A DNA stretch of 40,341 nucleotides from Nitrososphaerota archaeon. Its GTDB lineage: Archaea; Thermoproteota; Nitrososphaeria_A; Caldarchaeales; Calditenuaceae. The position numbers and the translations under genes were made by a program. Positions 1 to 40,341 of the stretch are shown in pieces. The first letter of the stretch is position 1; every line of letters starts with the position of its first letter. The stretch is taken from contig JAVYLC010000013.1 of the NCBI GenBank assembly GCA_038741355.1, forward strand, positions 1 to 40,341, written 5' to 3'. The notes beneath the pieces are model-generated. The model worked only from the letters and a program-made list of their open reading frames with translations, searched no databases and was not told the DNA's origin.

Positions 1-2
1 TC

Positions 3-866
3 AGGAACACTATACTGCCACTTCTTGGCGAGGGGGTTGTCCCCGTGGTCACAGGCTTTATCGGGCGTACACGTGACGGGGCTATCACTACGCTGGGTAG
101 GGGAGGCTCCGACTTCACGGCAGCGCTCCTCGGGAGTGGCGTCAAGGCCGACGAGGTTGTATTATGGAGTGATGTTGACGGGCTGCTTACCGCAGACCCC
201 AGAATAGTCAAGGAGGCCAGGGTTATTCCCCGGCTCTCCTATGAGGAGGCTCTCGAGATGGCCGTCTTTGGGGCTAAGGGTCTCCACCCCCGCGCGATAG
301 AGGCGGCTCAGAACGGAGGCGTGAGGGTCCGCATAAAGAACACCTTCAACCCCTCCGCCCCCGGGACACTTATCACGGACCGGGGCCTGAGCACCGACTC
401 CGTGGTCAAGGGAGTTCTCCTGGTAAGGGACGTCGCCATGATCACTGTTAGGGGTGCATCGGCGGTTGGAAAGCCGGGTAGCGCAGCCCGAATACTCCAA
501 GGAATATCCAGCCGCGGAATAAACGTTATGATGATCTCACAGAGCGTCTCAGAGTCTAGCATATCGCTGATAGTTAGGCGCGAGTCTGCAGACGTGGCTC
601 TGGAGGCGATTAGGGATTCGAACCCGCCGGACGTGATCAGGGGGGTTGAGTGTGAGAAGGATGTGGTGGTGGTTGCTGTTGTCGGTGAGGGGATGAAGGG
701 GACGCCGGGCGTGGCGAGCAGGGTCTTCGGAGCGGTGGCCCGGAGGGGGATAAACGTGAGGATGATTGCTCAGGGTAGCTCGGAGCTCAACATCTCCTTC
801 GTAGTCAAGGAGGCGGACGGTGTGGAGGCCGTCCGAGCAATACACAAAGACTACGGGCTCGGCTAA
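3..866 (+). CDS. Aspartate kinase, C-terminal portion (5' end lies outside the window)
   Basis: The frame is open from the window edge (..VVPVVTGFIGRT..). It has the GRGGSDFTAA motif, WSDVDGLLTADPR, and two ACT-like regulatory repeats (ITVRGASAVGKPG.. and VAVVGEGMKGTPG..). Confidence 0.88.
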   Translation, partial: RNTILPLLGEGVVPVVTGFIGRTRDGAITTLGRGGSDFTAALLGSGVKADEVVLWSDVDGLLTADPRIVKEARVIPRLSYEEALEMAVFGAKGLHPRAIEAAQNGGVRVRIKNTFNPSAPGTLITDRGLSTDSVVKGVLLVRDVAMITVRGASAVGKPGSAARILQGISSRGINVMMISQSVSESSISLIVRRESADVALEAIRDSNPPDVIRGVECEKDVVVVAVVGEGMKGTPGVASRVFGAVARRGINVRMIAQGSSELNISFVVKEADGVEAVRAIHKDYGLG

Positions 867-877
867 GACTATCCCCA

Positions 878-886
878 TCTTTTTTA
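878..886 (+). terminator. Oligo-T tract (TTTTTT at 880-885), 14 nt after the aspartate kinase stop
   Basis: Archaeal terminators are typically oligo-T runs. This one sits in the 17-nt gap between convergent genes and overlaps the priS stop. Confidence 0.35.
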
Positions 887-2158
887 GGCCTCTAGTGTGG
901 CAAGCCCCCTCGATATTAGATAGACAGCAGCATATACGGGAAGCTCTTTCGAGCGCGGCTCAACTATCTCGTCAAACTCCTCCCCTCCAAGCCTGAAGGA
1001 TGGCGAGTAGGCAGCCCTCACCCTAACCCTCTTATCGCGGGGGAGAACGGCGCACTCGGTGAGAGGGTCAAAGTCGTCCAGCAACTCGAGTGGAACCCTC
1101 TTTGCGAGTAGTCCGGTCTTACCGTTCAGCGTTCCCGAGAGCCTCAACAGCCTGTGAATGTCTGTGGTGACTACGGGGTCTATCCTTAGGGCCTCCTGCC
1201 TAACCGCCTCCTTAACGAGGGTTGCCCAGAATCCAAGTGGGGCCACACTCCAATCGGGCTCGATGGACCAGGAATCCCTTACCTTCACGGCGAGGTCGCC
1301 GTATTTAGCAAGTCCTTGGACGGCCTCCGGCTTCTGGAGGATCGAGTAAATCCTTCTAACTATCCTGCCACGCCACCCCGGCTCGTTGAGCATTGGTGGC
1401 GGAAGAGCTTCAAGCCTCGGCCTTACCCTACCCTCACGCCTCCAGGGAAGCCCCAATAACCCTGGAACAAGCCCCAAACACGTCAAGTAGCCTACCAAGT
1501 CTTTTCTCGCCACCTGGTCGAGAGATAAGTGGTCCGGTGAGTAGGCCACTATGTGGTATCCCCTGTTCCCCGAGAAGCCCACCTCAACCTCCTCCTCACG
1601 GACTCCAATCTCCTCCACAAGAATCTCTACAAGCCTCACCGCCTCGGCCCTAGCCGCGCCGAGACAAGTATCGCAAACCCACTCAACCTCCTTTCCAGCC
1701 GAGCCACACCTCGGGCAGGTCTTGGCCCCCTCTTCGAGTAGCCCGTGAATAACACAGACCCTGTAAACATGCTGCGACACGCACGGTATGTCCAGATGGT
1801 CTGCGTCGATGTCGAAGATCAGGTCTGCAGCCATCCAGCCCTTCTCCTCCATGGGCGCCGAGGGATACTGGTAATAAGCTGCTGAGCGATATGCGTGTAG
1901 CGGTGCAACCCTAGCTATCTCAGCCCTAACCTCTTCGTTAGACTTAAAGGACAGATGTCTGACCATCTCCCCCCTCTCAAACGACCAGTAACCGAACTCC
2001 CTAGCCTCGGGTTTTGGGGGCGGCGAGATCAGGTTGGCGTTTTCCCTATAAAACTCTCTGAAAACCCGTCTCACAAAGGCTGAAGACCTGTCGAGTGTAG
2101 CCGGCAATCCTAAGAGGCCAAGTGGGCTGGCGGAATAAAAATCAGACCTGTAGGCCAA
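884..2158 (-). CDS. priS: DNA primase small (catalytic) subunit PriS
   Basis: AEP primase catalytic motif ADLIFDIDADHL. Zn-knuckle CPRCGS..CDTC. FSGNRGYHI motif. Length 424 aa. Confidence 0.85.
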   Translation of the reverse strand: MAYRSDFYSASPLGLLGLPATLDRSSAFVRRVFREFYRENANLISPPPKPEAREFGYWSFERGEMVRHLSFKSNEEVRAEIARVAPLHAYRSAAYYQYPSAPMEEKGWMAADLIFDIDADHLDIPCVSQHVYRVCVIHGLLEEGAKTCPRCGSAGKEVEWVCDTCLGAARAEAVRLVEILVEEIGVREEEVEVGFSGNRGYHIVAYSPDHLSLDQVARKDLVGYLTCLGLVPGLLGLPWRREGRVRPRLEALPPPMLNEPGWRGRIVRRIYSILQKPEAVQGLAKYGDLAVKVRDSWSIEPDWSVAPLGFWATLVKEAVRQEALRIDPVVTTDIHRLLRLSGTLNGKTGLLAKRVPLELLDDFDPLTECAVLPRDKRVRVRAAYSPSFRLGGEEFDEIVEPRSKELPVYAAVYLISRGLATLEA

Positions 2159-2765
2159 GGCGTGTCAAGATCAGCCGCCAGTCAAGCCGTGTGAGGACGT
2201 AGACTAGGATCATGGCTGCCCCAGCGCTTAAAGCTGCTAATATGAGGGCTGACCCAGGGTTTAGGCCAGACGGTCCGCACTCTACCAGCAGGCAAGACAG
2301 GTCCGTCCAATATCGAGCCGCATACGCGACGACAGTGGTTATGAAGAGCTTTCCAGCGAAGACAAGCGGCCAGAAATGCGCGTTACGATAACCGCCCACC
2401 GCTATCAAGAGGTATACAACATCATCTGGCACAGGAGTGGCGGCGGTCAACAGTATTGCTATCCAGCCATACCTCCTGATGAGCATTTCAAGCGGTGCGA
2501 GTCTCTCGAGCGACTCCCTGCTCAGAAGCCTCCTACCACCCTTAAAGACGTTGAAGAGTATGAGCTTGCCTGAGGCCGCTCCAGCGGCACTTACGAGTGC
2601 TGTGGGGACTGGGTCGAGCCTTCCCGCTATAATTCCGATGAGTATCGGAGGTATGTACGGTCCCGAGACGAAGGGCAGCAAGCTGCCTAGGAGGCTCGCG
2701 GAAAAAACACCGGCGTATCCGAGCATGGTCAGGTTGGTCCAGAACTCAGGGTCGAAAAGGCTCAA
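2142..2765 (-). CDS. DedA/VTT (YqaA-like) family integral membrane protein
   Basis: Polytopic hydrophobic protein with a YGWIAILLTAATPVPDDVVYLLIAVGGYR segment typical of the DedA/SNARE-associated family. It overlaps priS by 17 nt, suggesting an operon. Confidence 0.55.
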   Translation of the reverse strand: MSLFDPEFWTNLTMLGYAGVFSASLLGSLLPFVSGPYIPPILIGIIAGRLDPVPTALVSAAGAASGKLILFNVFKGGRRLLSRESLERLAPLEMLIRRYGWIAILLTAATPVPDDVVYLLIAVGGYRNAHFWPLVFAGKLFITTVVAYAARYWTDLSCLLVECGPSGLNPGSALILAALSAGAAMILVYVLTRLDWRLILTRLGLQV

Positions 2766-2898
2766 ACACTTATGGACGAACTATCGAAGCCAATATTTAA
2801 AAATGCATCACTCACCAAACTGCTCACCCACCATTGGGATCTATGATTAATATTAATCTTAAAGAGTCGCCCGTATTAACTGATACAGGGCACCGGGA

Positions 2899-3201
2899 TT
2901 GGGAGTGATCATCCAGATACCATCCGCTCTCAGGGCGCTCACCGGCAACTCGAACCAGGTCGAGGTGGAGGCACGGACGGTCGGTGAGGCTCTGGCAGCA
3001 CTGCTAGACCTCTATCCCGGCGTGGGGAGATACATTTTCGACGACCAGCAGAGACTACGAAGCTTCATCAACATCTTCGTCAACGATCAAGACATCAAGA
3101 CACTCAACGGGCTCGAGACTCGACTCAAGGACTCCGACAGGATTCTGATACTTCCCGCAATCGCTGGCGGTCTCTCCATGAGGATATGCAAATATATTTA
3201 A
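2899..3201 (+). CDS. MoaD/ThiS/SAMP-type small ubiquitin-like sulfur-carrier/modifier with a 9-aa extension after the Gly-Gly
   Basis: MoaD-like layout (..VEVEARTVGEALAALLDLYP..INIFVNDQDI..DSDRILILPAIAGG) followed by LSMRICKYI-stop. The start is TTG 2899 or GTG 2905. Confidence 0.75.
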   Translation: MGVIIQIPSALRALTGNSNQVEVEARTVGEALAALLDLYPGVGRYIFDDQQRLRSFINIFVNDQDIKTLNGLETRLKDSDRILILPAIAGGLSMRICKYI

Positions 3202-3204
3202 AAG
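3189..3204 (+). promoter_or_regulatory. TATA box (aaatatatttaaaagg) for the E1-like gene
   Basis: AT-rich box centred about 37 nt upstream of GTG 3233. It overlaps the last codons and stop of the MoaD-like gene. Confidence 0.45.
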
Positions 3205-3232
3205 GCAGCCACGGGCTTGGAATCAACGAGGT

Positions 3233-4420
3233 GTGCCGGACCTAGTACAGCGTGAAGTCGTAAAAGGTTCTAGCTACACGAGCTTCACGATGGAGGAGAT
3301 AAGGCGGTATGGACGGCACCTGATAATGCCTGAAGTAGGCCTTGAGGGTCAGAGACGGCTGAAGGCCGCAAGGGTGCTTGTGGTAGGTGTCGGTGGACTA
3401 GGTGCCCCTGTATCACTTTACTTAGCCGCAGCGGGTGTGGGGAAGGTTGGGCTCCTAGACTTCGACGACGTGGACGAGACGAATCTTCAGCGTCAAGTGA
3501 TCTTCTCCACGCCTGATGTAGGCAGGAAGAAAGTGGAAGTTGCTAAAGAGAGGCTACTTAAGCTCAACCCCCACATAGAGGTAGAAACACATGAGGCGCT
3601 AATCAACTCTGAGAACGCCCTCGACATCATAAAGGAATACGACATAGTCGTCGACGCCACCGACAACTTCCCGACCCGATACCTCCTCAACGACGCCTGC
3701 GTCATCCTCAGGAAGCCCTTGATTTACGGCAGCATATTCAGGTTTGACGGCCAAGTAAGCGTCTTCTACGCTGGTAAGGGCCCGTGCTACAGGTGTCTGT
3801 ATCCTGACCCGCCCCCGCCGGGGCTGGTCCCCTCCTGTGCTGAGGGCGGGGTATTAGGTGTGCTCCCAGGTATCGTAGGCTCACTCCAAGCAAACGAGGT
3901 GCTGAAACTAATACTTGGGATCGGGGAACCCCTCATAGGTAGGCTACTACTGGTCGACGCGCTATCCATGACATTCAGGGAACTTCGCATCAACAGGGAT
4001 AAAAACTGCCCTGTCTGCGGCGACAACCCCACAATCAGGGAGCTGATAGACTATGAGCAGTTCTGCGGGACAAGGGTCTCTGGGGAGGCACTGGACGCCG
4101 CCCGCAACTCGATTACACCACTCGAGCTGAAGAGGCTTCTGGAGAGCGGTGAGGAGGTCCAGCTCATCGACGTGAGAGAGCCAGTCGAGTGGGAGATATG
4201 CAGGATACCAGGGGCCAAGCTCATACCCCTCGGACAGCTCACATCCAAGCTCCACGAGATAGACCAGACCAGAAAAGTCATAGTCTACTGCCACTCGGGC
4301 CAGAGAAGCGCCCTAGCCGTCAAACTTCTCAGAGAACTAGGCCTAACAAACACCTACAACCTTGCAGGAGGAATAGACGCCTACGCAGAACAAGTCGACC
4401 CATCAATCCCCCGCTATTAA
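3233..4420 (+). CDS. E1-like adenylyltransferase/sulfurtransferase (MoeB/ThiF/UbaA family) with a C-terminal rhodanese domain
   Basis: Nucleotide loop VVGVGGLGAPV. Two CxxC pairs (CYRC, CPVC). Rhodanese active-site loop CHSGQRS at the C-terminus. Confidence 0.88.
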   Translation: MPDLVQREVVKGSSYTSFTMEEIRRYGRHLIMPEVGLEGQRRLKAARVLVVGVGGLGAPVSLYLAAAGVGKVGLLDFDDVDETNLQRQVIFSTPDVGRKKVEVAKERLLKLNPHIEVETHEALINSENALDIIKEYDIVVDATDNFPTRYLLNDACVILRKPLIYGSIFRFDGQVSVFYAGKGPCYRCLYPDPPPPGLVPSCAEGGVLGVLPGIVGSLQANEVLKLILGIGEPLIGRLLLVDALSMTFRELRINRDKNCPVCGDNPTIRELIDYEQFCGTRVSGEALDAARNSITPLELKRLLESGEEVQLIDVREPVEWEICRIPGAKLIPLGQLTSKLHEIDQTRKVIVYCHSGQRSALAVKLLRELGLTNTYNLAGGIDAYAEQVDPSIPRY

Positions 4421-4459
4421 AACCTAAAAATCCCTCCACCACTATAATTTGAAATGGAG

Positions 4460-4565
4460 GCGGGGGTCGCCAAGCCTGGTCAAAGGCGCAGGGCTCAGGA
4501 TCCAAGCAAAGAGATGAGAGCCCCTGTCCCGTAGGGGTTCGTGGGTTCAAATCCCACCCCCCGCA
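4460..4565 (+). tRNA. tRNA-Leu (anticodon CAG) with an intron of about 21 nt at the canonical 37/38 position (about 4500-4520)
   Basis: Acceptor stem GCGGGGG/CCCCCGC with discriminator A. D arm GCC/GGC. Anticodon stem CAGGG/CCCTG with loop CTCAGG.. interrupted. The intron TGAG pairs with CTCA (BHB-like). Long variable arm TCCCGTAGGGGTTC. T arm GTGGG-TTCAAAT-CCCAC. No encoded CCA. Confidence 0.85.
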
Positions 4566-4644
4566 TCATCCGTATATGGGGCTAAGACTCAGAGACGTGT
4601 GTCTGGGGCAAGCTTAATTAGGCTACGCCAGCAAGCAAAGATGA

Positions 4645-5028
4645 ATGTCCGCCGAAGAAGCTGATGTCCTCAGGGAACGTGCTTACGCATTTCTTCGCAA
4701 CGCCACGAGGCTTTTCGGAGAGGGGGAGTATGATCTGGCGGCATTTAGTATAGAGCAATTCTTCCAGCTTACTCTCAAGTATAAGCTACTAATTAAGACC
4801 GGGATATATCCGAGGACTCATTCGATCATACGGCTCTTGAGGGAGCTTAATAAGCTGGCGCCGGAGAAGAATCTCGAAAAATTCATTGACGCAGAAGTAA
4901 TTCTTCTCACGAAGGTGGAGGACGCCTACATAGGGTCGAGATACCTTCCAAGAAGATATGAGAGAAGGGAGGTTGAGGAGCTCTTAAGGTTCGCTGAGAG
5001 GTTCGAGGAGTTGGTCAGGGATGTTTGA
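4645..5028 (+). CDS. HEPN domain protein (putative toxin of a HEPN/MNT pair)
   Basis: 127-aa all-helical protein of the small archaeal HEPN type (..YPRTHSIIRLL..GSRYLPRRY..). It overlaps the downstream MNT gene by 8 nt. Confidence 0.7.
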   Translation: MSAEEADVLRERAYAFLRNATRLFGEGEYDLAAFSIEQFFQLTLKYKLLIKTGIYPRTHSIIRLLRELNKLAPEKNLEKFIDAEVILLTKVEDAYIGSRYLPRRYERREVEELLRFAERFEELVRDV

Positions 5029-5353
5029 TCTATATGTCGAGTCAGGTAAAAAGATTCTAGAATATCTAAAGGATTATCACACCATAGCCGAAGCCGTAAA
5101 GAAGATCGTGCTAGAGAGGTGTCAAAATGCGAGGGTGCTCGTCTTCGGATCCGTTGTAGAGGGTAAGGCCACGGCGATGAGCGATATAGACATACTAGTG
5201 ATATGCGATCTGGGAGTAGAGGAGCGGGCCAAGCTTAAGGCCGAAATCCGCAGAAACCTTGGCTACGACGCGCCTCTTGAGCTACACATCACAACCGAAG
5301 ACGAATTCCAGAGATGGTACAGGAGGTTTATAGGCGCGTTCAAGGAGGTCTAA
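5021..5353 (+). CDS. Minimal nucleotidyltransferase (MNT, pol-beta superfamily), putative antitoxin
   Basis: The GS..DxD signature VFGSVVEGKATAMSDIDILV. Length 110 aa. Confidence 0.8.
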   Translation: MFDLYVESGKKILEYLKDYHTIAEAVKKIVLERCQNARVLVFGSVVEGKATAMSDIDILVICDLGVEERAKLKAEIRRNLGYDAPLELHITTEDEFQRWYRRFIGAFKEV

Positions 5354-5673
5354 GCGTCCTCTCTCCACTTGTTAGGGATGACTTGCCAGCTCAGAGAGGT
5401 GAGTAGAATCTGTCAGACTGGAGAGGTAATGGTGCTAATAAGGTGGCTTGAGGGACTTGAAGGGATTTGTGGGTTCAAGTACACCCATACACGAGCTTTC
5501 TGTAGATTAGTAATCGGTAGCCCTAAAACGCTCTATCACCTGTTAGCATCGGATTAGCCGCTCAAGACAGGCCATTATTTTAGTGGCTACCTATTCTGGA
5601 TCTCGGGCCCGTCTCAAAGCATATTGTTCATGTTTATGTAAAAATTTTGTGATAATGTAAACCAACTTTATAT

Positions 5674-6297
5674 ATGGTTTACATGGATGCGGGGTTAAGG
5701 CGGTGGTTAATGTCTGGTCGTGCTGGGGATTCGTTAGGGGTTCAGGCTATCGTGAGGGGAAGGCCGGACGCGGTAACAGCCGTTGCCTACATGGCAGTTA
5801 CCTCCGCGATAACTGGTGTGGGTTTCCTCTTGACCGCCCCTATACCGCTAATACCTGGAGCCATACACTGGAGGGTCCTAGCATTTCTCCCATGCCTCTT
5901 CGGCGTTTTGTTTGGGCCGGTCGTCGGATTTGTCTCTGGGGCACTAGGCAACACGCTCTGGGCGATAATTGGCGGATACTTCAACCCTGCAACACCTGTC
6001 TTCGACCTGGTTGGTGTCGGCTTAACTGGGCTGATTCCTGGACTTTTTTGCAAGCCTGAAGACGCCTTGAAGAATAGGGGGAGGATTAAGGTGGCATTAG
6101 TCAGCCTCGTATCAGGCGTCGTCATGGTTCCTATAGTTGCGGTTGGCTTCGACCTAGTGGGGGTGGCTCCATTTGTCCCGGCCGTGATAATGCTGTCTAT
6201 CAGCGACCTTCCGCCCATACTGATAGGTACGCCCATAGTCATGGCCGCGGTTGTCCCACCGCTCCTGAGAAGAAGTCTCATCAGATGGAGGCTATGA
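5674..6297 (+). CDS. ECF-transporter substrate-capture (S) component-like membrane protein
   Basis: About 6 TM helices with Gly-rich helices (FGPVVGFVSGALGNTLWAIIGG). It sits directly upstream of, and overlaps, the ECF ATPase gene. An alternative start is ATG 5710. Confidence 0.55.
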   Translation: MVYMDAGLRRWLMSGRAGDSLGVQAIVRGRPDAVTAVAYMAVTSAITGVGFLLTAPIPLIPGAIHWRVLAFLPCLFGVLFGPVVGFVSGALGNTLWAIIGGYFNPATPVFDLVGVGLTGLIPGLFCKPEDALKNRGRIKVALVSLVSGVVMVPIVAVGFDLVGVAPFVPAVIMLSISDLPPILIGTPIVMAAVVPPLLRRSLIRWRL

Positions 6298-7739
6298 GGT
6301 CGCTGGAAGTCACAAACCTGAGCTGCAGCTATGGGACGACATCAGTGTTAAAGAATGTGTCTTTCAGCTTGGAGCCCGGCGAGGTGCTCGCGGTGATTGG
6401 GCCCAGCGGCTCAGGGAAAACGACGCTCACATACTGTGTCTCGGGAATAATCCCAAACATTATACCGGCGGCCGTCAGCGGCAGCATAAAGATAGACGGC
6501 GAGGAGATGCTCGGGAAGGGGGTTGAAGAGGTAACTAGGCATGTCGGCTTCGTCCTACAGAACTATGAGCTCCAGATATTCGGCCTCACAGTCGAAGATG
6601 ACATAGAGCTAAGCTCTGAGGGATGCGGGGATGAAAGGGTCAGACACATAATGGCAGCCTTCAGACTGGATGCTTATGCGAAATACTTTGTACATGAATT
6701 GTCTGGCGGCCTGAAGCGCAGGCTGGTGATTGCCTCCGCCCTGCTGAAGGATGTAGATTATCTGGTGGTAGATGACCCGGTCGCGAACCTTGATTGGAGT
6801 GGGAAGAAAACACTCGCAGAAACCATTAGAATGCTGAGGAGTAAGGGAAAGGGTGTACTCCTACTGGGTAAAAGGATGAAAGGTCTGGAGGAGGTGATAG
6901 ACAGGGTTGTTGAGCTCCCGGGAAGAAAAGACACCTCCAACACCCACAGCGTCATTACAGGCTTTCCACCAGAGCGCACCAAGGTCACGTCTAACGGGCC
7001 AGCAGCCTCCTTTGAATCGGTCTGGTTCCGATATTCTAAAGACTTCGTACTTAGGGATGTGAACCTCGAGGTAAGGCGGGGCGAGGTGGTCTCTGTGATG
7101 GGGCCGAATGGCTCGGGGAAAACTACGATGATGAAGCTGATGAATGGTCTCCTAAAACCCACGAAGGGGAAGGTAACAGTTTCCGGCATAGATACGAGAA
7201 GCTCAAACCCGTCGGAGCTGGCCCGGCATGTTGGCACCGTCTTCCAAGAATCTGAGAAGTACATAGTCTTTGAGTCCGTGTGGGACGAAGTGGCATTCGG
7301 ACCTAAGAACCTGGGCATTGGGGATGGATACGTGGAGAAGGCGTTAGAGATGCTGGGCCTCGATGGTAAGAGGTGTGGGAACACTTTTTCACTGAGTGTG
7401 GGCGAGAAGATGAGGCTGTCTATCGCCTCTGCCATCGCTATGGACCCGGAGATAATTTTAATGGATGAGCCGACGACTGGGCAAGATGAAGAGACTCTGT
7501 CACAGCTTGCCTCAATAATAAGGGGGCTGAAATCCTACGGAAAGACGGTCATGATAGTTACACATGACACTGACTTTGCTTTCCAGACCTCCGACAGAGT
7601 CGTGATTCTAAAGGATGGTGGCATAGTCTACGAGGGTGAGCCGTCACCCCTCTTGAATGACTTGGAAATGCTTATAGAGTGGGGGCTTGAACCGCCTTCA
7701 AGGCTGGGTGATACGGTTTGTTTACAGAGCAGCGCTTAG
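6294..7739 (+). CDS. Fused ECF energy-coupling ATPase (EcfA-EcfA' in one polypeptide)
   Basis: Two NBDs. NBD1 has GPSGSGKTT / LSGGLKRRL / LVVDDP. NBD2 has GPNGSGKTT / LSVGEKMRL / ILMDEPT / VTHD. ATG 6294 overlaps the S-component stop (ATGA); the ORF-track start at 6285 is also possible. Confidence 0.85.
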   Translation: MRSLEVTNLSCSYGTTSVLKNVSFSLEPGEVLAVIGPSGSGKTTLTYCVSGIIPNIIPAAVSGSIKIDGEEMLGKGVEEVTRHVGFVLQNYELQIFGLTVEDDIELSSEGCGDERVRHIMAAFRLDAYAKYFVHELSGGLKRRLVIASALLKDVDYLVVDDPVANLDWSGKKTLAETIRMLRSKGKGVLLLGKRMKGLEEVIDRVVELPGRKDTSNTHSVITGFPPERTKVTSNGPAASFESVWFRYSKDFVLRDVNLEVRRGEVVSVMGPNGSGKTTMMKLMNGLLKPTKGKVTVSGIDTRSSNPSELARHVGTVFQESEKYIVFESVWDEVAFGPKNLGIGDGYVEKALEMLGLDGKRCGNTFSLSVGEKMRLSIASAIAMDPEIILMDEPTTGQDEETLSQLASIIRGLKSYGKTVMIVTHDTDFAFQTSDRVVILKDGGIVYEGEPSPLLNDLEMLIEWGLEPPSRLGDTVCLQSSA

Positions 7740-8437
7740 CCTTCGACCCCAGGGTTAAGGTCTACTCCTTCATAGTAGGAGTATCTCTAGCATTCATTTG
7801 TAACGACTTGTACAGCATCATTCTGCTAATATCATCCCTCATAATCTTCATGCTCACCAGTAGTTTTAAGAGCTCCATGCTCAGATGGTTGAAAGCGATT
7901 GGGCCACCCGTCATAATGGCCTTTGCGCTCTGGGCCTTTCTGGGCGAATGGTCACTATTTCACGGACAGAATGGCTTCAGAATAGGTCTAGCAGCGTTCA
8001 TAGGGGCTAGGCTATTCTTCCTATTACTACTATCACTGTGCTTCGTTACATCGATAAAGCCTGGAGAAATAATGGCCATAATGAGGTGGTTGAGAGTTCC
8101 AAAGAATATGGGGATGGTGGTCGCCCTATCCTTCAAACAACTCTACGTCGTCGCCGAGGAATATAGGGCAGTGAAGGAGGCATTGTTGACGAAGGGGCTT
8201 GAGCTAGACCGAGGCTCGCTAGCTAGGCGGATTAAGAATCACGCATATCTGCTCATACCCCTCCTCCTCAGAAGCATAGAGAACGCCGACAGACTCGTCC
8301 TGGCTATCAAGCTGCGGCCACCATCAACCTACGGAAGGAAGCTCAACCCACTAACCCCACTCGACAAGCTGGCTATATTAAGCCTATCAGCTGCCCTAAT
8401 CCTCGGAGTCCTACACTATATTGTTAAAGTGTTGTAA
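7718..8437 (+). CDS. ECF transporter transmembrane (T) component, EcfT/CbiQ family
   Basis: Polytopic 239-aa protein. It has the coupling-helix region ..ALSFKQLYVVAEEYRAVKEALLTKG.. and a position typical of EcfT. TTG start. Confidence 0.7.
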   Translation: MFTEQRLAFDPRVKVYSFIVGVSLAFICNDLYSIILLISSLIIFMLTSSFKSSMLRWLKAIGPPVIMAFALWAFLGEWSLFHGQNGFRIGLAAFIGARLFFLLLLSLCFVTSIKPGEIMAIMRWLRVPKNMGMVVALSFKQLYVVAEEYRAVKEALLTKGLELDRGSLARRIKNHAYLLIPLLLRSIENADRLVLAIKLRPPSTYGRKLNPLTPLDKLAILSLSAALILGVLHYIVKVL

Positions 8438-8438
8438 C

Positions 8439-9050
8439 ATGTCAGGCGCCACAATAGAGTACAGCGGCCAGAAGAGCTACAAGGTAAGGCTGGGAAACAC
8501 TGCTAGAGAGCTCCCGGTCGTAAGGGTCTCAGAGAATATATGGATAGCTTCTGACGCAGAGGTAATTCTCGGAGATGTGGAGTTTATAGAGGCCGCGGCG
8601 CGCATGCTCGCAGACAGGGTTAGAGAATATGTTCCGGAGGTCATCCTCACAGCCGAGGCCAAGGCCCTCGCACTCGCATACGAAGTCGCAAAGCAGCTGG
8701 GCCACAGTGAGATGATAGTGGCTAGGAAGTCGATAAAAGCATACATGACTGATTACATCTCAGAGGAGTGCATATCCATAACCACCAGAGAGAAGCAGAC
8801 CCTCGTGTTGGCGAGAGAATCCGCAGAAAAACTAGTTGGAAAACGGGTCTGCATACTGGATGACGTAGTCTCAACCGGAGGAACAATCAACGCGCTGGAG
8901 AAGCTTGCAATGAGGGCAGGAGGCAAAGTTGTCTGCAGGGCCGCCATATGGCTGGAGGGCCCATGGTACTCAGGAAAACTAATCTACCTAGATAGACTAC
9001 CAATATTTCTGCGAGATCAACGGCAACTTCCCAAAGCACGAAGTAACTAA
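8439..9050 (+). CDS. Type I phosphoribosyltransferase (purine/nucleobase PRTase-like)
   Basis: PRPP-binding loop VCILDDVVSTGGT. About 200 aa. ATG 8439 lies 1 nt after the EcfT stop. Confidence 0.75.
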   Translation: MSGATIEYSGQKSYKVRLGNTARELPVVRVSENIWIASDAEVILGDVEFIEAAARMLADRVREYVPEVILTAEAKALALAYEVAKQLGHSEMIVARKSIKAYMTDYISEECISITTREKQTLVLARESAEKLVGKRVCILDDVVSTGGTINALEKLAMRAGGKVVCRAAIWLEGPWYSGKLIYLDRLPIFLRDQRQLPKARSN

Positions 9051-9490
9051 CCACTATTGGGAAGGACCAAAAACCGGCCAGCAGTCAACCCTCAAGAATA
9101 TATCTCCAAGCTCAACCACGACTTCTAAGCCTGATGCTGGCCGTCGCCGGCGCTGTAGGCACCACGTACGGTGTCCCAAACATGGTGAGCCTGAGGCCTG
9201 TTCGCGGGTTGAGAGGTAGCTACGTCCCGACGGCGCTCAACATCGTGCAACTGGTTTGCTGGACTGGGTTTGAGGTGATGATCACGGCTCAGGCTGCCTC
9301 TGTTTTGACTGGCTGGCTTTTCGGTACCGAGTTCTTCATAAACGGGAGAGCTAACCCGCCGTCGGTTGAGGAGTTCTACAGCCGTAGCGGCTTCAGAGCC
9401 GGAAGCTTCATAGTCTGGGTTTCGGGAATAGCTGTCTACGTAGCCTTAGTCCAGCTGGCTCCAAACATCGGAGCTTCTATTCCATCGTTC
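9047..9490 (+). pseudogene. Remnant of an NCS1 (CodB-like purine/cytosine) permease
   Basis: GAVGTTYGVPNMVSLRPVRGLRGSYVPTALNIVQLVCWTGFEV matches the CodB segment IGAKTGLTTHLLARFSFGVKGSWLPSLLLGGTQVGWFGVGV. The N-terminal TMs and most of the core are absent. Confidence 0.6.
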
Positions 9491-10333
9491 GCCGTCTCGA
9501 AGGAGCTGCTCTCTCCGATAGTCCTTAGGCTCAGCCCTACGTTGTTGTATTCTGGAACAATAAACAACGTGACAGTCTACCTGCAGAACACGGGCACAAC
9601 AACTATTAAGGCCATCACCGTAGAAACACCTCAAACAACATCGCAGGCTACATGGATTCAAGACAGCCCGCTGACGCTAGAATCTCTCGGGCCAGGTGAA
9701 GAACATGAGTTTAAAACACGTCTCTACATTACGCAAGGAGCCCCCTCCTCCTTGCCTCTCACCTTAAGAGTGACTTACTTCATGCAGGACAACGTTCCCA
9801 AGCAGGAGGAGAGGCAGATAGGGGTTATCGTCAAAGGACTTGTCAAGTTCGAGGTGGTTGACTACTCTGTTCTGCCTGAGAGGCCTTCTCCAGGCCAGGT
9901 TTTCTCCATCACAGCTGTGGTTGTCAACGTTGGAACGTCAACCGCTATGTCGGTTTCGATAAGGCCTGGTGAGGTACAGGGATTCAGGCCCTTCGGTCAG
10001 ACCCGCACCTTCCTCGGCGACGTTGCGGTCAACACACCCAGCTCAGTCACAATCTCCATGACAGTACTCAACACGACACGACCAGGCCCTAGCCAGATAC
10101 CATTGGTAATAACTTACAGGAACCAGCTGGGCGAATCCTTCACAGAGAGCTTGACAATCCCGGTTGTGGTGGGCCAGCCAGCACAGGGAGGCTTTAGGGG
10201 TGGCGCCGTCCAGACTACGGCAGCACAGCAGCCAGCCTTACTTCAAACCTCAGTGTGGACGGGTCTCATGGTAGCCGGGGCTTTAGCAGCTGGGCTAGTT
10301 GTCGGGCTCCTCGTGGGGAGGAGGAAACGTTGA
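9134..10333 (+). CDS. Chimeric ORF: permease-remnant TM segments fused to a COG1361/CARDB-like two-domain surface protein with a C-terminal TM anchor
   Basis: Residues from about 120 onward have Ig-like repeats (..INNVTVYLQNTGTTTIKAITVE.., ..VFSITAVVVNVGTSTAMSVSI..) and end with a TM helix plus RRKR. This protein family usually precedes FtsX-type permeases in archaea. Confidence 0.6.
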   Translation: MLAVAGAVGTTYGVPNMVSLRPVRGLRGSYVPTALNIVQLVCWTGFEVMITAQAASVLTGWLFGTEFFINGRANPPSVEEFYSRSGFRAGSFIVWVSGIAVYVALVQLAPNIGASIPSFAVSKELLSPIVLRLSPTLLYSGTINNVTVYLQNTGTTTIKAITVETPQTTSQATWIQDSPLTLESLGPGEEHEFKTRLYITQGAPSSLPLTLRVTYFMQDNVPKQEERQIGVIVKGLVKFEVVDYSVLPERPSPGQVFSITAVVVNVGTSTAMSVSIRPGEVQGFRPFGQTRTFLGDVAVNTPSSVTISMTVLNTTRPGPSQIPLVITYRNQLGESFTESLTIPVVVGQPAQGGFRGGAVQTTAAQQPALLQTSVWTGLMVAGALAAGLVVGLLVGRRKR

Positions 10334-11592
10334 AGCTAAGGGACGCCGTAATCCTCAGCATCAAGCCTTGGCGTGAAAGAAAAGTTAGAGTCTCTCTCCT
10401 AGTGCTGGCCATAGCTATAGGCGTGGCGAGCATTATCGCTTTGGTAGCCCAGACAACAGGAGCCAAGAGGATGATAGTGAACCAGCTGCAGGCACTCGGC
10501 CCAACCTCGATAGTGGTAACGCCGTTTGGAAGAACCCAGCTAACAGACGCCGACGTAGCTGTCATTTCATCACTACCCAACGTTGAATCGGTTGTGCCGA
10601 TGATGTCGGCAAGAGTGTATGTTCAGCGGTCTGGACAAGACGTCGAGCTAACCATGGTCGGCGTGGACCCCTCGCTACTACCCACCCTTCTAGGAGAGCT
10701 GAGGCTGAAGGAAGGGCAGATATACCCCAACACCATCGCTCCAATTGGAGTAGCTGGGTTTGAGGTTGCTTATCCATCTACGCTCGGCGGCGCTCAAGCA
10801 GTTATGCTCGCTCAACCGTTTTATGTAGAACAAAGATTCCAAACTTCCGCCCGCAGAGTTCCGGTTATAGTGGCTGGAATACTCGAGAGATACGGTGCAT
10901 CTGCGTTCGTCTCGATAGATAACTCCCTCTTCGTCTCCATCGGAGCGTTGCGTAGCATAACCAACATGAGAAACTACAACCTCATACTCGTTAGAGCTAA
11001 CAGCGTGGAAAACGTCCAGCTAGTCGTCGACCAGCTCACAGCCCTCTACGGCGACAGAACACGTATCCTAGCACTGCAAACACTTTCGCAGACGGTTGGG
11101 TCGGTTATATAGTCTTTCGGCATTCTTTTAGGCTCGGTGGCGGCTATTTCGCTGACTGTAGCCGGGCTCGGAATAGCCAACATAATGCTCATCTCCGTAA
11201 TAGAGAGGACCAAAGAGATAGGCGTTATGAAGGCCGTAGGATACAGCGGTAGAGAGATCCTCAACATCTTCCTGCTGGAGTCTCTGATGATAGGGCTTGT
11301 GGGCGGTCTGGTCGGCGTGGTCCTAGGCATGGTCGGAGCATTTAGCATTCCAAACCTCATCTCCTTGTTCCAAGCTGGAGGAGTGTTTCGACAACCGAGT
11401 GGTCCACAGATGTTCGGCCCGCCCACCGCCTCGACAGCTGGAGGCGCTTCGTTTTCCCTGACGCCGGTAATAACTCCTGAAAACGTCGCCGTAGCCTATC
11501 TCTTCGCAGCATTCATCAGCGTCGCCGCAGGCATATATCCGGCGTGGAGAGCCAGCAGAATGGACGCCGTTAAAGCTTTGAAATACGAGTAG
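10330..11592 (+). pseudogene. MacB/FtsX-family ABC permease interrupted by an in-frame TAG (11110-11112)
   Basis: The N-terminus LKLRDAVILSIKPWRERKVRVSLLVLAIAIGVASIIALV and the C-terminal FtsX domain (..[19 protein letters not shown]..) are in the same frame (ORFs 10255-11112 and 11137-11592). TTG 10330 overlaps the upstream stop (TTGA). Confidence 0.75.
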
Positions 11593-11617
11593 CTTCAACG
11601 ATTGAGCCGTTGAAGCT
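11591..11617 (+). terminator. Perfect 10-bp stem / 7-nt loop hairpin overlapping the FtsX stop codon by 2 nt
   Basis: agcttcaacg-attgagc-cgttgaagct. A weaker cttcag/ctgaag hairpin follows at about 11633-11663. Confidence 0.35.
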
Positions 11618-11797
11618 GGAGCAGAGGCAAAGCTTCAGTCCTACCGAGCTACGACGGCTGAAGTATGCCAAAAAATCGCGTCCCCACGGCTATGTTTCAA
11701 ACCTTTCAAGAATTCTCTTTTGCCGAAGAACTGGGATACTTTTGAGACAACACCATAAACTAGCCTAAGCAGGGGAGGGGATTTGCAGGCTGGCTTT

Positions 11798-12646
11798 TTA
11801 TGCAGGGGTGTTGTAGTTCTGCCAGAACCATAGGTACTTGTAGACGTTTATATCCCACGCAAGTCCAAACCCCAGATTAAGCCGAGGGTTTGAAAGCACA
11901 TACCAGCCCTCCCTCATATTTGCTATGAATGAAGTCTCCTCTGCAACGGTGTCTCTAGCGGGGACTATGCTCAGGTCTATGGGCTTTCCGTCTTTTCCAG
12001 GGACGATAGGCCAGTCATAGGTCCCTGGTAATATTCTGCCGTAAGGCTCTCCCTCCAAGACTATCACTTCTGCCGGCGTCGGTATTCGAATACTGCAGTT
12101 GGGTTCTAGGAATGGCTCGCCGAATGATGAGTGCTGTAGCCAGGAGTATTCTAGAGATTGGTTGCTCGGGTTGTGGAGTCTTTCCTTGAAATAGATTTTC
12201 TCCTCATCCCGCACCACTTTCACCCACTTATCAAGTCTGAAAGGATATCTTACCCCCTCAGCCCAAAGATGGGCTGAAACTTCATCAACACTTTCCTCTA
12301 ATATTTCGCAGTTCCATGGAAGCATAGGGGACTCCGCGTGGACACCGAGTACTGCTCCTCTATGTGATACGCTTACACCTCCTGCGGAGGGGACAATATC
12401 TTGCCATCCACCCCCATAATAGTCAAGAAATCCACCCAAATTGTTAGGATTGGGGAAAGTCTCCCTTGCCGGACTCCTCCACCCGAGAGGTGAACGCCAC
12501 ATGAAGTCCAAATCTAACCGCTTATACCTAAGCTCCATCATATCTCCGCCTTTGTCTAGAATGAAGACCACCCTAATTCGAGAGTTCTCCATGATCAGTG
12601 TCCTCATATCGCGATATTTCCATTCAAGAGATATTCTGCAACACAT
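11798..12646 (-). CDS. Aldose-1-epimerase-like (galactose mutarotase fold, DUF4432-like) protein
   Basis: The N-terminal pattern IRVVFILDKGGDMMELRYKRLDLDFMWRSP and the later ..HSSFGEPFLE.. resemble mutarotase-like proteins. The assignment is from memory only. The C-terminus may be shortened. Confidence 0.4.
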   Translation of the reverse strand: MCCRISLEWKYRDMRTLIMENSRIRVVFILDKGGDMMELRYKRLDLDFMWRSPLGWRSPARETFPNPNNLGGFLDYYGGGWQDIVPSAGGVSVSHRGAVLGVHAESPMLPWNCEILEESVDEVSAHLWAEGVRYPFRLDKWVKVVRDEEKIYFKERLHNPSNQSLEYSWLQHSSFGEPFLEPNCSIRIPTPAEVIVLEGEPYGRILPGTYDWPIVPGKDGKPIDLSIVPARDTVAEETSFIANMREGWYVLSNPRLNLGFGLAWDINVYKYLWFWQNYNTPA

Positions 12647-12951
12647 CAAAACATGTTGCTCATTATATTATTTAATATTTTTGCGGCAAATAAAACCAAT
12701 AATGATGTCAATATCTGTATTGATGTGTTCTGATCTTAATTTGGAAGATGTGCGGTAACACCCTTTTAGAGAACTGTCTATGTGATAGATGGAAACAGTA
12801 TGGAGGAGGATATCGCTGAGACGAACACCCTTAGAGCAAGGATTCTAGTCTCCATGATTTGTTAAATGTTCTCGGAGATCTTTCGTACTGCTCAGACCTA
12901 GGCGGTGGGGATGCTGGAAAACCGGTCAGCTGCCAATTCTCCGGAAGGCTC

Positions 12952-13974
12952 TTATGGCTTCACTATCGCTTTTATAGCTTTCCTCTTTTGCATAACTTCT
13001 AATGCCTCTTCTATTTTTTCGAGTGTGAATATATGCGTGATTATGGATGAAGGTTTGAATGCCCTGCTCTCCATTAGGCTTAGTGCCTCATGGTAGTTTT
13101 TTCTCAGGGCGTCGGCGCTGCCTGTTATTGTTAGCTCGCTGTAGTGTATCCTGTTGGGGCTGATGTTTGTCTTGTAGTCTGGGTGTGAGCCGGCGAAGAT
13201 GCTTATGCGGCCGCCCTTGGATACAAGCCTCAGGGCGCTTGACATGGCGTCTTTATTGTTTATCGCGAGGATGACTGCGTCGGCCCCGTAACCATCTGTG
13301 GCCTCCATAACGGCTTTGTAGGGGTCGATTTCAAGCGAGTTTATCACTAGGTCCGCCCCGAGTGTGTCTGCCATCTTAAGCCTTTCTTCATGATGTCCAA
13401 TCACGATGACTCTCGATCCGAGATTTCTTATGAGCTGGAGATGTAGGAGCCCCATGGGGCCGTCGCCTATGATCGCGACTGTGTCATCAGGCTTTAGGTC
13501 CAGTTGCTCGATAGCGTGGAGGCAGCATGCTGTAGGCTCTGTCAGGCATGCGTCCTCGACCCTAATGTTTTCTAGTATCCTAATCAGGTTCTGCTCAGGG
13601 ACTTTAATGTATTCTGCAAACCCTCCATGAATATACCTTTTCTCGGCGCAGAGATTCTCCCTCCCCTCCCTACAATACTTGCACAAACCACATGAGGTGA
13701 TTATGTAGGGCACGACCCTGTCACCCTCTCTAATCGCCGTGACGCCCGGCCCAATGCTGACGACCACACCAGCCCACTCGTGGCCTGTAAAGCCTGGACT
13801 AGACCTGCCGAAGGGCGTCTCACGATAGCTCTTCAACCCGTTAAAGAACTTCAAGTCACTGGCACATATCCCACACGCCTCCACGCGGACCAGCACTTCC
13901 CGCTCAGCTAGGACTGGTATCGAGGCTTCCTCGATAACCACTTCACGGGGGGATAAGACGAAGGCAGCCTTCAT
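12952..13974 (-). CDS. Zn-dependent medium-chain dehydrogenase (polyol/threonine dehydrogenase-like)
   Basis: CGICASDL, GHEWAGVV, structural-Zn Cys cluster CGLCKYCREGRENLC, and Rossmann motif IIGDGPMG. Confidence 0.85.
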   Translation of the reverse strand: MKAAFVLSPREVVIEEASIPVLAEREVLVRVEACGICASDLKFFNGLKSYRETPFGRSSPGFTGHEWAGVVVSIGPGVTAIREGDRVVPYIITSCGLCKYCREGRENLCAEKRYIHGGFAEYIKVPEQNLIRILENIRVEDACLTEPTACCLHAIEQLDLKPDDTVAIIGDGPMGLLHLQLIRNLGSRVIVIGHHEERLKMADTLGADLVINSLEIDPYKAVMEATDGYGADAVILAINNKDAMSSALRLVSKGGRISIFAGSHPDYKTNISPNRIHYSELTITGSADALRKNYHEALSLMESRAFKPSSIITHIFTLEKIEEALEVMQKRKAIKAIVKP

Positions 13975-14117
13975 AGCGGCGGAATAAACTAATCATCCCT
14001 ATCGATATATAACTTAGCCGGGCAGTTACTGTGCTTAGGAATTTTCGATGGGGCTCGGATGGGCGGCTCTTACGGAGAAGTAGTTATTTTAACTTCCGTA
14101 GGGTTTAGATTACGTGG

Positions 14118-15134
14118 ATGGCGATTATGAGTCCGAGGATAGCTATTGTAAACTCGTCAACCTTTGGGGCATATACGCGGGTGCTTGAGAGGCTCAGCAA
14201 GGTTGGAGAGGTTGTCCAAATAAATGTGCCGAGAGATATTAGTGGAAAAGAGCTAGCCTTCCGCCTCAGGGGGTTCCAGTTTGTCGTAGCCAGCACGAAT
14301 CCCAGATATGATAAAGAGTTCTTCAGTGCGAATACTGATATAGTTTTGTTGGCGCGAAACGGCATTGGTTTGGACAATATAGACGTGAAAGCTGCTACAG
14401 AGAGCGGTGTAGTTGTGACGAGGGTGCCTGGAGAGGTGGAGAGAGAGGCCGTTGCAGAGCTCGCCGTTGCCTTAATGCTTGACGCTACCCGCTCGGTCTC
14501 GGCGGCCTACATCGCCGTTAGGGAGGGGAGGTGGAATGAGAGGGGCCGGTTTATCGGGTTTGAACTCAGGGGCAAAACCGTGGGGATTATCGGTCTGGGA
14601 AACATTGGTAGGAGGGTTGCCGAGATACTGTCTAAAGGGTTCGACGCTAAGGTTCTTGCCTATGATCCTTACATCTCCGAAGACGCTGCGGCTAGCATCG
14701 GGGTTAAGCTCACAGACTTAGAGACACTCTTAAAAGAATCCGACATCGTCACGCTCCACGCCCCGCTTACAGAGGAGACGCGCCATATCATAAACGTGGA
14801 GACGATTGCGTTGATGAAGAATGGCTCTATACTGGTTAACACGGCTAGGGGGGGTCTCGTTGATACGGGCGCCTTAGTTGAGGCTCTGAGGTCCGGCAAG
14901 CTGAGATATGCTGCGCTAGATGTTGTCGAGGGAGATTATGTGAACCCGCAGCACCCACTCCTACAGTTCGAGAATGTCGTAGTTACGCCTCATATTGGCG
15001 CCTACACTTATGAGTCATTCGGCGGGATCGACGAGTGTGTCGCTGAGGCGATAGAGGCGGTTGCTAAGGGTGAGATGCCCCAACATGTAGTGAATCCTGA
15101 AGTATATCAGGAGCGTGTAAGAAAATTGGCGTAA
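14118..15134 (+). CDS. D-isomer-specific 2-hydroxyacid dehydrogenase (glyoxylate/hydroxypyruvate reductase or PGDH-like)
   Basis: GIIGLGNIGRRVA NAD motif, ..NTARGGLVD.., and the catalytic region TPHIGA. Confidence 0.85.
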   Translation: MAIMSPRIAIVNSSTFGAYTRVLERLSKVGEVVQINVPRDISGKELAFRLRGFQFVVASTNPRYDKEFFSANTDIVLLARNGIGLDNIDVKAATESGVVVTRVPGEVEREAVAELAVALMLDATRSVSAAYIAVREGRWNERGRFIGFELRGKTVGIIGLGNIGRRVAEILSKGFDAKVLAYDPYISEDAAASIGVKLTDLETLLKESDIVTLHAPLTEETRHIINVETIALMKNGSILVNTARGGLVDTGALVEALRSGKLRYAALDVVEGDYVNPQHPLLQFENVVVTPHIGAYTYESFGGIDECVAEAIEAVAKGEMPQHVVNPEVYQERVRKLA

Positions 15135-15137
15135 AAT

Positions 15138-15150
15138 CAAATTTATATGA
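15138..15150 (+). promoter_or_regulatory. TATA box (aaatttatatga) for the cupin PGI gene
   Basis: Centred about 38 nt upstream of ATG 15182. Confidence 0.4.
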
Positions 15151-15181
15151 TCGATCACCCCTAGTGTATACGTAAGCAATC

Positions 15182-15745
15182 ATGTTATTCTCCGCCAAAA
15201 TCGATTTGGCTAAACGGATAATCGAGCCGCATACAAAACACAATGTGGTGAGGCTTTCCGCTCTGAAGGAGTACTTCAGTGACCAAGTCGAGGTTGAGAG
15301 GATGATCAGCAGCCTCGGAGACATAATCATCTACGAATATTTTGAGAATATTTTTGAGGTTAAGGAGGGGAACGTGAACTTTGGGTTGACGGTATTGTAT
15401 CCCGGGAAGGTTGGGCGGGAGTATTTCCTGACCCGTGGTCATTTCCATGAGAAACGGGCTGCGGAGATCTATGTAGGCTTAGAGGGTGAGGGGGTCATCC
15501 TGATGCAGTCGGAGGATGGGAAGGTGGAGTGGCGGCCCCTCGATCCTAACACCGTCGTTTACGTGCCGCCGGGTTGGGGGCATCGAACAATAAACACGGG
15601 CAACCAGAGACTAACATTCTTCTTCGCCTATCCCGCAGATGCTAGGCATGATTATGAGATTGTTAGGAAGAAGGGCTTCGCAAAACTGGTCGTGGAGGAG
15701 AATGGACACCCAGTTGTGATAGATAACCCCCGCTATCAAACATGA
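15182..15745 (+). CDS. pgiA: Cupin-type glucose-6-phosphate isomerase (cPGI)
   Basis: Near-collinear match to the Pyrococcus furiosus cPGI core, including TVLYPGKVGREYFLTRGHFH, VVYVPPGWGHRTIN, YPADARHDY and VVIDNPRY. Confidence 0.85.
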   Translation: MLFSAKIDLAKRIIEPHTKHNVVRLSALKEYFSDQVEVERMISSLGDIIIYEYFENIFEVKEGNVNFGLTVLYPGKVGREYFLTRGHFHEKRAAEIYVGLEGEGVILMQSEDGKVEWRPLDPNTVVYVPPGWGHRTINTGNQRLTFFFAYPADARHDYEIVRKKGFAKLVVEENGHPVVIDNPRYQT

Positions 15746-15746
15746 A

Positions 15747-15775
15747 TTTTCTTTTTATGATTAATTCATCTTTTT
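15747..15775. terminator. Oligo-T tracts between convergent genes
   Basis: ttttcttttt and ctttttt lie in the 43-nt gap between cPGI and the MDR dehydrogenase. Confidence 0.3.
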
Positions 15776-15788
15776 AGTGCTGTAAAAA

Positions 15789-16823
15789 CTATGGATTGAG
15801 AATTATTCTGAGGTTTTCGAGTTTTTGTGCTTCGCTGAAGCCGTTAACACCCTCTAACAGTGGGAGGCACATGCTTATCAGTAGTTTAAGGTCTATTCTG
15901 CCTGACGCCACTATGTTTAGAGCTTTCTTGAACTCGGACGGTGTTGACATGGATGTACCGAGCACCCTTATCTGTTTATAATGTATGATGTTTGTGTCTA
16001 TCTCAACCCCTTTGACGCCGGCCGGAAGTCCAGCAAAGTAGTTGACTGCTCCCCCTGGCCTAACCACTCTTAGTGCATCCCTCTGCGCATCGGGCACGCC
16101 GACGGCCACTACAACGGCGTCTGCCCCCTCACCGTCTGTGAGCCTCTGAACCTCCTTTGCAACGTCTACTCCCTCGCTCAGCAAGATTACATGGTCGGCT
16201 CCCAGCCGCTCAGCAAATCTTGCCCTCACCTCGCTCTTCTCACACATGATTATTTTGCTGAGGCCGAGCGTCTTAGCTAATAAAAGATGCATGAGCCCGA
16301 TTGGACCCGCGCCGAAGATTGCGAGGCTGTCTCCAGCGCTTAATCCGAGCTTTAGCTGCCCCCTTAGACAGTCTGACAGGGGCTCAACTAGGGCGGCCTC
16401 CTCCATGCTAATCCAGTCCGGTATCTCTTGGACGCATCCGACGGTGAAGGCTGCGGCTGGGATGACCATATATTCCGCAAATCCACCGTCAACGTCTATG
16501 CCAATCGCATACCTCTTAGGACATAGCACATGCTCTCCTCTTAGACAATAAACACAGCTACCGCAGAATATGTTTGGGTTCAGTGTTATACGCTTGTTCA
16601 ATAGCTCCTCTCTCCCCTTACCCGCATCCACAACTACACCCGCAACTTCATGCCCGAGAGTCACAGGAACTTTTGTCCTAGAGCCATAATTGTATGCCTT
16701 CAGGTCCGTAGCACATATTCCAGCGGCTGAAACTTTCAGAACAACCTCTCCATCTCTCGGAACCGGTCTATCAATCTCTTCGAGCCGAAGATCCTTCACG
16801 CCATATAGCCTGAGCGCCTTCAT
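15789..16823 (-). CDS. Zn-dependent medium-chain dehydrogenase (sorbitol/L-threonine dehydrogenase-like)
   Basis: The start is taken at MKALRLYG (ATG 16823), which leaves 7 nt (16824-16830) between it and the upstream gene's stop at 16831. Motifs are GICATDL, GHEVAGVV, CGSCVYCLRGEHVLC and IFGAGPIG. Confidence 0.85.
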   Translation of the reverse strand: MKALRLYGVKDLRLEEIDRPVPRDGEVVLKVSAAGICATDLKAYNYGSRTKVPVTLGHEVAGVVVDAGKGREELLNKRITLNPNIFCGSCVYCLRGEHVLCPKRYAIGIDVDGGFAEYMVIPAAAFTVGCVQEIPDWISMEEAALVEPLSDCLRGQLKLGLSAGDSLAIFGAGPIGLMHLLLAKTLGLSKIIMCEKSEVRARFAERLGADHVILLSEGVDVAKEVQRLTDGEGADAVVVAVGVPDAQRDALRVVRPGGAVNYFAGLPAGVKGVEIDTNIIHYKQIRVLGTSMSTPSEFKKALNIVASGRIDLKLLISMCLPLLEGVNGFSEAQKLENLRIILNP

Positions 16824-16830
16824 TCCCCCA

Positions 16831-17862
16831 TCACGCGAGAGGTAGTGTAACGGGTCTACCAGTCTCCACTGACTTGTGCGCGGCAAGAACCGCCTCTAAA
16901 GCCTTCCTCCCATCCTCGCCGGTGACGGAAGGCTCTTTGTCATGGATGATGCAGTCAGCGAAGTGTTCGATCTCGTTTACGTATCCATCTCTAAATCGGT
17001 CTCTCCAGCTCTTGAAGCTCTCCGTGAGTACGCGCATATCTTTAGTCACGCGGGTCAAAGTTGTGCCTCTTACTTCTCCGACAGTAATTACTCCTTCTGT
17101 GCCCAAGATCTCAATCCTCGCGTCATAACCGTACCCAACGGGGCATGCTCCGTCAATGATTCCGAGACCGTTGTTCCTGAACCTAGCTAGGACAACAGCC
17201 ACATCATAAAAGTTGGGATACTTCTCTCTCAGGTCTGGGCGTATGAGGGCTGAGACTTCGCAGAAAATAGAAGAATACTCATCACTCATCATCCATCTTA
17301 GTGTGTCAAAGTCATGGCTATTAACTTCCGCCAAAAAACCAATCCCGGTCCTAGGATCCAGTGCCCAAGGAGGTGGCAAACCAGGTCCGCGACCCACCGA
17401 CTTGACCAGTATTGGTCTTCCAATCTCTCCAGAATCTATTATTTTTTTAGCTGATGTAAACTCTGGGTCAAAACGCCTCATGAACCCAATCTGAAGCTTG
17501 ACACCATAACGCTTGGTCACAGAGATCATTTTATCGGCCTCCTCGAGGGTCAGGGCCATTGGCTTCTCGCAAAAGACGTGTTTCCTCGCTTCTGCTGCCT
17601 CAAGGGTTAGAGGAGCGTGAGTAAAGGTGGGAGTCGTGATCACTACCGCCTCAAATTCAGACCTCTTTAACGCTGTCGCGAGGTCTTTGTAGGCTGCCAC
17701 TCCACCCATCTCTTCCGCGAGCTTTGTCGCAGCGGCCAACTCGCTATCAACAATTGCGGCGAGCTCTGCATTCTTTATCCTCGTCCTTATGTTTCTGGCA
17801 TGTACTGTGCCGGCCCTCCCACCACCTATCACGCAAAACTTAACAATCTTCTGTGCCGGCAT
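16831..17862 (-). CDS. Gfo/Idh/MocA family NAD(P) oxidoreductase (inositol/sugar dehydrogenase-like)
   Basis: N-terminal Rossmann motif FCVIGGGRAG and EKP motif (VFCEKPMA). ATG 17862; TTG 17874 is also possible. Confidence 0.8.
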   Translation of the reverse strand: MPAQKIVKFCVIGGGRAGTVHARNIRTRIKNAELAAIVDSELAAATKLAEEMGGVAAYKDLATALKRSEFEAVVITTPTFTHAPLTLEAAEARKHVFCEKPMALTLEEADKMISVTKRYGVKLQIGFMRRFDPEFTSAKKIIDSGEIGRPILVKSVGRGPGLPPPWALDPRTGIGFLAEVNSHDFDTLRWMMSDEYSSIFCEVSALIRPDLREKYPNFYDVAVVLARFRNNGLGIIDGACPVGYGYDARIEILGTEGVITVGEVRGTTLTRVTKDMRVLTESFKSWRDRFRDGYVNEIEHFADCIIHDKEPSVTGEDGRKALEAVLAAHKSVETGRPVTLPLA

Positions 17863-17903
17863 TTCAGGGTCCAAAAGGCGTATAGGACCTATTTACTTTT
17901 CCC

Positions 17904-18665
17904 TTAAAAATCACCCCCCACCACAATTACTTCACCCGATATGTATGAGGCCTCATCCGAGGCAAGGAATAGTATGGTTCGGGCAACCTCCTCAGGTCTG
18001 CCAAGCCTCCCGAATAGGTAGCGCTTCTTGATATCCTCCTCCGTCAACCCCCTAGCCTCCAGATACCGTCTAAAGAGAGGCGTATCGATTGCTCTTGGAG
18101 CCACAGCATTAACCCTGATGCCATAAGGTGCGAGCTCGAGTGCTAGGGCCTTTGTAAATCCAATAATACCCGCTTTTGATGCCGCATAAGCCGATGACAA
18201 CAACCCCCCGCGGATACCTTGGATCGACGAGACATTGACGATGGAGCCCCTTATGGAACTGTTAATCATGTGTGAGGCAACGTATTTGCAAAACAGATAG
18301 GTCGATTTGAGATTTACGTCCATTGTCCTCTGCCAGGCGTCGGTGGTAGTCTCAAGAAGTGTAGCAATTAAGTGAATAGCAGCATTATTCACTAAGACAT
18401 CTATTCTCCCGTATCGATTAATGACACTCTCCACACAACTCTTCACATCCTCCTCGACGGAGACATCCGCTTTTACAAATAGGGCGGCGCTCTCGCCATG
18501 CATGGCAGTGATCTTCTTCTCCAAGCGCTTTCCAGCATCTTCTTCGACATCGACCAAAACTACTCTGCACTCCTCCTCTGCAAACAGTATCGAGGTTGAG
18601 CTTCCTATTCCACTGGCCGCTCCCGTAATAATCGCAACACGGTCTTTTAATCTGCATCTACTCAA
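17904..18665 (-). CDS. Short-chain dehydrogenase/reductase (SDR)
   Basis: TGAASGIG, NNAA, and the catalytic YAASKAG. TTG start. Confidence 0.85.
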   Translation of the reverse strand: MSRCRLKDRVAIITGAASGIGSSTSILFAEEECRVVLVDVEEDAGKRLEKKITAMHGESAALFVKADVSVEEDVKSCVESVINRYGRIDVLVNNAAIHLIATLLETTTDAWQRTMDVNLKSTYLFCKYVASHMINSSIRGSIVNVSSIQGIRGGLLSSAYAASKAGIIGFTKALALELAPYGIRVNAVAPRAIDTPLFRRYLEARGLTEEDIKKRYLFGRLGRPEEVARTILFLASDEASYISGEVIVVGGDF

Positions 18666-18701
18666 GCCGACTTATCCTCAAAGAATTAGTATAGTTGCTT
18701 G

Positions 18702-19724
18702 CTATCTATCTTTATATGTTTCCTTGATGTAGGGGATAACCTTCGTTCCCATAAATACGATGAACTTTCTTTGGTCTGGGCTTGTGCTAAGAAACTCGAC
18801 CTCGTTTACACCCATCTTGATCCATTTTTCAATTCGATTAATCGCGTCCTCCTCACACGTTATTATGAACCTCTTCTGTAGAACTTGCTCCCTAGTAATT
18901 GTACTTCCCAGCCTCTCAAGTTCTCTCGGATCGTAAATATCTGAATCGAAGATGCCGGGCACCATTGTCGGGTTCCAGAACCTGCACCCTTCAATGGCTC
19001 TGTCCAAATCTTCGTCGTACGAGACCACACTATGGACTATCTTTTTAATCTTCGAAACGTCGCGCCCAGCATCCGCGGCACCCTTTTCCATGGCAGGTAA
19101 TATCTCCCCCACAAAAACCTGCTCGAATACTCGGGCCGAGACTACAACACCATCTGCGTAGTAGCCGGCCACATAGCCAGACTTCTTTCCGCTCGCAACC
19201 ATGTAGATGGGGATCTTACTCTTTGGCTTAGTGTAGAGGTTGGCCTGCCTAAGCTTATAGTGTTTGCCATCATAATCAATAAACTCGTTAGTCCAAAGAG
19301 CCTTGATTATTTCAAACGATTCACGGACGCGCATCAGCCTTTCATTGTACGGGGGCCATGGCAGCCCCAGTGGCATCTCGTTCATCGCCTCACCAGTTGC
19401 AAGACATAAAAATATGCGGCCTGGGAAGATGAAGTCTAGTGTCGCATATGCTTGAGCAATAAGGGCTGGGTGATATCGCATAATTGTAGCGCACACCGAG
19501 CCTATTCTCACTCTGCGAGTTCTCTCCGCGGCTATCCCGAGCCAGCTAAGCGCAAAGCCAGAGTGTGCATTCGTATGACTCCACGGATGGAAATGGTCAC
19601 TAGACCATATAGTGTCAAAGTTGTAACGCTCAGCCTCTACAGAGAATTCCAGAAGACTGATAGGGTCGTATTGCTCGTGTGCGCAGTAAAAACCAAACTC
19701 GATAGTCAACGGGGATAAAAACAC
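18702..19724 (-). CDS. Luciferase-like monooxygenase (LLM) class, F420-dependent oxidoreductase of the G6PDH-like family
   Basis: The N-terminus FGFYCAHEQYDPISLLEFSVEAERYNFDTIWSSDHFHPW matches the FGD-type LLM signature (..SDHFHPW). GTG start. Confidence 0.65.
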   Translation of the reverse strand: MFLSPLTIEFGFYCAHEQYDPISLLEFSVEAERYNFDTIWSSDHFHPWSHTNAHSGFALSWLGIAAERTRRVRIGSVCATIMRYHPALIAQAYATLDFIFPGRIFLCLATGEAMNEMPLGLPWPPYNERLMRVRESFEIIKALWTNEFIDYDGKHYKLRQANLYTKPKSKIPIYMVASGKKSGYVAGYYADGVVVSARVFEQVFVGEILPAMEKGAADAGRDVSKIKKIVHSVVSYDEDLDRAIEGCRFWNPTMVPGIFDSDIYDPRELERLGSTITREQVLQKRFIITCEEDAINRIEKWIKMGVNEVEFLSTSPDQRKFIVFMGTKVIPYIKETYKDR

Positions 19725-19995
19725 GTAAGGAAATATTTAGAGATAACGCGGTGCACCTCGCATATAGAAGTGTGGACACGCGCCTAAATTTTTAGAGAAT
19801 TATCACTCTTAACCCGCCTGCTAGTTGGGAATTAATAATGTACATGAACCTCCAGCAGCCACTTACCACGGAGTAAGACAGAGCTTAATTAAAGATTCTA
19901 TAGGATATTAACTACAATAAACAATCACGCAAGATATAGAAGCTCCCACCCTATGACTAGAAAAATTTTTAAGTGAGCAATAGCTTTGCAGCTCT

Positions 19996-20763
19996 GTGAG
20001 ACTAAAGGGCAAGATAGCGATAGTCACAGGCGGTGCTAGGGGTATAGGGTTCGCAATATCTTCGAGGTTTGCGAGTGAGGGTGCGAATGTTGCCATCCTA
20101 GACATAGATTTGGAGAGGGCTGAAAAAGCAGCAGAGACGATAAAAAAGGAGGCCAAGGAGGCTGAGGTCATAGCGTTACAAGCAGACGTAAGCAACATTG
20201 ACTCTGTTAAGAGGTGTGTAGATGAAGTCGTAAAAAGGTTTCGAAGAATCGACGTATTAGTGAATAATGCGGCGATTCATCTTGGGAAGCCATTCCATGA
20301 GGAGCCGCTAGAATATTGGGAGAAGCAATTTAGAATAAACGTGTTGGGAACAGTTATACCATCCCAGCTAGTTGTGCCTCACATGATTAAGACGGGGGGA
20401 GGCTCAATCATCAATATCTCGTCGAAGGCTGCAATCACGGGCGAACCAGGACACGCCGCCTACAGTGCGCTGAAGGGTGCAGTACTCTCTCTAACCCTGG
20501 CGATGGCCGTCGACTTGGCGCCATACAACATAAGGGTCAACGCCATATGCCCCGGGCCAACAGAGACCGACCTGTTATACTCCGCCACAACTGAAGAAGA
20601 GCGGAAAAGAATGGCTGCGAGAGCCCCGTTAAAGAGGCTGGCGAAACCTGCTGATATCGCGGCAGCTGCCCTCTACCTAGCATCTGATGACTCAGTATAC
20701 GTCACTGGTCAAAAGTTCGTCGTGGACGGCGGTATGACCATCGTGGCTGTCGAGAGAGTATAG
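19996..20763 (+). CDS. Short-chain dehydrogenase/reductase (SDR)
   Basis: TGGARGIG, NNAA, YSALKGA. GTG start about 29 nt downstream of the AT box aaaaatttttaag (19961-19973). Confidence 0.85.
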   Translation: MRLKGKIAIVTGGARGIGFAISSRFASEGANVAILDIDLERAEKAAETIKKEAKEAEVIALQADVSNIDSVKRCVDEVVKRFRRIDVLVNNAAIHLGKPFHEEPLEYWEKQFRINVLGTVIPSQLVVPHMIKTGGGSIINISSKAAITGEPGHAAYSALKGAVLSLTLAMAVDLAPYNIRVNAICPGPTETDLLYSATTEEERKRMAARAPLKRLAKPADIAAAALYLASDDSVYVTGQKFVVDGGMTIVAVERV

Positions 20764-20836
20764 CAAGCACAAGACACCAACAACTAAATAACTTTAATAC
20801 GACCAGGCAACAATCTTAGTTACGGGTCCATGATTT

Positions 20837-22468
20837 ATGTCTAAAAAATTCATTATCCGCGACCCATTCGCACTATATAGGGAGGGTGTATTAAAGAGCC
20901 GCGGCTACGCAGCATGGATGAGTAACATCTACGTGGCTGCAGCTGTTTCCGATGTGTTGAAGCCATGCTTCGGCCCCAAAGGCATGTCTAAGCTGGTTAT
21001 CGACAAGTTTAGTGAGGGAGTGGTTACTAGTCATGGCGCAGAGATACTTGAAAAACTTGATCTCCACCATCCAGTAGCTAAGCTTCTCAGAGAAGCTTCC
21101 AAAACTGTTGACATAACAGTAGGAGATGGCACAAAGACAACAGTAATATTAATAGGCGAATTATTAAAAAAAGCTGCAAATCTGGCAACTAGGCAGTTAA
21201 AAATCAATACAATAATAAAAGGATACTTGATAGCATATAATACTGCATTGAAAAGTCTGCCGAAGTCTAGTAAAGCTTTGAACGGTCTCGACAGTAATTC
21301 TATAAGGGGATTCGTTTCAACAATATTAACTGGTAGAGGTCTAGGTAATGCTGATTACCTTTCAGAACTGGTGACTCAAGCTATCACGGCGGCGATCAGG
21401 AAAGATGACGGGAAGAGAGTCTTAGATAGAGACTCTGTGAAGATCGTAAAAAAAGCTGGTGGAAGTATCATGGAGAGCAGGGTGGTGAATGGTGTAATCA
21501 TCGAGAAGGGGGTTGCTCACCCGGCTATGCCGAGGGTTATAAAAAATCCGAAGATTGCGGTGCTGAATATGGCATTGAAAATCGATGAATTTAAGCATCT
21601 ACAATCGTTTAAGTACCATATCGATATTAACAAGCCTGGCAGCGTCGGACAGTTCCTTAGGGAAGAGGAGGAGCTTGTTCAGAGCATGGTTGAGAAGGTG
21701 TTATCGGTAGGCGCCAGTGTAGTCATATGTAGGAAGAAGATGGGCGATATTGCAAAGCAATTACTCGCAAAGGCGGGGGTTATGGGTATAAGCAGATTAC
21801 TTAATGAGAAAGAATTTACCAGTGTAGCGAAGATCACGGGGGCCAAGATAGTGTCCAGTGTAGAGGATATTACGGAGGAGGACTTGGGGAGAGCGGATCT
21901 CATCAGGGAAGAGAGGATAGGGACTGAGCGAGTGCTGGTCATCGAGGGATGCAATAGCGCGGGAGGTGTTACTGTTCTGTTGAGAGGTTTTTCAGAGAAT
22001 GTACTAAACGATATCGAACACGCATTCAAGGACTCGATAACCTATATTTCTTCTTCGTTGGAAGGGCCTGCCTACCTGCCCGGGGGAGGGGCTGTCGAGG
22101 AGACACTAGCCATAGCTATTAGAAGGGAAGCGTTGGGGCATGTGGGAAAAGAGCAGGAAGCCATCATGGCATATGCAGACGCTCTCGAGGCTGTACCTCG
22201 GCTTTTGGCTGAAAACTCTGGACATGACCCAGTAGAGGTCCTGTCTGAATTAAGAGCAAAACATGAAATAGGTGAGAACAATTACGGTTTTGACCCCCTC
22301 TCTGGTAAAGTGTGTGACACGCTTAAATCAGGAATAGTTGAATCCTATAGGATGAAGGAGCAGGTCTTAAAAACAACATTTGAGACAGCTGTCATGCTGT
22401 TGAGAGTTGATGAGCTGGTTGATAGACGATATGCTAAGAGGCACGAGGGTGAACTAGGCGGCGAATGA
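20837..22468 (+). CDS. Highly divergent group II chaperonin (thermosome/CCT) paralog
   Basis: Full-length collinearity with the canonical thermosome at 35626-37293, but with altered motifs (FGPKGMSKL, VTSHGAEIL, GDGTKTT, LLRGFS). It retains PGGGAVEE and FKDS. Confidence 0.8.
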   Translation: MSKKFIIRDPFALYREGVLKSRGYAAWMSNIYVAAAVSDVLKPCFGPKGMSKLVIDKFSEGVVTSHGAEILEKLDLHHPVAKLLREASKTVDITVGDGTKTTVILIGELLKKAANLATRQLKINTIIKGYLIAYNTALKSLPKSSKALNGLDSNSIRGFVSTILTGRGLGNADYLSELVTQAITAAIRKDDGKRVLDRDSVKIVKKAGGSIMESRVVNGVIIEKGVAHPAMPRVIKNPKIAVLNMALKIDEFKHLQSFKYHIDINKPGSVGQFLREEEELVQSMVEKVLSVGASVVICRKKMGDIAKQLLAKAGVMGISRLLNEKEFTSVAKITGAKIVSSVEDITEEDLGRADLIREERIGTERVLVIEGCNSAGGVTVLLRGFSENVLNDIEHAFKDSITYISSSLEGPAYLPGGGAVEETLAIAIRREALGHVGKEQEAIMAYADALEAVPRLLAENSGHDPVEVLSELRAKHEIGENNYGFDPLSGKVCDTLKSGIVESYRMKEQVLKTTFETAVMLLRVDELVDRRYAKRHEGELGGE

Positions 22469-22574
22469 GACTCTCTAAGCTACACCATTGATCCGGCCAT
22501 AGGGGCCGCTCGACTATCATTGGACAATATCCTGCGGCATGTAAGTATCACCAACTATATGTCGAATAGAGTCG

Positions 22575-22589
22575 AAAAATATTATTTAG
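22575..22589 (+). promoter_or_regulatory. TATA box (aaaaatattatttag) for the FGGY kinase gene
   Basis: Centred about 37 nt upstream of ATG 22620. This supports that start over the ORF-track start at 22593. Confidence 0.4.
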
Positions 22590-22619
22590 AGGGTGGGCGG
22601 TTGGAGATGGGAAGGGTCT

Positions 22620-24167
22620 ATGCGCTCCCAGTACCTCATTGGTGTAGATATTGGGACAGCTGGGACGAAAGCCGCAGTATTTGACGTTGAGGGCAACCAG
22701 TTGGCCGTAGCGTATGAGGAGTCTAAACTTTATTATCCGAGAGTAGGCTGGGTTGAACAGGTCCCCGACGATTTCTACACCTCCACGGCTAACACTGTTA
22801 GGGAAGTCGTTAAGAAGTCTAGAATAGACCCGCGCGAAGTCGCATCAATTGCTTTCAGCGGCCAGATGGCCGGTATACTGGCGATTGATAAGGACTGGAA
22901 TCCTGTCATGCCGTATGACTCATGGCTCGATATTAGGTGTGAGAAATACATAGACTATTTGAAGGCAAACTATGAAGATTTGCTTATAGAGAGGACAGGC
23001 GCTCCGCCAACGGTCGATCATCTGCCCAAAATGATGTGGTGGAAGAATGAAAGACCTGAAACTTTCGAGAAGATAAGTAAGTTTACTGTACCTGCAGTAT
23101 ATGTAGCAGGCAGGCTCGCCGGGCTGAAGGGAGAAGACGCATTTTACGACTACACATACGTAACTTTCTCAGGGCTGTTCGACATCCATAAAAAGAACTG
23201 GTCTGAAGAGCTTGCCGAGGTTTTTGGGCTGCCACTGGATAAGATGCCCAGAGTGGTTAAGCCTTGGGAGGTTATCGGAGAGCTAACACCGGAGTCGGCG
23301 GAAAAAATGGGCCTTGTAAGAGGGATACCTATTGTGGCAGGCGCCGGGGACGGCATGGCCTGTGCGTTCGGTGCTGGATTGACACAGCCCGGGCTATGCC
23401 TAGACATAGCTGGAACCGCCTCTGCATTCTATGTCTCAACGGATAGAATAGCCCCCGACATCAAACATAAGACACTATTACATCTCAAGTCCGTCGTCCC
23501 TGAGCAGTGGTGCATCGGCGCATACATTAATGGCGGAGGGCTTTGTCTAAGGTGGTTTAGGGATGAGGTCGCCAAAGAGGAGAAGAAGGTGGCTCAACAG
23601 TTGGGGAAAGATCCTTATGAAATCTTGGATGAAGAAGCTTCTAGAGTCCCTCCTGGAAGCGAGGGAGTGTTCTTCATACCGCACCTCGGAGGCAGGGCAT
23701 ATCCCTACAATCCACGTATAAGAGGGGTTTGGATAGGATTCAGCTGGAAACACACTACAGGGCATCTCTACAGATCAATACTAGAATCCATAGCCTTCGA
23801 ATATGATCACTACCTAAAAATACTTCGAGAATTGTTAAGTAATATTGGGATTGGTGAGGTTAGGGCAATAGGTGGTGGGAGCAAGAGCCGAATTTGGTGC
23901 CAAATAAAAGCTGACATCTTAGGAATACCGTACGTCTTGCTTAATAGGGAAGAGTATGCTGTAACAGCTTTGGCAGTTATAGGTGGATATGGAGTCAAAC
24001 TACTAAAAGACTATGTGAAAACGATTAACGAATGGGTCAGGCCTATCAAGAGAATAGAGCCAAACATGGTGTTGAATGAGAGCTATAGAAAGTATTCAGA
24101 GTATTATGAAAAGTTGATTGGAGGTATTGATCATGTATTGGAAGACCATAATAGACTTGTGATATAA
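22620..24167 (+). CDS. FGGY-family carbohydrate kinase (xylulokinase/glycerol kinase-like)
   Basis: N-terminal YLIGVDIGTAGTKAAVFD, and the C-terminal FGGY domain ..IRAIGGGSKSRIWCQIKADILG.. Confidence 0.85.
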   Translation: MRSQYLIGVDIGTAGTKAAVFDVEGNQLAVAYEESKLYYPRVGWVEQVPDDFYTSTANTVREVVKKSRIDPREVASIAFSGQMAGILAIDKDWNPVMPYDSWLDIRCEKYIDYLKANYEDLLIERTGAPPTVDHLPKMMWWKNERPETFEKISKFTVPAVYVAGRLAGLKGEDAFYDYTYVTFSGLFDIHKKNWSEELAEVFGLPLDKMPRVVKPWEVIGELTPESAEKMGLVRGIPIVAGAGDGMACAFGAGLTQPGLCLDIAGTASAFYVSTDRIAPDIKHKTLLHLKSVVPEQWCIGAYINGGGLCLRWFRDEVAKEEKKVAQQLGKDPYEILDEEASRVPPGSEGVFFIPHLGGRAYPYNPRIRGVWIGFSWKHTTGHLYRSILESIAFEYDHYLKILRELLSNIGIGEVRAIGGGSKSRIWCQIKADILGIPYVLLNREEYAVTALAVIGGYGVKLLKDYVKTINEWVRPIKRIEPNMVLNESYRKYSEYYEKLIGGIDHVLEDHNRLVI

Positions 24168-24226
24168 TAGTCCGTGTTATTGTGAAATTTAATAGGTGGG
24201 GAAGAATAATGGATTTGAAAAGTTAG

Positions 24227-25876
24227 ATGGAAAAGTTTATAAACAAGTTACTCCAACTAACTCCGATGTCCGAAAAGGAACATTTTAAAAAAGTCCTATC
24301 CAGGCGTGCTGCAATTGGCCAAGCAGCTAAGATCGCTGGAGTAGCTGCGGCTGGCTTGGTTGTGGGTGGTGTTGCTGGATATCTGGCAAAGCCTGAAGCA
24401 CCTCCTGCCCCGCCAAGAACTGTAACCGTAGAGAGGACTGTAGCGGCTCCAGCCCAAACTGTGACTGTTGAGAGAACAGTCACAGTTGCTGCACCGGCCG
24501 CCCCTGGACTTGCTGAGCTTAGGGCCGAGCTGGCTAAGAGGTATGCAACCGGTAAGCCTGGAGATAAATTCCTGGTTGGATATGTCACGTGGACCCTGGC
24601 ACAGGAGGCGCCTAAGTATGACTATCAGGGTGCCGACCAAGCTGCTAGGCAGCTTGAACTAGATTTCAAGGGTATAGAGATAGGGGCTGAGGCGTTAAAG
24701 GCCGTAGAGGCAACTGACTCGCTTATTGCGGCAGGTGCCAAGGGGATTGTATACTGGGCCCCCGCCATTGCCGCCATGCAGGAAATAGTGAGGCTTTGCG
24801 AAGAGAACAAGGTGTTTGCATCCACGGCTTGGACTAGGGATCCAGCTCTATTACCTGGAGATAAGGGACCACACTGGTTCCTAGAGTTCAGCACAATGTC
24901 GGACGAGATGAGCTTCCACTGTATGACGCTGCTTTACGAGAAGATGAGGAAGTACAATAAGAGCAAGGTCCTCCACGTTCAGTCCTCAAAGACAATTGCA
25001 CCAGACTCCACTGCATTAATTAATCAAGGAATCTCTATTGCATGGAGAAAGTACCCATTCATACAGAATCTCGGGCACTATTGGGGTGAGTGGGCGTATC
25101 CTGGAGGTAGAAAGGCTGGTGAGGATGCATTAGCGGTCAGAACAGACTATGAGGCAGTCTGGGGACATAATGACGACCAGGCGATGGGTACCGTCTCAGT
25201 ATTCAAGGAGAGGGGGATAGACATCGGACCATTTACGGCTGCTAGAGACGCAATAGTAGCCTATGTAGACTTAGTGATAAAGGGCGAGTTGTTCGTAACT
25301 TCACTCACTGAATTCCAGTATTTCGGCGGCAAACGCGTCGCTGCCATCTACGATGCCGTGACAGGAGCCGCATATCCCCTCAGAGACGAGATGGTACAGT
25401 CACCATGGGTTACAACGGTCCTCAACCTCTCCACACCAGGGATCAAGGAGGAGAACGAAGAACTGATTAGAAGCTCTGGCCTTGAATGGCATCCAAACTT
25501 CGTAGCAGTTGACGCGGCTAAGCTTCTAGACTTTCTGAAGATAAGTGAAGCATACCCGTCTAAGTTGTATCCATACGACTTCAGGACACTATCAGTGGGC
25601 AAGGTTAGAGAACTTGGACTGACATTTGACAGGCACGCCAAGAACTACTTAACCGCAAACGACTACTACTATGTCCCAATGATGGAGAGGATGAAGGTAA
25701 CGGACGACAGAACAAAGGGAGAAAACTTGGAGTCATTCAGGAAGCAATTCGGATTGACTATGAAATACTTCCTAGACCTGAACTGGGACACTTGGAAAGA
25801 AAACGAGGCTAAAATAAGCTCCGCACAGGGAGAAGGGCTGAAGCTGCTGCCTCGATGGGGGGCAGCGGTGGAATAA
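24227..25876 (+). CDS. Membrane-anchored ABC substrate-binding protein (PBP type I, RbsB-like) with a repeat linker and a long C-terminal extension
   Basis: N-terminal TM helix (AAKIAGVAAAGLVVGGVAGYL), a TVTVERTV x2 Pro/Ala/Thr/Val linker, then a sugar-binding-like core. It is followed by its ABC ATPase and permeases. Confidence 0.65.
   Translation: MEKFINKLLQLTPMSEKEHFKKVLSRRAAIGQAAKIAGVAAAGLVVGGVAGYLAKPEAPPAPPRTVTVERTVAAPAQTVTVERTVTVAAPAAPGLAELRAELAKRYATGKPGDKFLVGYVTWTLAQEAPKYDYQGADQAARQLELDFKGIEIGAEALKAVEATDSLIAAGAKGIVYWAPAIAAMQEIVRLCEENKVFASTAWTRDPALLPGDKGPHWFLEFSTMSDEMSFHCMTLLYEKMRKYNKSKVLHVQSSKTIAPDSTALINQGISIAWRKYPFIQNLGHYWGEWAYPGGRKAGEDALAVRTDYEAVWGHNDDQAMGTVSVFKERGIDIGPFTAARDAIVAYVDLVIKGELFVTSLTEFQYFGGKRVAAIYDAVTGAAYPLRDEMVQSPWVTTVLNLSTPGIKEENEELIRSSGLEWHPNFVAVDAAKLLDFLKISEAYPSKLYPYDFRTLSVGKVRELGLTFDRHAKNYLTANDYYYVPMMERMKVTDDRTKGENLESFRKQFGLTMKYFLDLNWDTWKENEAKISSAQGEGLKLLPRWGAAVE
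24419..24481 (+). repeat. Imperfect 39-nt-period tandem duplication encoding TVTVERTV twice (coding, linker region)
   Basis: actgtaaccgtagagaggactgta (24419-24442) versus actgtgactgttgagagaacagtc (24458-24481). Confidence 0.7.
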
Positions 25877-25950
25877 ATCTATATCCATAATTTTTTAATT
25901 ACGTGAAATATTTTTTAATTGCAATTTCCATTATTTATGTTGATAAGGAG

Positions 25951-27510
25951 ATGGCATCCGCGAGGGAGGTGCTAATTGAGGCAAAAAACATTACTAAAAC
26001 ATTCGACACAGTCGTCAGAGCTCTGGATGGAGTAAGTATAGAGGTGAGGAAGAGAGAGATCCTTAGCGTAGTGGGAGAGAATGGTGCTGGAAAATCCACT
26101 CTAATGAAGATTCTTGTAGGTATACATCAACCAGATAGCGGAGAATTATATTACCTAGGCGAGCGCATCCCATTTCCTAAGAACCCACTAGACGCCTTGA
26201 AAAGGGGTATCTCGATAGTTTACCAAGAGAGAGGTGTCATCCCGCACCTCAAGGTCTACCAATTCTTATTCCTAGGCCTTGAAGATAAGTTTACAAAGCT
26301 CGGGAGACTGCAACTAGAAAAAATTATAGGTGCGGCCAGATCCGTTTTTGACGAACTAGGCATTAAATGCGGCCTGGGAAGCTATCTTTACGAGCTGCCT
26401 CTATCCACTCAGAAGATGGTTGAGATAGCTAAGGCGATACTGAGTATCAGACTAGCTACAGGCGAGGGTGATGAGGACGTGGTCACCCCCTTGATAATAC
26501 TTGATGAGCCGACGGCCCCCCTTTCGATGGAGGAAAGAGACGAGCTGTTCGACTATCTGCTAAACCTAAAGAAGAAAAACTCTTTCATATTTGTGTCACA
26601 CATTATCCCTGAAGTAATGAAATTTAGTGACCGCATATACGTTCTACGAGATGGAAAAGTAGTGGCCCATCATGAGATATCGGCGGAAAAGGTTACTGAA
26701 GAGGAGTTGTTCAGAGAAATTGTTGGCCGCGAATCCTACTACGAGCTTTTAGCAAGATATGGTTATGGACAGGTGCAGCATGAAGAGAGGCCCTCAGTCT
26801 TGAAGGTTAGAAATCTCACAAAGAAAGGATACTACACGGGCATTTCTTTCGATATTCACCTTGGAGAGTGTGTCGGGCTGTTCGGACCTGCGGGTTGCGG
26901 TAAGAGCGAAATCGCCAAAACTCTTTATGGCGTCCTTACCTTCGATAAGGGCGAGATAATCATGGATGGTCATGAGTTGAAAGCAAAGGGTGGACCTTAC
27001 TCCAGAATCCGGAGGGGTCTCGGATATTTCTCCGGTGAGACTGGTAAGGAACTCTTCCTCTACTGGCCAGTAAGAAAGAATGTATCGATAATTAATTTTG
27101 AGAAGGTTATTAGAAAACATCTTGCGATAATTCCAGTGATAAGTCTGAGACTGGAGAAAAGCCTAGCTGAAAAAATTGTGAAGAAGCTGCGGATCAGGGC
27201 CCCCAGTGTCGATACCGAGTGCTACTCTCTAAGTGGTGGCAATAAGCAAAAGGTTTCGGTCGGTAAATGGCTTGAGAAAAGTCCGAAAGTGTTAATTCTA
27301 GAAGATCCTACTATCGGGATAGATGTAGGAGCGAGGGAAGACATATATGAAGTCCTGCTAGAAATGAAGAAGAATGGCATATCGATGCTGCTTGTAAGTG
27401 ATGATCCCAAGGAATACGCGATTCTCTGTGACAAAATACTGATGTTGAAGGCAGGCACTGTTCAGAGGGTGTGTACGAATGAGGAGTTTAGAGGTTTGAT
27501 GGGCTTATGA
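25951..27510 (+). CDS. Sugar ABC transporter ATP-binding protein, duplicated NBD (RbsA/MglA type)
   Basis: GENGAGKST / LSTQKMVEIAKAI / LILDEPT in the first NBD, and GPAGCGKSE / LSGGNKQK / LILEDPT in the second. ATG 25951 is preceded by aaggag. Confidence 0.85.
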   Translation: MASAREVLIEAKNITKTFDTVVRALDGVSIEVRKREILSVVGENGAGKSTLMKILVGIHQPDSGELYYLGERIPFPKNPLDALKRGISIVYQERGVIPHLKVYQFLFLGLEDKFTKLGRLQLEKIIGAARSVFDELGIKCGLGSYLYELPLSTQKMVEIAKAILSIRLATGEGDEDVVTPLIILDEPTAPLSMEERDELFDYLLNLKKKNSFIFVSHIIPEVMKFSDRIYVLRDGKVVAHHEISAEKVTEEELFREIVGRESYYELLARYGYGQVQHEERPSVLKVRNLTKKGYYTGISFDIHLGECVGLFGPAGCGKSEIAKTLYGVLTFDKGEIIMDGHELKAKGGPYSRIRRGLGYFSGETGKELFLYWPVRKNVSIINFEKVIRKHLAIIPVISLRLEKSLAEKIVKKLRIRAPSVDTECYSLSGGNKQKVSVGKWLEKSPKVLILEDPTIGIDVGAREDIYEVLLEMKKNGISMLLVSDDPKEYAILCDKILMLKAGTVQRVCTNEEFRGLMGL

Positions 27511-28496
27511 AGGGCGAACTTGAGAGATCACCGGTAGTAACAACCATTGCGCTGGCTTGGAGGCTTATTAGGATAAATCCTGCATTGTGGACTATTTTCA
27601 GCTTAATAGTTCTCTTCTCTATAATCGTTCCAGCAAAGTTTCTCTCAGCCAGTAATATGGTGGCTATTATGAAGAGTTTTGCTGTGACCGCGATGCTATC
27701 CGTGGGGCCGACCTTCGTAATATTGATGGGCTCTATCGATGTCTCGTATATGGGTGTGTGGATGTTTGGTGGTGCACTCGTATGGCTCCTCTATCCTTAT
27801 CTCGGTCTTGCTTCAATACTCATTTATCCCGTTTTCGGCCTGCTTGTAGGGTTGGTAAATGGTTATGTCCACGTCAGGGCTAAGATACCTTCATTCATAC
27901 TTACACTCGCTGTAACTGCTGTATTCGCATTCCTGACCACATATGTTAGAAACGTTTCTGGTGTCTTGACGCTTACTGTTCCAGCATACAATTTCCTGAG
28001 GGAGTCGCCCATATCCTACCTTCCATCACCATTCCTACTAGCACTGCCAACTATTGCTTTGGCGATATTCTTTATGTTCTTCACTAAAGTTGGGACCTAT
28101 CTCTGCGCCATAGGGTCAAATGAGGAGGGTGCCAGCCTGGCAGGAATCGATGTCAAAAAGTACAAGATAATTGCCTTCATGCTTAGCGGGTTCTTAACGG
28201 GGCTAGGCTCGATCGCGATCTTCGTCCACCTTGGAAACCAGACGAGGGTAGATTTTGACCCGAGCGAGCTGATAAGGGGTTTGGCCGCTATAGTTCTTGG
28301 AGGAACCCCGCTAGCTGGCGGCATGGGCGGTCCACATAGAACACTGATGGGCGCGTTAGTGTATGTGTTGATATTTAATGGGCTGTTCCTTCTTCCCGGT
28401 GTGGATCCGAACCACCTCAAACTCTATATAGGTACACTCTTGATGGCCGCTGTTGCCATCGCGTCAAAAGCCCTTAAAGGCGCCTTAATCGCCTAG
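27507..28496 (+). CDS. Sugar ABC transporter permease (RbsC/AraH family)
   Basis: Polytopic protein with GSIDVSY.. and ..GGTPLAGGMGG motifs typical of the family. 4-nt overlap with the ATPase gene. Confidence 0.8.
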   Translation: MKGELERSPVVTTIALAWRLIRINPALWTIFSLIVLFSIIVPAKFLSASNMVAIMKSFAVTAMLSVGPTFVILMGSIDVSYMGVWMFGGALVWLLYPYLGLASILIYPVFGLLVGLVNGYVHVRAKIPSFILTLAVTAVFAFLTTYVRNVSGVLTLTVPAYNFLRESPISYLPSPFLLALPTIALAIFFMFFTKVGTYLCAIGSNEEGASLAGIDVKKYKIIAFMLSGFLTGLGSIAIFVHLGNQTRVDFDPSELIRGLAAIVLGGTPLAGGMGGPHRTLMGALVYVLIFNGLFLLPGVDPNHLKLYIGTLLMAAVAIASKALKGALIA

Positions 28497-28510
28497 CATG
28501 AGGTGACAGT

Positions 28511-29473
28511 ATGCGTCAAACAATCGTCCAAAGAGAGTGGCTGTATAGAAATCTTAACACGATAATTCCAATCTCCGGGCTATTGTTATTGATTGTTCTT
28601 TTGCGGATTGCTAATCCATTCTTCCTAACGAGCTGGGACAGCGTCATCACCTTGATCTACGGCATGTCATTTTTCCTAATAGCGGCTTGTGGACTTACGC
28701 TAGTCATTCTCATGGGCTCGTTTGATTTTTCCGTTCCCAGCGTTCTAAAGCTATCCGCAATGATATTCGCCGTCCTATACCCTTTTATCGGCTTCCTATC
28801 CATACCATCGGCACTAGGCGTCGCCTTAGTTTTTGGATACGTGAATGGCTTGTTACTGGCGAAGTTTAGGATCCCCTCTTTCATGGCCACTTTAGCCACA
28901 TCTATGGTGGCTGAGGGGTTGGCTCAGATAATATCTGGAGGATATACAAGGATGATAACTGACCCGGCATTCAGGGCCATCTCAACCTCAATGATGTTTG
29001 GCCTACCGTCGATATTTTACTGGGGAGCGGCTTTATGGATTGTCGCCGTCCTCATCACCATGGTTACACCTTTTGGAAGGGCTATCTACGCGATTGGCGG
29101 AAACCTTGTAGGTGCGAATCTGGCTGGGATAAACGTCTCAAGGGTGAGGATTCTGGTCTTCATGATTTGTGCACTGTTCGCGGGTCTTGCGGGTATCTTA
29201 TATGCCTCTCAGATCCAGGGAGCGCATATGCAGGTTGGTGTATTGGACACGATACCCCTCTTTGCAAGCGTGGTCGTCGGTGGGACAGCGCTAACGGGAG
29301 GTGTCGGTGGTGTGCATAGGACTTTGCTGGGGGTGTTGATTATCAGGTGGCTTGACTCCGGTCTAAGCATGCTCGCAATAGATCTAAACATTAGGATGAT
29401 AATCTTCGGCGTAATCGCGATTGTGATGGCCATATTGACGATAGATAGAAGGCGGATTAAGATAATGAAGTAG
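28511..29473 (+). CDS. Sugar ABC transporter permease (RbsC/AraH family), second copy
   Basis: GSFDFSV.. and ..GGTALTGGVGG motifs. Paralogous to the preceding gene. Confidence 0.8.
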   Translation: MRQTIVQREWLYRNLNTIIPISGLLLLIVLLRIANPFFLTSWDSVITLIYGMSFFLIAACGLTLVILMGSFDFSVPSVLKLSAMIFAVLYPFIGFLSIPSALGVALVFGYVNGLLLAKFRIPSFMATLATSMVAEGLAQIISGGYTRMITDPAFRAISTSMMFGLPSIFYWGAALWIVAVLITMVTPFGRAIYAIGGNLVGANLAGINVSRVRILVFMICALFAGLAGILYASQIQGAHMQVGVLDTIPLFASVVVGGTALTGGVGGVHRTLLGVLIIRWLDSGLSMLAIDLNIRMIIFGVIAIVMAILTIDRRRIKIMK

Positions 29474-29489
29474 GGAGGGCTTAAGAATA

Positions 29490-30569
29490 TTAGCTTAGGT
29501 TCCAGTGGACGGGTATGAACCTGCTCTTCTTAGATTCTTTCGCTGGCGGCTTCCCTACTATTGCTATCTTGTAGCCGCAATTTGGGCATGTGTTCTTCGG
29601 GGTTAGGCGCCACTCGATTATGTCGAATCCGAGCCTCTCCACAACCATGTATCCGCATCCTGGGCAGTATGTGTGCTCGTAGGGGTGGCCTGGAACGTTT
29701 CCTATGTAGGCATAGTTCATGCCCTCCTCCTTTGCTATTTTCCAGTGGGCTTCGAGCGTCTCTATCGGAGTCCAGGGTAGGTGCATGAGCTTGTAGTCTG
29801 GGTGGAATCTTAGGAAGTGTATGGGCGTGTCTGGGCCGAGGTTGTCGTGAACCCATCTCACAAGCTTTCGGGCCGCGTTTAGGTCGTCGCCGATTTGAGG
29901 GACGACTAGGTCGGTTATCTCGATGTGTATCCGAGTCTTCTCCTTCATCTCGAGGAGTGTCTGAAATATCGGCTCCGCGTCTGGTATTCCGATGTAGCGC
30001 CTTACGAAGCCTTTCTCACCGTTCCCCTTGAAGTCTACTGTCGCTGCGTCGAGGAATTTCGCGGCCATGGCCACTGACTCCGTTGTCCAATACCCGTTGG
30101 TGACGAAGATGTTAAATAGGCCGAGCCTCTTAGCCTCTAAGCCCACATCCCGCGCAAACTCCATGAAGATTGTCGGCTCGTTGTAGGTGTATGCTATGCC
30201 GTGTGAGCCGTATCTTGCTGCGTGCTCCGCCACCTGTCTTGGTGTGACCTCGATGCCCTCAATCTTCCTCCTCTGGCTGATGTCGAAGTTTTGGCAGTAC
30301 TGGCAGAGCCAGTTACACCCTGTTGTCGCTATACTGAATATCTTGGTTCCGGGCATGTAGTGTGTGACCGGCTTCTTCTCTATTGGGTCGATATGGCTTG
30401 CGATCACTCTGCCATAGACGTAGAGGAAGAGTTTTCCCTCGTGGGCGCCTCTAACGCCGCATAGGCCCACCTGGTTGTCGGAGAGGCGGCAGTACCTTGC
30501 GCAGGCTGTGCACTTGACTTTACCTCCCTCGATTGTCCACAGCTCTGCCTCCTTTCCGGGAATTTGCAT
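29490..30569 (-). CDS. AmmeMemoRadiSam-system-type radical SAM enzyme (PflA-like activase family)
   Basis: The CNWLCQYC (Cx3Cx2C) cluster motif, an N-terminal Cys-rich KCTACARYC..GLCGVR, and a C-terminal Zn-ribbon CPGC..CPNC. Confidence 0.75.
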   Translation of the reverse strand: MQIPGKEAELWTIEGGKVKCTACARYCRLSDNQVGLCGVRGAHEGKLFLYVYGRVIASHIDPIEKKPVTHYMPGTKIFSIATTGCNWLCQYCQNFDISQRRKIEGIEVTPRQVAEHAARYGSHGIAYTYNEPTIFMEFARDVGLEAKRLGLFNIFVTNGYWTTESVAMAAKFLDAATVDFKGNGEKGFVRRYIGIPDAEPIFQTLLEMKEKTRIHIEITDLVVPQIGDDLNAARKLVRWVHDNLGPDTPIHFLRFHPDYKLMHLPWTPIETLEAHWKIAKEEGMNYAYIGNVPGHPYEHTYCPGCGYMVVERLGFDIIEWRLTPKNTCPNCGYKIAIVGKPPAKESKKSRFIPVHWNLS

Positions 30570-30628
30570 ATGGTCTTACTCTCTAAGTCTATTAGCTGTC
30601 CGCCGCTCTTAAACTTTCACCTATTACA

Positions 30629-31222
30629 TCATCGTCTAGCGATTCGGATGTAGTTCTTAAGAATCTTCTCGCCTGTTCGTCCAGACTTCTCTGGATGGAA
30701 CTGTGTCCCGTAGACGGCTCCTTCCCCGATTATAGAGGGGAAGTCGGTCTGGTAGCTTGTCGTGGCTATGACTATGCGCTCATCTACGGGTTGTGGGGCG
30801 TAGGAGTGCATGAAGTAGGCGTACTCGCCCGGTTGTATGCCTTCTGTCAGGGGTGAGGGTCTCACAGGGATTATCCTGTTCCAGCCCATGTGGGGGACCT
30901 TTGCGGCCCTGAGACGGGTGATGCGGCCCCTGAAAACCCCCAGTCCAGCCCCAGGCCCCTCCTCACTTGATTCAAATAACATCTGCATCCCTAGGCATAC
31001 CCCCAGGAAAGGCTTGCCAGAGCCGATATAGTCCAGCACATCTTTCCGTATCTCCTCGATCCTGCTGACGGCCTCGGTGAAGTTTCCGACTCCAGGGAAG
31101 ATGAACGCGTCAACGGAGTCGATTGGCTTTTCGAGAAGAACCACCTCAGCCCCCAGCCTCCTCACCGCAGATGTTATGCTGAAGAGATTGCTGAGTCCAA
31201 GGTTGAGTATGCCGATCCGCAA
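30629..31222 (-). CDS. hisH: Imidazole glycerol phosphate synthase, glutamine amidotransferase subunit HisH
   Basis: GVCLGMQ nucleophile elbow, and FHPEKS. TTG start 2 nt after the hisB stop. Confidence 0.9.
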   Translation of the reverse strand: MRIGILNLGLSNLFSITSAVRRLGAEVVLLEKPIDSVDAFIFPGVGNFTEAVSRIEEIRKDVLDYIGSGKPFLGVCLGMQMLFESSEEGPGAGLGVFRGRITRLRAAKVPHMGWNRIIPVRPSPLTEGIQPGEYAYFMHSYAPQPVDERIVIATTSYQTDFPSIIGEGAVYGTQFHPEKSGRTGEKILKNYIRIARR

Positions 31223-31224
31223 TG

Positions 31225-31806
31225 CTAGATCACACCCTTACTGCTTGGCGGTCCCCTCCTTTTCGGCTCCTTCTGCCACGCGTTTCTGAGGGCTATTGCG
31301 AGGGCCTTGACCGCTGCCTCTACCTTGTGGTGATCGTTTAACCCGTATCTCACGTTGATGTGGAGTACGGCTGGGATCGAGTTGGCGAGCGACTGGAAGA
31401 AGTGGACCATATCTTCCGCCGCCATGTCCTCAATCCACGCGTTTGTTAGACCAAAGTCTATCTTGGCGTGTGGCCTCTTCACTAAGTCTACTGAAGCCTC
31501 AGCTAGGGCCTCGTCCATGGGTATGAGAGCGTATCCGAACCTTGCTATGCCTGATCGGTCTCCTAGCGCATCTCCGAGGGCTTGGCCAAGTGTTATTCCT
31601 ACGTCCTCGACGCCGTGGTGTTCTAGGTCCCACTCAGCCTCCACCGACAGATCCATGAGGCTGTGATAAGCGAGAAGGGTGAGGATGTGGTCGAGGAATT
31701 TTATCCCCGTGGAGCCGCTGAATCCCCCCTCCCCCTCTAGGACAAGCCTCACGTCAACCCTTGTCTCCCCTGTCTTGCGTGTTACAGCGCTTTCGCGCCT
31801 CTCCAT
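31225..31806 (-). CDS. hisB: Imidazoleglycerol-phosphate dehydratase (monofunctional HisB)
   Basis: TGETRV.., GIKFLDHIL.., DLEHHGVEDVGI, NDHHKVEA motifs. ATG 31806 overlaps the upstream stop (TGATG). Confidence 0.9.
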   Translation of the reverse strand: MERRESAVTRKTGETRVDVRLVLEGEGGFSGSTGIKFLDHILTLLAYHSLMDLSVEAEWDLEHHGVEDVGITLGQALGDALGDRSGIARFGYALIPMDEALAEASVDLVKRPHAKIDFGLTNAWIEDMAAEDMVHFFQSLANSIPAVLHINVRYGLNDHHKVEAAVKALAIALRNAWQKEPKRRGPPSSKGVI

Positions 31807-32978
31807 CAAATCACCCCAAACACTTTAGCGATGTCGTCTGGGCTCAACATTATCGCATCACTGCCAAGCGATGCGAAGAACTCGGCAGACTGTGAGGGGT
31901 TGGGTGCTAGGCCAACTACTGCGGCGAAGAGGGTCTTGTAGCCATACTTTTCGACGCTCCGCGACATGAAGAAGTCTTCAGCTGAGTTCCCCAAATATAT
32001 CGGGGATGAGGCCCCATCCATCCGTGTGACTGCCTTAACAATGCCGTATGGGCTTGGCTTCTTAACGACCTCGCCTATCTGCCGATACTCGTCCGCAAGG
32101 AATACGCAGGCATCTATGTTGAAGTACATCATCAGGTCGCCCAGCACGATCTCTGTTGAGAACCTGTCCCTGCCGCTGACAATGCCCATATTCTCGACCC
32201 CAAATCTCTCGGCAAGCCATTTCAATGTGGACTCCTTCACGTTTACCTGCTCCTTCAAATACATGCCGGGCCCAAAGTCGAAGAAGTTTCCCCTGCCGAA
32301 GATCATGCGAACATTCTCGGGTCCATAATAGATGTCGCAGAAGAGGGTCTCAAGTAGCCCCTCCCCGTAACTACCAGGCCTGCCTATTATGCGTCTGAAC
32401 GTCTCGAAAAGGTCGAGCTGCCCCCTTCGCTGTGCAAGCTCTCTCAAAGTCTGTTCAAGGTCTTCTACAGATAGGACTTGGTTGCCAACTCGTCTCATCG
32501 TCTCCGATACGACTTGCTCAAGCGGTGGAGGAGCGTATCTATATTCGTGCCGAAGGTATCCGGTTCTTGAGCTAATGGTTTGTGAGACTGTCTCGAGGAG
32601 GGTTCGAGGATCATCAGCCCCATCCACCGCTGAGTCTAGCCCGTAGAGTATCTCGGCCTTATCACTAGGCAATCCCACGAATAGCCAAAGTGAGAGTATG
32701 TACGCTGTGTCTGTGTCGTTGTTAAATCCTCCCGTCGACCTAAGCAGGTAAATGTGGCTGTTGTTAACTGTGTGGGCGATTAGCTCTAGGTTGAATATCT
32801 TCTCGAAAAGTATAGTTACTGTTTTCACTATCGCCATGTCGTAGCTCTCCCTGGTGTCTATTAGGACCCCGTCGCAGTCGAAGAGTATGGAGTCTATTTT
32901 TTTGAGCATTTTTGCCGACTCCTTATAGATGTAGGCGGTGCTCTCGTCTGATATCTTGAAATATTTGGCGAGCGTCAA
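31806..32978 (-). CDS. HAD-superfamily hydrolase-like protein with an oversized cap insertion (function unknown; candidate histidinol-phosphate phosphatase)
   Basis: HAD motif I FDCDGVLID, motif II IVSGR, motif III KKPSP, motif IV-like GNSAED. TTG 32978 overlaps the hisD stop (TTGA). The alternative ATG 32909 gives the classic MLKKIDSILFDCDG N-terminus. Confidence 0.6.
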   Translation of the reverse strand: MTLAKYFKISDESTAYIYKESAKMLKKIDSILFDCDGVLIDTRESYDMAIVKTVTILFEKIFNLELIAHTVNNSHIYLLRSTGGFNNDTDTAYILSLWLFVGLPSDKAEILYGLDSAVDGADDPRTLLETVSQTISSRTGYLRHEYRYAPPPLEQVVSETMRRVGNQVLSVEDLEQTLRELAQRRGQLDLFETFRRIIGRPGSYGEGLLETLFCDIYYGPENVRMIFGRGNFFDFGPGMYLKEQVNVKESTLKWLAERFGVENMGIVSGRDRFSTEIVLGDLMMYFNIDACVFLADEYRQIGEVVKKPSPYGIVKAVTRMDGASSPIYLGNSAEDFFMSRSVEKYGYKTLFAAVVGLAPNPSQSAEFFASLGSDAIMLSPDDIAKVFGVI

Positions 32979-34270
32979 AGCCTTGCAGCCTCCTCCAATG
33001 CCTTCAGGTGTAGCGGCAGCCTCTCCGCCGAAATCAGCTCTCGCATATCTCGATATGCACGTCTCAGGGCTGTCTTCGAAGGCCTAACGGTGGGGAGTAG
33101 CTTCACATAGTCTAGGACCGTCAGCCCGCCTCTTATGGATGCCCATCCATCAGTCGGCAAGACATGGTTAGGTCCAGCGTAGTAGTCTAGAAAGACACTT
33201 GAGGGGTGGCGGCCATAGCTCACGACTCCGACGCTCTTTATATCCCTAAGCCTCTTTCTCCCAGTCTCGGCGTATATGAGTAGGTGCTCCGGCGCAAACG
33301 CGTCTATGAAGCGTCTAGCTGCCTCCCAGTCGTCCGCGGTACAGACAAATCCGCGGGTCCTCAAGGATGTTGAGGCAGGCGTGTCGTGTGGCAGCTCCTT
33401 TAACAGATCTGAGAGGCTCCTGAGGATCGCGGCCTCCGACCCAGGATCCAGCGCAAGAGCCCCCACTAGGGTGTCTGGGCTGTGCTCAGCCTGCGCCGCC
33501 ATTTCTAGAGCAGCTTGCCTGAAAGGCGTGGATGAATCGACTACAACAAGTAGCTCTGTCGGCCCTGCTACGAAGTCTACTGCTACATCCCTCGAGACGA
33601 GCCTCTTAGCCTCCAGGACGTATCTGTTCCCCGGCCCGACTATCTTCTTCACACTTTTGACGGTCTGTGTGCCATATGCCAGGGCTGCTATGGCTTGGGC
33701 GCCACCAGACCAGAGCACCTCGCTGAAACCGGCAAGGTATGATGCGGCTAAGACAGCTAGCCGGTCCTGCTCGCTTTTACGAGGCGGCGTGGCTAAGACG
33801 AGTCGCCGGACACCCGCGACTGTTCCCGGGACACCCATCATCAAGACGGTGGATGGATAGGATGCAGAGCCTCCGGGTGAATAGCATCCCACAGACTCGA
33901 GGGGTATGGGTCTAATCTCAATCCTACTGCCTCCCATGGTAATGTTAAGGGCTAGCCGCTTATAGAGCCTCTTCTCGAGCGTCAATAATCTCTGCCTCAG
34001 CCTCTTCATGGCTAAGACGAGTTTGGACGGGGCTGCCTCGTATGCCTCTCTCGCCTCCTCCCTAGAGGACACTAGCTCTTTGCTGCTCAAACTGACTCCG
34101 TCAAGCTGCTCTGCCAGCCTGAACAAGGCCTCATCCCCCTCCCTCCGCACAGCCCTGACTATCTCTTCAACTGCCCCTATGACCTCAGGCGGTGGACTGG
34201 CCTGTCCCCTGATATGCTGGGCGACTTCAGCCGCGTTTTCTCTGGATATCCTTACCACCCTCACGCCCAA
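32975..34270 (-). CDS. hisD: Histidinol dehydrogenase
   Basis: CYSPGGSASYPSTVLM motif, ..AGPTELLVV.., ..APEHL... The start is TTG 34270 or GTG 34264 and overlaps the hisG 3' end. Confidence 0.9.
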   Translation of the reverse strand: MGVRVVRISRENAAEVAQHIRGQASPPPEVIGAVEEIVRAVRREGDEALFRLAEQLDGVSLSSKELVSSREEAREAYEAAPSKLVLAMKRLRQRLLTLEKRLYKRLALNITMGGSRIEIRPIPLESVGCYSPGGSASYPSTVLMMGVPGTVAGVRRLVLATPPRKSEQDRLAVLAASYLAGFSEVLWSGGAQAIAALAYGTQTVKSVKKIVGPGNRYVLEAKRLVSRDVAVDFVAGPTELLVVVDSSTPFRQAALEMAAQAEHSPDTLVGALALDPGSEAAILRSLSDLLKELPHDTPASTSLRTRGFVCTADDWEAARRFIDAFAPEHLLIYAETGRKRLRDIKSVGVVSYGRHPSSVFLDYYAGPNHVLPTDGWASIRGGLTVLDYVKLLPTVRPSKTALRRAYRDMRELISAERLPLHLKALEEAARL

Positions 34271-35222
34271 TCTCCTCTAGGGGTAGGATGAGCTCAGGCT
34301 TGTGGGCTACTAGGCCTTGGGCAAGCCTCCTCAGCTTGGGGAGTATCTTGTGGAGATCCGACTTATCGATGACAGTGTTCACAGCGTACCACCCCTCCAT
34401 AGACAGCTTGTTGATCGTGGGCGACTTTAGCGCGGGGAGTGTTGAGAGAAGCTCGTCTAGGTTCTCCTCCCTGACGTTCAGGAAGATGTGCAACTTCTTC
34501 TCCGACTCTATTACGCCAGTGAACATGGTTAAGATGTCGTAGATTTTTTCACGCTTCCACTCATCTTCAAGCGACTTCTTATTAGCCACTAGTAGGGCCG
34601 TGCTCTCCATAAGCTCTTCCACGACAGCCAAGTTATTCTGCTCGAGTGTACGGCCAGTCTCGGTGTTGTCGACGACCGCGTCGGCTGCAAGCGGAGGCTT
34701 TGCCTCCGTAGCCCCAAATGAGAGGAGTATTGAGACCTGGGGGTTATCACCATGCCGATACCAGGGGGTGATTATCATGGGCTTCTTTGACCCAAACCTA
34801 GACGCGTAGGCCTCCGTCGCAATTACTCGATTCATCGTGATGTTGAGGTACTCGGTAGCTATTCTCACAGACCTGCCGATGGAGAGGTTCTTCTCCAGAA
34901 ATTGGTCTAGGCTCTCATACCTATTGTTGGCGGGGGCTGCGAAGACGAGTTTAACCCGTCCAAACTCCAAATCCCTAAGTATCTTGACATCCGCCCCAGT
35001 CTCCTCCACCCAATCACGCCCCGTGACCCCTACGTCAAACAACCCCTCCGCAATATACACGGGAATCTCCTGCGGCCTCAGAATTCGCAGCTCAATCTCC
35101 CTATCACTGATTAGAGGACTATAGCTCCTCTCATAGCCCTCCACCCTGTAGAACGCCTTCTCAAGCAGCTCAATAGAACCCTTCTCCAGCGATCCCTTCG
35201 GAATCACCATCCTCAGACGCAT
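34227..35222 (-). CDS. hisG: ATP phosphoribosyltransferase, long form with a C-terminal regulatory domain
   Basis: N-terminus LRMVIPKGSLEKGSIELL, RPQEIPVYIAEGLFDVGVTGRDW, and 331 aa including a HisG_C-like tail. Confidence 0.88.
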   Translation of the reverse strand: MRLRMVIPKGSLEKGSIELLEKAFYRVEGYERSYSPLISDREIELRILRPQEIPVYIAEGLFDVGVTGRDWVEETGADVKILRDLEFGRVKLVFAAPANNRYESLDQFLEKNLSIGRSVRIATEYLNITMNRVIATEAYASRFGSKKPMIITPWYRHGDNPQVSILLSFGATEAKPPLAADAVVDNTETGRTLEQNNLAVVEELMESTALLVANKKSLEDEWKREKIYDILTMFTGVIESEKKLHIFLNVREENLDELLSTLPALKSPTINKLSMEGWYAVNTVIDKSDLHKILPKLRRLAQGLVAHKPELILPLEEIGREGGKDIQRKRG

Positions 35223-35252
35223 GCCTGATCTGGGCTGTTTACCACTATCTCA

Positions 35253-35265
35253 GCTAATAAAACTA
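35253..35265 (-). promoter_or_regulatory. TATA box (tagttttattagc on the minus strand) for hisG
   Basis: Centred about 37 nt upstream of ATG 35222. This is the same spacing seen at several other genes in the window. Confidence 0.4.
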
Positions 35266-35313
35266 TGGCCCACCATACCGGCTATGACGGTGAACCCCAC
35301 CTTTGAGACCTTC

Positions 35314-35457
35314 CTACTCGCTCCAGAGCTCCCTCTTAAGCAGATCCCTCACCGCAGCCCTCAGAATGGCTGACCGGCTAGGATAGATCTTCTTCTTTAC
35401 AAGCTCATCCATCCCCTCTATCAAAGCCTCTGGAAGCTTAACACTTATCAGCTTCAT
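35314..35457 (-). CDS. Ribbon-helix-helix (CopG/Arc/MetJ-type) small DNA-binding protein, 47 aa (below the ORF-track cut-off)
   Basis: Hand translation gives MKLISVKLPEALIEGMDELVKKKIYPSRSAILRAAVRDLLKRELWSE-stop. It has the classic RHH beta-strand (ISVKLP) plus two helices. ATG start, with the AT box gagtttatctac about 33 nt upstream. Confidence 0.65.
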   Translation of the reverse strand: MKLISVKLPEALIEGMDELVKKKIYPSRSAILRAAVRDLLKRELWSE

Positions 35458-35582
35458 CGCGGTAGTTGAGAAGCTATCCGCTTGTAGATAAACTCAATAC
35501 CCTAAACCGTTGAACATAATACTCAAAAAATTTTGTGGGAATATGCTGGAGGCACTTCTCGCCCTGCCCTGTCTCCGGAAAG

Positions 35583-35592
35583 GGTATATAAG
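35583..35592 (+). promoter_or_regulatory. TATA box (ggtatataag) for the thermosome gene
   Basis: Centred about 38 nt upstream of ATG 35626. Confidence 0.45.
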
Positions 35593-35625
35593 TAGGACAC
35601 ATACAATCAATACCGGTGATTAGTT

Positions 35626-37293
35626 ATGGCGACAGCTCCAAGTAGCGTGGGTACTGTCCCAATACTGATTCTGAAGGAAGGCACCCAGAGGACGAGAGGA
35701 CGAGAGGCCCAGTCGGCCGCCATCATGGTGGCTAAAGTTATCGCCGAGACGATGAGGACTTCCCTCGGCCCACGCGGAATGGATAAAATGCTTGTAGACA
35801 GCTTCGGTGACATTGTAATTACCAATGACGGAGCAACGATCCTCAAGGAGATGGATGTCGAGCACCCGGTTGCTAAGATGCTTGTAGAGGTTGCGAAGGC
35901 TCAGGATGAGGAGGTGGGTGACGGGACAACAACTGCGGTAGTGCTGGCCGGCGAGCTTCTCGCCAGGGCGGAGGAACTCATAGAGAAGGAGGTTCATCCC
36001 TCAATAATAATAGACGGGTTCAGGAAGGCTGCAAAAGAGGCTATCAATATCTTAGACAGCATTTCAGTTCCTGTAGACCCGAAGAATAGACAGGAGCTGG
36101 CTAAAATTGCTAAAAGCGCCCTTGTCAGTAAGCTTGTCTCAGAATACGCCGACTTCATCGCAGGCCTAGCGGTGGATGCGGTCCTGAGGGTTGCAGAGCT
36201 GGTTAACGGTCAGTGGAGGGTTGACCTTGACGACGTCAAGCTGGAGAAGAAGGAGTATGGGTCAATTATGGATACTAGACTGGTTGAAGGTGTAGTCCTC
36301 GACAAGGAGATTGTACACCCTGACATGCCTAAGCTAGTTAGAAATCCGAAGATAGCTCTGCTCGACGCCAGCCTTGAGATAGAGAAGACGGAGTTTGACG
36401 CTAAGCTGAATATCGAGAGCCCGGAGCAGATGAGGGCGTTCATGGAGGAGGAAGAGAGGATGCTGAGGGAGATGGTTGAGAAGATAGCTGCCACCGGTGC
36501 AAACGTTGTCCTTTGCCAGAAGGGGATAGATGACCTCGCCCAGCACTTCCTCGCAAGGAAGGGGATCGTCGCTGTGAGACGGATTAAGAAGAGCGACATG
36601 GACAAGCTCGCAAAGGCTACTGGAGGTAGAATCGTCTCGAGAGTGGACGACCTAACACCAGCCGACTTGGGCACCGCCGAGTTACTCGAGGAGAGACGGG
36701 TCGGGGAGGACAAGATGGTGTTTATCGAGGGGTGCAAAAACCCCAAGTCTGTAACAATACTTATTCACGGAGGAACACAGAGGATAGTTGATGAGACTGA
36801 GCGGTCCTTCAAAGACGCGATAAACGTTGTCAAAGACATCCTCTTGGAGCCGAAGATAGTGGCTGGAGGCGGCGCTCCTGAAATCGAGGTCGCATCAAAG
36901 CTAAGGGACTTCGCCAAGACACTGCCGGGTAAGGAGCAGCTGGCTGTTGAGAAGTTTGCTGACGCTGTCGAGAGGGTGCCGATGCAGCTCGCGGAGAACG
37001 CCGGCCTCGACCCCATCGAGAGTATCGTCTCCCTCAGGTCAAGCCACAAGGAGGGTAAGAAGTGGGAGGGTGTCAACGTCCTCGAGAACAAGCTTGGAGA
37101 CATGTGGGCTGCAGGGGTTCTTGAGCCTGTAGTGGTGAAGAAGCAGGTGGTTAAGTCGGCCGTCGAGGCAGCCTGCATGATACTTAAGATCGACGACATT
37201 ATAGCAGCCTCCAAGCTCTCCGAGACAGGAGCTAAGAAGGAGAAGAAGGAGGAAGAGGAGGGAGAGTCGAGCACCTCCTCTAGCTTCGACTAG
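35626..37293 (+). CDS. ths: Thermosome subunit (canonical group II chaperonin)
   Basis: [41 protein letters not shown], and an acidic Lys/Glu-rich C-terminal tail. Confidence 0.95.
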
Positions 37294-37300
37294 GGCGCAC

Positions 37301-37546
37301 ATGACTCTTCAGAAGCGGCTAACGAAATATGAGATCACCAAGATTATCGGTGGGAGGGCACTCCAGCTTTCACTAGGCGCCTTCCCACTCGTCGAGCCGC
37401 AGCCCAACGATACCGCCTTCACCATAGCGAGCCGCGAACTCGCCCTCGGAGTCCTACCAATCATAGTTAGGCGACACCTACCGGACGGCACGTATATCGA
37501 CATACCGCTCAAGGAGGCACTCGAGGAGGAAAAAGTCGCAATATAA
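37301..37546 (+). CDS. rpoK: DNA-directed RNA polymerase subunit K (Rpo6/RpoK)
   Basis: The LTKYEITKIIGGRALQLSLGA motif characteristic of the Rpb6/RpoK family. 81 aa. Confidence 0.85.
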   Translation: MTLQKRLTKYEITKIIGGRALQLSLGAFPLVEPQPNDTAFTIASRELALGVLPIIVRRHLPDGTYIDIPLKEALEEEKVAI

Positions 37547-37649
37547 GAAACGCGGCACCTCATCATACGCAATTTTTACTCCAGAATTCCTCAAAAAAAT
37601 TTCTAGATCGCCTCTTTATTACCACCATCTATGTCCAATCAATAGTCAT

Positions 37650-38759
37650 ATGTTTAGGATCGGCTCTATTGACCTAGGCCCTGGACCCCCCACCTTTGGC
37701 CGCTCTGCATACCTAGAGGTATCCTCAACCCTGCCAGCCATAGTCGACTCTTTTATAGGGTATTTCGGCTCCTCAGAGTTTCTCGAGCTTCTATCCAACC
37801 CCTGGACATTCAGACTTCTCTGCCGCTCAGTAAACCTCAACAACGACGACGCAGGGAGCGTAGCTCTGATCGTGTCGGCGCTGATAAATAACGCTAAGAG
37901 AGACTGGGAAATCAGCGTGGCGGGCGGCCTCTACGCGAAGAGGTTCACCGTCCCCGAGACCGTGGAGAAGGTTGCTTCTGTGATGGGCCTCTCTGAGAAG
38001 CAGGTAGGCTGGCTGAAGTATTCGAGTAGGATGACGGCAAAGGTGGATGATGTCGCTGTCCAGGACGGATTCCGCCTCTGGCTCCACGTCATAGCCTTCA
38101 ACACCCAGGCAGAGTGGGCGGTTATACAGGTGGCCTCGAAGGCTGGTCTCAACAGGCTATATCAATGGCACTCTGGACGCATCTCTTACTCCAGATTCAC
38201 GGTCGAGCCACATACCGGAGTATCATCGGCGATGAGGAGCTTCTACTCACTTGACTTCACACTGAAAAAGAACCTCGAGCTCCAGAAAGGATGCCTCGAG
38301 ATTTTAAGCTACCCTGCCTCCCGCCTCAGATCGATCAAGATAGGCCTCAGTGGTAAACAGACCAAGCTGAGTGACTTCTCTAAGGAAGGTTTCGCGGGAG
38401 AGGTGAACCCACTTACCGCGCCGGTCAGGGTGAATTGGACGGCTATAACAAATATCGCGGGCTCCCCTCCGCGAAGTTTCGAGGAGCTCTTAGCCGTGAA
38501 GGGCATTGGGGCAGAGACGTTAAGATTCCTAGCCATCTGCTCCTATAGAATTCTGGGCATAACGCCGTATCTGGAGGATATCGCGATGCTGTTCAGCGAA
38601 CTACAGGCGAGAGGACCACCGGGCGGAAGAACCTACCAGATTATGTGGGACCTAATCGAGGCGGTGAGGTATTCACTCCTGTCCAGCGAGAAGAGCAAGT
38701 CCATCGCCTCGAAGCTTGAACTGATCGCTGAGGGAAAAAGTGACAACCATAGTTGCTAG
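37650..38759 (+). CDS. DUF763-like protein (divergent), with a C-terminal helix-hairpin-helix-like segment
   Basis: YFGSSEFLELLSNPWTF and LLAVKGIGAETLRFLA resemble DUF763 landmarks recalled from memory. The N-terminal conserved residues look replaced. Confidence 0.4.
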   Translation: MFRIGSIDLGPGPPTFGRSAYLEVSSTLPAIVDSFIGYFGSSEFLELLSNPWTFRLLCRSVNLNNDDAGSVALIVSALINNAKRDWEISVAGGLYAKRFTVPETVEKVASVMGLSEKQVGWLKYSSRMTAKVDDVAVQDGFRLWLHVIAFNTQAEWAVIQVASKAGLNRLYQWHSGRISYSRFTVEPHTGVSSAMRSFYSLDFTLKKNLELQKGCLEILSYPASRLRSIKIGLSGKQTKLSDFSKEGFAGEVNPLTAPVRVNWTAITNIAGSPPRSFEELLAVKGIGAETLRFLAICSYRILGITPYLEDIAMLFSELQARGPPGGRTYQIMWDLIEAVRYSLLSSEKSKSIASKLELIAEGKSDNHSC

Positions 38760-39076
38760 AGCATTCCTAGCATCTCTTTCGCCTCATCAGTCATCCTTTC
38801 TGGCGTCCAAGGCGGGTCGAATACTAGGTCGACATCGACTCGGGTTACTCCGGGGCACATCGTCTTAACAGCCTCTTTAACCTGCTCCACCAGGAAGAAG
38901 CCGACAGGGCAACCGGGCGCCGTGAGGGTCATCTTGATGTAGACCGAGTTGTCATCCCTGATCTGTAGGTCGTATATTAACCCCAGGTCCACAATGTTAA
39001 CAGGTATCTCTGGGTCGTAGCACATCTTCAGGGCCTGCAGTATCTTCTCCTCACTGGGCCTCTCCAACACCGACAC
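38756..39076 (-). CDS. DUF59/MIP18 (SufT-like) Fe-S cluster assembly-associated protein
   Basis: CYDPEIPVNIVDLGLIY..MTLTAPGCP motif. GTG 39076 is preferred, because the AT box gatttaaaag at 39100-39109 lies about 29 nt upstream and this start avoids overlap with the divergent GT2 gene. The maximal ORF extends to 39181. Confidence 0.75.
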   Translation of the reverse strand: MSVLERPSEEKILQALKMCYDPEIPVNIVDLGLIYDLQIRDDNSVYIKMTLTAPGCPVGFFLVEQVKEAVKTMCPGVTRVDVDLVFDPPWTPERMTDEAKEMLGML

Positions 39077-39141
39077 CGGCCTATTTTGTGGCTCGGTGAC
39101 TTTTAAATCTCCCCTCACTACAAGACCGTTAAGCAGGTAGA

Positions 39142-40311
39142 ATGACCCTAGACCACCTTGGGACAACCGCCCCCCTCCCACTCGCAGTCATAATATTCCT
39201 GTCACAGCTGGCGTGGATATGGATTATCCATAAACGGGCAGTCACGCTCCACAGGCTCGAGAAGCTGGAGAGGACCTGCCGAGAAACCAGCCCCCTCGTA
39301 TCCGCCATAATACCTGGGAGGAATGTCGCCAAATGGGTTGATAGGTGCCTCTCCACCCTTCTAGCGCAGCGAGGGGTTAGGGTGGAGGTCATCTTCGTTG
39401 ATGATGAGTCGGAGGATGGGACGGGGAGACTGGTACTCGAGAAATTCTTGAAGAGAGGGGTTAAATATGTGAGGGTTGGAACACCTCCACCCGGCTGGCT
39501 GGGGAAGAACTGGGCATGTTGGAGGGGATTCCAGCACGCGTCGGGTGAGTGGCTCCTATTCCTAGACGCAGACACCATGTTCTTCGATGAGTGCATCGTA
39601 GCCGACGCCCTCGCGAGGTGCGGCGAGGGGTTGGACGCCCTCTCCCTAATTCCCCGACTGGATGGGGGCGCCTTCTCATCCAAGATAATGCTGCCGCTTC
39701 TACAGAACATCCTCCTGTCTCTCTTCTCTCCTGCCCTCACCAACGACCGCCAGGCCCCCCAAGCCATACTCTTCGGAGCCTTCATACTCATTCACAGGAG
39801 AGTATACCTCGAGGTTGGGGGTCATGAGGCGATTCGGGGGCGGATATTGGAGGACAGGGCTCTGGCAAGCCTCCTCAAGGGTAGGGGGTACAGGATTAGG
39901 CTGCTAGACGGGTCTGGGAGGTTTGGAGCGGAGTACGCTGGTAGCCTAGCCGGATACATGGCCGCTATCAAACGGCTTGTCGCAGACTACTCCCTGACAC
40001 ACAGTCTGGCAAAGATGAAGTACTATATCACAGGCGCCGCCGTTCTCTTTCTGCTCCCCCCAGCTGTCCTAGTGGCCGCCAGCATCTATGGCAACGCCCC
40101 ACTAACACTCTTAGCCGCAGCGCCCATAGTCACCAATATGGCTGCCAACTACTTGGAGCTTAAGAGGCTGCGTGTAAAATACGCCTCCCTCTACTCGCCC
40201 CTCACGGTTTTAGCCAACTGGATCTTGGTTACAGCCCTGGCCGAGGCCTACCTCTCGTATAGGTCTGGGCGGTTGGGGCTGACTTGGCGTGGGAGGAGGA
40301 TAGAGGCTTAG
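39142..40311 (+). CDS. Family 2 glycosyltransferase with N- and C-terminal TM segments
   Basis: VSAIIPGRN..FVDDESEDGT, PPGWLGKNWACW, FLDADT (DxD), and a hydrophobic C-terminal third. Confidence 0.8.
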   Translation: MTLDHLGTTAPLPLAVIIFLSQLAWIWIIHKRAVTLHRLEKLERTCRETSPLVSAIIPGRNVAKWVDRCLSTLLAQRGVRVEVIFVDDESEDGTGRLVLEKFLKRGVKYVRVGTPPPGWLGKNWACWRGFQHASGEWLLFLDADTMFFDECIVADALARCGEGLDALSLIPRLDGGAFSSKIMLPLLQNILLSLFSPALTNDRQAPQAILFGAFILIHRRVYLEVGGHEAIRGRILEDRALASLLKGRGYRIRLLDGSGRFGAEYAGSLAGYMAAIKRLVADYSLTHSLAKMKYYITGAAVLFLLPPAVLVAASIYGNAPLTLLAAAPIVTNMAANYLELKRLRVKYASLYSPLTVLANWILVTALAEAYLSYRSGRLGLTWRGRRIEA

Positions 40312-40341
40312 GTGCTATTTCGCAAGATATACTATGCTTTC

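Follow-up and report, generated by a model that had tools for sequence, protein, structure and literature searches.

A divergent thermosome paralog paired with an FGGY sugar kinase gene in Caldarchaeales: a candidate pathway-dedicated group II chaperonin

Archaeal thermosomes are seen as general housekeeping and heat-shock machines, and their paralogs mostly as interchangeable or temperature-tuned subunits. The window analyzed here, a stretch of 40,341 nt from a Calditenuaceae archaeon (GenBank assembly GCA_038741355.1, contig JAVYLC010000013.1), raises the question of whether such a paralog can be tied to a single metabolic pathway. In addition to a canonical thermosome gene, it carries a second chaperonin-like gene, hereafter CPNdiv, inside a cluster of genes for sugar uptake and catabolism (table 1). 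The initial annotation of this DNA had considered such an arrangement undescribed. In the searchable literature, we found no description of a chaperonin-like gene in a catabolic and transport island, of the clade defined below, or of any linkage between a thermosome and sugar genes, and the Wolframiiraptor paper makes no mention of CPNdiv.

CPNdiv is a full-length group II chaperonin and a genuine divergent paralog of the thermosome. The Cpn60_TCP1 profile (PF00118) matches residues 37–529 of its 543 residues with 474.3 bits for a cutoff of 34.3, compared with 655 bits for the canonical copy. The two genes had been presented as comparable over their full length; they are indeed collinear, with 36% identity over 520 residues, and the identity of CPNdiv to canonical thermosome subunits, also collinear, ranges from 35% to 38%. 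CPNdiv passes the NCBIfam models for the thermosome alpha (NF041082, 480.6 bits for a cutoff of 450) and beta subunits (NF041083, 476.1 for 400) only marginally, and remains under the cutoff of the archaeal thermosome model TIGR02339 (476.9 for 671.1). The canonical copy scores 783–819 bits across the NCBIfam thermosome models, including 805 for NF041082. As a result of these marginal passes, databases call members of the clade “thermosome subunit alpha/beta”; this name, or “GroEL,” masks the distinctness of the clade. All eight models of CCT subunits (TIGR02340–02347) score under their cutoffs, the best being CCT gamma with 350.4 for 553.45, which rules out membership in CCT. The AlphaFold2 (AF2) model of CPNdiv (pLDDT 86.6, pTM 0.82) predicts the three-domain architecture with the helical-protrusion lid. 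It superimposes on the Thermococcus KS-1 chaperonin with Foldseek TM scores of 0.89–0.94, and on the T. KS-1, Mm-cpn, T. acidophilum, and CCT subunits, closed forms included, with TM scores of 0.85–0.95.

Table 1. Features of the window discussed in the text
Feature	Coordinates	Strand	Remarks
Zn-ADH	12952–13974	-	Pfam/NCBIfam
2-hydroxyacid DH	14118–15134	+	Pfam/NCBIfam
Cupin, GPI-like	15182–15745	+	Pfam/NCBIfam
Zn-ADH	15789–16886	-	Pfam/NCBIfam
GFO/IDH/MocA	16831–17874	-	Pfam/NCBIfam
SDR	17904–18665	-	Pfam/NCBIfam
F420-type LLM oxidoreductase	18702–19724	-	Pfam/NCBIfam
SDR oxidoreductase, glucose-1-dehydrogenase-like	19996–20763	+	Upstream of CPNdiv; adh_short_C2, NF005559
TATA-like box	20790–20799	+	AACTTTAATA; about 40 nt before the CPNdiv ATG; putative own promoter
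CPNdiv, divergent group II chaperonin paralog	20837–22468	+	Intact ORF, 543 aa plus stop codon
Ser51 codon	20987–20989	+	In place of the near-invariant Asp of GMDKM
His66 codon	21032–21034	+	At the Asp of T-N-D-G (GroEL D52, T. KS-1 D64)
P-loop motif	21122–21139	+	G96-D-G-T-K100-T
Arg167 codon	21335–21337	+	At the nucleotide-sensing-loop Lys (T. KS-1 K165, Mm-cpn K161)
Lid-tip motif	21572–21622	+	ALKIDEFKHLQSFKYHI; 4-residue insertion relative to canonical thermosomes
Asp399 codon	22031–22033	+	Catalytic Asp (GroEL D398, Mm-cpn D386)
C-terminal strand and tail	22406–22465	+	DELVDRRYAKRHEGELGGE; clade-specific, instead of the long charged tail
FGGY-family sugar kinase, group 1	22620–24167	+	Downstream of CPNdiv; FGGY_N, FGGY_C
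CUT2-type sugar ABC importer, whole	24227–29473	+	Family matches
Binding protein	24227–25876	+	
Tandem ATPase, sugar-type ABC	25903–27510	+	
Permease	27507–28496	+	
Permease	28511–29473	+	
Canonical thermosome subunit	35626–37293	+	Comparator, outside the cluster; NCBIfam 805–818 bits

The Pfam and NCBIfam matches agree with the gene string first proposed from the sequence, that is, an SDR gene, the chaperonin-like gene, an FGGY kinase gene, and genes for a binding protein, an ATPase, and two permeases. From the SDR gene through the second permease gene, the successive gaps are 73, 124–151, 59, 26, -4 (an overlap), and 14 nt. The second of these depends on the start of the kinase gene. The conserved N-terminus MxSQYF points to the ATG at 22620 rather than the GTG at 22593, which sets the gap between CPNdiv and the kinase gene at 151 nt. 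The profile scores of this kinase are under the XylB and GntK cutoffs. An SDR gene occupies the same position at six loci, one of them L185, and orthologs of the ABC importer, 59–96% identical, are found at other loci either downstream of the chaperonin–kinase pair or divergently upstream. Homologs of the accessory catabolic genes preceding the SDR gene recur around CPNdiv elsewhere and in bacterial FGGY operons. The canonical copy, which shares 98% identity with the JBEPYO01 ortholog, is flanked by his-operon genes and a DUF763 gene.

The TATA-like box upstream of CPNdiv is probably its own promoter, a similar (T)TTAATAA being present at the same distance from eight orthologs. A second TATA-like box precedes the FGGY gene, and these separate boxes permit separate transcription of the two genes. 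By inspection, we did not see any convincing operator or promoter motif shared among the cluster promoters of the window. An Rfam scan of the window returned one tRNA only, and the spacer between CPNdiv and the FGGY gene was empty.

The clade of CPNdiv, for which we propose the name FGGY-linked thermosome paralogs, numbers at least 56 sequences. They come from Caldarchaeales (“Aigarchaeota”) and some Bathyarchaeia and were gathered by peptide-pattern searches of limited sensitivity. Past P0057, search scores fall abruptly, from 462–1168 bits to less than 400. In neighbor-joining (NJ) trees, the only type constructed, the clade is placed on a long stem, separate from the canonical thermosomes, with bootstrap values of 100/100 and 99/100 in two trees. 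When bacterial thermosome-like sequences are used as outgroups, it is sister to all sampled canonical thermosomes, whose monophyly is recovered in 73/100 NJ replicates; this placement might result from long-branch attraction. Six signatures are found across the clade: an N-terminal YIIRDPxxLHREGV, the P-loop GDGT-K-T, an arginine in the sensing loop, a GMxKL lacking the aspartate, the lid motif KIDEF(R/K)HLQPYKY, and a C-terminal DRRYAKRHxGELGG. The protein of the window bears every one of them, with a serine at position 257 where the consensus has a proline. In their major groups, the tree of the FGGY kinases and that of CPNdiv match. CPNdiv is best explained as a member of a distinct, vertically inherited clade.

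The most constant feature of these loci is the pairing of CPNdiv with the kinase gene. The initial annotation had suggested asking whether orthologs keep their sugar-gene neighborhood, and they do: in 20 of 20 loci encoding a group 1 FGGY kinase, CPNdiv directly precedes the kinase gene on the same strand, 43–167 nt away according to tblastn coordinates. The same order is seen in a fragment at a contig end (L216), the gap is 39 nt at L185, and at L022 and L023 the two called genes share 11 nt. Around this fixed pair, the genes for the ABC transporter, AOR, aldehyde dehydrogenase, and SDR relocate or vanish. The adjacency spans lineages whose canonical thermosomes are only 72–78% identical to that of the window; the link has held over order- to class-level divergence. 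Two CPNdiv loci (L008 and L184) are on contigs with no FGGY gene, and at L020 the kinase gene is 3.9 kb from CPNdiv on the opposite strand. Even P0123, the member most distant from the others, retains the association with a CUT2 transporter. Conversely, close relatives of the kinase have no adjacent CPNdiv: those of archaeal group 2 (L201–L205), L199, and all the bacterial homologs. W. gerlachensis and SKYB129 have a second FGGY cluster without a CPNdiv copy of its own. The kinase family is therefore not intrinsically dependent on CPNdiv. The homologous bacterial operons contain no chaperonin gene, so that CPNdiv was added in archaea to a pre-existing module. The group 1 kinases cannot be told from the other FGGY kinases by any indel or fixed residue.

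The dN/dS ratio is 0.11 for CPNdiv, 0.014 for the canonical copy, and 0.024–0.13 for the neighboring enzymes. Purifying selection acts on CPNdiv, and its evolution is much more rapid than that of the canonical copy; in nine genomes carrying both, the mean pairwise identity is 0.57 for CPNdiv and 0.81 for the canonical copies. The gene had also been described as clearly AT-richer than the canonical copy. This is correct (GC 0.453 vs. 0.537, GC3 0.460 vs. 0.649), except that it is not specific to the gene. The FGGY (0.488) and ABC genes (0.476) have similarly low GC3 values, making this a property of the cluster. That CPNdiv resembles its neighbors in GC3, and not the highly expressed canonical copy, is in keeping with a coupling to the kinase. 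A foreign origin of CPNdiv deduced from its low GC content was rejected for the same reason, and the cluster tracks the species divergence of the canonical thermosome. The selection ratios, the neighbor-like codon composition, and the score below the TIGR02339 cutoff together argue against an ordinary third subunit of the housekeeping type, a finding that the initial annotation had named as one that would refute its proposal.

The motifs on which the initial annotation was based are all present in CPNdiv (KPCFGPKGMSKL, VTSHGAEIL, VGDGTKTT, LLRGFS, PGGGAVEE, and FKDS). We counted residues at the corresponding positions in 56 sequences of the clade and 65 canonical sequences. The GGGA loop (G417-G418-A419) and the catalytic Asp399, both listed as kept, are invariant in the clade, and Asp399 is present in 65/65 canonical sequences as well. 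The Mg-binding Asp97 of the P-loop is also invariant in the clade. At position 100, all 56 clade members have a lysine, compared with 59 threonines and six lysines in the canonical set, and Thr99 and Thr101 are each found in 50 of 56. The Asp, Thr1, and Thr3 of GDGTTT contact the β and γ phosphates (PMC5635000). A dead ATP site can be dismissed as a reading of GDGTKT by the presence of ADGTKT in the solved Sulfolobus thermosome β subunit (PDB 4XCD, 4XCG, and 6XHI). The sensing loop is full-length, with a one-residue gap only in the alignment, and its key position is occupied by Arg in 53 clade members and Lys in three (canonical: 64 Lys, one Arg). As shown for a group III chaperonin, in which a positive residue suffices at this position (Arg155, R155K), an arginine is compatible with ATPase activity (PMC5635000). 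The Asp of T-N-D-G, present in 65/65 canonical sequences, is kept in 42 clade members; the change to His is limited to a subclade of 14 of the 56 that contains the window protein. The Asp of GMDKM, found in 63/65 canonical sequences, is absent from all 56 (35 Ser, nine Tyr, three Phe, three Lys, and others).

Since the catalytic Asp, the Mg-binding Asp, and the GGGA loop are invariant, and since the P-loop Lys and the sensing-loop Arg have precedents, the ATP site of CPNdiv is probably functional. His66 in the window subclade and the loss of the GMDKM Asp throughout the clade could reduce its activity. The description of the pocket as remodeled and weakly hydrolyzing was nevertheless overstated, as Lys100 occurs in Sulfolobus β and in some canonical sequences, Thr1 and Thr3 are mostly kept, the core aspartates and the GGGA loop do not vary, and His66 is confined to one subclade. 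Nor is the replacement of HGGT by RGFS a meaningful change: arginine is the family consensus (63/65 canonical sequences), and the oddity is the histidine of the canonical copy.

Four changes across the clade had been overlooked: Arg replaces Lys in the sensing loop, GMDKM has lost its Asp, the lid bears its own motif and an insertion, and both termini are conserved. The lid tip (residues 241–260) is the best-conserved block of 20 residues in the clade, with a mean pairwise identity of 0.78, followed closely by the C-terminal strand (residues 521–540) with 0.77. The missing charged tail noted at the outset corresponds to the replacement of the acidic, Lys-rich tail of the canonical copy by DRRYAKRHEGELGGE. 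The new tail is conserved clade-wide, and Asp525, Asp529, and Arg531 are invariant. The N-terminal 20 residues of CPNdiv are conserved to the same degree as those of canonical copies. In total, 32 positions invariant in canonical thermosomes are relaxed in the CPNdiv clade.

We propose, with about even chances of being right, that CPNdiv represents a distinct clade of pathway-dedicated, client-restricted chaperonins, paired with a kinase inside a cluster for the uptake and oxidation of a sugar or polyol. The clade would have retained the complete three-domain, lid-bearing, ATP-driven architecture, been freed from the very strong constraint acting on housekeeping thermosomes, and undergone re-tuning at the lid tip, at the termini that contact other subunits, and in part of the nucleotide pocket. 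CPNdiv would be co-produced with the cluster proteins and, through ATP-driven lid closure, would fold or assemble one or a few of them. The prime candidate client would be the adjacent FGGY kinase, which has an ASKHA fold; actin, the hallmark client of CCT, shares this superfold. The remodeling of the N- and C-terminal strands and of the stem loop suggests that CPNdiv may form its own ring and not mix with canonical subunits. A homo-oligomeric, ATP-driven ring devoted to the FGGY kinase would be the most specific form of this proposal, one that we regard as rather unlikely. In a variant of it, the module would be of bacterial origin, its enzymes folding there with GroEL, and a thermosome duplicate would have been recruited in a thermophile without GroEL.

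Other explanations must be weighed against a pathway-dedicated chaperonin. CPNdiv could be a conditional extra subunit, co-induced with sugar catabolism, that joins hetero-oligomeric rings and alters their properties without any dedicated client. The temperature-regulated α/β/γ composition of the Sulfolobus thermosome is a precedent for such a subunit. CPNdiv is full-length, the core of its ATP site is intact, its P-loop Lys is common to Sulfolobus β, and multi-paralog thermosomes are common, five group II genes being reported for Methanosarcina acetivorans (Maeder et al. 2005, cited in PMC5220055). We consider this explanation unlikely, because the elements expected to form the inter-subunit β-sheet (the N-terminal strand, the stem loop changed from GMDKM to GMSKL, and the C-terminal strand) are all remodeled and conserved as such throughout the clade, because strict adjacency to one kinase gene is left unexplained, and because its GC3 is much lower than the canonical value. 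The scaffold could instead have been co-opted for a role other than folding, serving the kinase or transporter as an ATP-dependent regulator, sensor, or structural partner. The strictly fixed gene pair and the persistence of the CUT2 association to the most distant member speak for such a role. Examples would be a stable kinase–chaperonin complex or a cage sequestering an enzyme or reactive intermediates. The relaxed canonical invariants are in line with this role, as are the positive charges gained by the pocket (Lys100, Arg167) and the two acidic residues lost in the window subclade (Ser51, His66). Conservation is highest, however, at the lid tip, at the catalytic Asp, and in the elements of assembly, which fits a working open–close machine and leaves a non-folding role, these examples included, quite unlikely in our view. 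We know of no precedent for it among prokaryotic group II chaperonins.

The position of CPNdiv might also have no functional meaning, a fast-evolving spare paralog having been inherited vertically beside the kinase gene as a frozen accident. The carriers are all from Thermoproteota lineages that are related to one another, the congruent trees are those predicted by simple co-inheritance, each gene has a promoter-like element of its own, and sister clusters do without CPNdiv. Against such an accident, which we hold to be very improbable, order and orientation were kept in 20 of 20 loci while every other gene of the cluster moved, was inverted, or was lost; the two genes overlap at L022 and L023, and purifying selection is maintained. 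A copy in decay, on its way to a pseudogene, would account for the raised evolutionary rate and for the loss of several family invariants. This is scarcely credible: more than 56 sequences have an unbroken ORF, the motifs of the clade show strong conservation, AF2 predicts the structure with confidence, and the dN/dS of 0.11 together with the intact ORF across the clade effectively refutes it.

If CPNdiv is dedicated to its pathway, it would be the first sign that, outside eukaryotes, a group II chaperonin can be devoted to one pathway or client. It would also offer a simple model, with one chaperonin and one candidate client, for substrate specificity and for subunit specialization, the process behind the eight-subunit CCT. 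Heterologous expression of sugar-cluster enzymes from uncultured thermophiles such as Wolframiiraptor may require CPNdiv.

Among known systems close to CPNdiv are the canonical archaeal thermosomes (Thermococcus KS-1 α, PDB 1Q2V, 1Q3R, and 1Q3S; T. acidophilum α/β, 1A6D), with which it shares the lid-bearing three-domain fold (TM 0.87–0.95), the Mg-binding and catalytic aspartates, the GGGA loop, and a full-length nucleotide-sensing loop. It differs from them by GDGT-K-T, the sensing-loop Arg, the Asp-less GMDKM, the four-residue insertion and particular motif of its lid, its own termini, an approximately 8-fold higher dN/dS, and a catabolic instead of a housekeeping context. The β (and γ) subunits of Sulfolobus/Saccharolobus are, like CPNdiv, paralogous subunits of a crenarchaeal-type chaperonin, and β has the same P-loop Lys; unlike CPNdiv, β retains GMDKM, TNDG, and canonical termini. 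Sulfolobus β is a general, temperature-regulated housekeeping subunit. To our knowledge, it has no conserved link to a sugar kinase, and no metabolic gene linkage is known for the additional thermosome paralogs of M. acetivorans. These are likewise added divergent thermosomes in one archaeal genome, from a different phylum, and are compared with CPNdiv by their published description (PMC5220055).

The group III chaperonins, such as Carboxydothermus Ch-CPN, resemble CPNdiv in being a monophyletic divergent clade with a conserved operon context and an Arg in place of the Lys that contacts the γ-phosphate. Their sensing loop is six residues shorter, their lid carries deletions, and they are encoded in a dnaK operon (PMC5635000). 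CPNdiv has the full-length loop, a lid insertion, archaeal hosts, and a sugar kinase as its partner rather than DnaK/DnaJ. These features and contexts, together with an identity of about 23% to the bacterial thermosome-like genes L018 and L019, rule out membership in group III. Specialized GroEL paralogs are known in bacteria, as illustrated by the rhizobial groESL genes in nif/nod regulons and by mycobacterial GroEL1. The concept is the same as for CPNdiv, a faster-evolving duplicate co-regulated with or dedicated to a pathway or client, except that they are group I, GroES-dependent, and bacterial; we found no archaeal group II counterpart in the literature. Like CPNdiv, the CCT subunits and the chaperonin-like BBS6, BBS10, and BBS12 are functionally diverged group II paralogs (PMC2846930). 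CPNdiv is not orthologous to any CCT subunit and probably stands outside any eight-membered hetero-oligomer. If it does form a ring dedicated to the kinase, archaea would offer a first natural example of a “private” group II chaperonin, and with it a prokaryotic parallel of CCT and actin.

The window contains two Cpn60/TCP-1 genes (table). The canonical copy is a textbook thermosome subunit (Pfam, 655 bits; NCBIfam thermosome α/β, 805–818 bits), which carries [37 protein letters not shown] and a Lys/Glu-rich tail. Its setting is a housekeeping one, with histidine-biosynthesis genes on one side and a DUF763 gene on the other. It has His in "LIHGGT," at a position held by Arg in 63 of 65 canonical sequences (I-R-G-G-T motif). 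The divergent paralog, named CPNdiv like its clade, is a member of the Cpn60/TCP-1 superfamily with group II architecture. As stated in the initial annotation, it is collinear with the canonical copy (36% identity over 520 residues), and all the motifs quoted for it are found in the ORF. It scores 474 bits with Pfam and 477–481 bits with the thermosome models. It fails the thermosome subfamily model (TIGR02339, cutoff 671) and passes the α and β "equivalog" cutoffs marginally, which accounts for the public labels "thermosome subunit alpha/beta," "GroEL," and "hypothetical" given to clade members. It is AT-richer than the canonical copy, as claimed (GC3 0.46 vs. 0.65), but so are the FGGY (0.49) and ABC ATPase (0.48) genes.

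Features of the window and of relatives' loci (L numbers)
Sequence	Position	Strand	Feature	Details
Window	3233–4420	+	ThiF–rhodanese fusion	E1-like MoeB/UBA4-type enzyme
Window	4460–4565	+	tRNA	106 nt for a 71-position model (Rfam RF00005, 44.4 bits); probably contains an intron
Window	4645–5028	+	HEPN-domain gene	Follows the ThiF–rhodanese gene
Window	5021–5353	+	Small ORF	Overlaps the HEPN gene; the two may be a HEPN/nucleotidyltransferase toxin–antitoxin pair
Window	20837–22468	+	CPNdiv	543 aa
Window	~22577–22590		A/T-rich TATA-like stretch	Just before the FGGY ATG
Window	22620–24167	+	FGGY kinase	Mechanical ORF from GTG 22593; conserved N-terminus (MxSQYFIGVDIGT) begins at ATG 22620
Window	29490–30569	−	AmmeMemoRadiSam-system radical SAM enzyme	TIGR04337, 326.6 bits; directly past the last permease gene, opposite strand; syntenic in L001, L002
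Window	35626–37293	+	Canonical copy	555 aa
L011	13409–15271		AOR	620 aa (AFOR_N/AFOR_C)
L018 (Polycladospora coralii)	10001–11479		Thermosome-like gene	Thermoactinomycetaceae
L019 (Marininema mesophilum)	10001–11503		Thermosome-like gene	Thermoactinomycetaceae
L020	5545–7257		NosD/β-helix (pectinesterase-like) protein	570 aa; between ABC transporter and chaperonin gene

A search of 5.8 billion proteins yielded a sharply set-off group of matches (P0001–P0057), 44–100% identical to CPNdiv (462–1168 bits), from MAGs of Aigarchaeota/Caldarchaeales, Caldarchaeum, "Thaumarchaeota," and Bathyarchaeia; canonical thermosomes rank after them (≤40% identity, <400 bits). All sequences compared come from MAGs, single-cell genomes, or metagenome contigs. 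The clade is rare: a 50% clustering of 1.84 billion proteins contains only a few representatives. According to the chaperonin phylogeny, built like that of the kinases by neighbor joining (NJ) only, the 56 full-length members are monophyletic relative to 65 canonical sequences (100/100), on a long stem, and relative to named TACK, Asgard, and Euryarchaeota canonical thermosomes with a bacterial thermosome-like root (99/100). When rooted, the tree places the clade as sister to every canonical sequence (73/100); this placement may reflect long-branch attraction, as the clade evolves fast and the outgroup is distant. The outgroup genes, from L018 and L019, are about 23–27% identical to the window's chaperonins and are probably group III "archaeal-like" chaperonins. 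Outside the window, P0121 (1,057 aa) and P0122 (1,047 aa) each join two complete thermosome-like units in tandem, with GDG(T/S/A)K P-loops in both halves; these may be genuine "double chaperonin" fusions or else artefacts of gene calling or assembly.

The clade has its own signatures: YIIRDPxxLHREGV at the N-terminus, GMSKL for GMDKM (Asp in 0/56 vs. 63/65 canonical), GDGT-K-T (Lys in 56/56), Arg at the Lys position of the nucleotide-sensing loop (53/56; Lys in 64/65 canonical), the lid sequence KIDEF(R/K)HLQPYKY with a four-residue insertion, Q299R, and DRRYAKRHxGELGG(Q/E) at the C-terminus. In a solved group III chaperonin, the β and γ phosphates are bound by three residues of GDGTTT (the Asp, the first Thr, and the third Thr), and the positively charged sensing-loop Arg155 (equivalent to Lys165 of T. 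KS-1) contacts the γ-phosphate, R155K retaining ATPase activity (PMC5635000). Lys161 of Mm-cpn has the same γ-phosphate-sensing role (PMC5220055). No CPNdiv clade member departs from D97, D399 (the counterpart of GroEL D398), or GGGA, and the retention claimed for the last two extends to all members; T99 is kept in 50 of 56 sequences, as is T101. CPNdiv has Arg as its sensing residue, and the loop has its normal length. The remodelling proposed for the pocket was overstated, but two changes, which may affect hydrolysis, are real: the GMDKM Asp is lost clade-wide, and 14 of 56 members, the window protein among them, have His in place of the T-N-D-G Asp (GroEL D52). Conversely, a Lys in the middle of the P-loop motif is not unusual, since ADGTKT occurs in the solved Saccharolobus solfataricus β subunit (PDB 4XCD, 4XCG_B, 6XHI) and Lys is found there in 6 of 65 canonical sequences; the Arg of "RGFS," read as a further change, is the consensus residue. 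All in all, the pocket is changed yet probably still active.

The confident AF2 model from the clade alignment (pLDDT 86.6, pTM 0.82) matches thermosome, Mm-cpn, and CCT subunits in the closed state, with TM 0.85–0.95. The dN/dS of CPNdiv against the two closest genomes is 0.11, about eight times that of the canonical copy (0.014); neighbouring enzymes range from 0.024 to 0.13. When both genes of the same genome are compared with the window copies, identities (canonical, CPNdiv) are 98% and 82% in JBEPYO01, 78% and 62% in G. dongiae, 76% and 62% in SKYB24, 76% and 56% in KUA_Bin06, 75% and 57% in G. arthurdayi, 73% and 45% in W. sinensis, 73% and 47% in CALJVH, and 72% and 49% in CAZDPL. Mean pairwise identity over nine paired genomes is 0.57 for CPNdiv and 0.81 for the canonical copies. 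Within CPNdiv, conservation peaks at the lid tip (0.78) and at the C-terminal strand with its tail (0.77), and the first 20 residues (0.70) equal those of the canonical copy in conservation. By this measure, constraint is now concentrated on the ring-contact and chamber-closing parts, a pattern that would be expected of a working machine with fewer clients. CPNdiv is a maintained, complete chaperonin subunit; decay was excluded.

The neighbours reported around CPNdiv are all present: an SDR, the FGGY kinase, a large binding protein, a sugar-type tandem ABC ATPase, and two permeases. Further upstream, on both strands, lie two Zn-ADHs, a 2-hydroxyacid dehydrogenase, a GFO/IDH/MocA enzyme, a second SDR, an F420-type LLM enzyme, and a cupin. 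The FGGY transcript may be leaderless or short-leadered. We compared 24 other CPNdiv loci, found with peptide patterns that miss some relatives; synteny was read on single contigs and is thus independent of binning. Almost all keep the sugar-gene neighbourhood: a CUT2-type ABC importer, FGGY kinase, Zn-ADHs, GFO/IDH/MocA enzyme, SDRs, and a cupin "GPI-like" protein, frequently with a tungsten-type aldehyde:ferredoxin oxidoreductase (AOR) or an aldehyde dehydrogenase. The transporter lies downstream in the window, L001, L002, L007, and L185, and divergently upstream in L003, L011–L017, and L021. The AOR gene of L011 has orthologs in L003, L005, L006, L009, L010, L012–L017, and L021, in most relatives between the kinase and cupin genes; the window, L001, L002, L007, and L185 lack it, and L022 and L023 carry an aldehyde dehydrogenase instead.

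In the kinase tree, group 1 comprises archaeal kinases of 20 loci, 71–100% identical to the window's. CPNdiv is directly upstream and co-directional in 20/20, at 43–167 nt (tblastn coordinates); as called, the two genes share 11 nt in L022 and L023 and are 39 nt apart in L185. Group 2, also archaeal (63–66% identity), includes second copies of W. gerlachensis and SKYB129 and copies of Bathyarchaeota, and the L199 kinase branches beside group 1. No adjacent CPNdiv was found at any group 2 kinase or L199 among the loci examined. The paralogous cluster of L201 and L205 (second contigs of Aigarchaeota SKYB129 and W. gerlachensis) and L202–L204 (Bathyarchaeota) combines the kinase with GFO/MocA, Zn-ADH, SDR, and LLM genes, and includes no chaperonin gene; some genomes have both this cluster and the chaperonin-linked one. 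L203 shows the divergent transporter–kinase layout of some group 1 loci, with just a 530-nt gap at the place of CPNdiv. L020 has the most divergent CPNdiv type (P0054) and a group-2-like kinase on the opposite strand at a distance of 3.9 kb; its NosD/β-helix protein hints at a polysaccharide-derived substrate. Bacterial homologs (40–49% identity; Chloroflexota, Bacillota, Actinomycetota, Acidobacteriota, Spirochaetota) lie in operons with GFO, Zn-ADH, cupin, and 2-hydroxyacid dehydrogenase genes, with or without an ABC transporter; a chaperonin gene was never found in those examined. On this evidence, CPNdiv was added a single time to a catabolic module that predates the pairing. Phylogenies of CPNdiv and of the kinase are congruent at the major-group level, and the pair was therefore inherited as a unit. 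Read from these gene orders, CPNdiv has stayed beside one kinase lineage while its surroundings reshuffled.

The best-supported model is that CPNdiv would be a pathway-dedicated chaperonin, with the adjacent FGGY kinase as the prime candidate client. It would form a separate homo-oligomer, as suggested by the concerted remodelling of the N-terminal strand, stem loop, and C-terminal strand. The adjacency might instead be a frozen accident of gene order; its persistence, with orientation, while canonical thermosomes are only 72–78% identical to the window's is a classical signature of functional coupling, further supported by occasional gene overlap and neighbour-like codon usage. This signature, together with an intact, lid-bearing subunit, ATP-site-competent by sequence and under purifying selection, argues for the pathway-dedicated model. 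However, promoter-like TATA boxes precede CPNdiv and the FGGY gene alike, no shared operator of the cluster genes was seen in the window, closely related kinases and clusters manage without an adjacent CPNdiv, and no mark distinguishing group 1 kinase sequences from other kinases was found. All four observations count against a dedicated chaperonin; the rival readings also include a conditional subunit of the general thermosome and a non-folding regulatory or structural partner.

In agreement with the novelty claimed initially, we found no description in the searchable literature of a thermosome paralog of archaea that is linked to a metabolic gene cluster. The Wolframiiraptor genome paper treats xylulose-kinase genes of these organisms and mentions no chaperonin; the Caldarchaeales pangenome paper lists, uncommented, a "chaperonin GroEL" among gene clusters unique to one hot-spring MAG (PMC10547907). 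CCT orthology was rejected on family-model scores, and group III membership on the full-length sensing loop, the lid insertion, archaeal hosts and gene contexts, and low identity to L018 and L019 (about 23%). The specialised GroEL paralogs of bacteria are functional analogues of CPNdiv. So are the BBS chaperonin-like proteins of animals (PMC2846930) and the group III chaperonins, which are fixed in the dnaK operon (PMC5635000).
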